Virus record (IMG/VR): IMGVR_UViG_2541047706_000005 | Span: 1 to 46,627 of that record | Strand: one strand, 5' to 3' | DNA: 46,627 bases | DNA from: a virus | Taxonomy: Duplodnaviria > Heunggongvirae > Uroviricota > Caudoviricetes | In this document: piece after piece, positions 1 through 46,627 of the stretch | Layout: the number at the start of each line of letters is the position of its first letter | Position numbering within the stretch: position 1 is the first letter of the stretch | Program-made: the position numbers and the translations under genes | The notes under the pieces: generated by a model | What the model was told of the DNA's origin: nothing | Databases searched by the model: none | The model's input: only the letters and a program-made list of their open reading frames with translations

Positions 1-1284
1 TTACTTCTTCGCCTCTGCAACCACTTTACTACCCACGCCGCGGTTATTGTATTCCCACATGCGGTTGTAGTTAGTGTCATTCAGATTGCGCTGTATTTCG
101 TCGTTATCATCTACGCTGCCGGTATTACCCGCAAACGGACGATTAGAGATCACCGCATCGGCCCACGGTTTAGCCGTGTTAAAACCTTCGTTGATGGCGC
201 TATCACGGATCACCACCTGACCGTTGGTATTGGCATCAACATCCAGCGAGCGGCCCAGTTGCGCCACACCATCACCGAAAGCATTGAAACGGCTGTTTAC
301 GGCGAGGAAACCGTAGTAAATGTTGGACAGCGTAGCCGGTGCAAACACATACGCTTCTTGCTGAGTACGTGAGTTCACCACGCGGAATTCGGTGTTATCG
401 AACACCACTGCGCCGCGACCAGAAACGATATCCACATCCCCTTCAATGTAGCTGTTGGTCACCAGCGTACGCGGCTGACGATTCGTTTCCAGACGGTTCT
501 GCACACCGCTGTTGGTGACAAAGAAGGTGTTCTGACGACCGAGAATGTTAACGTTGTTAATCTGTACCTGGTCACCATCAGTACGCAGTGCCACCGCCGG
601 ATGGTTACCTGCATCTACGCTATCGCCCAGCGTGTTTTCGATGGTCAGATTTTGCAGTTGCAGGCCATTGTTTTGTGACCAGAAGACCGCAGAGCAGAGA
701 ACACCGATACTGTCGCTGCGTTTGCTCTGGCAGCTATCGTACATATACCACGCTGGTTTACCTGGCATATATTTGCCGCGCGGGTTGACGTCGTGACGCC
801 AGTCGGCAGGGCTCATGCCACCATCAAGGGAAAGCCCAATCTTCACATCAATCGGTTTTTCACCTGTACCGTACAGAGTAATTCCACCCGGAGCGGCAGG
901 GACATATACCGTTCCCTGATACTCACCAGGCATCACGGCAATATACTGGCGCTTGTTGGTACGCTTGATAATTGCCGCATCTACCGCCGCCTGAATCGTG
1001 GTATGCGTTACACCTTGAGTGCCCGCCGGGCCGACAACAAAGTCAGGTTGCGCAGGCAGGGTAATCGGGGAAGGATTCCACGCTGCTGCACCTGGTGTCA
1101 GGGATGCAAAATAGTGTTGAGCATCGAAATTCTGCGCTTCTTTTGCCGACAGAATCGGGCGAGAAGAGGTACCAGGCGCGGTTTGATCAGAAGGACGTTG
1201 ATCGGGCGGGGTTGAGCTACAGGCGGTCAGCGTCACGCCAAAAGCCAATGCCAGCGCCAGACGGGAAACTGAAAATGTGTTCAC
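1..1284 (-). CDS. ybhC: Host pectinesterase-family outer-membrane lipoprotein (YbhC-like), flanking the prophage
   Basis: 427-aa ORF with signal peptide and lipobox (LTAC); recognised as YbhC-like from memory; sits immediately outside the att core. Confidence 0.75.
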   Translation of the reverse strand: MNTFSVSRLALALAFGVTLTACSSTPPDQRPSDQTAPGTSSRPILSAKEAQNFDAQHYFASLTPGAAAWNPSPITLPAQPDFVVGPAGTQGVTHTTIQAAVDAAIIKRTNKRQYIAVMPGEYQGTVYVPAAPGGITLYGTGEKPIDVKIGLSLDGGMSPADWRHDVNPRGKYMPGKPAWYMYDSCQSKRSDSIGVLCSAVFWSQNNGLQLQNLTIENTLGDSVDAGNHPAVALRTDGDQVQINNVNILGRQNTFFVTNSGVQNRLETNRQPRTLVTNSYIEGDVDIVSGRGAVVFDNTEFRVVNSRTQQEAYVFAPATLSNIYYGFLAVNSRFNAFGDGVAQLGRSLDVDANTNGQVVIRDSAINEGFNTAKPWADAVISNRPFAGNTGSVDDNDEIQRNLNDTNYNRMWEYNNRGVGSKVVAEAKK

Positions 1285-1330
1285 AGGTTGCTCCGGGCTA
1301 TGAAATAGAAAAATGAATCCGTTGAAGCCT

Positions 1331-1345
1331 GCTTTTTTATACTAA
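1331..1345. other. Lambda-type attachment-site core (prophage-host junction)
   Basis: Exact 15-bp GCTTTTTTATACTAA core read directly, between ybhC and int. Confidence 0.8.
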
Positions 1346-1418
1346 GTTGGCATTATAAAAAAGCATTGCTTATCAATTTGTTGCAACTAACAGGTCACTA
1401 TCAGTCAAAATAAAATCA

Positions 1419-2489
1419 TTATTTGATTTCAATTTTGTCCCACTCCCTGCCTCTGTCATCACGATACTGTGATGCCATGGTGTCCGACTTATGCCCGAGA
1501 AGATGTTGAGCAAACTTATCGCTTATCTGCTTCTCATAGAGTCTTGCAGACAAACTGCGCAACTCGTGAAAGGTAGGCGGATCCCCTTCGAAGGAAAGAC
1601 CTGATGCTTTTCGTGCGCGCATAAAATACCTTGATACTGTGCCGGATGAAAGCGGTTCACGACGAGTAGATGCAATTATGGTTTCTCCGCCAAGAATCTT
1701 TTTGCATTTATCAAGTGTTTCCTTCATTGATATCCCGAGAGCATCAACATGCAATGCTGTTGGGATGGCAATTTTTACGCCTGTTTTGCTTTGCTCGACA
1801 TAAAGATATCCATCTACGATATCAGACCACTTCATTTCGCATAAATCACCAACTCGCTGCCCGGTAACAACAGCCAGTTCCATTGCAAGTCTTAGCCAAC
1901 ATGGTGATGATTCTGCTGCTTGATAAATTTTTAGGTATTCGTCAGCTGTAAGTCTTGATCTCCTTACCTCTGATTTTGCTGCGCGAGTGGCAGCGACCGG
2001 GTTTGTTGTTATATGGCCTTCAGCTATTGCCTCTCGGAATGCATCGCTCAGTGTTGATCTGATTAACTTGGCTGACGCCGCCTTGCCCTCGTCTATGTAT
2101 CCATTGAGCATTGCCGCAATTTCTTTTGTGGTGATGTCTTCAAGTGGAGCATCAGGCAGACCCCTCCTTATTGCTTTAATTTTGCTCATGTAATTTATGA
2201 GTGTCTTCTGCTTGATTCCTCTGCTGGCGAGGATTTTTTCGTAGCGATCAAGCCATGAATGTAACGTAACAGAATTATCACTGTTGATTCTCGCTGTCAG
2301 AGGCTTGTGTTTGTGTCCTGAAAATAACTCAATGTTGGCCTGTATAGCTTCAGTGATTGCGATTCGCCTGTCTCGGCCTAATCCGAACTCTTTACCCGTC
2401 CTTGGGTCCCTGTAGCAGTAATATCCATTGTTTCTTATATAAAGGTTAGGGGGTAAATCCCGGCGCTCATGACTTCGCCTTCTTCCCAT
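1419..2489 (-). CDS. int: Lambda integrase (tyrosine recombinase)
   Basis: 356-aa translation recognised as lambda Int (MGRRRSHERRDLPPNLYIRNNGYY...); overlaps xis as in lambda. Confidence 0.97.
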   Translation of the reverse strand: MGRRRSHERRDLPPNLYIRNNGYYCYRDPRTGKEFGLGRDRRIAITEAIQANIELFSGHKHKPLTARINSDNSVTLHSWLDRYEKILASRGIKQKTLINYMSKIKAIRRGLPDAPLEDITTKEIAAMLNGYIDEGKAASAKLIRSTLSDAFREAIAEGHITTNPVAATRAAKSEVRRSRLTADEYLKIYQAAESSPCWLRLAMELAVVTGQRVGDLCEMKWSDIVDGYLYVEQSKTGVKIAIPTALHVDALGISMKETLDKCKKILGGETIIASTRREPLSSGTVSRYFMRARKASGLSFEGDPPTFHELRSLSARLYEKQISDKFAQHLLGHKSDTMASQYRDDRGREWDKIEIK

Positions 2490-2685
2490 TTCTGATCCTC
2501 TTCAAAAGGCTACCTGTTACTGGTCGATTTAAGTCAACCTTTACCGCTGATTCGTGGAACAGATACTCTCTTCCATCCTTAACCGGAGGAGGGAATATCC
2601 TGCATTCGCGCACCCATCGACGAACTGTTTCAAGGCTTCTTGGGCGCCGCTGGCGTGCGTTCCACTCCTGAAGTGTTAAGTACAT
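2467..2685 (-). CDS. xis: Lambda excisionase
   Basis: 72-aa translation MYLTLQEWNARQRRPRSLETVRRW... recognised as lambda Xis. Confidence 0.95.
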   Translation of the reverse strand: MYLTLQEWNARQRRPRSLETVRRWVRECRIFPPPVKDGREYLFHESAVKVDLNRPVTGSLLKRIRNGKKAKS

Positions 2686-2714
2686 CGCAAAGTCTCCGCA
2701 ATTACACGCAAGAA

Positions 2715-2737
2715 AAAACCGCCATCAGGCGGTTTGG
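2715..2737. terminator. Hairpin plus T/A tracts (possible bidirectional terminator) downstream of a small leftward ORF
   Basis: aaaaaaccgccatcaggcggttt: GC stem ccgcc/ggcgg flanked by A-run and T-run. Confidence 0.45.
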
Positions 2738-2892
2738 TGTTCTTTCAGTTCTTCAATTCGAAGATTTGTTACGCCTGCATGCGCTATCTGCGCCCATATC
2801 ATCCAGTGGTTATAGCAGTCGTTGATGTCCTCTGCTTCGATAACCCTGTTGAATGGTTCTCCATTCCATTCACCTGTGACTCGGAAGTACAT
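2725..2892 (-). CDS. Small hypothetical protein (about 55 aa), below the ORF-track length cut-off
   Basis: Hand-translated minus-strand ORF MYFRVTGEWNGEPFNRV... ending just before the hairpin; coordinates approximate. Confidence 0.3.
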   Translation of the reverse strand: MYFRVTGEWNGEPFNRVIEAEDINDCYNHWMIWAQIAHAGVTNLRIEELKEHQTA

Positions 2893-3050
2893 TTATCATC
2901 TCCATAAAACAAAACCCGCCGTAGCGAGTTCAGATAAAAGAAATCCCCGCGAGTGCGAGGATTGTTATTGTCTTTTCTTCGTGCATTTGTCGCACTTTCG
3001 GCACCATCCAGATAGGCACATCCGTCCGCAATTAACACATATAGGCCACA

Positions 3051-3329
3051 TCATTTTTCCTCTTTTGGTTTATGAATCTGAATGGTCATGCCGCTTTGAG
3101 TGGTGACTACAATGACAGAACCAGGCTGAAGGCTGTTAAGATTGAATGCTTCGTAAAACGAATCCAATGCCAGTGCTTTTTTATTCTTTCTGTTCCACCA
3201 ACGCCATCCCTTGCTACAGGCTACACTGACAATCCACTGTCCACTCCTGTAAGCCATATAAAACCAGATGAGCAAAACCTGAAGGAAGGCTATCCAGTCA
3301 ATAATTGTATATTTCGCGAAGGAGTCCAT
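3051..3329 (-). CDS. Small hypothetical protein with a hydrophobic segment
   Basis: Internal start MDSFAKYTIIDWIAFLQVLLIWFYMAY... overlapping the upstream stop (TAATG); RBS-like ggagg upstream. Confidence 0.45.
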   Translation of the reverse strand: MDSFAKYTIIDWIAFLQVLLIWFYMAYRSGQWIVSVACSKGWRWWNRKNKKALALDSFYEAFNLNSLQPGSVIVVTTQSGMTIQIHKPKEEK

Positions 3330-3976
3330 TACTTCACCTCCTGCGGCGGTTCTGGTAGCGGCATCCAGAACAAGGCGTTCCCTAACCACGATAAAGTGCC
3401 GTCGCTCAACTCCACGTATTCCCCTTGTACCTGTCCTGCCATATACTCGCCGTGCTTTGAATAAATTAAAATCCAATCATCTTGAGGGGGCATTCGCTCA
3501 CTACAGCTTATCCAACCATCCGGAGTTACCGGATAGTTGCCAGCGGCCTCGGGCATATCCGGACCTTTGCGAATAGCCTTTGCAAGCTCAACAGGGTCAT
3601 CGTAAAGCCAGTCGCCAGTTTGTGGGTGATTTGCTTCTGCAAGCTGCGCAGCCCATTCAAGACCATCTTTTTGACCTTGGAGATAATCAAGCGGCAACTC
3701 TTCATGATTACTTGCAGGTTCGGCACACTGAAGCATGGCGGCGCAGCAGGCGTTCCAGCCTTGAACCTTAGCTATTGCCACAACTGCATCGGTAAAGAAC
3801 ATTCTCGCGGTATCTGGCTCCGGAATTTCATCCGGCACATATGCAGGAGATGGCTTGTCAGCGAGCATTGACATCAACGCGCAGATGGTGTCCTCGCTGA
3901 TTTCAAACATACCACTGGCGTTCTGCGTCGAGGATTTAAGCTCTTCGATAATGCGCTCTTTCGTAAACTCAGCCAT
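3329..3976 (-). CDS. DUF551-like lambdoid accessory protein
   Basis: C-terminal segment (...DDWILIYSKHGEYMAGQV...WMPLPEPP) resembles the DUF551 family common in lambdoid early-left regions; start taken at internal MAEFTKER. Confidence 0.5.
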   Translation of the reverse strand: MAEFTKERIIEELKSSTQNASGMFEISEDTICALMSMLADKPSPAYVPDEIPEPDTARMFFTDAVVAIAKVQGWNACCAAMLQCAEPASNHEELPLDYLQGQKDGLEWAAQLAEANHPQTGDWLYDDPVELAKAIRKGPDMPEAAGNYPVTPDGWISCSERMPPQDDWILIYSKHGEYMAGQVQGEYVELSDGTLSWLGNALFWMPLPEPPQEVK

Positions 3977-3980
3977 ATCC

Positions 3981-4517
3981 CTACTTCCCCTTGATGCTGA
4001 CATTAACGCCAGCTTTGCGAATCTCATCGGCGCATCTGTTGATAATATTTCTGTGAAACTCACAAAAAATTTTCGCCGACTGCGGCCCTAATGGGTGAAC
4101 ATCTTGCGTACTCGGCAGCACAACCTCCCGCGCCTCCAGCTCAGAAATCCGCTTCTCTGCTGCTTCCAGCTCAACACGCAGCTTCCCTACCGTTAGCGCA
4201 ATATCCTCGTTCTCCTGGTCGCGGCGTTTGATGTATTGCTGGTTTCTTTCCCGTTCATCCAGCAGCGCCAGCACGGTAGCTGGATTGGCTGCGGCGATGA
4301 ATTCAGCATTGGCCTGCTGTTCTATTTGGAAATCTTCATCGAAACCGCTTTCAGGATGCGCTCCTTCAATTCTGCAAATGGGAATATATCCAGCAGCCTC
4401 GCGATGAATTAGTGCATCATCACCATCAAATCGGCCATCTCCATATTCGAGCGACCACTCGCCACACGTTGCTTTTTCTGCCTTAGCACGTAGTGCCTGA
4501 TAGTCAATCTTGCTCAC
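3981..4517 (-). CDS. Ead/Ea22-like protein
   Basis: 178-aa acidic coiled-coil-rich product in the position of lambda ea22; family assignment from memory. Confidence 0.5.
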   Translation of the reverse strand: MSKIDYQALRAKAEKATCGEWSLEYGDGRFDGDDALIHREAAGYIPICRIEGAHPESGFDEDFQIEQQANAEFIAAANPATVLALLDERERNQQYIKRRDQENEDIALTVGKLRVELEAAEKRISELEAREVVLPSTQDVHPLGPQSAKIFCEFHRNIINRCADEIRKAGVNVSIKGK

Positions 4518-4758
4518 TGGTTGCCTCCTGCTTCTCTGCCTTCAACACCATGCGAGAACCATCATCAAGTTCCCACGCGATCTCACCACCTTCAGCCATG
4601 ACCAGTCGCCACACCAATTGAGCAGCCTCATTGGTAACATCACGACCTGGATCATTGCCAACGCGCATACGTCCACCTTCAACATCGCGCATTTTTGCCA
4701 GCATGATAGTTTTTGATAGCGGTGAAAAACCAAGCTGTAGTCGTGCTGAATTACTCAC
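4504..4758 (-). CDS. Hypothetical protein (GTG start overlapping the upstream stop)
   Basis: aaggagg RBS then GTG overlapping the TGA of the upstream gene; ORF-track frame 4504..4833. Confidence 0.4.
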   Translation of the reverse strand: MSNSARLQLGFSPLSKTIMLAKMRDVEGGRMRVGNDPGRDVTNEAAQLVWRLVMAEGGEIAWELDDGSRMVLKAEKQEATSEQD

Positions 4759-4988
4759 TGGTTGCCTCCTTTGCGTAACTGGGCGGCGCTTCTGATCTTT
4801 CCACTCTTGACCCCAGCGAAAGCCTTTAGCCAAAGCTTACGGTTGAGTGGATCATCTGTTGAATACGGATTGTCAGTTACCTCGAGGCCTATTACGGCGG
4901 CGTAGATTCCCTCCTCGTAAGCGTTGTCGACGTCTCTGGCATTACCATCTGCATCAATTCTTCTGGCAGGCTTAATCTGATTGCTCAT
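4755..4988 (-). CDS. Hypothetical protein (77 aa)
   Basis: ORF track; tightly packed in the leftward operon. Confidence 0.45.
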   Translation of the reverse strand: MSNQIKPARRIDADGNARDVDNAYEEGIYAAVIGLEVTDNPYSTDDPLNRKLWLKAFAGVKSGKIRSAAQLRKGGNQ

Positions 4989-5443
4989 GCTGCACCTCCT
5001 TCGCGAAGCTGAGTGGCGAATTCATTAAGCTCAGCTAACAATTCATCAGCCCACTGAGCCGCTCTGCTTGCGTAGAGCATCTCCACACCCTGCGCCCGGA
5101 CTTCAGCCAGGAAAGCATCGGTGGCTGGGGTGTCTGATTGCAGAGACTTTGCGCGATAGTCATTCCACCCTCTTGCATACATGGGATTAACTTGCACTCC
5201 ATCTTTTACGCAATATGCCTGACCTCCACGGTTGATAACCTTGATTTCGTCCATAGCGCCAGACTTCAGCCCCGCATTCTCCGCCGCCAGCGCCGCGCAC
5301 TTGGCCTCCGCTTCAGCAAATTTACGCACCAGATATTCAGCGTTTGTTTCGTTAACCTTTAAATCACTTGGAATGCATTTACCTTTCAGAAATCCATCCA
5401 TCTCAATTAGTGACATTTGTTTCATTTTTTCCCACTCCGCCAC
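4985..5443 (-). CDS. Hypothetical protein (152 aa)
   Basis: ORF track; stop/start coupled with neighbours. Confidence 0.5.
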
Positions 5444-5596
5444 ATCGCATTCAGATATTTGTTTTGATTTACTGACGGAAAAGAATTTCTCTTAAGCAAT
5501 TCCTCTCTCGATGGCATTGGCTTTACGCGTTGGCGAATAATCATTTCTGCCGGAAGAATGCCGGGATTGTATGCAAGTCCTCTCATGGTAAATTCC

Positions 5597-5893
5597 TCAG
5601 TCATTACTGATAGCGCCATAGCGTGAGCGGTAATTACGCAGGCGCGGGTCGATATATTCAGGGAAGTGGGTATATGTGGCTTTGCGGAATGGTCGGATTG
5701 ATGTCTGGTAAATTCGCTCGCGTTCTTCTTTCTCTGCAAGCCATATACAGTGGCGAAATTCCTTTTCCTCTTTCGTTTCCTGCGGTAGAGACATTATCCG
5801 GTTGTAGTTTTTCCTGAATTTATCCAGCACCTCCGATACGGAATTGCCGGAACAGCGGCGCGGGTCATCCGCACCATACAGAGGCGCTGGCAT
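5597..5893 (-). CDS. Hypothetical protein (98 aa)
   Basis: ORF track. Confidence 0.45.
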
Positions 5894-5916
5894 AATGGAA
5901 TCCTTATGTTGCTAAT

Positions 5917-6300
5917 TTAGAAGGGAATTGAATCGTCGTATTCAGGATGATTTTGATGATTGCTACTTTGTTGCTGTTGGTTGTTTCCTGAAGTTGCAAA
6001 TCCAATCTTTGCATTCAGTAATTCAAGAGTGATTGATTGACCATTTTGCCCCTGATAAACATCAACCCTGATGTTTTCTCCGGTAATTTCTACAATGCCA
6101 CCTTCAACCAGAACGCTACGGTAGTAATCCGCTTGCGCTCCCGGCTTGGCAAATACAACGGCGCTGTAGTTTGTCCATTCTTTCTTTTTTGTCTGGCGAT
6201 CGTAATACTGAACGCCAGCACGGATGTTGAATCCGATATTTTCCCCGGCCTGAAACTCTCTTGCGGGCTTGTTTAGTCTTACAGTAATCGAATGTGCCAT
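5917..6300 (-). CDS. Phage single-stranded-DNA-binding (SSB-like) protein
   Basis: 127-aa product ending in an acidic tail ...EYDDSIPF, resembling the SSB C-terminal DDDIPF motif; adjacent to the recombinase. Confidence 0.65.
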   Translation of the reverse strand: MAHSITVRLNKPAREFQAGENIGFNIRAGVQYYDRQTKKKEWTNYSAVVFAKPGAQADYYRSVLVEGGIVEITGENIRVDVYQGQNGQSITLELLNAKIGFATSGNNQQQQSSNHQNHPEYDDSIPF

Positions 6301-6905
6301 TAAGCAGCAGCTCCTTCTAATTCGTCTCGTCTGATGTTGTAAACGTCCTGCGCTTTTTGCTGCTCAGGTGTGCCTTCGAGCATCTTCCACGCTTTGGCGA
6401 ACGCCTGTTTAAGCTCTTCTACGGTGTTTTTCTGCATTGCTGCGTCAGTGAATGCTTTTAGAACCTGTTCAGGTGTAGGTGATGGTTTTGATTGCTTTGC
6501 TGCTGCGTTCTGCTGATGTTTATGCTCGTCTGTATCTGCATCTTTCGCATCATCAATGCCGAACAAACCATTGAGGCAATACTTGCGTGCATAAGAGCTT
6601 GTAGCTCCAGTAACTTGTGCAGAATCCATTCCTTTCTTGCTTTCTTCCTCTCGTGCAAGAGCGGTTGCCGTATGGCTGTTTTCGCCATCGGTAATAGTTG
6701 CCGTGGCTTTCACGTAATACCGATCACCAATCAACACAACTTCATCGCTGATTGATAAAAACAGACCATTCAGTAACGGCTTAACGCCTTCAAGAATATC
6801 TTCGCAGCTTCTGTATTTATATTTACCGAATGAGTTGTACTGATTCTTTGGCGCGTTCAGATTCTCCTGAATAGCTGCCAGTCTTGCGTAAAATTCTTTG
6901 CTCAT
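6300..6905 (-). CDS. erf: Erf-family single-strand annealing recombinase
   Basis: N-terminus MSKEFYARLAAIQENLNAPKNQYNSFGKYKYRSCEDILEGVKP resembles P22 Erf as remembered; start taken at internal Met. Confidence 0.6.
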   Translation of the reverse strand: MSKEFYARLAAIQENLNAPKNQYNSFGKYKYRSCEDILEGVKPLLNGLFLSISDEVVLIGDRYYVKATATITDGENSHTATALAREEESKKGMDSAQVTGATSSYARKYCLNGLFGIDDAKDADTDEHKHQQNAAAKQSKPSPTPEQVLKAFTDAAMQKNTVEELKQAFAKAWKMLEGTPEQQKAQDVYNIRRDELEGAAA

Positions 6906-7006
6906 ATGATTGTTCTCAGAATGGACACGGCCCAAGGAAATAACGCTGATTTAATACTTCGACTCGGGACAAGTTAAGGCATACCCGCATTCCTTCGCGG
7001 TCGCCA

Positions 7007-7195
7007 TTATGTCGATACCAGAGAGCTTTCTGCGTGTACATGCGCCTCTGTAACTTGCTCTCCTTCACTGTGGTTGCAAGTGACATGAATATCTCCTTCG
7101 TTACCGATTAATTCTTTCATCTGACGAATGAATTCTTCGTCTGACCAGTTATCTGTAAAACTCATGGACGGCCTTGTTGTTTCAAAATATCCCAA
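7007..7195 (-). CDS. Small hypothetical protein (kil/gam position)
   Basis: ORF track; start uncertain. Confidence 0.35.
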   Translation of the reverse strand: MGYFETTRPSMSFTDNWSDEEFIRQMKELIGNEGDIHVTCNHSEGEQVTEAHVHAESSLVST

Positions 7196-7332
7196 AGCTT
7201 TTCGAGCAAACTTTTCATTCTTGGTTGTTTAAAGTCTGCTCCGGTTAAAATATTTTTTCGTGAATGCTGCACCGATAAAATCGGGTTGAAAGGGCGAACC
7301 GATGCCGCCCCTGCAATAGCGAACTGTTGCAT
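7162..7332 (-). CDS. cIII: CIII-like regulator (FtsH inhibitor family)
   Basis: Internal start MQQFAIAGAASV...LLEKLWDILKQQGRP resembles lambda CIII (MQYAIAG...). Confidence 0.55.
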   Translation of the reverse strand: MQQFAIAGAASVRPFNPILSVQHSRKNILTGADFKQPRMKSLLEKLWDILKQQGRP

Positions 7333-7395
7333 AGGATGCTCCTTCTGTTTGATTGCATAACGAAAACGCCTCAAGTGAAGCGTTATTGGTATGCA

Positions 7396-7423
7396 TATAA
7401 AAAGGCCCTCACACTGGAGGGCA
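7396..7423 (-). terminator. Leftward rho-independent terminator upstream of cIII (tL-like)
   Basis: Minus-strand hairpin gccctc/gagggc followed by U-tract; coordinates approximate. Confidence 0.5.
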
Positions 7424-7512
7424 AAGAAGATTTCCAATAATCAGAACAAGTCGGCTCCTGTTTAGTTACGAGCGACATTGCTCACATAGCAGACTCGTAA
7501 ATCTGCTATAGG

Positions 7513-7674
7513 TGCTTATTCGCATCGCATGACAACATCAAATTTTTCGAGATTACTTTGTCGCAACAATCCTTCTTCTACGCGATCAGCTTTTCTATAA
7601 TTATCAAATTCGAAATGTTTAATTACTTCTTTCGTTTCTCGCTCTATAACTTCAACGATGTATTTCTTATTCAT
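7513..7674 (-). CDS. Small hypothetical protein (about 53 aa)
   Basis: Hand-translated; ATG overlaps stop of the upstream 98-aa gene (TAATG). Confidence 0.3.
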
Positions 7675-7970
7675 TACTCATCACCTATGGCTTTTCTGAT
7701 TGCTGCTAGACCTTTATTAACAGCTCCATACCATTCTGGATATGTTGTCGTTGTTCTATTTTTGGATTGCTTAAGTAATAACTGAAGTGCTTCGAGAAGG
7801 TCAGGCGCTGCCGCTATTAGATTGGCATCTTCAATACATTGAACTTCCTCACAGATTGCAACATACGAACGCCAGCCAGCGCCATTTTTAAGTGAGCATG
7901 CCTGGATGATTTTAATCTCATCGCCATCCATCATTATTTCCCACTTACCTTCAGTACCTTTAAATTCCAT
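7674..7970 (-). CDS. Hypothetical protein (98 aa)
   Basis: ORF track; AT-rich. Confidence 0.45.
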   Translation of the reverse strand: MEFKGTEGKWEIMMDGDEIKIIQACSLKNGAGWRSYVAICEEVQCIEDANLIAAAPDLLEALQLLLKQSKNRTTTTYPEWYGAVNKGLAAIRKAIGDE

Positions 7971-8007
7971 GTTAGCCTCTGTTGTTTATACCAAAAATAA
8001 AGGCCGA

Positions 8008-8631
8008 CTATGCGGACTCGGAAGGAAGTCCAATCATCTTATTCAAATCTTCTACCCGTAAAGCAGGAAGTGCTGTACTTGCTTTGTCTGCTTCTTTTGG
8101 TAGCAATTCTTTGCTTTCAGGCCAAACTTCAATAAGTCGCTTAACTGTTGTGACTGAGTTCAAAGCAGCCCATACATTTGATTCGATATCCTTTTTCTTG
8201 GCTTCAAGTTTTTGTTGCAATGCGCAGATTTCATCAAACCTTTTTGTTATTTCGTGTTCTGCATCAAACATGCATTTATCTTTGGTTGGAGTAGGGAGCA
8301 ATATATCTTCGCCGTTGCCGTCTTTCCCATATGAATGCCATCCAACCCTTCTGCCAGATACAGTCAGATAAATTGAAGTAGAACGAACATCGTATGAGTA
8401 AAATGAACATCCCATCTTTTCAAGTTCTTCACTTATAGCTACTAACCTGGATGATAACTGATCCACTTCCTCAGTTTTCTTTTTACCGCCAAACGCAATA
8501 ACTCTGGCGTCAAGTGCAAGCTGGTTCTTTAACTTTGTTACTTCTTCAAGTTCAGTGAAAACCCCAGACTTAATTAAAGCGTTACGAGCGATTTTCTCTT
8601 TCATTCTCGTAGTTAAGCGGATTGATGACAT
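8008..8631 (-). CDS. Hypothetical accessory protein (about 207 aa) immediately downstream of N
   Basis: ORF-track frame 8008..8691, start taken at internal MSSIRLTT; no recognisable family. Confidence 0.5.
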   Translation of the reverse strand: MSSIRLTTRMKEKIARNALIKSGVFTELEEVTKLKNQLALDARVIAFGGKKKTEEVDQLSSRLVAISEELEKMGCSFYSYDVRSTSIYLTVSGRRVGWHSYGKDGNGEDILLPTPTKDKCMFDAEHEITKRFDEICALQQKLEAKKKDIESNVWAALNSVTTVKRLIEVWPESKELLPKEADKASTALPALRVEDLNKMIGLPSESA

Positions 8632-8692
8632 ATTAATTCCTCTCAAATAAGTGGTTTGCTGCCTAATTTTATTTTCTGGCGACCAACACAAG

Positions 8693-9076
8693 TCATCTTG
8701 CTGTCAGTTGTTTGGATTTCCGGTATCCTGCCGCGTAAAGAGCTACGTTCGGAAGACATACACCAGTTTCTGGTTGCTTATGTCCAAACTCATTCGCGTA
8801 CACAATGGCCGCTCGCTCCAGATTGCGTCTGTATTCTTTCTGTTGCCAGATCACGTCCTGTGCCATGAACTTAATTGGCTTAGCGTCTTCTATGCGCTCA
8901 GGCGTTTCGTGAGTACCTTTAGCCTGAATCTGCGCTCTGCTTAGAGTAGGGCGTTGTAATACTTCTGAACTTATTGCTTCTTCGCGGGCCAGTACGCCGT
9001 TAGCTAATGCCTTTGCCTTTAAACGCTCACGACGACGAGAACGTGAATTGCCTTTGAACTGAGTTCTGCGTGTCAT
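8693..9076 (-). CDS. N-type transcription antiterminator, P22 gene-24-like
   Basis: Arg-rich N-terminal motif (RRTQFKGNSRSRRRERLKAKA) and C-terminus LPNVALYAAGYRKSKQLTAR resembling P22 gp24; first gene after pL. Confidence 0.8.
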   Translation of the reverse strand: MTRRTQFKGNSRSRRRERLKAKALANGVLAREEAISSEVLQRPTLSRAQIQAKGTHETPERIEDAKPIKFMAQDVIWQQKEYRRNLERAAIVYANEFGHKQPETGVCLPNVALYAAGYRKSKQLTAR

Positions 9077-9241
9077 ATAGACCTCCTGATGAACTTTGGT
9101 GGTGTGGTAGGTGGGAGACCCATTTCGACCTGTTTCGGCCTACTTCAATTCGGCAATAGTCCCGCAGGCCTCGCCGCTTTACGTGCGACATATTCCCGTC
9201 CATGAACCCTTCACCACACCCCAAAGTTCACTTTGGTTATT

Positions 9242-9256
9242 GCGCTTTGTCAGCGC
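9242..9256 (-). promoter_or_regulatory. nutL boxB-like hairpin (P22 type)
   Basis: Minus-strand GCGCTGACAAAGCGC between pL and N; approximate coordinates. Confidence 0.55.
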
Positions 9257-9324
9257 CGTAGATTCATATTCGAATCGTTGTATATTCACCGCCCTGGTGA
9301 GTAGTGCGTCCTGCTGATGTGTTT

Positions 9325-9387
9325 AGTATCACCGCCAGTGGTATTTATGTCAACACCGCCAGAGATAATTTATCACCGCAGATGGTT
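9325..9387 (-). promoter_or_regulatory. Lambda oL1-oL2-oL3 operators with pL
   Basis: Three 17-bp operators matching lambda OL (tatcaccgccagtggta, caacaccgccagagata, tatcaccgcagatggtt); TTGACA/GATACT on minus strand. Confidence 0.9.
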
Positions 9388-9540
9388 ATCTGTATGTTTT
9401 TTATATAGATTTATTTTTTTGCAGGGGTGTGTGGCTTGGGAGGTGATCGAGAGATCTGAATTGCGATGTTTAGTGAGTTGTATCTATTAATTTTCAAATA
9501 AATACAATTGGTTATGTGTTTTGGGGCGAACGTGAGGCAA

Positions 9541-9565
9541 AGAAAACCCGGCACTGAGGCCGGGT
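9541..9565 (-). terminator. Rho-independent terminator ending the cI operon (tImm-like)
   Basis: Minus-strand stem cccggc/gccggg plus U-tract just after the small ORF stop; approximate coordinates. Confidence 0.6.
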
Positions 9566-9574
9566 GGGGTTTTG

Positions 9575-9745
9575 TTATTGGTGCATTTGGCAGACTGTAG
9601 TATCAGGTCCATAAGCCAAAGTAAAAACAGGCTTGTTGATCAATCCTTTGTTCTTTAATGATTGAATCATTTTACCTTGCTCGCTAACTTTTTGCTTGCT
9701 AAGTATTTCTGCCACTTGCTGTGTCAGTGATTTGTCTTTGCTCAT
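9575..9745 (-). CDS. Small ORF (about 56 aa) coupled to the upstream peptidase-like gene
   Basis: Hand-translated MSKDKSLTQQVAEILSKQK...; its ATG directly abuts the TAA of the 300-aa gene; below track cut-off. Confidence 0.4.
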   Translation of the reverse strand: MSKDKSLTQQVAEILSKQKVSEQGKMIQSLKNKGLINKPVFTLAYGPDTTVCQMHQ

Positions 9746-10648
9746 TTATGACTCACTTTGTTCTGAGAAGGGGAATGAAGACAGAACAAGAACCTGTCGA
9801 TTTGTCTTATACATGTATTCATTAATGACGTTGTGCAGATTTTTTAACGCCATGCTAAAATCTTTGTCGTATGTAAAGTCTTCTACTTTAATTCTTAAGT
9901 CATTGATAAGAGTATTTATTCCTATCGTTCTTCCGTGAGAATGCCACTTTCCGTTGTCACTAAGAGCGGTAGCGATCATTTTAGCTCTTGCTTCTTTTTC
10001 CCTCTTGGAAACTAGCTTTCCTCGTTTTGTGTTACCTTGATGAACCGTCCACTCTCTGAATTTATACTCTACAAGCCACTTCTTAAGCAAGTCTATTGAT
10101 AGCTCTCTGGCTTGCTCGTATCTCCTTAAGTGCGCAAGATCTAACTGACTAAGCATCATTAGTTCAGCTTGGGTAATGGTTCCTTCTCTGGATTTAGTAA
10201 TCATTTCTTCAACTTTATCAAGGTATCCCAAAGCAGGAACCCATTTACCGTCAGAGGATTGCACTTGAGGGTCAATGGGGCCTAATGAAGAAGCATAGTT
10301 CATGTAAATTTTATCTCCAGACATACACCATATTGTGCCTGCCGACATGGCCATATCTGGAATGATAAAATATACCTCTTGATAGAAATGCCTTGTAATT
10401 TCTACCATTTTTTCCACAGACTCAACAGAGCCACCATTTGTATTGAGTATAATAACTAGAAATCTATTGGTACGACTGTTAGCCATCTCCCCAATAGCCT
10501 CAAGTTTTGGTTGGTAAACTTCTTTTGACCATGGAAAGATACCACCGTAGTACGCTATGACGTCGCAGCTTGGGAAAAAGTTATTTTTAAATTGCTCTAA
10601 CTGCCAAGAAATGTATGTTTCTAGTGTTGAATCAAGATTTTGGCTCAT
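9746..10648 (-). CDS. ClpP-fold serine-peptidase-like protein (S49/SDH-type) in the rexAB position
   Basis: ILNTNGGSVES and PDMAMSAGTIWCMSGDKIYMNYASSLGPIDPQ align by eye with ClpP INSPGG and QAASMGA...PNSRVMIHQP blocks; directly downstream of cI on the same strand. Confidence 0.7.
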   Translation of the reverse strand: MSQNLDSTLETYISWQLEQFKNNFFPSCDVIAYYGGIFPWSKEVYQPKLEAIGEMANSRTNRFLVIILNTNGGSVESVEKMVEITRHFYQEVYFIIPDMAMSAGTIWCMSGDKIYMNYASSLGPIDPQVQSSDGKWVPALGYLDKVEEMITKSREGTITQAELMMLSQLDLAHLRRYEQARELSIDLLKKWLVEYKFREWTVHQGNTKRGKLVSKREKEARAKMIATALSDNGKWHSHGRTIGINTLINDLRIKVEDFTYDKDFSMALKNLHNVINEYMYKTNRQVLVLSSFPFSEQSES

Positions 10649-10720
10649 GTGATACCTTGCTATATCAACAATTTACAATAACATGTTGCACTATCGGTTT
10701 TTTATTAATCACAATTGGAA

Positions 10721-11437
<717 letters not shown>

Positions 11438-11444
11438 TTAAATC

Positions 11445-11509
11445 TATCACCGCAAGGGATAAATATCTAACACCGTGCGTGTTGACTATTTTACCTCTAG
11501 CGGTGATAA
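11445..11509. promoter_or_regulatory. Lambda oR3-oR2-oR1 operators with divergent pRM and pR
   Basis: tatcaccgcaagggata, taacaccgtgcgtgttg and tacctctagcggtgata between cI and cro; TTGACT...GATAAT pR. Confidence 0.9.
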
Positions 11510-11525
11510 TGGTTGCATGTACTAA

Positions 11526-11735
<210 letters not shown>

Positions 11736-11773
11736 GTAACACCGCTATTTTCACAATGGACATTCGTCCTACG

Positions 11774-11788
11774 TCGCTGACAAAGCGA
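11774..11788 (+). promoter_or_regulatory. nutR boxB-like hairpin (P22 type)
   Basis: tcgctgacaaagcga between cro and cII; same loop as the nutL candidate. Confidence 0.5.
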
Positions 11789-11873
11789 GTCCCAATATAT
11801 CTGACCAACTAAGGCCATATGCGTTTCCACGCATACCTTTCAACTAACTATTCACTATTGGAAATATTAAGAA

Positions 11874-12170
11874 ATGACACAAGCAAGTTACAGCAAGCCA
11901 ACACAGCGCGACGTTGATCGCGCAGAAACAGATTTACTCATCAACCTGTCAACGCTTACACAGCGCGGTCTGGCAAAGATGATTGGCTGTCATGAATCGA
12001 AGATAAGCAGAACGGACTGGAGATTTATTGCTTCGGTCTTGTGTGCTTTCGGAATGGCATCAGACATCAGTCCGATTAGCAGGGCTTTTAAGTATGCGCT
12101 TGATGGACTCACCAATAAAAAACGCCCGGCGGCAACCGAGCGTTCTGAACAAATCCAGATGGAATTCTGA
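11874..12170 (+). CDS. cII: CII-like transcriptional activator (chimeric: non-lambda N-terminus, lambda C-terminus)
   Basis: C-terminal ...LTNKKRPAATERSEQIQMEF matches lambda CII as remembered; N-terminal two thirds differ. Confidence 0.8.
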   Translation: MTQASYSKPTQRDVDRAETDLLINLSTLTQRGLAKMIGCHESKISRTDWRFIASVLCAFGMASDISPISRAFKYALDGLTNKKRPAATERSEQIQMEF

Positions 12171-12202
12171 GGTCATTACTGGATCAATCCACAGGAGTCA
12201 TT

Positions 12203-13048
12203 ATGACAAATACAGCAAAAATACTCAACTTCGGCAGAGGTAACTTTGCCGAACAGGAGCTAAGAGTGGCTGATATCGATGATGGTTACACCAGATTCGC
12301 TAACGAGCTGCTGGAAGCTATCGCAAGTGCCGATTTAACCGCTCGCCAGTTGAAAGTTATGCTGGCCTACGTCCGGAAAACATATGGCTTCAATAAGAAA
12401 ACAGATCGAATAGCCGATGAGCAAATTGCTCAGTTAACAGGACTGTCAAGACAGAATGTTAACAAGGCTAAAAAAGAACTGATTTCAATGAATTGCCTGT
12501 TTATGGATGGAAATAAAATCGGTGTAAACAGGGAGGTATCTGCGTGGCAATTCAGCAAGTGTCTCCAAGTTAGCAACTTTGTCTCGAAGTTAGAGACAAA
12601 AAATGTCTCCAAATTAGAGACACTCAATGTCTCGAAGTTAGAGACACACAAAAGACATTCTTTAAAGACAAAAGAAAATATTAATAAACCCCCTATATCC
12701 CCCAAAAAAGTTTCTCAGAAGTTCGACCCGCTAGAAACAGAGTTGCCTGATTGGTTATCAGCAGAAACATGGTTGTCGTGGGTTACCTATCGCAAGGAGA
12801 TAGGTAAGTCGATCAAGTCTAAGCAAAGTGTCACTCAGGCTATCAACGTTCTAAGCAGAAGTCTGGAGAAGGGATATACACCTGAAGAAATTATAAACCA
12901 GAGCATCGCCAGTGGTTGGCAGGGGATTTTTGAACCCAAGACTCCAAAGGGGAAATCTCAACCGAGGCCGCAGCAGCGAGCTATGCAGGAAAACTTTGCC
13001 GCCAAAGATTACGGGCAAACTGAAATGCCTTCATGGGCGCAGGAGTGA
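12203..13048 (+). CDS. O: Replication initiator, lambda O-like
   Basis: N-terminus MTNTAKILNFGRGNFAEQE... like lambda O; iterons embedded mid-gene. Confidence 0.85.
   Translation: MTNTAKILNFGRGNFAEQELRVADIDDGYTRFANELLEAIASADLTARQLKVMLAYVRKTYGFNKKTDRIADEQIAQLTGLSRQNVNKAKKELISMNCLFMDGNKIGVNREVSAWQFSKCLQVSNFVSKLETKNVSKLETLNVSKLETHKRHSLKTKENINKPPISPKKVSQKFDPLETELPDWLSAETWLSWVTYRKEIGKSIKSKQSVTQAINVLSRSLEKGYTPEEIINQSIASGWQGIFEPKTPKGKSQPRPQQRAMQENFAAKDYGQTEMPSWAQE
12560..12650 (+). repeat. Origin iterons (four approximately 19-bp palindromic repeats) with adjacent A/T-rich tract
   Basis: Repeated tgtctc-N7-gagaca units inside the O gene followed by an AT-rich stretch. Confidence 0.8.
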
Positions 13049-13050
13049 AT

Positions 13051-13944
13051 ATGAATACGACAAATGGTTACAATCTGGCACTGCAAAGGCAACTTGTAGA
13101 CTCAAAAATCAATGACATTTCTGATCTGAAACAGAAACTTGAGTTTAGCAAAATTGGATCAGCATCAGATGGAATGTCAGTTACCAGCACAGTGGAAGAG
13201 TGCGAGAAACACGGTAAATATACTTCCTATGAGAAATATCTGACCATCTCAGGAAAAAGAATTACTTCAAGTAAATCTGAGTGCCCACAGTGCCTTGAGG
13301 AGAAAATTCGTAAGAAAGAGATTGAACGTGAGCAGGCAGAACAAAGAGCAAGACAATCAAAAATTGAATATTTGTTGAATTCTCTCAATATTCCAGAGAG
13401 GTTCAAAAATTGCACTCTTCAGAATTATGAGCCTGTTAACGATGATGCAAAGCGAGTTCTTAAGGTTTGCCAGGCATATGCCAGTAAGTGGCCTGAACGC
13501 CTTCAAAAAGGTGGCGGACTGGTCATGTGTGGTAAGCCTGGAACTGGAAAGAACCACCTTGCACTGGCTATCGCTAGGCACGCCATTATCGAGCATCAAA
13601 GCTCTGTGATATTTACCACTGCGTTGAAAATTGCCAGAGAGTACAAATCAACATGGTCTAAGGCCGCAACCAGAACTGAAGAAGAAGTCATTAGGCAATT
13701 TACGCATCCTGACTTGTTAATAATCGATGAGGTTGGCGTGCAGTTCGGCAGTGATGCTGAAAAGCTAATCATGTTCGAAATTATCAACACCAGATATGAA
13801 TACATGAAGCCAACAATCCTGATTAGTAATCAGAGCAAAGATGAACTTTCGGCATTCATTGGTGAGCGTGTTATTGACAGGATGAATGATGGCGGCGGGT
13901 GCACTCTTGCGTTTACATGGGATAGTTACAGGAGCAGATCGTGA
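13051..13944 (+). CDS. DnaC-like helicase loader (AAA+ ATPase)
   Basis: Walker A GKPGTGKNHLA and Walker B LLIIDEVG; Cys-rich N-terminal region; occupies the lambda P position. Confidence 0.8.
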   Translation: MNTTNGYNLALQRQLVDSKINDISDLKQKLEFSKIGSASDGMSVTSTVEECEKHGKYTSYEKYLTISGKRITSSKSECPQCLEEKIRKKEIEREQAEQRARQSKIEYLLNSLNIPERFKNCTLQNYEPVNDDAKRVLKVCQAYASKWPERLQKGGGLVMCGKPGTGKNHLALAIARHAIIEHQSSVIFTTALKIAREYKSTWSKAATRTEEEVIRQFTHPDLLIIDEVGVQFGSDAEKLIMFEIINTRYEYMKPTILISNQSKDELSAFIGERVIDRMNDGGGCTLAFTWDSYRSRS

Positions 13945-14231
13945 CTGGAAAAGAAATCATCCTGGAATATCTGAAAACTCATGAACAATTCTCCCCACAT
14001 GAATTAGCTCTGATCACCGGAATACCAAATAACAGAATCGCTCAAGCAGCAAGGCATATGGTGAAACAAGGGCATTTGAGTGTTGTTGAGCGTAAGTGGA
14101 AGACGGTTATTTATGCAAAGCGCAAAGTGAAGAAGGAGCCAATTAAAAGAAATCCAGATGGTACGGGGTGGGGATGTGCAAATCCAATGACGGCGTTTAT
14201 TAATAGGGCGCTTATGGAGGTAAGGCAATGA
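13941..14231 (+). CDS. Ren-like protein
   Basis: 96 aa, N-terminus MTGKEIILEYLKTHEQF resembles lambda Ren as remembered. Confidence 0.5.
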   Translation: MTGKEIILEYLKTHEQFSPHELALITGIPNNRIAQAARHMVKQGHLSVVERKWKTVIYAKRKVKKEPIKRNPDGTGWGCANPMTAFINRALMEVRQ

Positions 14232-14312
14232 CCATCTACATCACTGAGCTAATAACAGGGGCTATTTACACAGTAGCCCTTTTTTATTGGATTAAGAACG
14301 AGGGGGATCCTG

Positions 14313-14525
14313 ATGGACACCGTTAACGGAATGTGTTCAGACGCACCGCGTGCCAAAAAATGTAAGTGCGGAAAATCACCGACAATATTCGACATGGAGA
14401 ACGGGTGCCAAATCTACTGCGCTAACCACGCTGTTGTGGCGGCCGCGAATTATCGCAGTGCGGTAACGGAGTGGAATAACCTGAAATCTGTTAGAGAGGG
14501 AAGTCATGAAAAAACTAACCTTTGA
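14313..14525 (+). CDS. Small Cys-rich hypothetical protein
   Basis: ORF track; several Cys pairs. Confidence 0.4.
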   Translation: MDTVNGMCSDAPRAKKCKCGKSPTIFDMENGCQIYCANHAVVAAANYRSAVTEWNNLKSVREGSHEKTNL

Positions 14526-14946
14526 AATTCGATCTCCAGCACATCAGCAAAACGCTATTCACGCGGTACAGCAAATTCTTCCAGACCCAACCAAACCAAT
14601 CGTAGTAACCATTCAGGAACGCAACCGCAGCTTAGACCAAAACCGAAAGCTTTGGGCTTGCCTTGGTGACGTCTCTCGTCAGGTTGAATGGCATGGTCGC
14701 TGGCTGGATGCAGAAAGCTGGAAGTGTGTGTTTACCGCAGCATTAAAGCAGCAGGACGTTGTTCCTAACCTTGCCGGGAATGGCTTTGTGGTAATAGGCC
14801 AGTCAACCAGCAGGATGCGTGTAGGCGAATTTGCGGAGCTATTAGAGCTTATACAGGCATTCGGTACAGAGCGTGGCGTTAAGTGGTCAGACGAAGCGAG
14901 ACTGGCTCTGGAGTGGAAAGCGAGATGGGGAGATCGGGCTGCATGA
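14506..14946 (+). CDS. ninB: NinB recombination protein
   Basis: 146-aa translation recognised as lambda NinB (MKKLTFEIRSPAHQQNAIHAVQQILPDPTKP...). Confidence 0.95.
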   Translation: MKKLTFEIRSPAHQQNAIHAVQQILPDPTKPIVVTIQERNRSLDQNRKLWACLGDVSRQVEWHGRWLDAESWKCVFTAALKQQDVVPNLAGNGFVVIGQSTSRMRVGEFAELLELIQAFGTERGVKWSDEARLALEWKARWGDRAA

Positions 14947-15470
14947 CTATCAAATCAAATACGCCAGCACACGACAAGGACTGCTGGCAAACGCCGCTTT
15001 GGCTTTTTGATGCACTGGATATTGAGTTTGGATTCTGGCTGGATTCGGCAGCGAGCGACAAAAATGCTCTGTGTGCTCACTGGCTAACTGAGGCCGACGA
15101 CGCGCTCAATTCTGAGTGGGTAAGCCACGGTGCAATCTGGAATAACCCACCGTACAGCAATATCAGGCCGTGGGTGGAAAAAGCCGCTGAGCAGTGCATA
15201 CAACAGCGACAGACGGTAGTGATGCTTGTGCCAGAGGATATGTCAGTCGGATGGTTCAGCAAGGCTCTGGAGAGTGTCGACGAAGTTCGCATTATCACTG
15301 ATGGACGGATTAATTTTATCGAACCATCGACAGGGCTGGAGAAGAAGGGAAACAGCAAAGGCTCCATGCTGCTGATTTGGCGACCGTTCATCAGTCCTCG
15401 ACGGATGTTTACTACCGTATCCAAAGCGGCATTGATGGCGATCGGGCAGAGCGTCAGGAGGGCGGCATGA
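14943..15470 (+). CDS. Phage DNA N6-adenine methyltransferase (Dam-like)
   Basis: NPPY motif (IWNNPPYS); start taken at ATG overlapping ninB stop; occupies the ninC position. Confidence 0.8.
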
Positions 15471-15643
15471 GACGACAGCGACGAAGTATCACCGACATCA
15501 TCTGCGAAAACTGCAAATACCTTCCAACGAAACGCTCCAGAAATAAACGCAAGCCAATCCCAAAAGAATCTGACGTAAAAACCTTCAACTACACGGCTCA
15601 CCTGTGGGATATCCGGTGGCTAAGACATCGTGCGAGGAAATAA
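15467..15643 (+). CDS. ninE: NinE
   Basis: [47 protein letters not shown]... recognised as lambda NinE-like. Confidence 0.8.
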
Positions 15644-15649
15644 GGGGAT

Positions 15650-15768
15650 TGACGCGATGATTTATCCGGGGCTATATTCCCAGCACGCCAGCAAAATCTG
15701 GCGTCGGGATTGGCGTCCCGGATAGAGACCGCGACAGACACACGCCGCGAGCGTGTTTTTTTATTGTC
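15650..15768 (+). ncRNA. Candidate small structured RNA (promoter-like element, three hairpins, terminator)
   Basis: TTGACG-17-CTATAT, then stems acgccag/ctggcgt and cggga/tcccg, ending in acacgc-cgcga-gcgtgt plus T7; no ORF. Confidence 0.3.
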
Positions 15769-15923
15769 GAATGCACGCGCACATCTGAATTATGGTGGGC
15801 TGTGTGGGGGCGGAGAGATCCGCGCCGGTCGGTTTCCCGGTTACGCCAACCCTGCACAGTTCACCACCAGACGATTGGCGTCGTCGGTGGTGAGTTATTT
15901 AGAAACCACTCGAGGGCGTCATT

Positions 15924-16604
15924 ATGACAACTCAAATCTCTGTTGAAACTCTCTCCCCGATCACCCATAACCAGATTCCTGTTATCACCACCGAACTTTT
16001 GGCGCAGCTTTATGACACAGAAATTCTGAATATCCAGGTTAACTTCACCAGAAATAAAGAGCGTTTTGTCGAAGGAAAGCACTTTTTTAAAGCAGTGGGT
16101 GAAGAATTAAAAAATTTGCGACTTACTTTAAGTAAGTCACAAAATCCCATCTCTCCCAAAACCCGCTCCCTCATCCTCTGGACAGAACGCGGCGCAGCCC
16201 GTCACGCCAAAATGCTCGAAACCGATCAGGCGTGGGATGTGTTCGAAAAACTGGAAGACTGCTATTTCAGCCAGTGCGAGAAAAATACTGGCAAACAAGA
16301 GAAGAAGCTCAACGGGCTTTCCGCAAAAGAAACAGACAGCCTTGTATGGCTATGGGATTATGCCAACCGCTCACAGGCATTATTCCGCGAACTGTATCCG
16401 GCGCTAAAACAAATTCAATCGAACTATTCCGGCAGATGCTACGACTACGGTCATGAGTTCTCGTATGTTATTGGAATGGCGAGAGACGTTTTAATCAATC
16501 ACACACGAGATGTTGATATTAATGAGCCAGACGGACCAACGAATCTTTCCGCATGGGTAAGGCTTAAGAACAAAGAATTACCTCCTTCACTGCATCGCTA
16601 CTGA
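15924..16604 (+). CDS. ORF6N-domain protein (antirepressor/Roi-like)
   Basis: N-terminal [38 protein letters not shown] resembles the ORF6N domain as remembered. Confidence 0.6.
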
Positions 16605-16631
16605 CAATTGACAACTTAACAAACCCAGCTT

Positions 16632-16652
16632 CGGCTGGGTTTTTTATTGGTG
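16632..16652 (+). terminator. Rho-independent terminator
   Basis: cccagc-ttcg-gctggg followed by T-run. Confidence 0.6.
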
Positions 16653-16672
16653 AATTTTCAATATGAGAGGAC

Positions 16673-17401
16673 ATGACAATGAACGAGCTGATAAATAGCA
16701 ACGTCATCAAAATGACTAGCATTGAAATCGCTGAGCTTACAGGTAAGCGTCATGACAATGTGAAACGAACCATCGAAACGCTGGCTAAAAATGGTGTTAT
16801 CCGGCTTCCTCAAATTGAGGATTGTGGAAGAATCAATGGGTTAGGATTAAATCAAAGTTTTTGTGTGTATGTATTCGAAGGCGAACAAGGAAAGCGAGAC
16901 AGTATTGTCGTTGTAGCCCAGTTGTCGCCAGAGTTCACCGCTCGCCTTGTTGACCGCTGGCGAGAGCTTGAAGAAGCTGCGGTTAATATCCCCAAAACGC
17001 TACCGGAAGCGTTGCGCCTTGCTGCTGATCTTGCTGAGCAGAAAATGCAGCTGGAAAACCAGCTCGCAATTGCCGCACCTAAAGTTGAGTTTGCCGATCG
17101 CGTTGGCGAGGCCAGCGGAATTTTGATTGGAAACTTTGCAAAGGTTGTCGGTATTGGCCAAAACAAACTGTTTGCATGGATGCGCGATCACAAAATCCTT
17201 ATTGCTTCAGGTTCCCGGCGCAATGTGCCAATGCAGGAATATATGGATCGCGGCTATTTCACAGTGAAAGAAACAGCGGTCAACACAAATCACGGAATAC
17301 AGATATCGTTCACCACAAAAATCACCGGGCGTGGTCAACAGTGGCTGACCAGAAAGCTGCTCGATAACGGAATGCTGAAAGTAACAGGGGAGGCTGCTTA
17401 A
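16673..17401 (+). CDS. Rha-family regulatory protein with KilA-C-type antirepressor domain
   Basis: N-terminal SIEIAELTGKRHDNVKRTIETL (Rha-like) plus C-terminal domain typical of phage antirepressors. Confidence 0.6.
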   Translation: MTMNELINSNVIKMTSIEIAELTGKRHDNVKRTIETLAKNGVIRLPQIEDCGRINGLGLNQSFCVYVFEGEQGKRDSIVVVAQLSPEFTARLVDRWRELEEAAVNIPKTLPEALRLAADLAEQKMQLENQLAIAAPKVEFADRVGEASGILIGNFAKVVGIGQNKLFAWMRDHKILIASGSRRNVPMQEYMDRGYFTVKETAVNTNHGIQISFTTKITGRGQQWLTRKLLDNGMLKVTGEAA

Positions 17402-17691
17402 TGGCTAACCTACGCAAAGAAGCGCGCGGCAGAGAATGCCAGGTACGTATTTACGGCATATGCAATGACAATCCTGAAACTACAGTTCTGGCACATTACC
17501 GGATGGCTGGAATTTGCGGAACTGGAATGAAGCCTGACGACCTGATCGGCGCATGGGCTTGTAGCGCGTGTCACGATGAAATCGACCGGCGTACAATGAT
17601 TCTCGACAACAAAGACGCCAGACTTTACCACCTCGAAGGCGTGATCAGGACGCAGGCGATACTGCTGAAGGAGGGGAAGATTAAGTCATGA
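17401..17691 (+). CDS. DUF1364/YbcO-like Cys-rich protein
   Basis: 96 aa with conserved Cys/His pattern; immediately upstream of rusA as in other lambdoid prophages. Confidence 0.55.
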   Translation: MANLRKEARGRECQVRIYGICNDNPETTVLAHYRMAGICGTGMKPDDLIGAWACSACHDEIDRRTMILDNKDARLYHLEGVIRTQAILLKEGKIKS

Positions 17692-18083
17692 AAACCTACC
17701 GAATAAAATTGCCGTGGCCTCCTTCAAACAACCGATATTGGCGACACTCAAGAGGGACCCACTACATCAGCGACTGGGGGAAGAGATACCGAAAAGAAGT
17801 AATCGAATTAATTCAGCAACAACAGCTAGACATCAAAATCACACCTCGCATCAGAATAACCATCCACGCAGCACCTCCCGATAACCGCAAACGAGATTTG
17901 GACAATCTGCCCAAAGCCGTTTTTGACGCACTCACCAGTGCGGGCTTCTGGCTGGATGACGGTCAGATAGACGATATGCGCGTCAAGCGCTATCAGGCGA
18001 TTAAAGGTGGAATGCTTGTGTTGGTTGTGACTGAAACATGCGGGAGTTTGCCAATGATTACAGAGCTACTGGAGGCCGCATGA
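17688..18083 (+). CDS. rusA: RusA Holliday-junction resolvase
   Basis: 131-aa product with the RusA acidic catalytic region (DxDN). Confidence 0.85.
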   Translation: MKTYRIKLPWPPSNNRYWRHSRGTHYISDWGKRYRKEVIELIQQQQLDIKITPRIRITIHAAPPDNRKRDLDNLPKAVFDALTSAGFWLDDGQIDDMRVKRYQAIKGGMLVLVVTETCGSLPMITELLEAA

Positions 18084-18286
18084 CGTTCTCAGTAAAAACC
18101 ATTCCAGACATGCTCGTTGAAGCATACGGAAACCAGACAGAAGTAGCACGCAGACTGAAATGTAGTCGCGGCACGGTAAGAAAATACGTTGATGATAAAG
18201 ACGGGAAAAAGCACGCCATCGTCAACGACGTTCTCATGGTTCATCGCGGATGGAGTGAAAGAGATGCGCTATTACGAAAAAATTGA
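18080..18286 (+). CDS. ninH: NinH
   Basis: [37 protein letters not shown]... HTH-like; start overlaps rusA stop. Confidence 0.75.
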
Positions 18287-18935
18287 TGGCAGCAAATACC
18301 GAAATATTTGGGTAGTTGGCGATCTGCACGGATGCTACACGAACCTGATGAACAAACTGGATACGATTGGATTCGACAACAAAAAAGACCTGCTTATCTC
18401 GGTGGGCGATTTGGTCGATCGCGGTACAGAGAACGTCGAATGCCTGGAATTAATCACATTCCCCTGGTTCAGAGCTGTACGTGGAAACCATGAACACATG
18501 ATGATTGATGGCTTATCAGAGCGTGGAAACGTCAATCACTGGCTGCTTAATGGCGGTGGCTGGTTCTTTAATCTCGATTACGACAAAGAAATTCTGGCTA
18601 AAGCTCTTGCCCATAAAGCAGAAGAACTTCCGTTAATCATCGAACTGGTGAGCAAAGGTAAAAAATATGTCATTTGCCACGCCGATTATCCTTGTGATGA
18701 ATACGAGTTTGGAAAGCCAGTTGATCATCAGCAGGTAATCTGGAACCGCGAACGAATCGGCAACTCACAAAACGGGATCGTGAAAGAAATTAAAGGCGCG
18801 GACACGTTCATCTTTGGTCATACGCCAGCAGTGAAACCACTCAAATTTGCCAACCAGATGTATATCGATACCGGCGCAGTGTTCTGCGGAAACCTCACAT
18901 TGATTCAGGTACAGGGAGAAGGCGCGTGGGCATAA
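18264..18935 (+). CDS. ninI: Lambda-type Ser/Thr protein phosphatase (NinI)
   Basis: GDLHG, GDLVDRG and GNHE metallophosphatase motifs; matches lambda phosphatase as remembered. Confidence 0.9.
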
Positions 18936-19444
18936 GAGAACTAAACCTCACCAAAGAACAGCATGAGTGGCTGAATGGCTGGCTTGAACTGTGGGGCGCA
19001 TGGGTTTATTCAGGTCGTCTGGAAAAGCGCATGAGCAGCGTAATAGCGAAGTTCATGGAGAGCGTAGAGCCGGGAAGAGTTATGACAAGGCCAATGTGTA
19101 ATGATGATGATGGAATGTTGATTTCTCAGGTCGTCGATTCCGTCATGTATATTGACAAGAAAGCCTTTGGCATCCTCCTAAGCTACTACGCTCATGGTTC
19201 ATCTAAGCGAGCAATTGCATCCTACTATCACGCGACTGCAAAGCCACGCAAGATGTGTGGACGTGGTGGCGAGGGATGGAGAAAACCTTCACTGGCAACC
19301 TGTAGAAACGAAATTGACGACATCCTGAAAGCGTCATTATTTGTTTTATACCAGCCAATGCAAAATGCTTTTAAAATGCGTAAACGTGTTGAGAAAGTTA
19401 AGCATGTTGCTGTTAAAAGCCTTGACATGCAATTATCCATTTAG
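18926..19444 (+). CDS. Late-gene antiterminator Q (Q82/Q21 type, not lambda Q)
   Basis: WLELWGAW N-terminal motif typical of the Q82/Q21 family; position just before pR'. Confidence 0.65.
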
Positions 19445-19451
19445 CCATAAT
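19422..19451 (+). promoter_or_regulatory. Candidate late promoter pR'
   Basis: TTGACA then 18 bp then CATAAT at the 3' end of the Q gene. Confidence 0.4.
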
Positions 19452-19507
19452 TAGAAGGTAAGCTGCCGTTAGTGACTCTTAAGTTGCAACGGTGGCTTTT
19501 TTTATTT

Positions 19508-19582
19508 GGGTCAGTCGTATAAAGGTCATTACGGAAGGCTGTTAACCTTCTTATCGTGGTTCGAGTCCACGCTGTCCCGCCA
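19508..19582 (+). tRNA. tRNA-like gene, anticodon GTT (Asn) by hand folding; non-canonical acceptor/D-arm
   Basis: T-arm cgtgg-ttcgagt-ccacg, anticodon stem gaagg/ccttc with loop ctGTTaa, 3' gcca; one acceptor mismatch. Confidence 0.5.
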
Positions 19583-19587
19583 AACAT

Positions 19588-19663
19588 GCTGTTTTAGCTC
19601 CAATGGTAGAGCGGTCGCCTTGTAAGCGAATGGGTAGCGGTTCAAGTCCGTTAAACAGCACCA
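19588..19663 (+). tRNA. tRNA-like gene, anticodon TGT (Thr) by hand folding
   Basis: Acceptor gctgttt/aaacagc, D-arm gctc-caatggta-gagc, loop ctTGTaa, T-arm agcgg-ttcaagt-ccgtt, 3' ACCA. Confidence 0.6.
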
Positions 19664-19750
19664 TAACTGAGCCGTAGCCACTGGCTATCCTGAATTCATC
19701 AGTGATAGTTACGCTGCGGCCTTCTACACATGACCTTCGTGAAAGCGGGT

Positions 19751-19786
19751 GGCAAGAGGTTGCGCTAACAACCTCCTGCCGTTTTG
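19751..19786 (+). terminator. Strong rho-independent terminator (tR'-like) before the lysis genes
   Basis: 12-bp stem ggcaagaggttg/caacctcctgcc with 5-nt loop followed by gtttt. Confidence 0.6.
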
Positions 19787-19834
19787 CCCTTATTCCTAAT
19801 TAAATAGAGCAAATCCCCTTATTGGGGCTAAGAC

Positions 19835-20158
19835 ATGAAGATGCCAGAAAAACATGACCTGTTAGCCGCCATTCTCGCGGCAAAGGAACAAGGCATCGGG
19901 GCAATCCTTGCGTTTGCAATGGCGTACCTTCGCGGCAGATATAATGGCGGTGCGTTTACAAAAACAGTAATCGACGCAACGATGTGCGCCATTATCGCCT
20001 GGTTCATTCGTGACCTTCTCGACTTCGCCGGACTAAGTAGCAACCTCGCTTATATAACGAGCGTGTTCATCGGCTACATCGGTACTGACTCGATTGGTTC
20101 GCTTATCAAACGCTTCGCTGCTAAAAAAGCCGGAATAGAAGATGGTGGAAATCAATAA
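19835..20158 (+). CDS. S: Lambda S holin
   Basis: 107-aa [39 protein letters not shown]... recognised as lambda S (dual-start MKM). Confidence 0.97.
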
Positions 20159-20618
20159 TCAACGTAAGGCGTTCCTCGATATGCTGGCGTGGTCAGAGGG
20201 AACTGATAACGGACGTCAGAAAACCAGAAATCATGGTTATGACGTCATTGTTGGCGGAGAGCTATTCACTGATTACTCCGATCACCCTCGCAAACTTGTC
20301 ACGCTAAACCCCAAACTCAAATCAACAGCCGCCGGACGCTACCAGCTTCTTTCCCGTTGGTGGGATGCATACCGCAAGCAGCTTGGCCTGAAAGACTTCT
20401 CTCCGAAAAGCCAGGACGCAGTGGCACTGCAACAGATTAAAGAGCGTGGCGCTTTACCGATGATTGACCGCGGTGATATTCGTCAGGCAATCGACCGTTG
20501 CAGCAATATCTGGGCTTCACTGCCGGGCGCTGGTTATGGCCAGTTCGAGCATAAGGCTGACAACCTGATTGCAAAATTCAAAGAGGCTGGCGGAACGGTC
20601 AGAGAGATTGAGGTATGA
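20142..20618 (+). CDS. R: Lambda R endolysin (lytic transglycosylase)
   Basis: 158-aa [39 protein letters not shown]... recognised as lambda R. Confidence 0.97.
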
Positions 20619-21082
20619 GCAGAGTAACCGCGATTATCTCAGCTCTGGTTATCTGCATCATCGTTTGCCTGTCATGGGCTGTTAATCATTACCGTGATAA
20701 CGCCATCGCCTACAAAGAGCAGCGCGATAACAAGGCCAGTGAACTGGAGAAGGTGAACGCCACCATTACTGACATGCAGCAGCGCCAGCGTGATGCTGAT
20801 GCACTCGATGCTAAATACACGAAGGAGTTAGCCGATGCAAAAGCTGAAAATGATGCTCTGCAGCGCAAGCTTGATAATGGTGGTCGGGTGCTCGTCAAAG
20901 GCAAGTGTCCAGTGTCAGCCGCAACCCAAACCACCGGCGCCGCCAGCATGGGCGATGATGCCACCGTCGAACTCTCTGCAGTTGCTGGACGAAACGTTCT
21001 TGGTATCCGATCCGGAATCGTCAGCGACCAAACAGCCCTGAGAGCGCTGCAGGAATACATCACCACGCAGTGCCTGAAGTAA
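20615..21082 (+). CDS. Rz: Rz i-spanin (lambda-like N-terminus, diverged C-terminus)
   Basis: [31 protein letters not shown]... as lambda Rz; coiled-coil C-terminus. Confidence 0.85.
20835..21041 (+). CDS. Rz1: Rz1 o-spanin lipoprotein embedded in Rz (+1 frame)
   Basis: [19 protein letters not shown] lipobox followed by Pro-rich segment, as lambda Rz1. Confidence 0.7.
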
Positions 21083-21139
21083 GGCATTACAGAGCCACTT
21101 CCAGAGGTGGCTCGATAATGTCACAACGAGGTAAGGACT

Positions 21140-21880
21140 ATGGCAAAACCGGACTGGGGAGCACTGCAACACCAGTTCCTCGCCGAGCATGCCAAAACAG
21201 GAATATCCCCGAAAGACTGGTGCGCAGCGCAGGGACTGAATTATTCATCTGCGAAACGCTATATCAAAGTAACGACTTACGGTGCGAATTCGCAAAAAAA
21301 AAGTGCGAACAAATCTGCGAATTCGCAGAAGGAGAAAGGCGGGGTCAGTAAAAACGGGGAGGTGAAAAAAAACCAGCCCGACACAGGCGCCCACTCAAAA
21401 TCTCCAGAAACGAAACCGATACGCGGATCGCGCACCGCACCGCCGACGAACGCTTTCCAGCCTGGCAACCAGAATGCATTAAAGCACGGTGGCTACGGCC
21501 GCCGGATGCTGCTCTCTGACGCCATCACCGAAGATGCCCAGATGCTCACGCTCGACGATGAGCTTTTCTGGCTGCGAGCGGCGAGCCTGACAGCGGCAGA
21601 GAATATCGGGCGCTGGCAGACAGAGCTGGAGACAGCCGCCAGCGAGCAGGCCAAAGATCTGCACGACCTCATCTCTCAGGCGCAGAAAGCCATGCATCGC
21701 AACACTGCGCGCATTGAGTCGCTGGAGTACACCAAGGCGGCGATTATCAAGCAGCGCGTTGATGCCGCTTACCGCGAAGCCGCGACCGAAAAGGTTGAGC
21801 TCGAAATTGATGTACTGAAAGACGGCGACAAGGATAACGCGATCGTCGTGCATAACTCGCTGCCAATACCGGGAAGATAA
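21140..21880 (+). CDS. Terminase small subunit (putative)
   Basis: HTH-like N-terminus, basic low-complexity linker, position immediately upstream of large terminase. Confidence 0.55.
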   Translation: MAKPDWGALQHQFLAEHAKTGISPKDWCAAQGLNYSSAKRYIKVTTYGANSQKKSANKSANSQKEKGGVSKNGEVKKNQPDTGAHSKSPETKPIRGSRTAPPTNAFQPGNQNALKHGGYGRRMLLSDAITEDAQMLTLDDELFWLRAASLTAAENIGRWQTELETAASEQAKDLHDLISQAQKAMHRNTARIESLEYTKAAIIKQRVDAAYREAATEKVELEIDVLKDGDKDNAIVVHNSLPIPGR

Positions 21881-21883
21881 ATC

Positions 21884-23215
21884 ATGGCCGACATTTACCT
21901 ACCCACGCTACACAACGGGCAGTTAACGGTCTGGTCTGATTCCTGGGATCACCAGTTGAATGCGGTTCGCTGTGGTCGACGCTGGGGGAAAACCTTCATG
22001 CTGTCGAGCGCCGCGGTGACCTACGCAACGTCGCAGTTTCGGCGCCCGGGCATGGACATCGAGCTAGGCGGCCGGGTCGGTATCTTCACTGCCGAGTATC
22101 GCCAGTACCAGGAGATCTACGACAAGCTGGAAGAAATCCTGTTGCCGCTGAAAAAGAGTTTCAGCCGGCAGGAAAAGCGCCTGCTGCTGAAGAACGGCGG
22201 GAAGATTGACTTCTGGGTCACCAACGACAACAAACTGGCCGGTCGTGGTCGTGAGTACGAAATTATCCTGATCGATGAGGCGGCTTTTACCAAGTCGCCT
22301 GAAATGCTGAAGGAAATCTGGCCGAAGTCGATTAAGCCTACGCTACTGACGACAAAAGGCCGGGCTTACGTATTCTCAACGCCTGACGGTGTGGACGAAG
22401 AAAACTTCTTCTATGCCATCTGCCATAACAAAGACCTCGGCTTCCATGAGCATCACGCGCCGACGTCATCAAACCCCTTCGTTCCTCCCGAGGAGCTGGA
22501 GAAAGAGCGACAGAACAACGATCCTCGCGTTTTCCGGCAGGAGTTCCTGGCCGAGTTCGTCGACTGGTCCGCTGCGTCGCTGTTCGACGTCCGCAAATGG
22601 TTCGAGGGTGAAAACCAGGATCAGCCTGTCGATTACCCTGAGATGTGCCAGGCCGTTTTCGCTGTCATGGATACCGCCGTTAAGGGCGGTACTGATCACG
22701 ACGGCACGGCGGTGGTTTACTACGCCGTAGACACCCGGCCCGGAATTCAGCGCCTGACCATTCTTGACTGGGATGTGGTGCAGATCGACGGCGCGCTGCT
22801 GGAAGAGTGGATTCCGTCCGTTTTCACCCGGCTGAATGAGCTATCCGGCCAGTGCGTCGCTGTAAATGGCAGCCTCGGCGTTTTCATTGAAGACGCCAGT
22901 ATGGGCAGCATCCTTCTGCAGAAAGGCGAGAGCCTGGGATGGCCGGTCAACAAAATTGAATCCGCCCTGACCAGCAAAGGGAAGGACGAGCGCGCCATTA
23001 TGGCCTCTGGGTATCACTACCGCGGGCTGGCGAAAATATCCCGATACGCCTACGAGAAGACGGCAGTCTTCAAGGGCGAAACAGCAAACCATCTGCATAA
23101 GCAGGTATCACGATTCCACCTTGCCGATAAGAACGCGCACAAGCGCGCCGACGATTTGCTGGATGATTACACCTACGGGCTGATCATCGCGTTCGGTAGC
23201 GGCGACGCACTCTAG
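21884..23215 (+). CDS. Terminase large subunit
   Basis: Walker A-like CGRRWGKT, Walker B ILIDEAA, C-terminal nuclease-like acidic residues. Confidence 0.8.
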   Translation: MADIYLPTLHNGQLTVWSDSWDHQLNAVRCGRRWGKTFMLSSAAVTYATSQFRRPGMDIELGGRVGIFTAEYRQYQEIYDKLEEILLPLKKSFSRQEKRLLLKNGGKIDFWVTNDNKLAGRGREYEIILIDEAAFTKSPEMLKEIWPKSIKPTLLTTKGRAYVFSTPDGVDEENFFYAICHNKDLGFHEHHAPTSSNPFVPPEELEKERQNNDPRVFRQEFLAEFVDWSAASLFDVRKWFEGENQDQPVDYPEMCQAVFAVMDTAVKGGTDHDGTAVVYYAVDTRPGIQRLTILDWDVVQIDGALLEEWIPSVFTRLNELSGQCVAVNGSLGVFIEDASMGSILLQKGESLGWPVNKIESALTSKGKDERAIMASGYHYRGLAKISRYAYEKTAVFKGETANHLHKQVSRFHLADKNAHKRADDLLDDYTYGLIIAFGSGDAL

Positions 23216-23226
23216 CGAGAAAACCA

Positions 23227-24642
23227 ATGAACGAAGATGATATCGCAATCGGCAGTTGCTCGCCGGAGCTGATCACGCTCCTGGACAGCGATGACATTCA
23301 GCCGGGTATGTCGGCTGGCTATCAGACCTGCAAAACGATTTACCTCTTCCACCCGTTGGGCGGGAAAATGGTAGATCGCCCGATCAAGATGGCGATGAAC
23401 GAGTCGCGCACGGTTCACATTTCGCAGGCGTATGGCATTGAGCAGCGTCTCCGCGATGCATTTGAGCGGGAGTGGAAAGCACTGGGCGCCGATAAGCACA
23501 TCGCTAATGCGGCGCGCATCTCTCGCATTTACGGTGTTTCGGCGATCGCAATGCTGGTTGATAACCAGGAACCGTCCTCTGCGGTGGACTACCGCACGCT
23601 GTATAAGCATAACGTGACATTCAACATTCTCGACCCGCTGAACACTGCCGGAAGCATCGTCCTGAACCAGGATCCGAACGCGCAGGACTTCCAGAAGGTC
23701 GACGGGATCAGAGTGGCGGGCAAGCCGTATCACAAATCCCGCTGCGTCGTGCAACAGAACGAGGACCCGATTTATCTGGCCTATAACTCTGCGGCCTTTG
23801 GCTTTACCGGACGCAGCGTTTACCAGCGCGCTCTGTTCCCGCTGAAATCCTTCATCCAGACCATGCGCACCGATGACATGGTTTCCGTGAAGGGTGGCTT
23901 GCTGGTAACGAAGATTCAGGGACCGAGCTCAGTCGTCAACAACATGATGCAAAAGCTCAGCGGCATCAAACGAATGATGCTGAAGCGAGGGAAGACAGGC
24001 GAAGTCCTGCAGATCGGCGCAAATGACAGCATCGAATCCATCGACCTGAGCAACCTGGAAAAGCCGCTCGACTCCTCCCGGAATCACATTCTGGAGAATA
24101 TCGCTGCGGCAGCTGACATGCCGGCTATCATTCTGAACTCGGAAACATTCGCCCAGGGCTTCGGCGAGGGGACGGAAGACGCTCGATCTGTTGCAGTCTA
24201 CATCGACAACATCCGCGAGTGGCTTGAGCCGCTGTATGACTATTTCATCCGTATTTGCCAGTATCGCGCCTGGAGCATTGAGTTTTTCAATTCTCTGCGT
24301 GCTGACTTCCCGGAGCTTAAAAACACGTACAGCCTGTATTTCTCCTCATGGATTAACAACTTCGAATATCGCTGGCCGTCATCCCTGAAAGAGCCGGAAA
24401 GCGAAAAAGTGAAGGTCGACGAAATCCGCTTTAAGGCCATCGTCAGCATGCTGGAAGTCCTTCTCCCGCAGGTCAACACGGATGATGAGAACCGCGCGCT
24501 TCTTATCGAGTGGGCGCAGACCAACGCGAACGCTAACGAAAGCCTGTTCCCGCAGCGACTTGATCTCGATATCGACTCGTTAAAGGCTAACCGGCCTGAA
24601 CAGCCACGGGATGAAGAGCCCGGCGGCGGGATGATGCTATGA
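23227..24642 (+). CDS. Portal protein (putative)
   Basis: 471 aa, gene order after terminase; no motif-level confirmation. Confidence 0.6.
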   Translation: MNEDDIAIGSCSPELITLLDSDDIQPGMSAGYQTCKTIYLFHPLGGKMVDRPIKMAMNESRTVHISQAYGIEQRLRDAFEREWKALGADKHIANAARISRIYGVSAIAMLVDNQEPSSAVDYRTLYKHNVTFNILDPLNTAGSIVLNQDPNAQDFQKVDGIRVAGKPYHKSRCVVQQNEDPIYLAYNSAAFGFTGRSVYQRALFPLKSFIQTMRTDDMVSVKGGLLVTKIQGPSSVVNNMMQKLSGIKRMMLKRGKTGEVLQIGANDSIESIDLSNLEKPLDSSRNHILENIAAAADMPAIILNSETFAQGFGEGTEDARSVAVYIDNIREWLEPLYDYFIRICQYRAWSIEFFNSLRADFPELKNTYSLYFSSWINNFEYRWPSSLKEPESEKVKVDEIRFKAIVSMLEVLLPQVNTDDENRALLIEWAQTNANANESLFPQRLDLDIDSLKANRPEQPRDEEPGGGMML

Positions 24643-25460
24643 AGACTTTCACGCGCACCGTACGCGAGGCGGTGAAGTTCTTTCTGCGCAATGGCTACAC
24701 CTCGAGGCAGGAGCTGGAGCAATGGCAGGCCATTATCCGGCAGGCGGCCGAAAGCGAAACCGATGACGACTACATGAGCATGGTGTCGGATCGGTTGCGT
24801 AAGACCTATGACCTGCAGGTGAGCAAGGCTGGAGCGCTGGAGCGCCACAAGGGGCTTTCACGCTTCACGCTGAACTACATGGAGCCGAAGTTACGCAGCG
24901 AGCTGGATCGCCGCATCCTGGCCAGCGCTGACCTGATAAAGCTGAATCGCAAGAAAGCCATCGACACTACTCTGTCGCGGTTTAGCGGATGGGCCAGCAG
25001 CATTCCCTCAGCAGACAGCATTGCGCTGACCGGCATTCAGGGAACGATGCGGGAGACGGCGGCGCACATTCAGAAGGCCGCCGAGAAGGTGGACTATGAA
25101 GCGCGCCGCGTGATGATTGACCAGAGCCATAAGCTGATCGCCAATATCGACAACATCATCGCGACGGGCAACAACGCGATTGCTGCCGAGTGGCATAGCC
25201 ACTGGCGCCAGCCAGGGTACGACTACCGGGAAGATCACAAGGAGAGGGACAAGCTGATCTATCTCATCCGCGGGAACTGGGCGCAGAAAAATGGCTATGT
25301 CAAAGCTGGCCATGCCGGCTATCTCGACGAAATTACGCAGCCTGGCGAAGAGGTTTTCTGTCGGTGCTACGTCACCTATCTGTACAACCTCCGCAGCATT
25401 CCCGAGGACATGCTGACCCAGAAGGGCCGCAAGTTCCTGGAGTCCATGAAAGCAGCATAG
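24639..25460 (+). CDS. Head morphogenesis protein (Mu F-like, putative)
   Basis: 273 aa following portal; assignment by position and general resemblance. Confidence 0.5.
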   Translation: MKTFTRTVREAVKFFLRNGYTSRQELEQWQAIIRQAAESETDDDYMSMVSDRLRKTYDLQVSKAGALERHKGLSRFTLNYMEPKLRSELDRRILASADLIKLNRKKAIDTTLSRFSGWASSIPSADSIALTGIQGTMRETAAHIQKAAEKVDYEARRVMIDQSHKLIANIDNIIATGNNAIAAEWHSHWRQPGYDYREDHKERDKLIYLIRGNWAQKNGYVKAGHAGYLDEITQPGEEVFCRCYVTYLYNLRSIPEDMLTQKGRKFLESMKAA

Positions 25461-25469
25461 GAGCATTAA

Positions 25470-27086
<1,617 letters not shown>

Positions 27087-27101
27087 CGGGAGCTCTGAAG
27101 C

Positions 27102-27962
27102 ATGGCTAATTTATCTCTTAACCCGATGGCGACCACGAATGCCGCTGGTTCCTTCGGTGTGCAGTCTGATGGCTTCATTCAGGGCGTTGCTCTGGATGAT
27201 CCGGCAAATCGCTTTAACCTGGCGTCCGGCACTGTCGCCGCCACCGAAACCAAACCGCTGTGGGGTGGCCTGCCGGTTGCCGAGTTGCTTCCCGGCGTTA
27301 ACTCCAGTCCTCGCGGGTCGACTATTCGTCGCGCTGCGTCACTGGCTGAGCTCGAAGGCTTCACCGTCTTCAACCAGGCTCACAACGGGCTTACTACTCC
27401 GCAATCACCGGTTCCGCTGTATGCGTCCGGCATGAGCGTTTCATTCTATCGCCTTGGCTCCAACATGCGCGTGCCGCTGAAAGCGTCAGCGCAGGTGGTC
27501 GCGCTGGGAACCGCTGGCGCATCGGTGAAAACGCCGCTGGCGTGGGACTTCGTCAATAACCAGGTGACCACCGCAGCGGCGGCGGCTTTTGCCGGTGCTA
27601 ACATTGCCACCACTGCCGTGACTTACTCGAACGGCGTGGCTACCGCCACCACCGCATCCGCACATGGGCTGACTGCTGGCCAGTACGTGAAGATCAGCGG
27701 CGTAGATCCGGCTGCCTATAACGGCACCGTCGTTGTGCTGAGCGTACCGAGTACGACAACCTTCACCTATGCGCCTGCCAGCGCGCCGGGCGGCTCCGCG
27801 ACCACGCAGGGCACTATCGGCGCTGTGGCTCAGGCAGACATCACCCTGCCGGTGAAAGTCATCTCCATCGAGAGTGGGAACTCTAAAACTGTCAGCTATG
27901 ACAGCGCTACGGGCTTCCTTACCTGGAACAACACCGACAGCTGCGCGCTGGTCTTACTTTAA
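27102..27962 (+). CDS. Head structural protein with Ig-like module (decoration or capsid-associated)
   Basis: Between scaffold and capsid genes; contains AHGLTAGQYVKISGVDPAAYNG...FTY module. Confidence 0.5.
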   Translation: MANLSLNPMATTNAAGSFGVQSDGFIQGVALDDPANRFNLASGTVAATETKPLWGGLPVAELLPGVNSSPRGSTIRRAASLAELEGFTVFNQAHNGLTTPQSPVPLYASGMSVSFYRLGSNMRVPLKASAQVVALGTAGASVKTPLAWDFVNNQVTTAAAAAFAGANIATTAVTYSNGVATATTASAHGLTAGQYVKISGVDPAAYNGTVVVLSVPSTTTFTYAPASAPGGSATTQGTIGAVAQADITLPVKVISIESGNSKTVSYDSATGFLTWNNTDSCALVLL

Positions 27963-27975
27963 TCGGGAGCTTTAA

Positions 27976-29007
27976 ATGGCTGCAATTACCCCCAGCTACA
28001 CCATCGTCAACCCGTCGTATATTGCGCCGGAGTTGATCATTGGTTACCAGCAGGCGTCCGGTGCGTTCGAAACCATCGCCAGCGGTAACCCGCAGGTCCG
28101 CCTTGGCGTAGGCGACCAGTACGTTTATATGCGCCGCCTGGATATTCGTACCCAGGTAACCTCCAGCCAGTCCGGCAACGCCAACCAGCTGCCGAGCGTG
28201 GCGCTCGAGGCGCGCATGATCTCCACTCCAACCTACCTGTTCCGCTGCCGTGGTATCTACGATCACCACGACACCGCGGCGGCCGGTAACTGGAACGTGG
28301 CACTGCCAGAAGCTCAGCGTCTCGGCATGCGTCAGGGCATCTTCCAGCAGTTGCGTTCTGCGCTGCTGTACGGCATGAACCCGGCAGGCGGCGAAGGTCT
28401 GCTGAACACCGCAGGCGCGACCACCGAAACCCTGCCGCCGGACAGCAACAGCAACACCACTGTGCTGACCTACGACCATGGACAGATGGCTGTCTATCTG
28501 CTGGGCCATGTACAGGCCGCGCTGACCCGCACCATGCAACTGGGTCGCCAGCAGCGTGTTGTTATCCTCGGGCCGCAGCGAGTGCTGGGCGCGATGGAGA
28601 TTCAGCAGATCGTTCAGCTGACATCTTATCAGCGTCCTGGCGGCGGTACTGATACCGTCGGCGGCACCGTGAAAGAGGTTCTCCGTGGCGCGAATGTTCA
28701 GGTTGACTGGGTGTACGACGACACGCTGATCGGCGCCGGTGCCGGCGGTACTGACGCGGTAGTTATCACCATCCCGGAAGTGGAAGTGCCGATGGTTAAC
28801 TCCACCGTGAACACCAACGAATTCGCCAAACTGAGCCCGTCTCTGGCGGCTAATGCCCTGATGTTCACCGACATGGCGGCACCGATGGAAATCCCGACGC
28901 CAATCCCCGGGGGCGCTATCGACGTGCTGTCAGAAATGCGCTCTACGGCTGGCTGGGCAGTCCGTCCGGAAGCTATCACCATCCTGTCGATGGCATACAG
29001 CTCCTAA
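27976..29007 (+). CDS. Major capsid protein (putative)
   Basis: 343 aa, followed by a strong terminator, position after scaffold. Confidence 0.6.
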   Translation: MAAITPSYTIVNPSYIAPELIIGYQQASGAFETIASGNPQVRLGVGDQYVYMRRLDIRTQVTSSQSGNANQLPSVALEARMISTPTYLFRCRGIYDHHDTAAAGNWNVALPEAQRLGMRQGIFQQLRSALLYGMNPAGGEGLLNTAGATTETLPPDSNSNTTVLTYDHGQMAVYLLGHVQAALTRTMQLGRQQRVVILGPQRVLGAMEIQQIVQLTSYQRPGGGTDTVGGTVKEVLRGANVQVDWVYDDTLIGAGAGGTDAVVITIPEVEVPMVNSTVNTNEFAKLSPSLAANALMFTDMAAPMEIPTPIPGGAIDVLSEMRSTAGWAVRPEAITILSMAYSS

Positions 29008-29030
29008 AACGCGAAATTGAGAAGTGCTTG

Positions 29031-29064
29031 AGCCTCTGCATGGTTCGCTGTGCAGGGGCTTTTT
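29031..29064 (+). terminator. Rho-independent terminator after the capsid gene
   Basis: gcctctgca...tgcaggggc followed by T6. Confidence 0.6.
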
Positions 29065-29079
29065 TACGAAGGGTAAACA

Positions 29080-29562
29080 ATGAAACTGTACATCGCCAAC
29101 ACTACCAAGCAGCGCCACATCTTCACTTTCCGCCAGCTGGAAACCGGGCGCCTTCGCCAGATCCCCATTGAGCACGGCTCACAGATGCAGGTTCTGGATG
29201 GCTCGACCGAAGAAGTCGAAGCGGTTATTCAGCATCATCAGGTTTACGGTCTGGTTGACTCAACCAAAATCGACCAGAGCCAGGCATTTGTCGGCCTGTG
29301 CTACAGCATCAACAAACCCGTTTCCGCCAGCGTTATTGAGAAAACCATTCGCGATAACGATGGTCATCTGACCCGCGGGGCTCATAACCGCCGGCAGGCA
29401 TCCGTCGCCGCGCTGGATAACACACTGCGCGAAAGCGGTATCGGCTACGAAGGTGACATGGAATTCAGCGCAGAGCAGGCCAAGGGGCGCGATGACCATT
29501 CAGACGACCCGACCATCAACGAAAAAATTGTCACGCCGAAAGCCGGGAGCAAGAAGAAATGA
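29080..29562 (+). CDS. Hypothetical head/neck protein
   Basis: ORF track; position. Confidence 0.45.
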   Translation: MKLYIANTTKQRHIFTFRQLETGRLRQIPIEHGSQMQVLDGSTEEVEAVIQHHQVYGLVDSTKIDQSQAFVGLCYSINKPVSASVIEKTIRDNDGHLTRGAHNRRQASVAALDNTLRESGIGYEGDMEFSAEQAKGRDDHSDDPTINEKIVTPKAGSKKK

Positions 29563-29987
29563 CCACCAGTCTGTCGGGATTCATCGAATTCGTTCGATCT
29601 GATATGGGCATCACCCCCGACCAGGTTCCCGACGACTCGCCGTCTTTTTCTCTCGCCTATGGCGGCGCCATTGAATGGGTTAACCCGGACATCGCGTGCG
29701 TTATGCCTAACATGTACAGCATCGCGGTTTATAACCTTGGGGCATCGTTTCTCATCAATTACGGGACAGAGGCTGTGTTTGCTGAGTTCCGTAAACAATA
29801 TGGGCTGAATGACTTCAAGGCCGGGGTTATCACGGGAGCCGGGGATAACTCTACCAGCGCACAGCGCCTGGTCCCTGATTTCTTCAAAGACCTGTCGCTG
29901 GCAGATCTGCAGATGCTCCAGGACCCGTGGGGCCGTCGCTACCTGATGTTCGCTCAGCAGTTCGGGAGCCTGTGGGGTCTGACATGA
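29559..29987 (+). CDS. Hypothetical head-tail joining protein
   Basis: ORF track; stop/start coupling. Confidence 0.45.
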   Translation: MTTSLSGFIEFVRSDMGITPDQVPDDSPSFSLAYGGAIEWVNPDIACVMPNMYSIAVYNLGASFLINYGTEAVFAEFRKQYGLNDFKAGVITGAGDNSTSAQRLVPDFFKDLSLADLQMLQDPWGRRYLMFAQQFGSLWGLT

Positions 29988-30418
29988 TCACCTTTCATCT
30001 GGGCGTTATCGATATCCCCTACGAGGACGAGGACACCACGACGGGGAGCGTAGCGGAAGAGCTGGAAGCGAGGTATCAGATTATGCAGACGTTCTTTGAC
30101 CGCTACGGGAACGACATCGCTGAGCTGATGAGCAAATACCTGGCCGCAGCGCTTGAAAACATGTTCGCCGGCGCGACGCCGGCAAAAGACCCGCTCGCTG
30201 AGTCAATGTCCAAAGTTCACGATCTCTTTGTCGGCTTCCTCGATAACACCGAGATGAACGGCCTCCCTGGCGTACCAACGCGCCGCGCGCTTGAGGGAAT
30301 ATCGAAGCGCTTTAAAGGCAAAAAGGGGCCGCCACGCCCTTCGTTCATTGACACAGGAACCTATCAGGCAGCTATGCGAGCCTGGGTAAGCGGGGTGCTG
30401 AATGCCTTCCCTGAGTGA
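29984..30418 (+). CDS. Hypothetical head-tail joining protein
   Basis: Start taken at ATGA overlap with upstream stop. Confidence 0.45.
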   Translation: MITFHLGVIDIPYEDEDTTTGSVAEELEARYQIMQTFFDRYGNDIAELMSKYLAAALENMFAGATPAKDPLAESMSKVHDLFVGFLDNTEMNGLPGVPTRRALEGISKRFKGKKGPPRPSFIDTGTYQAAMRAWVSGVLNAFPE

Positions 30419-31340
30419 GTTACAGAACGCCAAAACCGAGCTTAACGCTACCCTGACACAGGGGCTGGATGATCTGAGCCGGTTCCAGGTGGTGACGTTC
30501 ACGAAGTACATCAGAAAGGTACTTCCGCTCGATGGATTCGTGTTCTGGGTGAAAGCCTCGGTCCTGTCTGACGATCCGAACAATGAGCCGGATACGGTGG
30601 ATGTGAAGGGCTATCTGCACCTGACGACAGAAACCATTCAGGACGACGAGCAGCTGTACGATCGCAACGTGGTGACGTTCACCGCGCAGGCGGACATCGA
30701 CCCGTTTAACGACATCGGGTCAGAGGTGCTGTACATCGGCGAGTTTTTTGGCGTGCAGTTCTCGTTCTCCCGGCGTACCGGGCTGAATGAGCCGGCGAAC
30801 CTGTACCACTACACCGGAGAGGCTATTTTCCCGCACATGCGGTCGCAGATCATCAACTCTGCGGATGACATAGACCTCTCCGACGTGGTGGTGTCGAGTT
30901 CTTTGCCGATCTGGCTGGCCCTGAATCAGTACATGCCGATGTTCCCGGCGATGCTCTCAACGCAGAACCTTTCGCCGCCTTATGCAACTGTGAAATGCAG
31001 TAATACGTCACCGATCGCCGGCGCTTTCTATCTGGACGAGAAGCAAAACCAGTATCAGCTGGTATCGGAAGATGTGACGCTTTCGGTCACCGGCCTGCGT
31101 AACGCCAGCATTGAAGACTTTGTGCGGTATGTGCAGGACTACACGACCGGAGATGCCCCGGAGATGGGGATCATGAATATTCCCGTCGTGCAGGATGAGC
31201 GAGTCACTCAGAACGAGCTCAACATCATCGCCATGCGTAAGACCATCAAATTCAAAATCAATTATTACCAGCAACGGATGCGTAACTTAGCGCGCCAGCT
31301 GATCACGTCTGCAATTCCGTCCATTGACCCGGAGAAATAA
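30402..31340 (+). CDS. Hypothetical structural protein
   Basis: ORF track. Confidence 0.45.
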   Translation: MPSLSELQNAKTELNATLTQGLDDLSRFQVVTFTKYIRKVLPLDGFVFWVKASVLSDDPNNEPDTVDVKGYLHLTTETIQDDEQLYDRNVVTFTAQADIDPFNDIGSEVLYIGEFFGVQFSFSRRTGLNEPANLYHYTGEAIFPHMRSQIINSADDIDLSDVVVSSSLPIWLALNQYMPMFPAMLSTQNLSPPYATVKCSNTSPIAGAFYLDEKQNQYQLVSEDVTLSVTGLRNASIEDFVRYVQDYTTGDAPEMGIMNIPVVQDERVTQNELNIIAMRKTIKFKINYYQQRMRNLARQLITSAIPSIDPEK

Positions 31341-31344
31341 GTAA

Positions 31345-32739
31345 ATGGCAATTGTTAATATTAACGTGTCGGTGACGAATCCGCCGAAGCCCTCGCAGTT
31401 GTTAAAGTCCGGGGCGATGATTTCTATGGGCGGCACGACGCTGAATGCCGGTGAATATCAGCTGCTGACCAGTGAAACCGACCTGGCCGACATTCTCGCA
31501 CCGGCGAAAACCATCTCGACGCTCGCCTGGGCTACTGGCGTGGTAACGGTCACGCTGGCTGCCGCTCACGGATGGACTAACGGTTCACAGGTCCCGGTGA
31601 TCATCTCCGGCGCGACTCCGGCGGGGTACAATGGCGCCTATACCGCTACGGTGACAGGTACCAACACCTTCACCTATCCGCTGACGGCCAACCCCGGCAG
31701 CGCAACGGCAATGGGTACGGTAAAAACGGTAGTACAGACCGAAATTTCCCAGATGAATACCTCGTTCTGGGCCCAGGGGAAAACGCGGGCAGTTTATGTG
31801 CTGGAACTGGGCGATGTGTCCATGGAGGCAGCTGTCGCAGCGCTGACAACCTTCATTGCTGAAGACGTCTCCCTGGGTAACACCTACCAGAAGTTTTTCT
31901 CCTATCTGGTGCCGCGCGAATGGGATTCGGTCGATGAATTTAAAACCCTGACTAGCCTCTATACTTCGCCGGGAAGTCTGGTTTACTTCTTTGTCACCAC
32001 AACGATCGCGACCTATGAAGCGTGGACAGCGACGAAAAACAAAACTGTCTTTGCTGGCGTCGAGGCTCCGGATATTCCGGCTAGCGAGTTTTCCATGGCC
32101 GGCCCGTTCCAGTCATCCCTGGCAAACGACCCGGGGTCGAGCAACATGGTGCCGCCGATGTCGTACCGCTTTATGTACGGCCTGACTGAGTATCCGCTGG
32201 AAGGCAACAGCGCACTGCTGAAATCGCTTCAGGACAGCAACATCAACTACATCGGTACCGGCGCCGAAGGTGGTCTCAGTAACAAAGTGCTGTTCACCGG
32301 CCGCATGCTCGACGGTAACCCGTTCAACTACTGGTATTCGGTGGCGTGGACGGCGATCAACCTTGAGCTCGACCTGGCGAATGAAATCATCAACGGCTCC
32401 AACACGACCGTTAACCCGCTGTACTACGAGCAGAAGGGCATTGACCGCCTACAGCGTCGCGCTCTGAAAACCTTGCGTAATGGCATCAGCTACGGGCTGA
32501 TCCTCGGTCGCGTCATTGACACGCAACTGACGCAGGAAGATTTCAACACCGAGTATGACAAAGGCACTTACGCCGGCAACGCCGTGATCAACGCCGTTCC
32601 GTTCAGTAACTACAACAGCCTGAACCCCTCCGATTATCAGGAAGGAAAATACAACGGGCTGAGCGCAGTCATGACGCCGCGCCGCGGCTTCGAATCCATC
32701 ACGTTTAACGTGAACGTAACGAACTTTGTAGGGGCGTAA
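31345..32739 (+). CDS. Tail sheath protein (putative) with Ig-like module
   Basis: 464 aa immediately upstream of a 145-aa tube-sized gene; contains AHGWTNGSQVPVIISGATPAGYNG...FTY module. Confidence 0.6.
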   Translation: MAIVNINVSVTNPPKPSQLLKSGAMISMGGTTLNAGEYQLLTSETDLADILAPAKTISTLAWATGVVTVTLAAAHGWTNGSQVPVIISGATPAGYNGAYTATVTGTNTFTYPLTANPGSATAMGTVKTVVQTEISQMNTSFWAQGKTRAVYVLELGDVSMEAAVAALTTFIAEDVSLGNTYQKFFSYLVPREWDSVDEFKTLTSLYTSPGSLVYFFVTTTIATYEAWTATKNKTVFAGVEAPDIPASEFSMAGPFQSSLANDPGSSNMVPPMSYRFMYGLTEYPLEGNSALLKSLQDSNINYIGTGAEGGLSNKVLFTGRMLDGNPFNYWYSVAWTAINLELDLANEIINGSNTTVNPLYYEQKGIDRLQRRALKTLRNGISYGLILGRVIDTQLTQEDFNTEYDKGTYAGNAVINAVPFSNYNSLNPSDYQEGKYNGLSAVMTPRRGFESITFNVNVTNFVGA

Positions 32740-32742
32740 AAA

Positions 32743-33180
32743 ATGGCGAACCCATTAGTACCGCAGGGCTTTCTTAACCGCGTACGCGGGGCTCTTTCCG
32801 TCACGGATACACCGGCGCTGAACGTTTCGGCGTCGTACCTGGCAAAGGACGGCATTAGCCTGCGTCCTGACGGCCCGGCAACCGACATCATCCCTACGAT
32901 GACCGGCACCGTCGGCAGCCAGGCACCGTATCAGCAGGTAACGCTGACCGTGCATCTTCTGAAAACTCAGGGGCTGGGCGAAAGCTACCGGCAGCGCTTT
33001 TTAACCGACACGTCGCTGGGTGAAATCGTGGTGACGCCGGATGCAACGACGTTCGGCAATATCACGCTGCTCAACTGCTACCTGGTCAACTTCAACGAGC
33101 TGGCTTTTAGCGGGATGGACCCGGCTTTTGTGGTAACCATCAGCGGCTACATGGTCACTAACGACAACATGTGGGTGTAA
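32743..33180 (+). CDS. Tail tube protein (putative)
   Basis: 145 aa following the sheath gene. Confidence 0.55.
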   Translation: MANPLVPQGFLNRVRGALSVTDTPALNVSASYLAKDGISLRPDGPATDIIPTMTGTVGSQAPYQQVTLTVHLLKTQGLGESYRQRFLTDTSLGEIVVTPDATTFGNITLLNCYLVNFNELAFSGMDPAFVVTISGYMVTNDNMWV

Positions 33181-33183
33181 TGC

Positions 33184-33756
33184 ATGAAAATCGACAAGAA
33201 ACTGAATCTGGTCACCAGCGTTACCCGCGATGACGGCTCGATCGTTTACCTGCATGTGACGCCATTCCCCTATGAGGTGGTGGAAGAACACTGCATCCTG
33301 CTGGGGAACCTGTTCACAAAATTCATCTCGCAGGTGGGTGGTCTTGGCGCCGCCAGAATCGCCGCGATGATGCTGAGGCAGAGCCTGAAAGCGGAAATCG
33401 ATAACGGTCGGGCAGGCCCGAACATCGTAGATGAAATTCAGCGACTGACGGTCGTTATCCATAACGTCGGCGGCCAGTGGAAAACCACACCCCTTGAGGT
33501 GGCATTTAATCAGGGGATTATCGACCCTGATGAGTATCGTGAGATCGAAGGCGAAGTGGTTTTTTTTATGGTTTCCTCTGCTATTCAGAAGGCAAACCTG
33601 ATCGCACCGACCGTGGGAACGGTGATCAAAATGTACGATGGGCAACTAACCTCATCGAGCGTTACGGCGTTCCGCGATTCGTTGCAGACGTCGAAGCCGG
33701 TTACCGATACCCAGACCCAGAATGCCCAGCCGGAAACATCATTTATACCCTCTTAG
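33184..33756 (+). CDS. Tail assembly chaperone (putative)
   Basis: Position between tube and tape measure. Confidence 0.45.
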   Translation: MKIDKKLNLVTSVTRDDGSIVYLHVTPFPYEVVEEHCILLGNLFTKFISQVGGLGAARIAAMMLRQSLKAEIDNGRAGPNIVDEIQRLTVVIHNVGGQWKTTPLEVAFNQGIIDPDEYREIEGEVVFFMVSSAIQKANLIAPTVGTVIKMYDGQLTSSSVTAFRDSLQTSKPVTDTQTQNAQPETSFIPS

Positions 33757-33879
33757 ACTGGGCGTCTAATGAGGGCTTCTGGCAGGTGATAAGGGAGATC
33801 ACCGGCGAGGAGTATGCCAGCCCGGCGCAGTACCGGCAGCGCTACCTTCTCGCCGCGCTCAAAGAAAGAGGTTTCTTCA

Positions 33880-35697
33880 ATGGTAGCTAAGTCGATCGTC
33901 GACATTGACGTAAATGACGACAAGTTTGTCGCGTTTATGGAAAGGTTTCGCGAGTACCAGAGCGCGCTGGATGATTTACCGGAAGCCTGGCGGGTAGCTG
34001 CCGTTGGTATTGGCGAAAGCAGCAAGCAGACCGAAAAGGCCAAAGGTGAGACGAAGGAGTTAGGCGCGGAGTTTAATGCCGTGGCCGAGGCCATTCTGAC
34101 TATCAACAGTGGTATCGATCGGCTCAATACCAACCTGGAAGACTCGAAGAAAAAGCAGGACGAATTCAACAAAAGTACTCGCTCTGCGAAGGGCTTCCTC
34201 AGCGATGCGACGAAAGACGCTAAATCGCTGGCAGGGCATATCAAGGAAGCGACGGCCAGCCTTCTGTCATGGGGTGGCATTGTCGGGATATTTACCGGCG
34301 TCCTTGGCGTTGGCGGCCTGTTCGGCATCAACCGGCTGGCTGCCACCACCGGTGCCCAGCGGTTTACTTCTCTCGGGCTTGGGACGAGTATCGGCGCACT
34401 TGATTCCACCGCCATAAACTACCAGAAAGCACTCGGTAATCCGGCGGGTACGCTGGGCGCTATCCGCGATTCGCAAATGGACCTGTCGAAGCGCTGGACG
34501 TTTCAGGCGATGGGGATTAACAACCCCGACCAGGACCCGGCCAAACTGCTCCCGCAGATGATCCGTAATGCGCGCGATATCTTCGTGCAGAACGGCAGCA
34601 CGCTGCAGGGCGCACAGGCGCACGGCCTGACAAACTTCTTTACACTGGACGACCTGAACCGCTTCAAAAACATGAGCGATGAAGAGATCACCGCCATGGA
34701 GAAGCGCGCGCAGCAGGATGCGCGTATGTTGCAAATTACCGACCAGCAGGCGCGCCAGTGGCAGGATTTTAACGTCCAGCTCGACTACAGCAGCCAGAGC
34801 ATCAGGAACACGTTTGTGCGCGGCCTGGGGCCACTCACGCCGCAACTGAGCAAGCTGTCTGATGCGCTGTCAGGCGCGATCGATACCGTTCTGAAATCAC
34901 CCGAACTCGGCAAGTGGATTGATGCGCTGGCCGGCGGCATTGAGCGATTCGGTAATTACCTCGCTTCTCCTGAATTTTCCACAGATGTAAGCAACTTTAT
35001 GGACAAAGTAGAGAAAATGGGAAATCTAATTGGCAAGGTTATTGATTGGGTAACAGGGAAAGCGAGTATCTCTACTGCGGATATATCATCCGGGGCAACG
35101 ATGTTGAGCCCAAGCACCATCATCGATCCGAAAACGGGAAAATCCTATACTCCTGGAAGCAATGATGACCCGCATGTATGGGGCTGGCTCAAGGGTGTTA
35201 GGCGCTTCTTTGAAGATGGAACCGTTAAAGCTGTTGATCCCACACCTGCAAATACTTCCGACAGAAACAGGACTATTGCAGATCGATTTAATAATCCGGG
35301 AAATCTGCGGTGGGCTGAAGGATATAGCAGCGAGAATACGAGAAGCGGTAAATTTGCCGTCTTCCCAACGCTGGATGAAGGCGTACTGGCGGCGACAAAG
35401 CAACTTCAAATGTATGGCGCTAAAGGAATAAATACGGTAGGAGATATTGCAAGAAAATGGGCTCCTCCTAAGGAAAATAATACCGCTGAGTATATTCGGC
35501 ATGTGGTTAAAACTACTGGATTTAATGAGAATCAGAAACTGAATCTCAATGATCCTCAGGTTATCGCGAAACTCATTTCTGCTATATCTCAAAAAGAAGG
35601 GGCTGGTAGCAGAGTTTCTGAGAGCACAGTCATTCAGATCTATAACAATACCGGTGGGAATGCAGTGGTAACTTCAGCGCAATTGGGGGCGAGGTAA
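33880..35697 (+). CDS. Tail tape measure protein (putative)
   Basis: About 605 aa, coiled-coil-rich N-half; start taken at internal MVAKSIV. Confidence 0.55.
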   Translation: MVAKSIVDIDVNDDKFVAFMERFREYQSALDDLPEAWRVAAVGIGESSKQTEKAKGETKELGAEFNAVAEAILTINSGIDRLNTNLEDSKKKQDEFNKSTRSAKGFLSDATKDAKSLAGHIKEATASLLSWGGIVGIFTGVLGVGGLFGINRLAATTGAQRFTSLGLGTSIGALDSTAINYQKALGNPAGTLGAIRDSQMDLSKRWTFQAMGINNPDQDPAKLLPQMIRNARDIFVQNGSTLQGAQAHGLTNFFTLDDLNRFKNMSDEEITAMEKRAQQDARMLQITDQQARQWQDFNVQLDYSSQSIRNTFVRGLGPLTPQLSKLSDALSGAIDTVLKSPELGKWIDALAGGIERFGNYLASPEFSTDVSNFMDKVEKMGNLIGKVIDWVTGKASISTADISSGATMLSPSTIIDPKTGKSYTPGSNDDPHVWGWLKGVRRFFEDGTVKAVDPTPANTSDRNRTIADRFNNPGNLRWAEGYSSENTRSGKFAVFPTLDEGVLAATKQLQMYGAKGINTVGDIARKWAPPKENNTAEYIRHVVKTTGFNENQKLNLNDPQVIAKLISAISQKEGAGSRVSESTVIQIYNNTGGNAVVTSAQLGAR

Positions 35698-36407
35698 TGG
35701 GATTCACACGTGAAATGTATAAGCTGGGTTTTGAAATATCCCCAGTAATACTTTGCGGAGGGATAGCGCAGGCCATTCCTGGAGGAATGCTCCCGATCGT
35801 CGCTTTGACGCAGAGCGCGAGCTTTGTTACGGGACTGCTTGGAGGAGCCATAAACCTAACAGATCTGGATAAATATTTCTGCCACTGGCGCCCGGTTCAG
35901 GGCGCCACAATGGTTGATTATGAAATTGCCAGATACCCTTTTGCCAACCAGGTAGTAGCTGCGAACGCCTTGCTTGCTCAGCCTTTGCGCGTTTCGTTGG
36001 TAATGGAGGCTCCGGTCAATGAAAACACCGGGGCGATGACAAAGCTCGTCACTATGAGTGCTTTGCAGTCTGTCCTTCAGGCGCATTCTAACTTAGGCGG
36101 CACGTTTATCGTCGCCACCCCATCCGTTATCTATAGCAACTGCATTTTGCGTGTAGTGAGGGACATTACCTCTGGTAACGATCCATTACCACAGCGTTCA
36201 TGGATATGGGATTTCGAGCAGCCACTGATAACCGATAATGGCGCAGAGCAGGCCGTGAACAATTTTTTAAACAAGATTGGCGCCGGGGATATGGTAACAG
36301 ACCCATCCTGGACCAATACAGCCAATGCTCTTGGCAACACGCCACTCGGGAGCTCTGTTTCGGAAGCAATCACCGGGCTGTTGGGTAAGTTGGGGGTAGG
36401 GCCATGA
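35697..36407 (+). CDS. Tail/baseplate assembly protein
   Basis: ORF track; coupled to tape measure. Confidence 0.45.
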   Translation: MGFTREMYKLGFEISPVILCGGIAQAIPGGMLPIVALTQSASFVTGLLGGAINLTDLDKYFCHWRPVQGATMVDYEIARYPFANQVVAANALLAQPLRVSLVMEAPVNENTGAMTKLVTMSALQSVLQAHSNLGGTFIVATPSVIYSNCILRVVRDITSGNDPLPQRSWIWDFEQPLITDNGAEQAVNNFLNKIGAGDMVTDPSWTNTANALGNTPLGSSVSEAITGLLGKLGVGP

Positions 36408-36682
36408 CAACCCAGAATTATCCGTTTACCGGCAATGATCGTCAAAGTATGACATTTACACCGATCCTTGATGGCACCGTCTATAACTGCCAGGTTAAAT
36501 GGAACATTGCCGGGATGAGGTGGTATGTCCTCATTACAGATGGCTCTGGGAATACCATTCTTAATACCCCGCTCGTTGGCTCCGTGCTTAACGGTGGAAT
36601 AAATATTATCTCCGGAGTGTTTAATTCGTCCTCCATGTACTGGCGAGAGCAGAATGGACAGATTGAGGTAAACAACTCATGA
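36404..36682 (+). CDS. Small tail protein
   Basis: ORF track. Confidence 0.4.
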   Translation: MTTQNYPFTGNDRQSMTFTPILDGTVYNCQVKWNIAGMRWYVLITDGSGNTILNTPLVGSVLNGGINIISGVFNSSSMYWREQNGQIEVNNS

Positions 36683-37716
36683 GATATTATGATATTGAGA
36701 TAACCATTCCTGCTGAAGGCGCCTCTCCGGAAAGAACGATAAAATACAGTAGCCATAAGAACGGAGTTTACAACCCAGGCGCCCTGATGATTGAGTTTGA
36801 TATCCTCAGGTACGGTGAATCGACTCCCCAGGGCGAGACTCACCTGACCATCTGGGGTATTGGCCCAAAAGAAATGCAGCAGGCTCGCCAGAATTTCTTT
36901 GGCAAAAAAATTAAAATATTCCTTGGGATGAAAGACGGGCTGCCATTGGCTGGAAAGGTTACCGCGCCAAAACTGGTATTGGATGGCGTGATAAATCAGG
37001 TCTTTGGTAACTGGCAGGGTATTGAGTTACGACTCGACTTCATAATCGTGGTTGGTCCTGTCCAGAACGTGCCAAATAACAAACCCGTACCCCTTCCTTT
37101 AACCTTTGACTGGAAGGAGGGGCAGAAGCTTTCTGTAGCCCTCACGCAGTGTTTTATGAACATCAGAGGGTATACGTTCAATATCAACATAAGCGACCGG
37201 CTAATCCTTAATCATTACCGGGGGCTGTTTTGTGATGACATTGTCACCCTGGCCAAGGACCTTAATGCTTTTTCACGTTCCAGAATTCGCGATAGCGGGT
37301 ACTCTGGTGTAGAGATCGCAATAGTGAATGGTAATGAGATCCGGGTATGGGATAACGATTATGATAACCACCCGGATAAGACTTCTGTTTCCAGCGCCGT
37401 AGCCAGAAGTAACAGCCCAACCCAAATAGGTTTCAAGGATTTAATAGGTCAGCCAACATGGGTGGCATTTAACACAATCAGCATGGCGTGCGTAATGCGC
37501 GGTGATATTCAGGTTGGCGATCACATCCTGATGCCTAAAAAAAGCACTCCTTTGATACAGGCCTCTTCGTACTCCCAATATCGAGAAGACTCTGCCTTTA
37601 CTGGCGACTTTATTGTGAACTCCGTTCGCCTGTTAGGAAATAGCAGGCAACCAACGGCAGAAGCATGGGTAACAATTATTGAGGCTTCACCTTTCATTAA
37701 GGCAGGTAATGCATGA
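36679..37716 (+). CDS. Baseplate hub-like protein
   Basis: ORF track; position. Confidence 0.45.
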   Translation: MRYYDIEITIPAEGASPERTIKYSSHKNGVYNPGALMIEFDILRYGESTPQGETHLTIWGIGPKEMQQARQNFFGKKIKIFLGMKDGLPLAGKVTAPKLVLDGVINQVFGNWQGIELRLDFIIVVGPVQNVPNNKPVPLPLTFDWKEGQKLSVALTQCFMNIRGYTFNINISDRLILNHYRGLFCDDIVTLAKDLNAFSRSRIRDSGYSGVEIAIVNGNEIRVWDNDYDNHPDKTSVSSAVARSNSPTQIGFKDLIGQPTWVAFNTISMACVMRGDIQVGDHILMPKKSTPLIQASSYSQYREDSAFTGDFIVNSVRLLGNSRQPTAEAWVTIIEASPFIKAGNA

Positions 37717-38429
37717 GCATCGACAACAAGCTTAATTTTGCCTCAAGCATGAACAGGTTTACTGAAAGAAAGATTGAAAATGCGCTTCAAAAATCAGGGA
37801 AAGTTCTTCCGGCGAGCGTGGTTAAGCAAACAGGGAATATGATCACCGTCTCCTTTGAGCTAAGGGATATCCCATATGTTTTGCCGCAAGTGACTATCCC
37901 CTTATTCGGCCCTCAATATATTCGTTACCCTATGCAGCCGGGAGACAAGGGGATCGTTATCCCTGCAGATACTTACATTGGCGGGGTTAGCGGTCAGGGA
38001 GGCGGCATTGCGGATATGACTCCGCCAGCAAACTTAAGCGCTCTTGTTTTCTTGCCGATCAGTAATACCGAGTGGCAGGGTGTCGACGGGCAGGTGGTGA
38101 CGGTATACGGCCCGGAGGGTGTAACGCTGCGCGACAGCGGCAGCAACACGACGTTTCTCCTGAAGCCTGACAGCATCGCCATTTCCACACCTGACAGCTT
38201 CACCGTAACCGTTGGCGGGACAGTTTTTTCACTGACCGGTAGCAAATGGAGCCTTTCAGGACAGGCTGGTCACCTGCAGGATTCAGTGGCCAGTACCAGC
38301 CCGGCAATCATGCACGCTGGATGGCAGTCGCTTCTGGCCTGGCTTAACAGCCATGAACATTCAAACGGCAACGATGGAAATGATACCGGGGGGCCGACTT
38401 CAACGTTTAACGGGAGTATCACCGAGTGA
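37713..38429 (+). CDS. Baseplate protein
   Basis: ORF track. Confidence 0.45.
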   Translation: MSIDNKLNFASSMNRFTERKIENALQKSGKVLPASVVKQTGNMITVSFELRDIPYVLPQVTIPLFGPQYIRYPMQPGDKGIVIPADTYIGGVSGQGGGIADMTPPANLSALVFLPISNTEWQGVDGQVVTVYGPEGVTLRDSGSNTTFLLKPDSIAISTPDSFTVTVGGTVFSLTGSKWSLSGQAGHLQDSVASTSPAIMHAGWQSLLAWLNSHEHSNGNDGNDTGGPTSTFNGSITE

Positions 38430-38758
38430 GAACCTATGGCCGAAACTCTGAGGGGAAGTGGGTCCTGGTGGAAACCGACGAATATGGGTTTAATGACTCG
38501 GTGTATTTAACCACCCTGATCCAGAATCTGAAACTGGCGCCGCAGGAGTCGCCCTTTTACGCAAATAACGGAATCCCGGCCGCCGGGTCGGTGATCCAGC
38601 AAATCCTGCCGACGTATTACGTAAACCGTATTCAAAAACAGTTCAGCCAGTATTTTTCCTCGCTACAGATTGCGCTGATCAGCGACGACCCGCCTGTTTA
38701 TAACATCTCGGCAATCACAAACGCAGGTTCAAAAATAATTACACAGGTGGCCGTATGA
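38426..38758 (+). CDS. Small baseplate protein (GpW-like position)
   Basis: 110 aa preceding the J-like gene. Confidence 0.4.
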   Translation: MRTYGRNSEGKWVLVETDEYGFNDSVYLTTLIQNLKLAPQESPFYANNGIPAAGSVIQQILPTYYVNRIQKQFSQYFSSLQIALISDDPPVYNISAITNAGSKIITQVAV

Positions 38759-40173
38759 GCGATTTACCAGTCAGCTATACGTCAGCAGGCCCGGTTCCTC
38801 TGACGCCGGAAGAGCTAAGAGCACAGCTCGTTTCTCAGGCAATTGCGCTATCTCCGGGACTCACAACTGATTTGCCTGGATCTCTGATTGAGGACGTGGC
38901 CAGTACCGATGTCGGCGCGCTCATCGTTTGTGATCAAGCAAGGGTTGACCTGATTAACTCGGTGGGGCCACTAAAGGCTAACCTGGCCATGCTGGAGCTT
39001 CTCGCACAGCAGGCTGGTATCCCTGGGCAGAAAACGGCTGGCACAACAACAGTCCCGGTTCAGTTTTCCGGCCCCGCGGGATTTGTTATCCCACAGGGGT
39101 TTATTGTTTCTGATGGGACCTATACCTATTCAGTCAGTGATGCGACGATTATCTCGTCGTCTGGAGTATCTGCCAGCGTATCATGCGAGGGAACGGAGAC
39201 CGGGACCTGGGCGGTGCCGGTAAATACGGTTAACCAGATCATATCCAGTCTACCGTCTGACGTCACCATCACCTGCACCAACCCGATCGCCGGCACTCCG
39301 GGTGCTGACCCGGAAACGAACTATCAGTTTCGTGATCGCGTATGGCAGGCGCAGATGGCCACCGTTCAGGGATATCCTGGATTTATCCGGCAATATCTCA
39401 CCAGCCTTGATAACGTGCAGGCGCGCCTGGTTTCTGTCATTCAGGACGGGGATAAATGGATAGTCATGTGTGCCGGCGGTGATATTTACGATATTGCTGG
39501 CGCGCTCTATAAGTCTGCGGGGGATATCAGCCGGCTGAAAGGGTGTTCACTGAACGTAACGGGGATCACGAATGCAAATCCTGGTGTCGTCAGCACAGAC
39601 CTGACTCATGGTTACACTGACGGCCAGGTTATCCGGATCACTGGCGTTACCGGGATGACGGGTATTAATGACGTCCCTCTGACCGTGACGGTACTGTCTC
39701 CTCACACGTTTTCCATCGGGATTGACACCACGTCATCCGGGACCTGGGGAGGCGGCGGCGAGGTGACACCGAACGTCAGAAACAATACCGTGACGGTGAA
39801 TGACTGGCCTGATAACTACGTGATCCCGTTCGTGACGCCATTGCTGCAGCGGGTCACTGTGACGTATCAGTGGGGGACAGAAAGTGTTAACTACCTGACA
39901 GATGCCACGGTCGCCTCTCTGGTCTCGGCGCCTACGATTCAGTATGTGAACGGCATATTCGCCGGGAAACCGCTGAACGTTAACAACCTGAAAGACGCAT
40001 TTTTGCAGGCGATTAACTCGACAATCGACATGGGGCTGATCAGCACTCTAAACGTCGTGGTCACCATCAATGGTGTGATAACGCCACCGGATGCCGGGAC
40101 GAATATCATCAGCGGCGATAAGTTCAGTTATTTTTATATCGCGTCGGATGGCGTGATCGTAACAGGGGCGTAG
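38755..40173 (+). CDS. Baseplate J-like protein with Ig-like module
   Basis: 472 aa; contains THGYTDGQVIRITGVTGMTGINDVPLTVTVLSPHTFSI module. Confidence 0.5.
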   Translation: MSDLPVSYTSAGPVPLTPEELRAQLVSQAIALSPGLTTDLPGSLIEDVASTDVGALIVCDQARVDLINSVGPLKANLAMLELLAQQAGIPGQKTAGTTTVPVQFSGPAGFVIPQGFIVSDGTYTYSVSDATIISSSGVSASVSCEGTETGTWAVPVNTVNQIISSLPSDVTITCTNPIAGTPGADPETNYQFRDRVWQAQMATVQGYPGFIRQYLTSLDNVQARLVSVIQDGDKWIVMCAGGDIYDIAGALYKSAGDISRLKGCSLNVTGITNANPGVVSTDLTHGYTDGQVIRITGVTGMTGINDVPLTVTVLSPHTFSIGIDTTSSGTWGGGGEVTPNVRNNTVTVNDWPDNYVIPFVTPLLQRVTVTYQWGTESVNYLTDATVASLVSAPTIQYVNGIFAGKPLNVNNLKDAFLQAINSTIDMGLISTLNVVVTINGVITPPDAGTNIISGDKFSYFYIASDGVIVTGA

Positions 40174-40174
40174 C

Positions 40175-40879
40175 ATGCTGGACGATATCATCCGGTCGTA
40201 TATGTATACGCAATACAACGACGATGACAATCTGCGGGCGTTTTTTACTGCGTATAACTCGATGGCGCAGGGCATTTATGACTGGATGGTTAATGCCAAC
40301 CTGCCGATTTTCATCGGTGACTACAACACCGGAGACCAGCTCAGATGGATTGCCCATGGCATCTATGGCGTGTTGCCGCCGGTGATTTCCAGCAGCGATC
40401 AGCAGGAGATAGGCCCATATAACACCTTCGAATTTAACCAGTTGGCATTCAATGAATACCGGGTGATTGACCAGTCGAACCAGGTTGTTGTCTCCGATGA
40501 CATTTTTAAGCGGATCATGACCTGGAATTTTTATAAAGGTGACGGCTTCTATTTCTCTATCCCATGGATAAAACGGCGTATTCTGCGGTTCCTGTTGGGA
40601 GTGAATGGCACCGATATCCTCAATGACCAGCGGTGGAGTATATCGATCCAGTTTGTGGATGGCGGGATCGTGATATCCATCTATAAGGGGCGCCGCAGGT
40701 TCACGCGGAGCGCTATCTACAACGCATCGGCCTATAACTCCAGGAAGTACAACCAGAAGGACACGGCCTTTGTGATCACCGAGGATTTCGAGTTCGCTAT
40801 TTTCTTCAAGCAGGCCATGGATAGCGGCCTGCTGCACATGCCGTTCTATCAGTCAATTTCGGTGGAAATTATTGATTGA
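40175..40879 (+). CDS. Baseplate/tail protein
   Basis: ORF track. Confidence 0.45.
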   Translation: MLDDIIRSYMYTQYNDDDNLRAFFTAYNSMAQGIYDWMVNANLPIFIGDYNTGDQLRWIAHGIYGVLPPVISSSDQQEIGPYNTFEFNQLAFNEYRVIDQSNQVVVSDDIFKRIMTWNFYKGDGFYFSIPWIKRRILRFLLGVNGTDILNDQRWSISIQFVDGGIVISIYKGRRRFTRSAIYNASAYNSRKYNQKDTAFVITEDFEFAIFFKQAMDSGLLHMPFYQSISVEIID

Positions 40880-40937
40880 AGCACAGTTCCTGTGGTGTAG
40901 AATTTATCGCATCCACCACAGCATGGTTATCATTAAA

Positions 40938-41639
40938 ATGAAAAAATTGGTCCTTCTCGGATTATTGTCAGTTTCACTATGCACGGGTACTTCCCTTGCA
41001 GCTTCATTTGATTGCTCTAAAGCAAAAAGCTTTGCTGAGAAAACAATATGTGAGAACCCTAAGCTTTCAAAGGATGATGATGACTTAAAATATTTATATG
41101 CAAACGCTAAGGCATACACCAAAGACCGGAAGGCGTTTTCTGAGATAACTAAAGCTCTTTTGGATTCAAGAGAACGTTGCAGTGATCTCAAATGTGTTGA
41201 TGAATGGTATGATACTGCGTTTGCAATTTACGGCGCCATAAAGGAAACTGGCATACCAGAAACCAATGGCGTAAATGATATATTAAAGAATGAAGGTGTA
41301 ACAAAACCTTCAGAAATTAATGAAAAACCTACTGAGATTACAACGCCGTCAGCCAAGAAGACAAAGGAAAACAAAAAAGATTTTAGTTTGTACGACTCAA
41401 AGGATAGAGCCGCGCCAGTTGAACATAACGCAATATTATATAAAGACACTCCAGAGGCATTCGAATTTATAGATACACTTGTTGGGTTTGTCAGACAAAG
41501 CTCTTACAAATGTGACTCTGTTAGCTCTTTCATACCCTTGGTTTCATCGAATGGCTTTACGCTCGCATGTAATAAATTCAGCTACAAATATGAAATTAAA
41601 AATAACGGCGGAAATGTCTCTGTTTCTGTAGATAATTAG
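40938..41639 (+). CDS. Secreted DUF1311/LprI-like protein (moron)
   Basis: Signal peptide MKKLVLLGLLSVSLCTGTSLAAS; Cys motif C..A..FAEKTIC..P.L...D..L..LY; AT-rich, own promoter-like element and terminator. Confidence 0.6.
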   Translation: MKKLVLLGLLSVSLCTGTSLAASFDCSKAKSFAEKTICENPKLSKDDDDLKYLYANAKAYTKDRKAFSEITKALLDSRERCSDLKCVDEWYDTAFAIYGAIKETGIPETNGVNDILKNEGVTKPSEINEKPTEITTPSAKKTKENKKDFSLYDSKDRAAPVEHNAILYKDTPEAFEFIDTLVGFVRQSSYKCDSVSSFIPLVSSNGFTLACNKFSYKYEIKNNGGNVSVSVDN

Positions 41640-41687
41640 CTCAAAGCCCACGCCAGTGGGATTTCATAAATAACACATTGATAACAT

Positions 41688-41712
41688 CAAACCCGCTTCG
41701 GCGGGTTTTTTT
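41688..41712 (+). terminator. Rho-independent terminator after the moron
   Basis: aacccgc-ttcg-gcgggtt followed by T-run. Confidence 0.65.
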
Positions 41713-41733
41713 ATGCCTAAATCCGGAGGAGAC

Positions 41734-44640
41734 ATGGCACTAACCCTTTTGGCTACAAACAACGCAGAAAGCACGCTGGCTTCTGCTATCAGCGCAACCG
41801 ACACGTCGCTGATCGTTAGCGCTGGAACTGGTGCCGAGTTCCCTGATGCTGTGGCAGGCGAGAGCTACTTTAAACTCACTCTCACCGATGCCGCCACCGG
41901 CTCACAGGTTGAGATCGTGAACGTGACAGCCAAGGCTGGGGACATCTTCACGATTGAACGCGCACAGGAAGGAACGATGGCGCGTGCATGGGCGGCCAAC
42001 GATATGGTTGCCAATATGATGACCGCTGACACGCTGAATGTGATCGCACAATACACGCAGCAGGCCGGGGAATCAGCAGCACAGTCAATTGAGGCGGCTA
42101 ATAACGCCTCTGAATATGCAAAGAACAAATATACATTCTACAAAACCGCCGGCGATCCTGATGGCACCATTGCGGGCCTGGCGGCGACAACTGACGGACA
42201 GTCGTTCTGGGTAGCTCAGGGGCCAGATGCGCTTTCTGCTGCATGGCAGTATCAAAACAATGCTGGCGTGGCCGTATTGCAGGCAAAGCAGCCAGGCACG
42301 GCAGCCATAACCGGGACAATCCGCGAATTCCCCACGCTGGAGGCGGCACAGGATGATGCCGATGCCGGCAATATTCCTACAGGTTCAACTGCGTATTATC
42401 GAAGCGCTGACGACGAAACTCTTGCGATTGAGGTCATTAACACTTCAGGAACGCTGCAGCCTACTGGACGAAAAATGCCATCCGCAATGCCAATGGGTTA
42501 CCAGTCTGCTACAGCTGTGAGTAGCGGTGCGGCTAATACCATTGCTATCACTATCCCCGGATTATTAGTGGACGGAAGCTTAATTTATTTTCTGTCCCCT
42601 ATATTGAACACCTCATCAGTCAATGTGACTGTAACTGATGCTAAGGGTAATTCTGTAATAAGAGCTGTACAGAAACAAAATAACGCGCCATTAGTCGGAA
42701 GTGAATTGCTGCTAAACCAGCCAGTATTAATGGAATTCCGCACTGGGACTGCTAACAATTTTGTCCTTGTGGCATCCGGCCCAGTAGCTGCTGAACTTGC
42801 GTCAAGAATTTCCACGCTTGAATTAAATAGCGTAGCGTTATTGTCTGGCGTTGCTAATACTGCGGACGCCTACACCGCGTCAGCGTCAGCGATACCAGGC
42901 CTGGTTGCCTCTGACCGCGTTTTCCTTTTCACTCCGAGTGCGACGAACACGACACGGACGCCGACCTTATCCGTGAATGGCGGCACTGCGCGCCAGATCA
43001 AACAGGCGAATGGTACCAACGTCGCAGCGGGAGACCTGGTCTCTGGCTACCCTTATTTATTAAAATTCAATTTTGCATCGGCTGACTTTCGTATGCTCAC
43101 ATACCCAGCGGACCGGACGCGTCTGCTCAGCGGCCAGCAGAAGGCCACCGTAACCAGTGACGCAACAAGCCCGAACGCTATATCTTTAACAATCCCGGGC
43201 CTTATCGCGGACGGCACACAAATCACATTCGAGCCAGCTGTCACCAATACCGGGGCGGTGACGCTGCTAATCACCAACATGTATGGCGACACCGTGACTC
43301 GCACCCTGATGAAAGGGGCTAACACTCCTCTCGTCGGTGGTGAACTGAAGTACGCCATGCCGGTTTCTATCATGTTCAGGGGGGCTCCACAGAACAACTT
43401 TAAGCTCCTATATGCTGGCGACCCTACCACGGATATACAGACCCTATCGAACGACGTTACGACGCTCAAGGGGTCGCTGACAGACCCTTATGCTGCTCTG
43501 GCGGATAAACTCGTGGGCACCGGGGTATCATCAGACCAGTCACCATTCGGTACTATAACTTGGTCCGCGGGGGTTAAGAGCGTCACTAAGCGGCAGATCA
43601 TTTGTACGTCTGTCGGGTCTTCTGTTGGCGTTGGGGCCGGCTCTACTGGCGGTGGTGCGGCAGGTGCCGCTTATGCACCGAACACACTGTTCGTCAACGC
43701 CTTGAAGGAAGAGCTTAAACAGTACGGCGAGTTTGACGTCATCGATGACAACCAGTGCATACCAACTCAGGCGATTCAGCAGTTCGCTGCCCAGCTAGCG
43801 AATTCGCCTTATTCAACCTCCGACTTTGTTTTGATTGTAGGGGGGATGAATGATGCGCCAGTTGGTAACTTCAACATGGGGCGCACATTCCCCGGTCAAC
43901 AAACGTCTCTCGAGTCGCTGGTAGACTTGTGTCTGGCACGAGGAGCGATTCCAATCATTTGCACTACTCCACATCATAATGTGGAAATGTCTCAGACGTA
44001 CCCCACAATCCCCGGTGGTAACCCGCTGTTCTGGCCGTTCAGGACATATAATGTCACAAGTACATATGTCTTCGACGCCGTTGCAAATACCATCACGCAG
44101 AGTAACTTTGCTAACCCGAATTATGGCGGCAATATTCTGAAGCCGGGGCATACTCTGCGCGTAGAAAGTGGAGACAATATCGGCAACTATACTATCACGG
44201 CCATTTCCTCTGACCGGAATACCATAACCGTCCAAGAGACAATCCCGGTAAGTGGAAGCTACTCGACAACGGTCAGACACTTTAACCTGCAGTCCATCGC
44301 TGAGGATATTCTTTACCCTGCACCGTCGGTTTCCTTTGTAACAAAAGACTGGTCCGGTAGCGGCGTTAAGGTACAGGGAGATGTGCGGTTCGAAATGGTG
44401 AATAATATGCAAAGGGTCGTCGCACGCAAAAAAGGCGCGTTCCTCGCAGACTGTGAAAAGTCGTTCTTTAAGTATGGTGTAGAGGTTGGTGGTTACTCGT
44501 CGGTATATAACGTCCCAGCTGGAAACTACAATCACATGAACGATAACGGGTACACAGTAACTTTCGACTACACGCTGAAAGTCGCAGCAAGGAAGATTGC
44601 CAATCTCATATTCGGAGATAAATATTACTCTGCAGCATAA
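41734..44640 (+). CDS. Tail fibre protein with three internal repeats and C-terminal SGNH/GDSL-hydrolase-like domain
   Basis: N-terminal domain shared with second fibre; three approximately 90-aa repeats (IPGL..DG...PLVGGEL...NF.L); C-terminal blocks GSSVG and GGMNDAP. Confidence 0.65.
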   Translation: MALTLLATNNAESTLASAISATDTSLIVSAGTGAEFPDAVAGESYFKLTLTDAATGSQVEIVNVTAKAGDIFTIERAQEGTMARAWAANDMVANMMTADTLNVIAQYTQQAGESAAQSIEAANNASEYAKNKYTFYKTAGDPDGTIAGLAATTDGQSFWVAQGPDALSAAWQYQNNAGVAVLQAKQPGTAAITGTIREFPTLEAAQDDADAGNIPTGSTAYYRSADDETLAIEVINTSGTLQPTGRKMPSAMPMGYQSATAVSSGAANTIAITIPGLLVDGSLIYFLSPILNTSSVNVTVTDAKGNSVIRAVQKQNNAPLVGSELLLNQPVLMEFRTGTANNFVLVASGPVAAELASRISTLELNSVALLSGVANTADAYTASASAIPGLVASDRVFLFTPSATNTTRTPTLSVNGGTARQIKQANGTNVAAGDLVSGYPYLLKFNFASADFRMLTYPADRTRLLSGQQKATVTSDATSPNAISLTIPGLIADGTQITFEPAVTNTGAVTLLITNMYGDTVTRTLMKGANTPLVGGELKYAMPVSIMFRGAPQNNFKLLYAGDPTTDIQTLSNDVTTLKGSLTDPYAALADKLVGTGVSSDQSPFGTITWSAGVKSVTKRQIICTSVGSSVGVGAGSTGGGAAGAAYAPNTLFVNALKEELKQYGEFDVIDDNQCIPTQAIQQFAAQLANSPYSTSDFVLIVGGMNDAPVGNFNMGRTFPGQQTSLESLVDLCLARGAIPIICTTPHHNVEMSQTYPTIPGGNPLFWPFRTYNVTSTYVFDAVANTITQSNFANPNYGGNILKPGHTLRVESGDNIGNYTITAISSDRNTITVQETIPVSGSYSTTVRHFNLQSIAEDILYPAPSVSFVTKDWSGSGVKVQGDVRFEMVNNMQRVVARKKGAFLADCEKSFFKYGVEVGGYSSVYNVPAGNYNHMNDNGYTVTFDYTLKVAARKIANLIFGDKYYSAA

Positions 44641-44974
44641 GGAATTATCATGGCTTTTAAAATTTCAGCAGTAAAACTGTCCAGATTTATTATCTCGGAG
44701 GATTTCTGTGTGAAAAGGATATCGGTATTGACCTCATTTACTCAGTAGAAAGCGTCAGGCAGGGTGATGCAGGTCAAGTTAAAGCCTCAGTATCTGTTCG
44801 ATATAATGATGCGTCCAGAGTTAACGCTGGAGAGTATGCGGTAACTCTGGACACTTCGTCATCAAAACCGTGGACAGAACAGGCTGAGCAGCAACTTATG
44901 CAAGCTGAAGAGTTTGCTGGGGCAGTTGTCCTGTAACCACAAAAAAAACCTACGCAGACTGAACGGGGTTGACT

Positions 44975-45022
44975 GCCCTCCGATAAAACTACTGTATATA
45001 ACAACAGTGTTTATCGGAGGGC
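44975..45022 (+). promoter_or_regulatory. LexA (SOS) box CTGTATATAACAACAG nested in a 13-15-bp perfect inverted repeat, overlapping a promoter
   Basis: CTGT-N8-ACAG at about 44992..45007; flanking arms gccctccgataaa / tttatcggagggc; TTGACT upstream; ggaggg RBS and ATG downstream. Confidence 0.6.
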
Positions 45023-45027
45023 AGATC

Positions 45028-45267
45028 ATGCTTCGACAGTCAGACATCGCCGCGGCTTTCCGCGAGTCCATTTTGCGCAGTTCCAAGGGGTTCCAGTACC
45101 TCCACACCCGCGACTTCGTTACCGCGCTTCGCCGGCGTGGCATCCATTTTTCCGAGGTGGAGGCGAACTCCTGGATCGCACGCGAGCAGACGTATTTCGT
45201 CGATAAGACGCCGGACCATAGCGAAAACAGGCTGTGGATGATGGCCAACATGGGGAGGGTGATCTAA
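45028..45267 (+). CDS. Small protein (79 aa) of unknown function, putatively SOS-regulated
   Basis: Start MLRQSDIAAAF with RBS; within ORF-track frame 44914..45267. Confidence 0.5.
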   Translation: MLRQSDIAAAFRESILRSSKGFQYLHTRDFVTALRRRGIHFSEVEANSWIAREQTYFVDKTPDHSENRLWMMANMGRVI

Positions 45268-45584
45268 TGGGATTCCCTTCACCAGCGACGGACTACGTTG
45301 AGCAAAGGTTGTCTGTTAACTCGATCTGCAATGTCGGCCCAAACACGCTAGTTTTCGAGCGATCTGGCGGTTACGTTGTGCTGGATATCTCCCTGAAGCC
45401 AAAGCAGGGTAGTCAGGTTCTTATCCAGCACGGCGGCGGGACGGAGCTTGCCACGCTGAGAGGAAAGTCACTGATTACTGAAGATGGTGAAGCGATCGAG
45501 GGCGAAGCCCTGGACGATGTTACTGTCATCGGCGTCGTGACGTTTACTATCTGCGATGTTCGTTCCGATAATTCTATTATTTAA
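45267..45584 (+). CDS. UmuD'-like protein lacking the N-terminal arm and apparently lacking the catalytic Ser
   Basis: Begins MGFPSPATDYVEQRLSVN, aligning with UmuD from its Cys24-Gly25 cleavage site (CGFPSPAADYVEQR); SGDSM region reads RSGGYV. Confidence 0.55.
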   Translation: MGFPSPATDYVEQRLSVNSICNVGPNTLVFERSGGYVVLDISLKPKQGSQVLIQHGGGTELATLRGKSLITEDGEAIEGEALDDVTVIGVVTFTICDVRSDNSII

Positions 45585-45595
45585 CTGGGGTATAT

Positions 45596-46627
45596 ATGGC
45601 GATGAAGCTATTAGCCAATAATAACGCAAAGAGTGTTCTCGCTGCGGGTATTAGCGCGTCCGCTACCGTTATTACCGTGGGTACTGGAGCGGGGTCTTTA
45701 TTCCCGTCCCCTGTATCTGGGCAGAGTTATTTCAAATTAACGATAACCGACGCGGCCACGAAAACAATTTCTGAAATTATGCACGTCACGTCTGTATCCG
45801 GTGACGTGATGACAGTAATTCGTGGTCAGGAAGGAACTACGGCACGCGTATGGTCAACGAATGACATTGTCGCGAATTTAATGACCGCCGGATCATTGTT
45901 GTCGTTCCTGCAGATCAGCAATAACCTGTCAGAAATTAAAGATGCCGGTGAGGATGCGATAAATGAAGCCCGTTATAACCTCGGAATATCTGATTCCTCT
46001 GGTTTTGTCGGGCGTTCACTTGGCGCTCCAAAAGCTTTCTATGCAAACGGAACCTATACGCGATCTCCTCTGGCCCGTTATGCAAAAGTAACGTTGACCG
46101 GTGCCGGTGGCGGCGGTGGCGGCTGCCAGGCCTCCAACAATACAGAAACCTTCTCCGGTGCTGGCGGCGGCGCGGGCGCGACCATTATCGTATGGGTTGA
46201 CCTGTCTGCTGCCAGTTCTTATGCGATTACTGTCGGCAAGGGTGGTAAGGGCGGAGTTGGCGCAGTAAGTGGTGCGGATGGTGGGGCCACCTCGTTTGCC
46301 AGCCTGTTCTCAGCTCCTGGCGGGAAAGGAGGAGTGAAGTCAGGCGTGTCCAATACCGCCGGCGGCGCCGGAGGTACGGCGGCGACCGGAGATATCAGGA
46401 TCAACGGTGGTACCGGCTCAGATGGACAGACAGGCTCAAGCCTTCTGACGGGCAACGGCGGGGCGTCGTATTTTGGCGGCGGTGGCCGGGCGGGTTCTCA
46501 GGCCGGTATTGCTGGCGCAGCTCCCGGATCCGGTGGTGGTGGCGCGTATGACCTTGGGTTTACCGGTACGGCATTTACCGGTGGTGATGGTGCTACTGGC
46601 ATGGCGATCGTGGAAGAATTCGCGTAA
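45596..46627 (+). CDS. Second tail-fibre protein (paralogous N-terminus, Gly-rich C-terminal domain)
   Basis: N-terminal about 100 aa alignable with the first fibre; C-terminus rich in GGxGG repeats. Confidence 0.65.
   Translation: MAMKLLANNNAKSVLAAGISASATVITVGTGAGSLFPSPVSGQSYFKLTITDAATKTISEIMHVTSVSGDVMTVIRGQEGTTARVWSTNDIVANLMTAGSLLSFLQISNNLSEIKDAGEDAINEARYNLGISDSSGFVGRSLGAPKAFYANGTYTRSPLARYAKVTLTGAGGGGGGCQASNNTETFSGAGGGAGATIIVWVDLSAASSYAITVGKGGKGGVGAVSGADGGATSFASLFSAPGGKGGVKSGVSNTAGGAGGTAATGDIRINGGTGSDGQTGSSLLTGNGGASYFGGGGRAGSQAGIAGAAPGSGGGGAYDLGFTGTAFTGGDGATGMAIVEEFA

Follow-up and report, generated by a model that had tools for sequence, protein, structure and literature searches.

A moron-like gene between the baseplate and tail-fibre genes of a temperate myovirus encodes a predicted exported protein with a divergent DUF1311 domain and a separate C-terminal domain

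In the tail module of a temperate myovirus prophage we observe an accessory gene that encodes a predicted exported protein of two conserved domains and that occupies a slot in which close relatives carry other cargo. By profile comparison the N-terminal domain is a divergent member of the DUF1311/LprI family, while the C-terminal domain belongs to a separate family that recurs as cargo in phage tail modules. By analogy with related families, we tentatively read the product as a periplasmic binder or inhibitor of an incoming peptidoglycan-cleaving enzyme that protects the lysogen, a proposal in which we place somewhat less than even confidence. The gene itself is an ordinary kind of phage cargo, with a moderately interesting C-terminal domain. 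The analysis concerns the 46,627-nucleotide stretch of IMG/VR record IMGVR_UViG_2541047706_000005 (Caudoviricetes), referred to here as the window, and the features discussed are collected in Table 1.

Table 1. Positions of the cargo gene, its predicted protein regions and its flanking elements in the window
Feature	Position	Strand	Remarks
Last baseplate-module gene	40175..40879	+	234 aa, phrog_8212; left slot border
Sigma-70 promoter-like site, TTGAAG-16-TAGAAT	40876..40903	+	9/12 match
8-bp inverted repeat, CTGTGGTG (40890-40897) / CACCACAG (40914-40921)	40890..40921	+	16-nt loop
Cargo gene	40938..41639	+	233 aa plus stop; predicted exported two-domain precursor; PHROG 33858
Predicted signal peptide, residues 1-21, MKKLVLLGLLSVSLCTGTSLA, then cleavage before A	40938..41000	+	Type I, no lipobox
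N-terminal domain, residues 23-110	41004..41267	+	Divergent DUF1311/LprI-like, putatively helical
Linker, residues 111-147	41268..41378	+	Low-complexity; length and sequence variable; pLDDT <35
C-terminal domain, residues 148-233	41379..41636	+	Modelled topology b-a-b4; C192 and C211 invariant
First downstream hairpin, CCCAC-GCCA-GTGGG, then ATTT	41647..41660	+	Corresponds to the cassette's own terminator, in weakened form
Strong intrinsic terminator, AAACCCGC-TTCG-GCGGGTTT plus T run	41689..41715	+	Right slot border
Tail-fibre gene	41734..44640	+	GDSL/SGNH-like domain in distal part

A low-GC gene in an exchange slot

The first-pass annotation had described an AT-rich gene between the last baseplate gene and the tail fibre, and both the composition of the gene and the annotation of its flanks confirm this. 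The GC content of the gene is 0.37, compared with 0.50 upstream and 0.52 downstream (flanks approximately 0.51), and the contrast recurs in 22 homologous loci, with values across all 23 loci of 0.33 to 0.38 for the gene and 0.40 to 0.53 for the flanks. A second in-frame ATG is found at 40923, and all homologues retain the MKK start at 40938. The search for homologues of the protein retrieved 43 clusters. We find dN/dS values of 0.03 to 0.08 in the N-terminal domain and likewise in the C-terminal domain, with 0.34 to 0.9 in the linker, and the reading frame is intact in 23 of the 23 loci inspected; the gene is real and under strong purifying selection. A decaying passenger without a present role, to which the lack of a T run at the first downstream hairpin could point, is contradicted by these dN/dS values and by the intact frames, as well as by the strong purifying selection on both domains in Klebsiella, Escherichia, Serratia, Yersinia, and other hosts, and we regard it as extremely improbable.

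On the left side of the slot, the 234-aa gene comes after a baseplate-J-like wedge gene, and it occupies the same place before the cargo in Chronis, E. coli, Yersinia, and further prophages. On the right side, the true start of the tail-fibre gene is probably the ATG at 41734 (MALTLL...) and not the first ATG at 41713; a Shine-Dalgarno sequence, GGAGGAG at 41725-41731, precedes the former, and the annotation of homologues begins at MALTLL. This cargo gene fills the slot in Chronis and E. coli prophages. In the Klebsiella phages RothC/D, by contrast, the flanks are 96.6% identical and the cargo gene is absent, its place being taken by an unrelated ORF on the reverse strand that encodes a 133-aa signal-peptide protein. 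In addition, one locus (L040) holds in its slot an allele with the same N-terminal domain and another C-terminal domain, and another (L028) holds additional genes. Since close relatives such as RothC/D hold different cargo in the slot, the gene behaves as a moron, and across this phage lineage genes for exported proteins are exchanged as cargo at a hotspot between the baseplate and fibre genes. The variable slot, the deviant GC content, and the signal-peptide features described below together support the earlier proposal of a moron-like gene for an exported protein in the tail module. PADLOC models returned no match at E<=0.1, whether for the cargo protein, for its allelic variants, or for the cargo of RothC.

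Transcription signals and the late-operon alternative

Upstream of the gene, the promoter-like site is present exactly as first described, but its match alone is not above chance, with four 9/12 matches found in 2.5 kb against 4.5 expected from shuffles. The stop codon of the 234-aa gene (TGA, 40877-40879) falls within the -35-like hexamer, and a TAnnnT hexamer is held at the place of the -10 in diverged cassettes (TAGTAT, TAAACT, TACGAT, TACAAT, and TACACT). The -10-like hexamer lies in the 16-nt loop of the upstream inverted repeat, which gives a hairpin when folded as RNA. Hairpins with other arm sequences occur at the same place in three cassettes (L017, L025, and L026). Strict covariation of the repeat was dropped as an interpretation, and because the registers differ between the diverged cassettes we note the hairpin as a recurrent presence, not as proven covariation.

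Downstream, the strong terminator noted in the first pass is likewise present and conserved, its stem-loop at 41689-41708 comprising an 8-bp stem followed by a T7 run, and the stem recurs in Yersinia prophages around another loop. It is also present in RothC, beside a different and reversed cargo, and since RothC keeps it with that other cargo, the terminator marks the boundary of the slot and is common to its occupants, instead of belonging to this gene alone. At the position of the first downstream hairpin, three homologous cassettes (L025, L026, and L028) have a full terminator, e.g., CCCACC-ATCA-GGTGGGTTTTTT.

These signals bear on the alternative that transcription of the gene comes mainly from the late tail operon in lytic growth, with the upstream hairpin as an RNA element; the protein would then act in the producer's periplasm, for example by delaying or tuning lysis or by keeping progeny off debris. 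The gene has the orientation of the late genes and is separated from the baseplate gene by only 58 nt, its position is kept in prophages ranging from Klebsiella to Yersinia, and the promoter match is no better than expected by chance, all of which would suit a late gene. In the same direction points the inverted repeat, which spans the -10 and forms in RNA only if transcription begins upstream, together with the recurrence there of hairpins with different arms in diverged cassettes. However, RothC/D are without the gene, so that it is dispensable for lytic growth, and the standalone genes for the C-terminal domain in other phages lie opposite to the tail-gene strand and hence cannot belong to a late operon. 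The foreign GC content and the terminators are, moreover, typical of autonomous morons, and we consider a mainly late function distinctly unlikely.

Predicted export of the protein

A home-made feature scan indicates that the protein has the sequence features of a Sec and signal peptidase I substrate, which agrees with the secreted product with signal peptide proposed in the first-pass annotation. Such features are found in 21 of 22 homologues and comprise a KK pair, a 10-aa hydrophobic core, and SLA followed by A in accordance with the -3/-1 rule. Among the homologues, the n-region contains one or two K/R residues, the hydropathy over 10 residues ranges from 2.2 to 3.4, and the -3/-1 rule for cleavage after residue 21 holds in 17 of the 21 that are complete. 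The lipobox pattern [LVI][ASTVI][GAS]C is absent, Cys16 standing in the context V-S-L-C with Leu at -1 and not being conserved, and the protein would thus not be membrane-anchored. A role in the virion or as a chaperone was discarded on the grounds of the signal peptide.

A divergent DUF1311 domain covers part of the protein

Within the N-terminal domain, the four cysteines C26, C38, C81, and C86 do not vary among 22 homologues, form the motif SFDC-x11-C ... R-E-x-C-x4-C, and align with the same cysteines of PF07007 proteins; the conserved pairs would be expected to form disulfides. The first reading from sequence had likened this cysteine motif to DUF1311/LprI and had named the lack of a DUF1311 match as a result that would count against it. 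At the Pfam level such a lack is what we observe, PF07007 (gathering threshold, 22 bits) failing to match the cargo protein at E<=1 and matching just 1 of the 22 full-length homologues, at E 0.13. A distant relative (P0043) reaches 24.5 bits, covering only profile positions 1 to 72 of 106. At the profile level, however, homology is recovered: hhalign of the N-terminal domain profile, constructed without this distant relative, against seven proteins with precomputed PF07007 assignments gave a probability of 98.8% (E 1.3e-16) over 74 columns with 42% identity. BLASTP to a PF07007-bearing protein (P0045) shows 40% identity (E 3e-16), and 7 of the 21 matches in a search with the N-terminal domain profile carry PF07007. 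On this profile evidence, residues 23-110 qualify as a divergent DUF1311 domain homologous to accepted members of the family. The observation made in the first pass stands, and its DUF1311/LprI interpretation stands in part. The DUF1311-like portion comprises only approximately 38% of the protein. A profile search of PDB sequences returned nothing useful, and NCBIfam yielded a single match, falling far short of the cut-off (E 0.0013), to A1S_1983, a family of putative colistin-resistance proteins. We further observe that the N-terminal domain is fused to at least four other C-terminal domains, and one such fusion sits in this very slot.

Lysozyme inhibition, as had been suggested for the product, is not readable from the domain. 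LprI of Mycobacterium tuberculosis, cited in PMC7933661 as an inhibitor of lysozyme, has an MliC domain besides DUF1311 (PMC7933661), in which this lysozyme activity may reside, and a search of the window protein for an MliC-type domain (PF09864) gave no match. The Salmonella DUF1311 protein ScwA gives no protection against lysozyme (PMC7933661), and a DUF1311 domain therefore need not inhibit it.

PGAP already labels homologues "lysozyme inhibitor LprI family protein." The name overstates what is known and covers only the N-terminal third.

A separate and autonomous C-terminal domain

The C-terminal domain, which was overlooked in the first pass, constitutes a separate conserved family of 642 clusters at 50% identity, without a Pfam or NCBIfam model. 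AlphaFold with 22 close homologues left this domain unmodelled, and a deeper alignment obtained by exhaustive HMM search solved it. In the resulting model its fold is cystatin/PepSY-like. Foldseek with the full-length model against the PDB returned nothing at E<1. It is an autonomous unit: in other prophages it stands by itself within baseplate modules, as cargo on the opposite strand (once adjoining ant/arc/mnt), and it is also present in accessory regions of other mobile elements. As a family that recurs as phage tail-module cargo, it merits a model and a test.

Relation to the tail fibre and proposed function

At least 12 different fibre C-termini adjoin cargo C-terminal domains that are 97 to 99% identical, and the window shares its fibre with a locus (L021) that has a different cargo allele; in these comparisons we found no co-variation of the cargo with the receptor-binding fibre tip. 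Should the protein act on incoming phage, the lack of co-variation with the tip suggests a target that is independent of the receptor. The result bears directly on receptor masking, in which the protein would bind the outer-membrane or surface receptor of the phage's own fibre and block adsorption. Such a role would be in keeping with a gene directly upstream of the tail-fibre gene, with the signal-peptide features of its product, and with a C-terminal domain that is swappable within the same slot. Nevertheless, a lipoprotein or receptor-masking role was rejected on the absence of both a lipobox and fibre-tip co-variation. The SGNH/GDSL-like esterase domain in the fibre also points to a polysaccharide receptor at the cell surface, probably out of reach of a soluble periplasmic protein, and masking is accordingly very unlikely.

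The protein might instead be directed at the host, as an envelope modulator or virulence factor that adjusts the peptidoglycan hydrolases of the lysogen itself or its envelope homeostasis, or that aids biofilm formation or virulence. Cronobacter LprI has reportedly been implicated in biofilm or virulence. A precedent is ScwA, a low-GC, horizontally acquired DUF1311 protein of Salmonella that is periplasmic, contains two disulfides, and affects lytic transglycosylase levels, with altered levels of MltD, Slt, and AmiC (PMC7933661). Its architecture differs, though, with DUF1311 in the C-terminal part of a 275-aa protein, and we found no direct similarity to it beyond the superfamily level. The A1S_1983 match lies in an envelope-related family and would speak for such a role, but it is far below threshold, and the strong link of the C-terminal domain to phage tail-module islands better fits a phage-related role. 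We judge host-directed modulation unlikely.

We return to the preferred reading, an exported inhibitor that protects the lysogen. An accessory gene in the swap-prone slot of a temperate myovirus would probably have its own transcript, started at a weak sigma-70 promoter, in the lysogen as well, and ended at either downstream hairpin. The precursor would pass through Sec and be cleaved by signal peptidase I, as its sequence predicts, to yield a mature periplasmic protein of approximately 212 aa in which a disulfide-bonded, DUF1311-like helical domain and a disulfide-bonded alpha+beta domain would be joined by a floppy linker. By family analogies, this protein may then bind stoichiometrically to, and inhibit, a peptidoglycan-cleaving enzyme that arrives in the periplasm from outside. 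The likeliest target would be an enzyme of superinfecting phages, their tail-associated lytic transglycosylase or lysin, as with T4 Spackle, and the phage's own tail has a domain of the lytic-transglycosylase type, an SLT-like region at residues of about 475-615 in a 627-aa tail protein (33814-35697). Alternatively, the target may be a lysozyme-like effector of a type VI secretion system (T6SS), as for DUF1311 immunity proteins, or, less likely, host lysozyme. In each case the lysogen would be protected, through superinfection exclusion or through T6SS immunity. In favour of this reading we count the constraint on the gene and its foreign composition, the variable slot, the positional conservation of promoter-like site and terminators, the signal-peptide features, the DUF1311 homology, the autonomy of the C-terminal domain, and a cargo that does not follow the fibre tip. 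Against it we count the missing PF07007 and PADLOC matches, the example of ScwA, the lack of the MliC domain of LprI, and the chance-level promoter match.

A bolder and unlikely extension is that the slot encodes a polymorphic periplasmic shield, in which the DUF1311-like module stays constant while the C-terminal modules are swapped, each neutralising a different class of incoming cell-wall-degrading enzyme, for example tail lysins of rival phages or T6SS muramidases. Among these modules would be the widespread, previously undescribed cystatin/PepSY-like domain that phages also carry by itself in baseplate modules. If this were true, it would establish a family of superinfection-exclusion or immunity proteins that is new, and a first function for the C-terminal domain. 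Lysogen protection by itself, if true, would place Spackle-like exclusion or immunity in temperate phages of Klebsiella, E. coli, Yersinia, and their relatives, phages that matter to phage therapy and strain competition.

Comparison with known systems

DUF1311 proteins provide, or have been predicted to provide, periplasmic immunity to T6SS effectors that degrade the cell wall. Etsi4 of enterohemorrhagic E. coli rescues the toxicity of Etse4 (PMC12981562), DUF1311 cases occur among the orphan immunities of Pantoea (PMC9796082), and Psi15 of Pantoea is a further one (bioRxiv 10.64898/2026.08.01.741415). With PF07007 proteins (LprI, ScwA, Etsi4, Psi15, and Pseudomonas putida PP0307, PDB 3gi7) the cargo protein shares predicted export, the N-terminal C-x11-C and W/L-x3-R-[DE]-x-C motifs, and a four-cysteine domain that is putatively helical here. 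In contrast to them, it has a shortened version of the domain that falls below the Pfam threshold, is not a lipoprotein, lacks MliC, and bears an unrelated second domain, and its gene lies in a prophage tail module and not beside a T6SS effector.

The likeness of the C-terminal domain to cystatin, latexin, and PepSY is at the level of the fold only. This fold class, to which the PepSY domains of YpeB and YpmB belong, has been used repeatedly for protein inhibitors of enzymes (cystatin, latexin, and fetuin-B). The present domain has no match to the Pfam cystatin or PepSY models and no QxVxG motif, and instead shows motifs of its own (P-[IV]-E, C-D-S-[VI]-S, and Y-x-Y-x-I-x-D-x-G-G) plus a predicted disulfide.

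Morons in late or tail operons, a concept associated with Hendrix and Juhala, include bor and lom of lambda, the HK97 morons, and Z/fun, tin, and old of P2. The cargo gene is likewise an extra gene between conserved structural genes that is absent or replaced in close relatives, with deviant base composition, an upstream promoter-like site, a downstream terminator, and a product predicted to be directed to the envelope. It has no sequence relationship to these morons, its strong terminator is common to any cargo of the slot, and its promoter is putative.

Llp of T5 and Cor of phi80 and N15 are receptor-blocking lipoproteins encoded next to receptor-binding genes. The cargo gene similarly adjoins a fibre gene and its product is predicted to be envelope-directed, but it has neither a lipobox nor co-variation with the fibre tip.

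Spackle of T4 (Sp, gp61.3) is a single-domain periplasmic inhibitor of the tail lysozyme gp5 and is encoded by an early gene of a lytic phage. Homology to it is not expected, the cargo protein has two domains, and inhibition by the cargo protein is hypothetical; the comparison is one of proposed function only. Both are small, phage-encoded proteins with signal peptides and a periplasmic location (predicted for the cargo protein), and a Spackle-type, receptor-independent target on the incoming tail would fit a cargo that does not co-vary with the fibre tip.

A constrained cargo gene in an exchange-prone slot

The window carries a temperate myovirus with an integrase, CI-like repressor, terminase, portal and sheath, and with tail genes for a transglycosylase-type-domain protein, a baseplate hub and a baseplate-J-like wedge. 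The ORF listing places a single gene within the interval 40878-41712, located, as the first-pass annotation had stated, between a 234-aa phrog_8212 protein at the end of the baseplate module and a tail fiber. The longest ORF begins at a TTG (40872-41639). The start at ATG 40938 (MKKLVLL...) is common to all homologs and gives a product of 233 aa; an alternative in-frame ATG at 40923 is absent from Escherichia coli WI2 and out of frame in Yersinia. The gene is indeed AT-rich (GC 0.37-0.38, versus 0.50 upstream and 0.52 downstream), a contrast repeated in 22 further homolog-bearing loci.

Features of the cargo gene, its product and the surrounding tail region
Feature	Position	Strand	Remarks
N-domain	residues 23-110		four invariant Cys
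Linker	residues 111-147		variable, low-complexity
C-domain	residues 148-233		two invariant Cys
627-aa tail protein	33814-35697		C-terminal lytic-transglycosylase/endolysin-like region per PHROGs and PGAP
Promoter-like TTGAAG-16-TAGAAT	40876-40903	+	-35 overlaps stop codon of upstream gene
Upstream inverted repeat	40890-40921		perfect, 8 bp, arms CTGTGGTG ... CACCACAG; flanks -10-like hexamer
Cargo gene	40938-41639	+	
First downstream hairpin	41647-41660		degenerate tail in window
Second downstream hairpin	41689-41708		followed by T7; strong terminator
Tail-fiber gene	41734-44640		conserved start ATG 41734
Lower-GC stretch	44640-45596		GC 0.41-0.49; between two fiber genes
Second fiber-like gene	45596-46627		terminates exactly at window end

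The closest sequenced phages are Klebsiella phages Chronis, RothC, and RothD. Homologs occupy the slot in Chronis (gp22), in the E. coli WI2 and STEC346 prophages, in three Yersinia enterocolitica prophages, and in 17 IMG/VR contigs. RothC and RothD, with flanks 96.6% identical to the window, instead carry an unrelated reverse-strand ORF of 133 aa with an N-terminal signal peptide; one further locus (L028) has additional genes 3' of the cargo, and in another (L026) the cassette follows baseplate genes of a different backbone. Given these varied contents, the gene behaves as a moron, as had been claimed, and the slot as a cargo-exchange hotspot. At unsaturated distances, dN/dS is 0.03-0.08 in both domains and 0.34-0.9 in the linker. 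Together, these data show a constrained cargo of foreign composition in a swap-prone slot; it is a prophage moron of a well-known kind, coding for an envelope protein and already auto-annotated by its N-domain.

In RothC (L002, PP934563.1), the 133-aa ORF (4792-5193, minus strand) is unannotated, and the record gives three ORFs of 31-43 aa in its place. It opens with a clear signal peptide, MKVIIRLLISLIFSSASVNAFA, then cleavage and SP..., and has no Pfam or PADLOC match.

Flanking elements

The proposed promoter is present, and its sequence match alone is no evidence, since a scan found four such sites in 2.5 kb against 4.5 in shuffles. Support for this putative promoter is positional: a TAnnnT hexamer keeps a constant distance to the start codon in cassettes with otherwise unalignable upstream DNA, with the variants TAGTAT, TAAACT, TACGAT, TACAAT, and TACACT in diverged cassettes. 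The gene is probably transcribed in the lysogen; a late-expressed function is a less likely alternative. Hairpins with other arms occur at the place of the upstream inverted repeat in the diverged cassettes of L017 (9 bp), L025 (12 bp), and L026 (~12 bp), in a register that differs among these and the window. As an RNA hairpin, the repeat would imply a transcription start 5' of the proposed promoter; as an operator, it would cover the -10.

Two hairpins lie 3' of the gene. The position of the first is a full terminator with T-run in the L025, L026, and L028 cassettes. The second, which is the strong terminator previously noted, is kept from Klebsiella and E. coli to Yersinia prophages with the same stem and a changed loop. 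Since it also adjoins the different cargo of RothC, it is the right-hand boundary of the slot and does not belong to the cargo gene itself.

An exported two-domain protein

An alignment of 22 full-length homologs (42-91% identical) resolves a signal peptide, N-domain, linker, and C-domain. In keeping with the signal peptide first reported, a simple feature scan finds n/h/c organization in 21 of the 22 sequences, and cleavage after Ala21 would fit the -3/-1 rule in 17 of 21. The h-region Cys lies outside any lipobox and is unconserved among the 22 homologs; these features together point to a soluble periplasmic protein. The product probably has disulfides.

The proposed DUF1311 identity held at the level of profiles and not as a Pfam match. 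PF07007 gives no match to the window protein at E<=1, only one of 22 homologs reaches E 0.13, and none of 43 homologous clusters has a precomputed Pfam domain. A relative with a 40% identical N-domain (P0043) scores 24.5 bits, above the PF07007 threshold, and an N-domain profile search recovers small exported proteins, 7 of 21 bearing PF07007. Built without P0043, the profile aligns with those seven proteins in hhalign (98.8% probability, E 1.3e-16, 42% identity, 74 columns) through the motifs ASFDC-x11-C and W/L-x3-R-[DE]-x-C-x4-C, and the whole protein matches one PF07007 protein by BLASTP (40% identity, E 3e-16). An AlphaFold model of the N-domain (four helices, pLDDT 80-93) carries little weight for or against. 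These sequence comparisons show a divergent DUF1311 domain. The assignment is not new: homologs from E. coli and Klebsiella already carry the NCBI pipeline name "lysozyme inhibitor LprI family protein".

The main interest lies in the C-domain, an unrecognized, widespread domain repeatedly carried in phage tail modules. An exhaustive HMM search recovered 642 representative clusters at E<=1e-3 (223 at E<=1e-10). They lack Pfam and NCBIfam models, and their sources label them hypothetical. A typical member (~95-105 aa) is a signal peptide plus the domain, nearly always C-terminal; in fusions, it is joined to a canonical PF07007 domain and Sel1 repeats (P0078), a zinc-ribbon membrane anchor, or other N-terminal parts. 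Within the baseplate modules of other prophages, standalone genes (P0065 and P0063, the latter adjoining ant/arc/mnt) occupy the opposite strand; members also occur in a phage early region (P0210), in a phage-like contig (P0072), beside IS elements (P0214), and on an island that includes a restriction-modification gene (P0133). This shows an autonomous, uncharacterized, phage-associated domain. In a different prophage lineage (L033 5001-7000 and L034), a P22-type immI set (antirepressor, Arc, Mnt-like) and a standalone C-domain gene are inserted between baseplate genes, an unusual site for an immunity region.

Domain shuffling and independence from the fiber

N-domains with 47-72% identity also come fused to at least four other C-terminal regions, one in exactly the same slot of the same phage lineage (P0035), another 3' of fiber and fiber-assembly genes at a Salmonella prophage end (P0026). 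The latter (L005 822-1781) lies near lepA and adjoins an Arc-like gene. Variants of 300-326 aa (P0023-P0036, P0040) combine the same DUF1311-like N-domain with a conserved ~170-aa C-terminal region (..NDMQIGGIK..RDK.IC...SANSDGKGVL...EPEFIF.FSDI.KY) that has no family match. Compared with Chronis, C-domain dS is 0.19 and the N-domain is saturated; the alleles are thus of mosaic make-up, the break falling between the two domains.

The cargo varies independently of the fiber. C-domains 97-99% identical adjoin at least 12 different fiber tips, and the window and L021 share a fiber type and differ in N-domain allele; receptor masking by the cargo protein is largely excluded.

The longest fiber ORF begins at ATG 41713, within the terminator T-run; the conserved start (MALTLLATNN...) follows a GGAGGAG Shine-Dalgarno and is so annotated in related records. 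Residues 1 to ~250 are conserved in the lineage (58-91% identity), and the distal part is swapped in nearly every relative. In the window it carries, at residues 635-763, a weak GDSL/SGNH esterase-like domain that scores under the Pfam cut-off and suggests a polysaccharide-deacetylating receptor-binding protein. The second fiber-like gene shares its N-terminal attachment region with the first, has a glycine-rich domain (PF21722), and is followed by integrase intS in E. coli WI2. The second lower-GC stretch, which may be another cargo or accessory region, has short ORFs on both strands (e.g., 45234-45584 +, 44862-45251 -) with no Pfam matches; a related E. coli prophage has 79-aa and 105-aa hypothetical proteins annotated at its equivalent, the latter's counterpart being named UmuD in the RothC record.

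Possible role and relation to known systems

Overall, the initial observation is confirmed and its interpretation partly supported. ScwA, a DUF1311 protein of Salmonella, resides in the periplasm, has two disulfides, leaves lysozyme sensitivity unchanged, and alters levels of MltD, Slt, and AmiC (PMC7933661). Other DUF1311 proteins act, or are predicted to act, in the periplasm as immunity proteins against T6SS effectors that target the cell wall: Etsi4 relieves the toxicity of Etse4 (PMC12981562), Pantoea orphan immunities are further examples (PMC9796082), and Psi15 adjoins a pesticin-domain effector (bioRxiv 10.64898/2026.08.01.741415). What these cases share is binding or control of periplasmic peptidoglycan-cleaving enzymes, and not inhibition of lysozyme in particular.

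Modulation of host enzymes in the manner of ScwA is conceivable, if rather unlikely. We tentatively favor a protein that binds or inhibits, in the periplasm, a peptidoglycan hydrolase entering from outside. This proposal is based on the DUF1311 family record, the fact that protein enzyme inhibitors use the cystatin/PepSY fold class, the setting in phage modules, and independence from receptor type. The tail-associated transglycosylase of superinfecting phages would be an attractive target, and T6SS immunity about as likely a role. The window phage itself encodes a tail transglycosylase-type domain; its 627-aa tail protein has no Pfam match at E<=0.01.

Mycobacterium tuberculosis LprI has an MliC domain in addition to DUF1311 (PMC7933661), whereas a Pfam scan of the window protein finds no MliC match. 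If the target were the tail transglycosylase of a superinfecting phage, the cargo protein would work like Spackle of phage T4.

Follow-up and report, generated by a model that had tools for sequence, protein, structure and literature searches.

Esterase activity on p-nitrophenyl acetate has been demonstrated for the SGNH fibre 174_38-KL55, encoded by a Klebsiella prophage, and also for 164_08-KL2 (Otwinowska et al., PLoS Biol 2026, PMC13123978). Likewise, gp66 of Pectobacterium phage Possum O-deacetylates O-polysaccharide, as seen by NMR. Here we analyse a tail-fibre gene in a 46,627-nt stretch of phage DNA (the window), whose product is probably an enzymatic receptor-binding fibre with an SGNH carbohydrate O-acetylesterase tip, belonging to a temperate E. 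coli prophage of the contractile-tail type. Its assignment as an enzymatically active receptor-binding protein, made from sequence, is well supported by homology.

Gene, anchor and shaft of the fibre

The fibre gene lies directly 3′ of those for baseplate J and other baseplate-module proteins, with a second fibre gene downstream. It forms a single ORF on the + strand (41713–44640), listed with 975 aa when counted from the first ATG. Because this ATG (41713) falls within the T-tail of an intrinsic terminator (stem 41689–41708), and the second ATG (41734) has a GGAGG at 41725–41729, 4 nt 5′ of the start, we take the product to be the 968-aa protein that begins at 41734. Exactly this 968-aa sequence is on record as WP_021518676.1/EQO33647.1 from E. 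coli HVH 33, and its NCBI label, hypothetical, can now give way to a functional name. A 240-aa antisense ORF (43813–44535) is a by-product of the sense frame, without independent support; it recurs in other loci because the DNA there is near-identical. The gene and the parts preceding the C-terminal domain are as follows.

41734–44640, + strand: tail-fibre gene (968 aa plus stop; likely start 41734, ORF open from 41713)
41734–42108, + strand: N-terminal anchor domain, aa 1–125, assigned to baseplate attachment (phmmer, RothC/D DNA)
42499–43425, + strand: shaft of three tandem repeats of ~90–97 aa (pairwise BLASTP)
42499–42783, + strand: shaft repeat R1
42850–43113, + strand: shaft repeat R2
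43135–43425, + strand: shaft repeat R3

The anchor matches the N-terminus of the tail-fibre chain in PDB 8jov (phmmer E 1.3e-8), and its DNA is 97% identical in Klebsiella phages RothC/D, where it is labelled 'tail spike receptor binding N-terminal domain protein'. The second fibre (45596–46627) has the same anchor, its N-terminus being 50% identical over 125 aa. Moreover, PHROG tail-fibre families match the N-terminal 270 aa. Together with the neighbouring genes, these N-terminal matches identify the C-terminal SGNH domain described below as part of a fibre encoded in the tail/baseplate module. The N-terminal domains of homologues are of the T7 tail-fibre, P22 head-binding, tail-collar and tailspike types. 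In the shaft, direct pairwise BLASTP revealed the repeats (R1/R3, 41% identity, E 2e-23; R2/R3, E 5e-9; R1/R2, E 1e-6), which self-BLAST with default composition correction missed.

An SGNH-type domain in the last third of the fibre

As read from sequence profiles and a structural model, the last third of the tail-fibre gene encodes an SGNH-type domain, made up of two halves and an insert.

43591–44040, + strand: SGNH domain, N-terminal half (strands 1–4, blocks I–III and the T-T-P-H motif at 43963–43974)
43615–43629, + strand: block I, GSSVG; Ser630 (codon 43621–43623) is the predicted nucleophile
43750–43767, + strand: block II, N-Q-C-I-P-T; Thr678 (codon 43765–43767) stands at the usual oxyanion-hole Gly
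43840–43860, + strand: block III, GGMNDAP; Asn706 (codon 43849–43851) is the predicted oxyanion-hole residue
44041–44289, + strand: inserted all-beta domain of ~83 aa that splits the SGNH fold (homologue gaps, AF2)
44290–44637, + strand: SGNH domain, C-terminal half (strand 5, block V and terminal helix; profile alignment, AF2)
44443–44457, + strand: L-x-D-x-E motif within the C-terminal half
44521–44544, + strand: block V, G-N-Y-N-H-M-N-D; His934 (codon 44533–44535) is the predicted general base
44524–44526, + strand: Asn931, at the canonical Asp position three residues before His934

Pfam Lipase_GDSL_2 (PF13472) matched the isolated domain with E 5.2e-7 and 30.8 bits, and the whole protein with 27.3 bits, in both cases under the gathering threshold of 32.9 bits; profile positions 3–107 were aligned, taking in blocks I–III only. 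The same model matched 56 of 70 homologues at E ≤ 1e-3 (best 7.6e-16). Direct phmmer searches of PDB sequences with the whole protein and with the C-terminal domain returned only the 8jov anchor and chance low-complexity matches, and an NCBIfam search of the fibre gave no match. The family profile recovered solved SGNH enzymes at E values between 6e-8 and 1e-3, and their catalytic blocks lined up with its blocks I, II, III and V; for esterase LAE5 (5jd3; chain E 6e-8), profile positions 339–400 aligned with residues 171–230.

An AF2 model of the domain built from 130 sequences reached pLDDT 94.7 and pTM 0.91, with most of the N-terminal half above pLDDT 90, while a run with 13 homologues gave only pLDDT 59.7. 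The model is a three-layer alpha/beta/alpha fold in which the parallel sheet has five strands, and its Foldseek matches in the PDB were all SGNH proteins. Its best viral structure matches, which covered the whole 350-residue query, were SGNH proteins of Vibrio phage 1.249.B and Escherichia phage K30. An earlier note on this DNA had described a 970-aa fibre, close to the 968 aa from the 41734 start, with an SGNH domain in its C-terminal third from 43590 onwards; HMM and structure searches bear this out at the level of a predicted fold, whose first beta strand begins at nt 43591. The same fold could belong to an O-acyltransferase (PatB/OatA/AlgX-like) that would add acyl groups, which we regard as extremely unlikely, since such proteins scored clearly lower than esterases, the fibre is an extracellular virion protein without an activated acetyl donor, and no acyltransferase partner is encoded nearby.

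Catalytic blocks and their conservation

The two motifs that the earlier note had picked out, GSSVG (aa 628–632 of 968, nt 43615–43629) and GGMNDAP (aa 703–709, nt 43840–43860), each occur once. No other G[DS]S or G.ND match exists in the protein, and the two come in the correct order, 75 residues apart; the Pfam E value of 5.2e-7, the homologue and profile matches and the predicted SGNH fold make them more than chance occurrences. Conservation was tabulated from 150 homologues. In block I, Gly is found in 136/136 and Ser in 135/136 homologues, the family having Ser in place of the Asp of GDS, and the profile GlGSSVg aligns with LGDSLTAG of the solved esterases 9otv and TesA (4jgg). Block III is similarly constant (Asn in 141/142, Met in 130/142 and Gly in 123/141), its GMND (aa 704–707) aligning with the G-x-N-D (GAND/GIND/GGND) of 5jd3, 2o14, 9otv and 4jgg. 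The T-T-P-H motif is specific to the fibre's homologue family.

The window fibre departs from this pattern in block II, whose critical column aligns in the family profile with N-x-G-I-S-G of solved enzymes: here the conserved Gly, present in 128 of 141 homologues, is replaced by Thr, as it is in seven of the 141. Read across all four blocks, the signature is S-T-N-H in six of 133 homologues and S-G-N-H in 122. In block V, the His934 column holds His in 143/144 homologues, and the profile 'eyvHPN' aligns with 'DRIHPN' of 5jd3 and 'DTLHPN' of 2o14; three residues before this His, the family has E (69), Q (26), N (24) or D (7). Of the Ser-His-Asp triad anticipated previously, Ser630 and His934 are conserved (135/136 and 143/144), and the place of the Asp is taken by Asn931.

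Relation to the Klebsiella fibre 174_38-KL55

We compared 174_38, whose best NCBI match is WP_255896696.1, over its published first 399 aa, which stop before the SGNH domain. The shafts of both fibres consist of repeats and share 71% identity over 286 aa, whereas the N-terminal anchor of 174_38 is of a different type from that of the window fibre. The Klebsiella protein P0161 is identical to 174_38 at residues 170–399 and, given this identical flanking sequence and the matching length, the SGNH domain of 174_38 was taken as equal to that of P0161/P0007. Over 784 aa, P0161 shares 61% identity with the window fibre, a figure that falls to ~55% within the SGNH domain, so that homology to a characterised fibre extends along the protein by way of the 174_38 shaft and P0161. 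In 174_38, as in the window fibre, the C-terminal SGNH domain is split by an insert, of ~90 aa in the former (Pfam 487–638 and 728–818). P0161 shares GSSVG, GGMND and TTPH with the window fibre, and its N-x-N-H-P-N means that it too has Asn three residues before the His; in block II, however, it has the usual Gly, in contrast to Thr678 of the window fibre.

These data bear on whether the domain has lost catalysis altogether and acts purely as a lectin-like tip for glycan binding. Although Thr in place of the block II Gly, Asn in place of the triad Asp and the sub-threshold Pfam score would all fit such a tip, we consider it improbable. Across 130+ homologues, among them the nearest ones with Thr, the Ser, the oxyanion Asn and the His are near-invariant, and their retention is not expected after loss of catalysis. 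In the SGNH mechanism, moreover, block II contributes through its backbone amide, which Thr can still supply. Finally, P0161, which has Asn at the same position, belongs to the sequence cluster of 174_38, whose esterase activity was shown by experiment, and we infer such activity for the window fibre as well.

The inserted beta domain

The insert is present in ~45 of 150 homologues, the others matching as two stretches that skip it. AF2 predicts six to seven strands in it (pLDDT 96–98), and the insert alone gave no Pfam match and no PDB sequence match. It is likely a glycan-binding or specificity module. A resemblance to the E1_FCCH-type barrel of the neighbouring baseplate J protein was considered and found to be without Pfam support.

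A tentative and rather unlikely reading goes further and makes these fibres a distinct SGNH subfamily with non-canonical catalysis, in which Thr is tolerated in block II and the insert is the module that recognises the glycan and thereby decides serotype specificity. The His-orienting acid may then be dispensable, or its role may be taken by the family-invariant His747 (of T-T-P-H) or by Asp906/Glu908. If this were so, swapping the insert, and not the catalytic core, would switch the phage from Klebsiella to E. coli surface polysaccharides or back.

Discussion

An enzymatic receptor-binding fibre with an esterase tip, the explanation that we favour, would operate as follows. In E. coli the prophage adjoins ybhB-bioA. 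Its fibre would be anchored to the baseplate by the N-terminal ~125 aa; the three ~95-aa repeats form the shaft, and the distal ~350 aa would provide the esterase. In the latter, Ser630 would act as nucleophile on an acetyl ester carried by a surface polysaccharide (O-antigen, capsule or other exopolysaccharide), with His934 as the putative general base. The oxyanion would be stabilised by two backbone amides (Ser630 and residue 678) and by the side chain of Asn706. With Asn931 in place of the His-orienting acid, catalysis would rely either on Ser and His as a dyad or on a Ser-His-Asn arrangement. By deacetylating the glycan, the fibre could bind, process and release it, and so determine which strains are open to adsorption.

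p-Nitrophenyl acetate is a surrogate substrate; that the natural one is an acetylated glycan (O-antigen or capsule), and that the fibre thereby has a role in host range, is what we would propose by inference. An active SGNH hydrolase directed instead at a non-acetyl or non-polysaccharide substrate, such as the acyl chains of lipid A or phospholipids (lipase/acyloxyacyl-hydrolase-like) or another ester decoration, seems to us quite improbable.

Taken as a carbohydrate O-acetylesterase, the fibre would mark the prophage's host-range determinant as a glycan-modifying enzyme and not a depolymerase. This would support the idea, put forward recently, that deacetylation of capsule or O-antigen is in common use among temperate phages of enterobacteria. 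Thr678, Asn931 and the inserted beta domain offer handles for structure-function work, although no open question hinges on them.

Compared with described systems, the window domain shares only 11% identity with gp63.1 of Escherichia phage G7C (PDB 4qnl), an O-antigen O-acetyl esterase whose domain position and surrounding domains also differ; G7C, a podovirus of the N4-like kind, is virulent and has a branched apparatus of gp63.1/gp66, whereas the window fibre comes from a temperate prophage. Bacterial SGNH/GDSL esterases of PF13472, such as E. faecalis 1yzf, TesA/TAP, the acetyl-xylan esterase Axe2 and LAE5 (5jd3), are set apart by their catalytic blocks, since the window domain has GSS and not GDS, Thr for the block II Gly and Asn for the block V Asp, and further by its T-T-P-H motif, inserted beta domain and fusion to a phage fibre. 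Possum gp66 and the K30 SGNH protein (F8R4T7) are, like the window fibre, phage receptor-binding proteins with SGNH domains, and F8R4T7 was second-best among viral predicted structures (352 aligned columns, TM 0.63), but both share only 12–20% identity with the window fibre and have other virion types and another domain order. In the PHROG search, family 18703 'tail fiber protein' gave E 1.7e-15. As for 174_38, its prophage resides in Klebsiella and that of the window fibre in E. coli, into which the Klebsiella prophage SGNH-fibre family now reaches. Thus, phage fibres with SGNH esterase domains have already been described, and the window fibre is a correct but ordinary case of them.

Conserved SGNH domain at the fibre tip

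The distal ~350 aa of the window fibre (968-aa product of 41734–44640, + strand) carry the SGNH/GDSL-hydrolase-like domain that the earlier note had recognised from two motifs, each present in a single copy: GSSVG at aa 628–632 (nt 43615–43629), the sole G[DS]S match in the protein, and GGMNDAP at aa 703–709 (nt 43840–43860), the sole G.ND match. Profile searches with this region retrieved PHROG 18703, annotated "tail fiber protein" (E 1.7e-15), and the Pfam GDSL model PF13472 (E 5.2e-7), the latter at 30.8 bits, slightly under the curated 32.9, and aligned at profile positions 3–107 of 178 only. A word-indexed search yielded 14 relatives, with named sources all from Klebsiella and mostly with a precomputed PF13472 match, and an exhaustive search of 1.84 billion cluster representatives yielded 137 relatives at E ≤ 1e-3. 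Most relatives have 400–1000 aa, and their SGNH domain is C-terminal or nearly so. In a set of 70 homologues, PF13472 was found in 56 and PF00657 in 13, and in several the N-terminal domain is of a phage fibre or spike type (T7 tail fibre, P22 head-binding, tail-collar, Tail_spike_N).

Residues at the canonical SGNH blocks of the window fibre and their counterparts in homologues
Block I glycine: Gly628; Gly in 136/136
Block I nucleophile: Ser630; Ser in 135/136
Block II: Thr678; Gly in 128/141, Thr in 7/141
Block III: Asn706; Asn in 141/142
Block V: His934; His in 143/144
Three positions before the block V His: Asn931; Glu in 69, Gln in 26, Asn in 24, Asp in 7

The S-G-N-H signature occurs in 122 of 133 homologues and the S-T-N-H of the window fibre in six. 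Of a Ser-His-Asp triad, Ser630 and His934 are present and near-invariant, whereas the Asp position is occupied by Asn931. Two family-specific, near-invariant motifs lie outside the canonical blocks, T-T-P-H (43963–43974; His747 kept in 129/143) and L-x-D-x-E (44443–44457; Asp906 kept in 133/146), with substrate binding or provision of an alternative His-orienting residue as candidate roles. A 240-aa antisense ORF within the SGNH-coding region (43813–44535, − strand) recurs in related loci; as a real gene it found no independent support, and we regarded it as a side effect of the coding in the sense frame.

A profile of 130 homologues retrieved solved SGNH enzymes from sequence alone, aligning GSS on GDS, N-x-S-x-x-G on block II, GMND on GxND, and the family H-P-N with that of D-x-x-H-P-N.

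Solved enzymes matched by the homologue profile
LAE5 (5jd3): E 6e-8
YxiM (2o14): E 1.8e-7
9otv: E 8e-7
TesA (4jgg): E 4e-6
1yzf: E 7e-5

AlphaFold modelling of the domain gave a pLDDT of 59.7 with 13 sequences but 94.7 (pTM 0.91) with 130, and all 47 Foldseek matches of the model in the PDB at E ≤ 1e-3 were SGNH enzymes. The best viral predicted-structure matches were SGNH proteins of Vibrio phage 1.249.B and Escherichia phage K30 (~350 columns each, TM 0.63–0.64), and Pectobacterium tail spikes, including that of Possum, were also among them. The predicted SGNH fold and the residue conservation are direct results of this analysis. About two-thirds of the homologues align to the domain in two stretches (~10–157 and ~240–345) and ~45 align continuously; the domain is therefore an SGNH core split, in a subset of homologues, by an insert:

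44041–44289, + strand: ~83-aa insert, the gap in two-stretch homologue matches

For the insert, the model gives with high confidence (pLDDT 96–98) an all-beta fold, its strands lying at domain residues 161–238 (counted from aa 613). By sequence it had no Pfam or PDB match; it probably contributes to glycan binding.

Fibre gene, origin and neighbouring genes

The ORF list gives 41713–44640 (+) as a single open ORF of 975 aa. Its first ATG falls among the Ts of a strong terminator (hairpin stem 41689–41708), and a second, at 41734, follows GGAGG at 41725–41729. The 968-aa product from the second ATG exactly matches WP_021518676.1/EQO33647.1, labelled "hypothetical protein", from Escherichia coli HVH 33. 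Because this product is encoded on a 2.3-Mb HVH 33 scaffold where ybhB, bioA and bioB come after the phage tail genes, the window is an E. coli prophage. Up to ~770 nt into the fibre gene, the structural module shares 95% DNA identity with the Klebsiella temperate phages vB_Kpn_Chronis and RothC/D.

Baseplate J (38755–40173) and further baseplate-module genes lie upstream. The J-like protein has an inserted small beta-barrel matching Pfam E1_FCCH (aa 275–338, E 4e-14), an unusual label on a phage baseplate protein. Between the final baseplate gene and the fibre, 40872–41708 holds a 255-aa ORF, with no Pfam match, whose translation has a signal-peptide/lipoprotein-like stretch (MKKLVLLGLLSVSLCTG...). 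A promoter-like site (40876–40903), a strong terminator (41689–41708) and lower local G+C (0.456) give it the look of a moron, as cargo genes that carry a promoter and terminator of their own are called.

The N-terminal ~125 aa of the fibre match the N-terminus of the PDB 8jov fibre chain (E 1.3e-8), and its shaft consists of three ~95-aa repeats (R1/R3, 41% identity, E 2e-23). The N-terminus of the next fibre gene product (45596–46627) shares 50% identity with those ~125 aa, so the phage carries two fibres, or receptor-binding proteins, on a common anchor type. After the anchor, the rest of this 343-aa second fibre is a glycine-rich PF21722 domain. Two small genes lie between the fibres (45028–45584; 79 and 105 aa in public gene calls). 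The counterpart of the second is labelled 'DNA polymerase V subunit UmuD' in the RothC record, but the two overlapping ORFs searched here gave no Pfam match.

Distribution of the fibre tip

Of 5,426 complete E. coli genomes, one (strain 20KM2222) contains the SGNH part at ≥85% DNA identity, and so do two phage records that bear no annotation, Lambdavirus PDP110P1 and Wanchaivirus PDP110P2. In the latter two, a shaft-plus-SGNH module with 97% DNA identity to the window stands on different N-termini; the ORFs are intact and 943 and 857 codons long:

OZ035751.1, 2737–5568: shaft-plus-SGNH ORF, Lambdavirus genome
OZ035745.1, 2680–5253: shaft-plus-SGNH ORF, Wanchaivirus genome

This pattern fits an exchange of fibre-tip modules between unrelated temperate phages, across genera. 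The same 343-aa second fibre follows in each record. The 20KM2222 copy (NZ_CP151050.1, 4240–7071), whose SGNH part is 100% identical, is an intact ORF of 943 codons but has no gene annotation; RefSeq instead shows a pseudogene over just the first ~650 nt ('SGNH/GDSL hydrolase family protein, missing C-terminus'), probably an annotation artefact.

Relation to characterised esterase fibres

The Klebsiella prophage SGNH fibres 164_08-KL2 and 174_38-KL55 hydrolyse p-nitrophenyl acetate (Otwinowska et al., PLoS Biol 2026, PMC13123978). 174_38 has 839 aa, with PF13472 at 487–638 and 728–818 (supplementary table, PMC13123978). Our comparisons rest on its first 399 residues (same table), which are 71% identical to window fibre aa 262–545 (975-aa numbering) and, from residue 170 through 399, 100% identical to the Klebsiella relative P0161 (WP_255896607.1, 847 aa); the length offset predicts that 174_38 and P0161 have one and the same C-terminus. 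P0161 and the window fibre share 61% identity over 784 aa (55% in the SGNH domain), and both have GSSVG, GGMND and TTPH. Block V of P0161 reads G-N-W-N-H-P-N, so Asn lies three before His there too. From this likeness, the window fibre is a same-architecture homologue of an experimentally active esterase fibre, and absence of the block V Asp is common to it and the 174_38/P0161 lineage. A catalytically dead, lectin-like tip, which Asn931 might suggest, is thus a weaker reading than an esterase with near-invariant Ser630 and His934.

By analogy, the baseplate-anchored fibre would present an SGNH O-acetylesterase at its tip, with Ser630 as predicted nucleophile, His934 as predicted base, a putative oxyanion hole formed by Asn706 with the main-chain amides of residues 630 and 678, and Asn931 possibly standing in for the acid of the triad. 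We infer the activity from the tested homologue; the substrate may be O-antigen, capsule, colanic acid or another acetylated glycan, with possible consequences for host range. A hydrolase acting on a non-acetyl or lipid substrate and an acyltransferase are weaker readings too; for the latter, a virion protein would lack an activated acetyl donor outside the cell, and no partner for acyl transfer is encoded nearby. Motifs, conservation, fold and active homologue together support the receptor-binding esterase that the earlier note had proposed.

Among older precedents, G7C gp63.1 strips an O-acetyl group from O-antigen and is required for infection, and Possum gp66 deacetylates O-polysaccharide, as shown by NMR; two further surveys report that prophages and phages of Klebsiella and Acinetobacter commonly have SGNH receptor-binding proteins. 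The window fibre is a further member of this recently characterised class, unusual only in its block II Thr, in having Asn where Asp would precede the His, and in its inserted beta domain.

Follow-up and report, generated by a model that had tools for sequence, protein, structure and literature searches.

The window, that is the whole 46,627-nt stretch of viral DNA that was analysed, carries two coupled genes, here called ORF1 and ORF2, directly downstream of a LexA-type box and an inverted repeat. The positions of these elements and of the flanking genes were confirmed as follows:

41713-44640, plus strand: gene of the upstream flank, encoding a tail spike or fibre protein of 975 aa that has a GDSL/SGNH-like domain
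44969-44974, plus strand: -35-like hexamer TTGACT, as read from the sequence (TTGATC in relatives)
44973-44987, plus strand: left arm of the inverted repeat, CTGCCCTCCGATAAA, 15 nt, containing the anti-Shine-Dalgarno motif CCTCC
44990-45009, plus strand: LexA (SOS) box of 20 bp, TACTGTATATAACAACAGTG, between the arms of the inverted repeat
44990-44995, plus strand: -10-like element TACTGT, the first hexamer of the LexA box
45010-45024, plus strand: right arm of the inverted repeat, TTTATCGGAGGGCAG, containing the ORF1 Shine-Dalgarno GGAGG
45017-45021, plus strand: Shine-Dalgarno of ORF1, GGAGG, 6 nt 5' of the ATG and inside the right repeat arm
45028-45267, plus strand: ORF1, a conserved helical protein of 79 aa, PHROG 3893
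45252-45259, plus strand: Shine-Dalgarno-like sequence of ORF2, GGGGAGGG, within the 3' end of ORF1, as read from the sequence
45267-45584, plus strand: ORF2, a pre-truncated UmuD'/HumD-like protein of 105 aa without the Ser-Lys dyad, PHROG 3469
45596-46627, plus strand: downstream flank, a 343-aa glycine-rich-domain protein

The two flanking genes encode tail-fibre or spike proteins with a common N-terminal domain, the first 125 aa of the downstream protein being 50% identical to those of the upstream one, in agreement with a first-pass annotation of this DNA which had placed the cassette between two tail-fibre genes. The coupling of the gene pair proposed there was also borne out, since ORF1 and ORF2 share one base in a TAATG stop-start at 45265-45269. 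No umuC gene was found in the window flanks nor in the fetched flanks of related loci for which annotation or ORFs were inspected, consistent with the earlier claim that no UmuC partner lies nearby. The prophage repressor is, as had been supposed, of the self-cleaving lambda CI type, with S24 and HTH_3 domains, and passes Pfam PF00717 at 100.4 bits against a cut-off of 23.3 bits. An Rfam scan of the cassette returned sub-threshold chance matches only.

An enterobacterial SOS box was defined here by the pattern TACTG-(TA)5-CAGTA, the core CTGT-N8-ACAG and an overlapping promoter. The window box presents such a core (CTGTATATAACAACAG, 44992-45007), and its first hexamer doubles as the -10-like element, as expected from the earlier proposal of an SOS box overlapping a promoter-like element. 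The match alone is not significant, because two CTGT-N8-ACAG matches occur in the window for 0.55 expected and at least two were obtained in 11 of 100 shuffles; the weight of the argument lies on conservation. A CTG-N10-CAG box was found at most 50 nt from the ORF1 start in 69 of 84 related loci, and in a second lineage 71 of the 73 loci carry a box; a box is also present in Erwinia 59, mEp390, HK140, HK225 and a Citrobacter plasmid. Among the 15 loci where no box was detected, at least eight have upstream sequence in common with locus L053, the only one that was read, in which a group II intron is inserted directly after an intact LexA box. The idea of a subgroup lacking the LexA box was rejected on this basis.

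The box most common among relatives (27 of 69 loci) is the K-12 umuDC operator itself, TACTGTATATAAAAACAGTA, from which the window box differs at 2 of 20 positions. The homology with K-12 umuDC extends over the regulatory region (ATTGATAGCC ... TTGATCTGC, 17 nt, TACTGTATATAAAAACAGTA ... GGCAGAT ... ATG), TTGATC followed by a 17-nt spacer to TACTGT being found in nearly all of the 56 upstream variants and likewise in the K-12 umuDC promoter region. The window copy may be poorly expressed, because its -35/-10 spacer is 15 nt and not 17, a loss of 2 nt relative to the related locus L079; a generic promoter scan did not report the promoter-like element at 44969-44995. Taken together, the phylogenetic footprint and the homology to the umuDC operator strongly support LexA as the probable regulator of the operon, and it is most likely that host LexA switches off both genes. 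We infer both the binding of LexA at the box and the position of the transcription start.

The perfect inverted repeat in which the first-pass annotation had located the box was found to consist of arms of 15 nt, 100% complementary and 22 nt apart. As RNA, the region 44955-45045 folds at -48.5 kcal/mol (z = -8.95). The complementarity of the repeat is kept, with 85.5% of cells paired compared to 28-48% when the partner was slid, and in the comparison with left-flank shuffles the mean folding energy was -24 versus -15 kcal/mol. Covariation in the repeat showed no excess over shuffles, and the sole structure predicted by RNAalifold in this region was the palindrome of the box.

The second product, ORF2, starts with MGFPSPATDYVEQR, exactly at the site where UmuD is cut to give UmuD', and its residues 2-14 are identical to UmuD 25-37 at 12 of 13 positions, as the first reading of the start had suggested. 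The protein begins at the Gly (MGFPSP), with neither an Ala/Cys-Gly self-cleavage site nor a preceding N-terminal segment, and the in-frame upstream GTG at 45234 is not used as a start in the family alignments. ORF2 matched phrog_3469 (E = 1.5e-46), and the family profile aligned with UmuD 25-137 (E = 1.6e-10) with a deletion of 11 aa. In this profile alignment, UmuD 59-69 (DSMIDGGISDG), which includes Ser60, is deleted in ORF2, whereas Lys97 and Lys98 correspond to Ala62 and Thr63; at the dyad positions, neither Ser nor Lys is conserved across 38 family members. The catalytic Ser is therefore absent as previously claimed, but not by substitution within an RSGGYV block, the whole 11-residue segment being deleted. 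With a UmuD' N-terminus and both Ser60 and Lys97 gone, the view of ORF2 as a pre-activated UmuD'-type protein devoid of its protease dyad was upheld.

Despite this remodelling, ORF2 is predicted to keep the beta fold of the UmuD'/LexA C-terminal domain. No match to Pfam PF00717 (S24) was obtained even at E <= 1; the AF2 model (pLDDT 75) gave as top Foldseek matches in the PDB the UmuD' structures 1i4v, 1ay9 and 1umu (TM 0.57-0.61, probability 1.0), followed by the C-terminal domains of LexA and lambda CI. Conservation within the ORF2 family is highest in the N-terminal arm.

For ORF1, the sole PHROG match was phrog_3893, to which no function is assigned (E = 2e-40), and the protein is represented by 360 protein clusters, with a gapless homologue of 35-38% identity at the equivalent position in the second lineage. 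Its AF2 model displays five helices (pLDDT 75), with weak, HTH-like fold matches only; no match was found in Pfam or NCBIfam, nor in the PDB by sequence or profile, and ORF1 is without any informative homologue. An ImpC- or DinI-like identity, an idea stemming from the impCAB operons, was rejected for want of sequence, profile or fold support. An Erwinia record naming the ORF1 homologue 'DNA polymerase V' had raised the idea of a UmuC fragment or C-terminal mimic; UmuC ends in ...LLRVK and ORF1 in ...MGRVI. This candidate was rejected as well, the hhalign probability against UmuC being 0.05 and the C-terminus of the Erwinia homologue being different.

An obligate complex of ORF1 and ORF2 was likewise discarded, since all combinations exist: full-length UmuD'-like HumD alone, ORF1 with HumD (HK140), ORF1 with the short form represented by ORF2, the short form alone (a Citrobacter phage-plasmid) and ORF1 with an invertase. 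The fusion of ORF1 and ORF2 seen in P0296 is only apparent and probably reflects a frameshift in the gene call. ORF1 would be a common companion of ORF2, co-expressed with it in the SOS response although not always present.

The LexA box, ORF1 and ORF2 occur together in at least three lineages, between which protein identity is 35-40%. Clustering at 90% identity gives about 1,500 protein clusters, and the cassette is present in 150 of 5,426 complete E. coli genomes, as well as in many prophages and phage-plasmids of Klebsiella, Enterobacter, Raoultella, Citrobacter, Salmonella, Pantoea and Erwinia, the usual annotation being 'hypothetical' or, mistakenly, S24 peptidase. Both genes are under purifying selection, with dN/dS around 0.1 for each (0.105 for ORF1 and 0.097 for ORF2). 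These values bear on the reading of ORF2 as a decaying remnant of a captured umuD with no present function, which would account for the deleted active site, the lack of a Pfam S24 match and the shortened promoter spacer of the window copy. Such decay is extremely improbable and is already contradicted by the conservation data, as in addition to its low dN/dS the ORF2 family counts 1510 protein clusters (E <= 1e-5), with 213 representative clusters when proteins are grouped at 50% identity, and has kept its length and architecture across lineages at 35-40% identity.

A small overlapping two-gene operon lying near the prophage end, in a position typical of morons or defence cargo, and including a protein without known function (ORF1), could also encode an SOS-triggered effector unrelated to Pol V, for instance a toxin-antitoxin, abortive-infection or superinfection-exclusion pair built on a UmuD'-like scaffold. 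We consider this improbable, as ORF1, ORF2 and the downstream gene gave no PADLOC family match, and no Pfam toxin, antitoxin or defence family was matched by ORF1 or ORF2. The existence of the short form alone in the Citrobacter phage-plasmid and of ORF1 with full-length HumD in HK140 fits poorly with an obligate toxin-antidote pair, and the UmuD' arm, which hardly varies, suggests a partner in the host that is itself conserved.

In another reading ORF2, as an uncleavable protein of S24 fold, would bind the groove of the RecA* filament or pair with CI, LexA or UmuD through their C-terminal domains. Prophage induction or the timing of the SOS response would then be tuned, possibly in trans on other prophages, and ORF1 could be the active small regulator. 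However, in place of Asp91, Glu93 and Phe94, with which UmuD contacts RecA*, ORF2 has Gly56, Gly58 and Thr59, and it is also devoid of a Phe18-containing arm; binding of the RecA* groove in the manner of UmuD was rejected as these contact residues are not conserved. Moreover, the phages between which the cassette moves are unrelated in their immunity regions, the self-cleaving CI of the window needs no antirepressor, and the fold evidence for ORF1 is weak. Altogether, modulation of RecA* or of a repressor appears decidedly unlikely.

In a published AlphaFold model of Pol V, one UmuD' arm is located at the UmuC active site (PMC11791011), and armless UmuD' is inactive in mutagenesis according to work cited in the same paper. 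As for the residues of UmuD' on which the UmuC C-terminus docks, Ser60 is deleted in ORF2 and Glu93, Thr95 and Lys97 are replaced by Gly58, Glu60 and Ala62. All four modelled docking residues are thereby missing, an observation that goes against a HumD-like action on Pol V.

A protein with the arm kept and the modelled holders of the UmuC C-terminus lost could instead be an antagonist or decoy of Pol V, whose arm, or a heterodimer with host UmuD or UmuD', would tie up UmuC with no productive mutasome being formed. The damping of SOS mutagenesis, or of the replication checkpoint set by UmuD2C, would let the induced phage replicate. The replacement of the RecA*-contact residues is in line with such an antagonism, as is the length of the ORF2 family, below that of all the functional UmuD' homologues that were compared. 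On the other hand, the contact residues are those of a computational model and not of a solved Pol V structure, and the genomic slots are the same as those of HumD, annotated in P1 as complementing UmuD', which suggests a like-for-like replacement. Antagonism is rather unlikely. An extended version would make ORF2, alone or with ORF1, a phage hijacker or antagonist of Pol V, its host-identical arm plugging into UmuC beside the active site while its core, as remodelled, has lost its hold on the UmuC C-terminus; the host SOS mutagenesis or UmuD2C replication checkpoint would be switched off or re-targeted at induction, and ORF1, which is found with full-length HumD too, would be an SOS protein not recognised before. 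This fuller scenario is speculative and we hold it to be rather unlikely.

The reading that we favour, with a probability of about one half, is a LexA-repressed prophage operon of which ORF2 acts in a HumD-like manner on host UmuC (Pol V). ORF2 is most likely an SOS-induced, pre-processed accessory or modulator of Pol V; we infer UmuC as its target, and the effect may be one of support or of inhibition of Pol V. The operon would be a prophage 'moron' that arose from a gene of umuD type along with the promoter and operator of that gene. In the lysogen, LexA would sit on the box and cover the -10 element and the start site; upon DNA damage, LexA cleavage would allow transcription to start within the box, followed by coupled translation of ORF1 and ORF2. 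Once its initiator Met is removed, Gly being residue 2, ORF2 would have exactly the N-terminus of mature UmuD', with no need for RecA*-stimulated cleavage or for a protease site, what was left of that site having been deleted. ORF2 would retain the UmuD'-like beta core and the arm, a neighbour of the UmuC active site in Pol V models and essential for mutagenesis, and could act on UmuC at the onset of the SOS response, like its longer relative P1 HumD. The outcome would be an altered copying of damaged host and phage DNA during induction.

If ORF2 supports or blocks Pol V, damage-induced mutagenesis would be altered in clinical Enterobacterales exposed to SOS-inducing antibiotics, an effect which, if true, bears on the evolution of resistance. 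ORF2 would also represent a natural 'minimal UmuD'' in which the function of the arm is separable from the former protease cleft, and ORF1 is flagged as an uncharacterised family of SOS-regulated proteins. What is new here is the umuDC-homologous promoter-operator, the recurrence of box, ORF1 and ORF2, and the placement of ORF2 as a shortened HumD branch.

Prophage operons controlled by an SOS box outside the immunity region are known from 186 (tum) and Gifsy (dinI-gfoA). These operons encode antirepressors, whereas the window CI is self-cleaving and neither ORF1 nor ORF2 matched an antirepressor family in Pfam or PHROGs. In Acinetobacter, the UmuD homologue UmuDAb takes part in the DNA-damage response with DdrR, a small lineage-specific protein whose gene adjoins that of UmuDAb (PMC11332147). 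UmuDAb, however, is a repressor that cleaves itself and that has an extended N-terminal DNA-binding region; its gene and that of DdrR are divergent, while the cassette is one operon; no match to ORF1 was found in Acinetobacter phages. The likeness would be an analogy only.

With E. coli UmuD/UmuD', ORF2 shares 12 of 13 arm residues and the same predicted fold, and the cassette shares with umuDC the promoter-operator, namely the -35 hexamer TTGATC (in relatives), the spacing, the operator and the GGCAGAT leader. It differs by the absence of the N-terminal 24-aa arm, of the Cys-Gly site, of Ser60 and Lys97 and of conserved RecA*-contact residues, as well as by the lack of a downstream umuC and the presence of ORF1 between the promoter and the umuD'-like gene.

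The closest relatives are the phage HumD proteins (P1 HumD, N15 gp26, phiKO2 gp23, HK639 gp28 and HK140 gp28). Like ORF2, they are products of orphan genes with no adjacent umuC, start at the UmuD' N-terminus (MGFPSPA), so that cleavage is not needed, and have a LexA box directly upstream, which in P1 humD is annotated in the record. P1 HumD, recorded as functionally complementing UmuD', reportedly replaces it in UmuC-dependent mutagenesis. ORF2 differs from HumD in being about 24 aa shorter, having lost a segment of 11 aa around what was the active site and about 9 aa from its C-terminal half, and in lacking the Lys that HumD keeps. It scores 48.2 bits on the HumD equivalog profile NF051876 (cut-off 120), residues 1-101 aligning with positions 1-121 of 129, and does not match Pfam S24, whose 23.3-bit cut-off is passed by P1 HumD (36.1 bits) and HK140 gp28 (28.4 bits); because of these two results, a functional equivalence with HumD is not assured. 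A C-terminal DDxPVI tail occurs in HumD (...DDCPVI), N15 gp26 and HK140 gp28 and in many members of the short ORF2 family (P0267 SDDCPVI, mEp390 NDDCPAI), the window ORF2 itself ending in SDNSII.

The genomic setting is shared as well. The HumD genes of N15, HK639 and HK140 follow tail-fibre genes, as the cassette does, and in HK639, HK140 and mEp390 this niche of the short form or HumD lies after the tail fibre and before int/att; P1 humD precedes phd-doc, and the short form of the Citrobacter phage-plasmid is likewise upstream of phd. An SOS module in the late region had been regarded as unexpected in the first-pass annotation. This view did not hold, since HumD genes preceded by a LexA box are known in P1 and those of N15, HK639 and HK140 occupy the same slot. 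In HK140, mEp390 and HK225 the box has a DinI homologue next to it. P1, N15 and HK639 have no ORF1, whereas in HK140 an ORF1 homologue is found upstream of HumD, the gp27/gp28 junction being TAATG as between ORF1 and ORF2. Within the phage HumD family, ORF2 represents a shortened branch rather than a new kind of system.

The cassette is located at the distal end of the late region of a prophage with lambda-type immunity, and the features concerned are the following.

10721-11434, minus strand: repressor CI, 237 aa, with HTH_3 and Peptidase_S24 domains
41713-44640: tail spike/fibre gene, 975 aa, with a GDSL/SGNH-like domain, upstream of the cassette
44990-45009: LexA-type (SOS) box
45028-45267: ORF1, 79 aa, first gene of the cassette
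45267-45584: ORF2, 105 aa, UmuD'-like second gene of the cassette
45596-46627: glycine-rich-domain gene, 343 aa, downstream of the cassette

The repressor is presumably nearly identical to lambda CI. The first 125 N-terminal residues of the spike/fibre and glycine-rich gene products share 50% identity (E = 2e-32), and 99.7% identical DNA was found in two phage records (OZ035745 and OZ035751) and in E. coli 20KM2222, where the host ybhB-bioA region directly follows the glycine-rich gene. Between the spike gene and the cassette, about 330 nt (44641-44968) contain no intact plus-strand ORF of at least 33 aa, the sole ORF being of 32 aa (44650-44748), with an A8 run at the end of the stretch (44941-44948); this may be what remains of a gene for tail-fibre assembly or an accessory function. 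A sigma-70-like match (TTTACT, 18 nt, GATAAT; 45543-45572) lies within the 3' end of ORF2, 24 nt 5' of the glycine-rich fibre gene, and could be a promoter of its own for the latter.

The inverted repeat with its box and the coupled gene pair described in the first-pass annotation were both recovered, as perfect 15-nt arms (44973-44987/45010-45024) around CTGT-N8-ACAG (44992-45007) and as two ORFs overlapping by one base (TAATG), each preceded by a good Shine-Dalgarno sequence. Taken alone, the CTGT-N8-ACAG motif is statistically unremarkable in the window (2 matches versus 0.55 expected). Among 84 related loci drawn from viral contigs and phage records, on the other hand, 69 carry a CTG-N10-CAG box at most 50 nt from the ORF1 start, and in nearly all of these TTGATC stands exactly 17 nt 5' of TACTGT, the first hexamer of the box, a layout of -35, spacer, -10 and operator covering the -10 and the start site. 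The box was therefore judged genuine on its conservation in relatives, not on the window match count. Of the 15 loci lacking a box close to ORF1, at least 8 have a common upstream sequence, which in the one that was read (L053) corresponds to a group II intron with the box intact just 5' of it.

L053, 833-2744, sense orientation: group II intron (RF02005 of Rfam, 186.6 bits), first bases GTGCG

This intron directly follows the box (815-832) in the predicted 5' UTR of ORF1 and carries a 495-aa reverse-transcriptase ORF (1197-2684); the promoter is also intact 5' of it and ...ATTTATCGGAGGGCAGATCATG continues 3' of it. The upstream sequence of L053 is also present in L004, L009, L038, L054, L055, L056 and L063.

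The most frequent box in relatives, TACTGTATATAAAAACAGTA (27/69 loci), is identical to the one that precedes umuD in E. coli K-12, where the flanks also align with those of the cassette relatives (ATTGATAGCC ... TATTGATCTGC, 17 nt, box ... GGCAGAT ... ATG). Box identity and alignable flanks therefore show that the promoter and operator of the cassette are of the umuDC type. The window box, TACTGTATATAACAACAGTG, differs from the commonest one at 2 box positions, and its spacer lacks 2 nt relative to every other variant seen (TTGACT + 15 nt versus TTGATC + 17 nt; 44967-44995). The perfect 15-nt repeat of the window results from the loss of these 2 spacer bases, which may weaken the promoter and leave this allele poorly expressed.

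At the RNA level, 44955-45045 is predicted to fold with a dG of -48.5 kcal/mol (z = -8.95); in this fold the Shine-Dalgarno sequence and AUG pair with the -35 region. Complementarity of the box flanks is kept over 57 upstream variants (mean dG -24 versus -15 kcal/mol with the left flank shuffled; z < -2 in 45 of them), and 85.5% of cells in the outer helix (TGATCTGCC/GGCAGATCA) are paired versus 28-48% with the partner slid; covariation of this helix is no higher than in shuffles. The core ATCTGC/GCAGAT is present in the K-12 umuD leader as in the cassette. The left arm would be missing from a transcript that starts within the box, so that, hypothetically, the hairpin could silence the translation of read-through late transcripts only.

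ORF2 matches phrog_3469 of PHROGs, 'UmuD-like' (E = 1.5e-46), scores 48 bits with the NCBIfam equivalog model of HumD, the phage UmuD'-like family (cut-off 120), and has no S24 match in Pfam. The profile of its family (38 diverse members) aligned with UmuD (8gmt, 1umu) over residues 25-137 (E = 1.6e-10), with an 11-residue deletion equivalent to UmuD 59-69, Ser60 included, and with Ala62 in the place of Lys97. The best PDB match of its AF2 model (pLDDT 75) is UmuD' (TM ~0.6), with the C-terminal domains of LexA and lambda CI ranking next. The initial structural reading, that of a protease-dead UmuD'-like protein, was essentially right. Conservation within the family is highest in the N-terminal arm MGFPSPAxDYxE, 12/13 residues of which match UmuD 25-37. 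Given the specificity of methionine aminopeptidase, the same N-terminus as in mature UmuD' is expected for ORF2 since its residue 2 is Gly.

In the cryo-EM structure of UmuD with the activated RecA filament (RecA*), the RecA-contacting UmuD residues are listed as Tyr52, Leu54, Phe94, Phe18, Asp91 and Glu93 (PMC9926225), position 54 being Val in our sequence reading. UmuD Asp91, Glu93 and Phe94 correspond to ORF2 Gly56, Gly58 and Thr59, and ORF2 has no Phe18 arm. Consequently, with these contacts lost, ORF2 is unlikely to dock in the RecA* groove as UmuD does. In the AlphaFold model of Pol V, the UmuD'(2)C polymerase, the last residues of UmuC join the UmuD' dimer sheet as a strand, UmuD' S36, T71 and K73 hold the C-terminal carboxylate of UmuC, E69 is paired with the side chain of Lys422, and the N-terminal arm of the other UmuD' subunit reaches the UmuC active site (PMC11791011). 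S36, T71, K73 and E69 are Ser60, Thr95, Lys97 and Glu93 in UmuD numbering. Armless UmuD' dimerises but cannot support mutagenesis (work cited by PMC11791011). In ORF2 the arm is retained and all four UmuC-docking residues are missing, a combination which fits a Pol V accessory with different binding as well as an antagonist. Most likely the cassette acts on host UmuC/Pol V upon SOS induction; the best explanation, a Pol V accessory with an effect in either direction, is given a probability of about 0.5, and explicit antagonism of Pol V seems rather unlikely.

ORF1, which forms 360 protein clusters, belongs to phrog_3893 (function unknown), has no match in Pfam, NCBIfam, PADLOC or PDB by sequence or profile, and its AF2 model has five helices (pLDDT 75). 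With dN/dS versus the window's alleles of 0.105 and 0.097 respectively, ORF1 and ORF2 are real, constrained genes. In a second lineage, found with the homologous protein P0280 (38% identical to ORF2), a 79-aa ORF1 homologue (35-38% identity, gapless alignment, phmmer E ~1e-13) lies directly upstream in 73/80 loci, 71 of these 73 having a LexA box (TACTGTTTATCCATACAGTA). This arrangement of box, ORF1 and short form is also found in Erwinia phage 59 and E. coli phage mEp390. In HK140 the ORF1 homologue lies 5' of full-length HumD with the TAATG junction of the window, and in HK225 the gene after it is a DNA invertase in place of ORF2. Thus, ORF1 is a frequent, ancient and non-obligatory companion.

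In some cases (P0125, P0200/P0236, L083 and L174, i.e. HK225, 1501-2408) ORF2 is replaced by a DNA invertase or by the C-terminal HTH_7 fragment of one, which is either fused to ORF1 or follows it; this points to recombination of the cassette with a tail-fibre invertase gene. In mEp390 (L170, NC_019721) the 79-aa homologue (1762-2001, plus strand) is missing from the RefSeq annotation, which instead places a hypothetical gene of 42 aa at 1795-1923 on the other strand, probably a mis-annotation. The homologue of Erwinia phage vB_EhrS_59 (L171, 1757-1999) is labelled 'DNA polymerase V' without a supporting note. A relationship of ORF1 to UmuC was rejected, profile comparison with E. coli UmuC showing no similarity (probability 0.05). 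A minus-strand DinI/MsgA-like RecA-filament-binding gene is present in HK140 (L173, 1149-1415), mEp390 (1409-1675) and HK225 (1162-1449); it diverges from the LexA-box intergenic region of ORF1 and the UmuD'-like gene, forming a small 'SOS island', and no DinI gene occupies the corresponding position in the window.

Taken together, the original observation is confirmed, repeat, box, ORF1 and ORF2 being present in the window and the box conserved in relatives, and the cassette, with its additional conserved gene, is a widespread derivative of the SOS moron of HumD type. Its location had been called unexpected, wrongly, as LexA-controlled HumD genes are known in this slot: those of N15, HK639 and HK140 lie 3' of tail-fibre genes and 5' of int/att or par. 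P1 HumD, N15 gp26, HK639 gp28 and HK140 gp28 (129-133 aa) start as ORF2 does, are all preceded by a LexA box (annotated in P1) and end in ...SGEFDDCPVI, a tail common to many short-family members (e.g. SDDCPVI, NDDCPAI). The common start, box and slot, and the tail seen in many short-family members, therefore place ORF2 in the HumD lineage, as a shortened branch of it. In one short-family protein from the representative search, P0277 (141 aa), the core with the deletion is preceded by a UmuD-like N-terminal arm and Cys-Gly site (FIRPAELREIIALTLFSDSMQCGFTSPAADYVE); this protein may represent the ancestral state or have arisen by recombination of host umuD with the phage gene. The short gene also occurs without ORF1 in a phage-plasmid.

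L175 (Citrobacter freundii plasmid pCF5125-2), 3001-3929 region: short UmuD'-like gene, GTG start, LexA box TACTGTATATAAAACCAGTA

There it lies directly 5' of a phd-like antitoxin gene followed by another small gene, mirroring the humD-phd-doc order of P1.

Follow-up and report, generated by a model that had tools for sequence, protein, structure and literature searches.

Proteins such as lambda Tfa, Mu U' and T4 gp38/gp57A are encoded directly after a fibre gene, and overlapping frames in the -1 relation are known from dnaX of E. coli and from the lambda tail assembly chaperone G/GT. In E. coli, lysine codons within A-runs are shift-prone sites, as exemplified by the A_AAA_AAG sequence of dnaX. 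Both dnaX and lambda G/GT contain a slippery heptamer and the two-frame layout is conserved in their relatives; dnaX has in addition a Shine-Dalgarno (SD) sequence and a stem-loop as stimulators. Transcriptional slippage typically needs an A/T run of 7-9 or more. The locus described here resembles these systems in several respects. A small gene of a late operon is found directly after a tail fibre gene, in this case with a gap of 9 nt and a strict linkage to a single fibre family, and a short open reading frame is overlapped by a longer -1 frame with a Lys AAA codon at the site of the shift.

The window, i.e. the whole stretch of 46,627 nucleotides that was analysed, contains downstream of the tail fibre both elements described by the initial annotation, a 32-codon ORF that runs on the plus strand from ATG 44650 to a stop codon, TAG, at 44746-44748, and a long overlapping frame without start codon that continues to 44936. 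The 32-codon ORF encodes MAFKISAVKLSRFIISEDFCVKRISVLTSFTQ. The -1 frame is devoid of stop codons from 44661 to the TAA at 44934-44936, corresponding to 91 codons, an open stretch for which we estimate a chance probability of (61/64)^91 or about 1%, and homologues show that it is coding. There is no ATG, GTG or TTG in this frame (44661-44936) before position 44898, which rules out a translation restart within it.

Where does the frame break? A search with the fused sequence in a collection of 5.8 billion proteins retrieved 21 full-length homologues from Klebsiella, E. coli and Raoultella, all of exactly 95 amino acids and 64-81% identical at 100% coverage, all named 'hypothetical' and without Pfam domain. 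These homologues read MAFKISAVK|TVQIYYLGGFLCEKDI. Frame 0 of the window agrees with them through K9 only and the -1 frame agrees from T10 to the C-terminus, and the break therefore sits in the run of four A's at 44673-44676. DNA alignments with 13 intact alleles (L004-L010, L018 and L019 among them) show GTAAAAAC in the intact alleles versus GTAAAAC in the window and in three further records (L001-L003, see below); in codons, GCA GTA AAA ACT GTC with five A's (A5) versus GCA GTA AAA CTG TCC with four (A4). Addition of one A after 44676 yields a 95-residue product that is collinear with every homologue. The proposal that one small gene directly downstream of the tail fibre is split by a single-base shift of the -1 type in an A-run, and that joining the frames would give a protein of roughly 95 residues, was thus borne out by the collinearity of the 21 homologues across both frames and by the exact length of the restored product. 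The shift had, however, been assigned to the gaaaag tract at 44712-44717, and the homologues place it 40 nt further upstream. A junction at gaaaag is ruled out, as frame-0 residues 10-22 match no homologue, and the same is true for all of the frame-0 residues 10-32 (LSRFIISEDF...) of the 32-residue product, for which an exact-sequence look-up found no record with an identical product. Homologues could also have revealed that the two frames are unrelated or that the short ORF is an independently conserved gene; neither was found, as the two frames together make up a single conserved protein and the 32-codon ORF is not conserved as a gene of its own. The tryptic peptide expected across the K9-T10 junction in the restored frame is TVQIYYLGGFLCEK.

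Table 1. Position and basis of the features at and around the small gene (window coordinates)
Feature	Position	Strand	Basis and remarks
Tail fibre, 975 aa, SGNH/GDSL esterase domain	41713..44640	+	ORF; Pfam sub-threshold Lipase_GDSL_2, residues 635-763; PHROGs tail-fibre families
Shine-Dalgarno AAGGA of the small gene	44639..44643	+	read from sequence; 6 nt 5' of ATG
Authentic codons 1-9 (MAFKISAVK), frame 0	44650..44676	+	alignment with 21 intact homologues
Truncated 32-codon ORF of the A4 allele	44650..44748	+	9 authentic codons + 23 out-of-frame codons + TAG
Mutation site, A4 run gtAAAAc	44673..44676	+	DNA alignments; A5 in intact alleles sharing GTA codon 8
Codons 10-95 + TAA, in the -1 frame (TVQIYYLGGFLCEKDIG...AGAVVL)	44676..44936	+	collinear with homologues
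Strong hairpin, downstream boundary of the unit	44974..45024	+	fold -44.5 kcal/mol, z = -8.6

How widespread is the split? Across codons 8-10 the reading frame is kept in each of the 13 loci inspected at the DNA level (L004-L010 and L014-L019), and 21 of 22 IMG/VR loci contain an intact ORF of 91-106 codons. The remaining one, L041, is a separately decayed copy that is broken elsewhere yet in frame at the A-run; its upstream fibre reading frame is split as well as the 95-residue gene. One IMG/VR locus, L024, is the same contig as L008. About 34 other loci were checked at the DNA level, and all are in frame at the A-run. One-frame intact homologues have 91-106 residues, mostly 95, and occur in prophages of Klebsiella, E. 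coli and Raoultella, and the junction of fibre stop codon, GGAATTATC and ATG is kept in most homologous loci. Pattern scans of IMG/VR and metagenomes that permitted either A4 or A5 found A5 copies alone, and in the genome_contigs collection the scan for related loci confirmed none and the exact-pattern scan gave 0 matches. The A4 allele is shared by E. coli strain 20KM2222 (chromosome, L001), Wanchaivirus PDP110P2 (L002) and Lambdavirus PDP110P1 (L003), which together with the window makes four records of at least three different origins. A tblastn search of the phages collection with the -1-frame peptide matched PDP110P1 and PDP110P2 only, and a distant blastn search against 5,426 complete E. 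coli genomes matched strain 20KM2222 only.

We consider it probable (roughly 80%) that the A4 allele is a real inactivating mutation and an ordinary recent pseudogene. According to this reading, positions 44650-44936 are one gene of a conserved phage family of about 95 residues located 3' of an SGNH-esterase fibre gene, in which the A5 run across codons 8-10 (GTA AAA ACT) has lost one A, giving GTA AAA CTG. Ribosomes initiating at the intact SD sequence and ATG would leave the authentic frame after Lys9 and stop at the TAG at 44746, producing a 32-residue peptide in place of the 95-residue protein, and the A4 allele would yield little or no full-length protein. The loss-of-function allele would then be inherited and travel with the receptor-binding module among phages. 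Intact single-frame orthologues, restoration by a single base and restriction to a recent lineage (the window and L001-L003), as expected of a frameshift pseudogene, were found. Of the options offered by the initial annotation the pseudogene is favoured; a private sequencing error is disfavoured by the occurrence in four records, and programmed slippage by the lack of a heptamer and of a stimulator and by relatives that are in frame. For annotation this means that the two pieces are one disrupted gene with the break at 44673-44676.

A rival reading is functional recoding. A -1 slip of tRNA-Lys on A_AAA (44673-44676) could provide a low, possibly selected, level of the 95-residue protein beside the 32-residue peptide, and re-pairing of this tRNA from AAA at 44674-44676 to AAA at 44673-44675 would give MAFKISAVK-TVQIYY..., precisely as the homologues read, so that some leaky expression is conceivable. 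Moreover, the downstream frame remains open and the allele is found in a plaque-forming phage and in three backbones. However, there is no X_XXY_YYZ heptamer: in the 0-frame sequence GCA GTA AAA CTG (44668-44679) the AAA tRNA alone can re-pair, and GTA to AGT cannot. An internal SD sequence similar to GGAGG or AGGAG is absent from 44650-44672, and the 84 nt downstream of the site fold with -13.5 kcal/mol as compared to a shuffle mean of -16.5 kcal/mol (z = +1.19). The next 0-frame codon, CTG, is a common one, so that no pause is expected. The roughly 34 other DNA-checked loci are in frame and the two-frame layout is confined to one near-clonal module. The locus thereby differs from lambda G/GT and dnaX in having A_AAA only, no stimulators and homologues that are read in a single frame. 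Slippage of RNA polymerase does not offer a way out either, as the run at 44673-44676 comprises only four A's. We therefore regard functional recoding as quite unlikely. Less probable again is that the A4 allele is alive in a wider sense, in that inefficient -1 slippage at A_AAA, or else switching between A4 and A5, gives small or variable amounts of an undescribed fibre accessory protein. If true, the fibres with the K55-capsule esterase would be tuned in their activity or assembly, and slippage would constitute recoding without heptamer or stimulator just 9 codons into a gene.

Could the missing base be an artefact of sequencing or assembly, the true sequence being A5? Single-base homopolymer indels are a classic type of such errors and what is missing here is precisely one A of an A-run, as if a miscall had dropped one base. 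However, a run of 4-5 bases is short for systematic miscalling, and the identical A4 is shared by the window, the complete RefSeq chromosome of 20KM2222 and the separate records of PDP110P1 and PDP110P2, between which there is no other indel across 3.9-4.5 kb. Comparison of window positions 42730-46627 with L001-L003 revealed five differing sites (43529, 44764, 44965, 45602 and 45691) and no indels in 3.9 kb, and L001 and L003 are identical across 6.4 kb. The near-identity of this module in four records that all have A4 makes a private sequencing error unlikely and shows that the mutation is young; we consider an artefact very improbable. It is hardly credible that replication slippage between A4 and A5 reversibly toggles the accessory protein in the manner of a contingency locus. 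Both forms do exist in nature, at one and the same site close to the 5' end of the gene, but homopolymers that are phase-variable are typically much longer than this tract, and every near-identical copy of the module has A4. No A5 copy on a closely matching background was found; even the nearest intact alleles show a divergence of about 5% or more in the gene, and a far greater one in the fibre. There is thus no sign of switching.

The backbones of the A4 carriers differ. The window genome combines an early region similar to HK97 with structural genes similar to those of the Klebsiella phages Chronis and RothC, and three segments were compared, 1331-21000 (HK97-like lambdoid early region), 22000-45885 (Chronis/RothC-like, with a baseplate-J gene) and 42073-46627 (PDP110-like). 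The N-terminal end of the fibre matches RothC (41690-42047, 97%), and the distal part from 42073/42388 onwards is 98.2-98.6% identical to 20KM2222 and PDP110P1/P2. The window genome is thus a three-way mosaic, in which recombination has joined the last two parts within the fibre gene, at about 42050-42390, and a single recent receptor-binding module has passed between at least three phage backbones. The module comprises the distal fibre, the broken gene, a gene for 79 residues, a UmuD-like gene for 105 residues and a glycine-rich second fibre. In the 20KM2222 chromosome (L001, NZ_CP151050.1) RefSeq calls the homologous fibre a truncated SGNH/GDSL pseudogene of positions 1271-1924 only, leaving about 2.5 kb unannotated; the 943-codon fibre ORF at 1250-4081 of L001 is intact, and the broken 95-residue gene carries no RefSeq annotation.

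If the A4 allele is a recent pseudogene, are there signs of decay? The downstream frame of the A4 copy is still fully open (86 codons), with one private substitution. At 44764, the sole intragenic difference among the A4 copies, the window has G and the other three copies have A, which in the authentic frame is the nonsynonymous exchange D39G at an invariant Asp39. In frame 0 the same G turns the ATG of a 26-codon ORF (44764-44844), which is probably meaningless, into GTG. Positions 56-57 are SR in the A4 lineage versus AK in all intact alleles. D39G and SR at 56-57 are compatible with relaxed constraint, the substitutions being too few to decide, and dN/dS of the A4 alleles versus their nearest intact alleles is 0.2-0.4 (family median 0.09) over very few substitutions. 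There is thus little positive sign of decay, which is expected for a recent mutation and is equally what a functional recoded gene would show.

What is the intact protein? Among 44 pairs of intact alleles the median dN/dS is 0.09; the intact alleles are thus under strong purifying selection, as befits a real gene. No Pfam or PHROG family matches the small protein, and sequence or structural homology to a known fibre chaperone family of the Tfa, gp38 or gp57A type was not found. An AlphaFold model (pLDDT 80) has four long β-strands and a C-terminal helix. The motif LGGFLC was considered as a lipobox, and a lipoprotein was rejected since the residues preceding the Cys are unfit, the N-terminus does not resemble a signal peptide, the segment is predicted to be a β-strand and distant homologues lack the Cys. 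A truncated relative of 56 residues (P0023) looked like a second case of inactivation but was set aside, as many genes on its contig are fragmented and the contig itself appears to contain numerous errors. In profile searches, long repetitive proteins with a NAGSYPVTATV-like repeat were also encountered, and these were taken as motif or compositional matches and not as functional evidence. Two of them, P0025 and P0027, with lengths of 706-2,586 residues and repeats such as ...NAGSYPVTATVDDANY..., match residues of about 28-69 of the family profile in up to 11 stretches with E about 1e-13 to 1e-14, which may reflect a shared β-hairpin repeat motif or composition only.

The small gene follows the SGNH-esterase fibre family at a distance of 9 nt in the window and in each of the ten comparison loci; among the 22 IMG/VR loci, 18 have this arrangement. 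The C-terminus of the linked fibre family reads ...NYNHxND...KYY. It is this position and linkage that suggest an accessory role of the family for the fibre or spike, in assembly or attachment. In four loci (L025, L027, L028 and L041) an additional ORF of about 92-111 codons is located between the fibre gene and the 95-residue gene, about 100-340 nt upstream of the latter. It ends with ...GIYMVSVDSDSDISGAEDEIQLLPEF, resembling the C-terminus of the family, GEYAVTLD...EQAEQQL..EEF, and the two genes look like tandem paralogues, as far as the C-terminal sequences can tell. Of 50,697 phage records on deposit, PDP110P1 and PDP110P2 alone have the esterase domain of the window fibre. The plaques of PDP110_P1 are reported to have halos, and its host range to cover only the three E. 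coli strains of the authors' collection that have a Klebsiella K55 capsule (Gaborieau et al., bioRxiv 10.1101/2023.11.22.567924). Another fibre, a KL55-associated SGNH protein of a Klebsiella prophage, is an active acetyl-esterase (PLoS Biology 2026, PMC13123978). Since the plaque-forming PDP110_P1 carries the A4 allele, the 95-residue protein appears to be dispensable for plaque formation, unless slippage supplies it, and dispensability also fits with the persistence of A4 in three backbones and in a phage that is viable. In addition, no covariation is seen between the small protein and the fibre, which, together with the viability of the natural knock-out, argues against an obligatory cognate chaperone. 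PDP110_P1 is such a natural knock-out in culturable form, in which a role of the protein in capsule-specific adsorption is testable by a one-base repair.

Downstream, the unit is bounded by a strong hairpin (Table 1). Its loop contains a LexA/SOS-box-like element, TACTGTATATAACAACAG, at 44990-45007, the sole occurrence of TACTGT-N8-ACAG within the whole window, and its right arm contains the SD sequence GGAGGG of the next gene (79 residues, ATG 45028), which is followed by the UmuD-like gene of 105 residues (45267-45584). The box recurs between the equivalent genes in most of the related loci checked, including RothC, which is devoid of the 95-residue gene. These elements suggest a putative SOS-controlled unit of two genes, the SD sequence of which would be masked in read-through transcripts. 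In a metagenomic relative (L016, 4905-6389, minus strand) a gene for 494 residues with a reverse-transcriptase domain (RVT_1) lies between the 95-residue gene and the next small gene (106 residues) and occupies the intergenic position at which related loci have the SOS-box motif.

One by-product of this analysis is a family of small proteins that is strongly conserved, lacks annotation and is tightly linked to SGNH-esterase fibres in temperate phages of Klebsiella and E. coli, with remote relatives that follow tailspikes of lytic Klebsiella phages. The latter are uncharacterised proteins of about 85-96 residues from virulent Klebsiella phages (Magnus gp048 and proteins of vB_KpnP_P184, Kp2 and FBKp27) with a predicted fold like that of the small protein (Foldseek against BFVD, E 1e-5 to 1.6e-3, TM 0.68-0.79). 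Magnus gp048 matches the family profile with a probability of 95.8% and E = 8e-9, the common motif being GxYPVTLD...EQAExQ...EF, and it is encoded 13 nt 3' of a pectin-lyase tail fibre gene. Proteins of the Magnus type are thus found after depolymerase-type spikes in lytic phages, whereas the family of the window is found after SGNH-esterase fibres in temperate phages. As a frameshift, the A4 split is ordinary. Like other homopolymer-indel pseudogenes of prophages and mosaic phages, it consists in the loss of a single base from a short A-run in one recent lineage with relatives that are intact. It differs from these in that the carrier is not obviously decaying: the fibre gene, the 79-residue gene, the UmuD-like gene and the second-fibre gene are intact, and an A4 phage forms plaques.

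Follow-up and report, generated by a model that had tools for sequence, protein, structure and literature searches.

Glycine-rich short fibres and their partners in other phages

A short tail fibre with 'a rare polyglycine rich domain' is already known from the Klebsiella phage RothD, in which it was described as gp33 (PMC12629751). In the same study, the KlebPhaCol paper, the family Felixviridae was proposed for temperate myophages of the RothD/Chronis type (PMC12629751). A tip built on glycine-rich motifs has also been described for gp24 of the cyanophage Pam3 (PDB 7YPX / 7YFW). In this protein, 12 such motifs form a four-layer lattice, and the variable distal loops were proposed to bind the receptor (PMC9608196). 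Moreover, each wedge of the minimal myophage baseplate of Pam3 offers sites for two fibres (PMC9942802). For a related fibre, the function is known from the Klebsiella myophage vB_KpnM_SCNJ1-Y, in which the depolymerase Dep-Y strips the capsule, the primary receptor, and TFP_Y binds LPS, the secondary receptor (PMC12671077). Mutations of TFP_Y that alter the host range lie in its glycine-rich domain, and DNA ejection in response to LPS is blocked by the purified protein (PMC12671077). TFP_Y is also active when produced alone in E. coli (PMC12671077). As regards enzymatic receptor-binding proteins (RBPs), those of the SGNH type are among the commonest in Klebsiella prophages, and two of them are proven active esterases (PMC13123978).

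Other described proteins share single features with the short fibre that is the subject of this work, here called F2. For instance, the structure of the fibre of the Ralstonia podophage GP4 (8JOV) was reported by Zheng et al. (2023, J Mol Biol), as cited in PMC11445570. The GP4 fibres hang from an adaptor ring at the neck (PMC11445570), and their distal parts are unrelated to F2. The T-even adhesin gp38 of the Salmonella phage S16 (PDB 6F45) shares with F2 a polyglycine scaffold and hypervariable loops, which in gp38 bind outer-membrane proteins or LPS. However, gp38 caps the gp37 fibre as a monomer and its lattice has three layers, and neither a Pfam nor a fold match to the T-even gp38 family was obtained for F2. 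Finally, gp33 of the mycobacteriophage Bxb1 (PDB 9D93), the 'tail wing brush', is an accessory of a siphophage tail tip, the attachment of which differs from that of F2.

Genome context and the large fibre

The window, which is the whole stretch of 46,627 nucleotides that was analysed, is assigned by its sequence to a Klebsiella-type temperate phage with a contractile tail from the RothD/Chronis group, i.e. the proposed Felixviridae. Positions 21700-46627 are 95.4% identical to Klebsiella phage vB_Kpn_Chronis (Chronis) across 81% of this region and 94.4% identical to RothC/D across 73% at the nucleotide level. Membership in the group is evident from the shared core, which the terminase and the DUF2612-like gene delimit, and synteny agrees. 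The large fibre, F1, is preceded by terminase, portal, sheath and baseplate hub genes and by the gene of a tape-measure protein bearing a transglycosylase domain. The integrase is located at the end of the window opposite to F2. The two wedge genes upstream of F1 are candidate docking partners of both fibres. The features of the locus are compiled in Table 1.

Table 1 Position and basis of the features discussed in the text
Feature	Position	Strand	Basis
Baseplate_J-like wedge gene	38755-40173	+	Pfam Baseplate_J, E 6e-12; phrog_6 and phrog_8212 listed for the wedge pair
DUF2612-like wedge gene	40175-40879	+	PdC23 ortholog annotated DUF2612
F1, large RBP, 968 aa	41734..44640	+	ORF; PHROG tail-fibre families
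F1 N-terminal anchor, aa 1-101	41734..42036	+	BLASTP vs F2; conserved in RothC, Chronis and L006
F1 conserved neck, aa ~120-255	42091..42498	+	BLASTP among large RBPs of F2 loci
Probable SGNH/GDSL esterase domain of F1	43615..44001	+	Pfam Lipase_GDSL_2, E 6.2e-6
LexA box CTGTATATAACAACAG	44992-45007	+	Perfect CTGT-N8-ACAG match, 21 nt 5' of the p79 ATG
p79, 79 aa, phrog_3893	45028..45267	+	89% identical to RothC homolog
UmuD'/HumD-like gene, 105 aa	45267..45584	+	phrog_3469, E 2e-46
F2, short tail fibre, 343 aa	45596..46627	+	ORF listing; PHROG tail-fibre families
F2 N-terminal anchor domain, beta-rich, aa 1-~97	45596..45886	+	Paralogous to F1 N-terminus
F2 helical linker/neck, aa ~98-145	45887..46030	+	Predicted helices 98-105, 111-116 and 119-128
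F2 TNF-like plus glycine-rich (TG) receptor-binding domain, aa 146-343	46031..46624	+	

The ORF of F1 is listed from position 41713. However, a strong terminator hairpin (41689-41708) lies directly upstream of the start region and the ATG at 41734 has a Shine-Dalgarno motif (AGGAGG) 6 nt upstream. The true product therefore has 968 residues, because the Shine-Dalgarno motif precedes this ATG, just past the terminator. The neck of F1 matches PHROGs 31000, 19652 and 38670 (E 1e-63 to 1e-73), and it is common to the large RBPs at most of the F2-carrying loci that were examined. Residues 197-250 alone are common to all seven loci (7/7), and in the RBP of locus L008 the similarity begins at residue 197. 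The remainder of F1 beyond the neck is long and variable and carries the GDSL/SGNH match. The match of F1 to Lipase_GDSL_2 is weak (27.3 bits, under the cut-off of 32.9), and the F1 ortholog at locus L006 gives clear GDSL matches (PF13472 and PF00657). Thus, F1 probably carries an SGNH esterase.

The second fibre gene

F2 is a genuine second, short tail fibre. Its ORF begins with ATG, and the TAA stop codon ends on the final base of the window. The coordinates under which the earlier note had reported a second tail-fibre gene are exact, and the product matches the PHROG tail-fibre families 863, 6202 and 454 (E 4.5e-65 to 1.7e-39). The cluster of its closest homolog comprises 797 members from Klebsiella that are named 'glycine-rich domain-containing protein'. 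The search of NCBIfam gave no match to F1 or F2, and F2 has no signal peptide. We consider it very likely that F2 is a structural short fibre bearing a receptor-binding tip.

By position and gene numbering, the ortholog of F2 is the published short fibre of RothD, gp33, and its counterpart in RothC, XDI99192 (genus Nakavirus). There, p79 and the UmuD'-like gene are followed by the short fibre as the last gene on the late strand, and then by the integrase. The N-domain of the RothD gp33/RothC fibre is 96% identical to that of F2, and PF21722 is present as well. However, the tip has diverged to 43% identity (tblastn), and the nucleotide similarity ends at about residue 99. The partners also differ, as the F1 of RothC is a protein of 640 aa of the tailspike type, whereas the F1 of the window is of the SGNH type and has 968 aa.

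Two anchors of common descent

The N-termini of F1 and F2 are homologous. The earlier note had described a similarity over about 100 residues, and the formal alignment places it far beyond chance: BLASTP aligned both proteins without gaps over 101 residues with 57 identities (56%) and 76% positives (E = 1e-32). No further significant segment was detected outside these residues. When F1 is read from the ATG at 41734, the proteins align at residue 1 (MALTLLATNNA in F1 and MAMKLLANNNA in F2). Residues 1-~100 of F2 also resemble the N-terminus of the GP4 fibre, by which the GP4-type anchor domain is defined here (8JOV chain 1; PHROGs 6427, 8469, 25419 and 30299), in both sequence and fold. The E values against this chain are 5.3e-7 for F2 and 1.3e-8 for the N-terminus of F1 (8jov_1), and the entry was identified via tblastn of the aligned segment. 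It was thus reasonable to label the N-terminus an attachment domain, because it is homologous to the part of the GP4 fibre that is ordered in the virion (8JOV).

Among the window, RothC and Chronis, the N-domain of F1 is 99-100% identical to that of F1 in the other phages, and the N-domain of F2 is 93-97% identical to that of F2 in the other phages. Within any one of these phages, the N-domains of F1 and F2 share only 57-60% identity. Locus L006 has the pair of paralogous anchors too, and its F1 anchor is also 99-100% identical. At the DNA level, most of the synonymous sites differ between the N-domains of F1 and F2, and the best repeat comprises 62 nt with 74% identity. From these sequence comparisons, the anchors are old paralogs that have been held separate; they are neither recent duplicates nor homogenised by gene conversion. 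A similar arrangement exists elsewhere, as the virulent Pantoea phage PdC23 has two adjacent genes for N-domain fibres right after its DUF2612 gene, and GP4, Bcep22, JC1, Itty13 and others have two copies of the N-domain each. The dual RBPs that the earlier note had proposed can thus be recognised at the level of sequence: both RBP genes are intact, and their paralogous anchors form two separate orthologous lineages.

The same note had also suggested host-range switching, for which the locus gives no indication. F1 and F2 are both intact and lie on the same strand. Neither significant inverted repeats bracketing F1 and F2 nor an invertase or reverse transcriptase gene between or beside the fibres was found, and the coding regions of the two N-domains have no long identical tract in common. 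A search for inverted or direct repeats gave the 62-nt match as the only repeat between F1 and F2. Inversion systems such as Mu Gin or P1 Cin and diversity-generating retroelements (DGR) were rejected as models, since the locus contains no element on which inversion or recombination could act.

The glycine-rich tip

The C-terminal part of F2 is unrelated to F1, as had been claimed before: beyond the N-domain, BLASTP finds nothing significant, and the tip belongs to PF21722 and has the fold of Pam3 gp24. Residues 153-340 match PF21722 (Gly_rich_2) with 52.5 bits (cut-off 24.3; E 8.5e-14), and the match spans positions 7-224 of the 226 positions of the profile. The 198 residues from 146 to 343 contain 29% glycine and 11-12 G-rich motifs. 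An AlphaFold model of F2, which is a monomer prediction from an alignment of 42 homologs, has a mean pLDDT of 87. Residues 145-343 exceed 90, and low values are found at residues 97-109 in the neck. In this model, F2 adopts the predicted fold of a TG tip, i.e. a beta-sandwich that is extended into a multilayer glycine-rich lattice. Across the 42 homologs, the glycines of the tip are invariant or nearly so, and the spacers between them are of high entropy. Both the motif count and the combination of invariant glycines with variable spacers match Pam3 gp24. However, the anchor of the Pam3 fibre is an alpha-helical bundle that is linked to the wedge by a disulfide, whereas that of F2 is beta-rich and of the GP4 type.

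TFP_Y of SCNJ1-Y (297 aa) belongs to PF21722 like F2, as found by profile search, and its gene adjoins a DUF2612 gene. Like the window phage, SCNJ1-Y has a short PF21722 fibre alongside an enzymatic RBP. The direct similarity of both fibres is confined to just 53 aa with 43% identity (BLASTP, E 5e-8). Moreover, the N-terminus of TFP_Y is different and helical, SCNJ1-Y is a virulent Jedunavirus, and TFP_Y is partnered by a depolymerase, not by an esterase.

Pam3 has a single type of fibre and a dedicated chaperone, gp25, which is encoded downstream, whereas the F2 locus is devoid of a chaperone gene. No gene for a fibre chaperone is present 3' of F2 in the window, RothC, Chronis, L005 and L006. 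The next gene after F2 is an integrase on the opposite strand in RothC and Chronis, and host DNA follows in L005 and L006. The UmuD'-like protein was considered as a chaperone of F2 and rejected, because the viable isolate Chronis has a truncated remnant of only 68 aa upstream of an intact F2.

The LexA-box cassette between the fibres

The interval between F1 and F2 starts with about 390 nt that lack a startable ORF. It then contains a LexA box followed by p79 and the UmuD'-like gene. The LexA box is kept in RothC, L005 and L006 though the flanks diverge, and the SOS regulation that the earlier note had ascribed to this cassette is thus supported at the level of the motif. No Pfam match was obtained for p79. 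The start of the UmuD'-like gene overlaps the stop of p79 by 1 nt, and its end lies 11 nt before the ATG of F2. The UmuD'-like protein matches the NCBIfam model HumD with E 1.6e-12 and 47.5 bits (cut-off 120). When aligned with E. coli UmuD (an approximate query), the similarity begins at Gly25, and a tyrosine occupies the position of Ser60. The protein would therefore correspond to a pre-processed form that starts at the equivalent of the post-cleavage Gly25 and in which the catalytic Ser60 is replaced by Tyr.

The cassette was searched for in other Enterobacterales with one genome per species, which yielded 30 loci. The LexA box is present at 24 of these 30 loci, at prophage ends, and an N-domain of the F1 or F2 type follows the cassette at none of them (0/30). 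The cassette is therefore an independent moron, and the idea that F2 must go together with the SOS cassette was rejected. A role in defence was rejected as well, as PADLOC gave no match for p79, the UmuD'-like protein, the signal-peptide moron and F2. Searches for a terminator or promoter between F2 and the upstream genes returned only matches at chance level.

Exchange of tips and mosaicism

At the F2 locus of relatives, the N-domain is 90-100% identical, and the C-terminus is glycine-rich, gp53-like (L005) or of the Collar type (L006). Among the glycine-rich versions of F2, the anchor is 86-89% identical and the identity of the tip falls to 32-33%. A steady anchor and a tip that diversifies are together the usual hallmark of a functional receptor-binding protein. 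A mosaic breakpoint is located at about nt 45892, where the nucleotide similarity to RothC stops; the similarity to Chronis stops at 45944.

A larger exchange unit is seen in the records OZ035751 and OZ035745, which share with the window a block of 4.2-4.5 kb that is 98% identical and extends from distal F1 through F2. These records have different baseplate genes, the N-terminus of their large RBP differs and no anchor of the F1 type is present; each has an additional glycine-rich short fibre of its own. Locus L005 resembles them in this respect, and its F2 is gp53-like. Despite the other baseplate genes, the N-domain of F2 is 90-99% identical in OZ035751, OZ035745 and L005. The two records that carry 99.8%-identical copies of F2 bear the labels 'Lambdavirus' and 'Wanchaivirus'. 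The reading of these two as siphophages was rejected, because their ORFs include Baseplate_J/wedge-type genes and extra fibres, to which a lambda-like tail is unfitting.

A possible division of labour between the two fibres

We favour, with some reservation, a model in which the two fibres act in sequence. The phage would have two trimeric RBPs that are built upon the paralogous N-terminal anchors, and both would probably be present simultaneously, at separate sites, on a simple baseplate like that of Mu or Pam3. F1, with its putative esterase, would most likely recognise and deacetylate the capsule or O-antigen. In the tip of F2, the glycine motifs would serve as a scaffold, and the variable loops would touch the receptor. 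By analogy to TFP_Y, F2 would probably bind a secondary receptor near the outer membrane, for which LPS is the likeliest candidate, and this binding would then help to commit the baseplate to contraction. The short fibre is thus probably needed for an irreversible step of infection. We assume that a single host is engaged through two receptors, one after the other, and not that there are alternative hosts, because the analogous system of SCNJ1-Y works in this way.

Some observations point in the other direction. Pam3 gp24 requires a chaperone that is encoded downstream (PMC9608196), and F2 has none. Moreover, F2 is located outside the contiguous baseplate operon, behind the LexA-box cassette. 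The N-domain of F2 is also retained beside other baseplate genes and in the absence of an F1-type anchor, which is hard to square with a docking site that is specific for Felixviridae. Finally, the assignment of the receptor relies on one distant analogue, TFP_Y.

Alternative explanations

It is conceivable but unlikely that F1 and F2 are alternative fibres for a dual host range, which compete for one baseplate socket and give rise to virions of mixed or single type. Each fibre would then give access to another type of host or receptor, which corresponds to the dual specificity of the earlier note. The anchors are homologous and the C-termini are unrelated and exchangeable, as expected for such fibres, and a shared N-terminal chassis has been proposed as a plug-and-play principle for Klebsiella phages (bioRxiv 10.64898/2026.05.12.724579). 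However, two anchor lineages that are conserved separately are more easily explained by different docking contexts, for which the two fibre sites per wedge of Pam3-type baseplates would provide room (PMC9942802). In SCNJ1-Y, both RBPs act on the same host, one after the other (PMC12671077), and no switching element was found between or beside the fibres of the window. It is hardly probable that F2 has no place in the virion and is a passenger or moron product of the prophage end, made from the SOS promoter together with p79 and the UmuD'-like protein, or the relic of a decaying fibre. Hundreds of genomes have an undisrupted F2 frame (the 797-member cluster), the anchor is strongly conserved and the tip diversifies, and a signal peptide is absent from F2. 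The SOS cassette occurs at 30 other loci without F2 and therefore does not form a functional unit with it. In addition, the virulent phage PdC23 holds both fibre genes beside its baseplate genes. These findings stand against the position of F2, which follows the LexA-box cassette after a gap of 11 nt that has no terminator and is the final gene before the attachment site, typical moron territory, and against the loci L007 and L008, which carry F2 minus the matching F1 anchor.

Branched tailspike systems are known from G7C, CBA120 and KP32-like phages. In such a complex, F2 would dock on the neck of the large RBP (F1 aa ~120-255, minimally 197-250), a reading that we regard as improbable. It would be consistent with the large RBPs of L005, L007 and L008, from three backgrounds whose baseplate genes differ, which keep the neck but have no F1-type N-domain and are accompanied by an F2 N-domain that is 90-99% identical, and with the block from distal F1 to F2 that transfers as a single 98%-identical unit. 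However, an identity of 98% indicates that the transfer was recent, and F2 may merely have hitch-hiked when a recombination was favoured by selection on the capsule-specific portion of F1. In PdC23, both fibres have the N-domain but the neck region is missing, and the homologous domain of GP4 anchors to tail proteins and not to another fibre (8JOV; PMC11445570). A combined reading has only a slim chance of being correct, namely that F2 is the third gene of a LexA-controlled operon and docks on the neck of the large fibre instead of the baseplate. If F2 were wired to the SOS response, DNA damage would directly set the supply of F2, beyond the late promoter of the phage. Docking on the neck of F1 would explain the intact transfer of the block from distal F1 to F2 between unrelated baseplates.

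Implications

Publications already exist on the ortholog of F2, on the fold of its tip, on what a related fibre does and on the shared N-terminal chassis as a principle. The present analysis thus extends the observations on RothD gp33, SCNJ1-Y TFP_Y and Pam3 gp24 by one more phage and leaves their understanding unchanged. Mild novelty lies only in the possibilities that F2 is transcribed under SOS control and that it docks on F1. In practical terms, a widespread group of gut-associated temperate myophages carries a short glycine-rich fibre besides an esterase-type RBP. Klebsiella prophages are currently screened both for capsule-specific enzymes and with a view to predicting host ranges, and a prediction based on the depolymerase or esterase alone would overlook F2. 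Moreover, the clean break after the anchor of about 100 aa is a natural junction for the engineering of chimeric fibres.

The cassette between the two fibre genes

The cassette, consisting of a LexA box, a 79-aa gene and a UmuD'-like gene (see table), is a module widespread at prophage ends. It recurs at 30 loci in Atlantibacter, Enterobacter, Leclercia, Citrobacter, Pantoea, Erwinia and other genera, and a perfect CTGT-N8-ACAG motif is present upstream in 24 of them. The UmuD' homolog begins at the equivalent of Gly25 of UmuD, which corresponds to the pre-processed form, and carries Tyr where UmuD has its catalytic Ser60. The 79-aa protein belongs to phrog_3893; searches of Pfam and PADLOC gave no match.

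Two public phage records, Lambdavirus PDP110P1 (OZ035751) and Wanchaivirus PDP110P2 (OZ035745), share with the window a 98%-identical block comprising the distal part of fibre 1, the cassette and fibre 2. The large receptor-binding protein of both records differs from fibre 1 of the window at its N-terminus, and each record has its own additional glycine-rich short fibre. Moreover, both encode Baseplate_J/wedge-type genes, and their genus names look at odds with their gene content.

Surroundings of fibre 1

The stretch of about 390 nt located 3' of fibre 1 contains no startable ORF. One frame runs on to ...SSSKPWTEQAEQQLMQAEEFAGAVVL* and has no ATG, GTG or TTG near its beginning. At the same position, the related phage RothC carries a 225-aa and a 432-aa gene and Chronis a 245-aa gene. 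This stretch is probably a gene remnant in a moron hot spot.

Upstream, an inserted gene separates fibre 1 from the DUF2612-like baseplate gene; its product has a signal peptide and shares 63% identity with Chronis gp22. This gene has a strong intrinsic terminator of its own, which late transcription must therefore read through before it arrives at either fibre gene.

Head and tail genes

The 537-aa ORF is an unusual fusion in the head module: its N-terminus is NUDIX-hydrolase-like (phrog_1198, E 2e-16), and it also resembles head-maturation proteases (the other two families listed). The tape-measure protein carries a C-terminal lytic-transglycosylase/endolysin-like domain (residues 475-615; phrog_873, E 6e-35).

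Coordinates of the features discussed
Feature	Sequence	Position	Family
537-aa ORF, 3' of portal gene	window	25473-27086	phrog_1198, phrog_530, phrog_2229
Tape-measure protein, 627 aa	window	33814-35697	
Low-GC (about 38%) gene, 238-aa product with signal peptide	window	40923-41708	phrog_33858
Terminator of the 238-aa gene	window	41689-41708	
Stretch 3' of fibre 1	window	44641-45027	
Cassette	window	44992-45584	
Shared block	OZ035751	9001-13555	
Shared block	OZ035745	9001-13240	
Additional short fibre	OZ035751	7448-8743	
Additional short fibre	OZ035745	7529-8428
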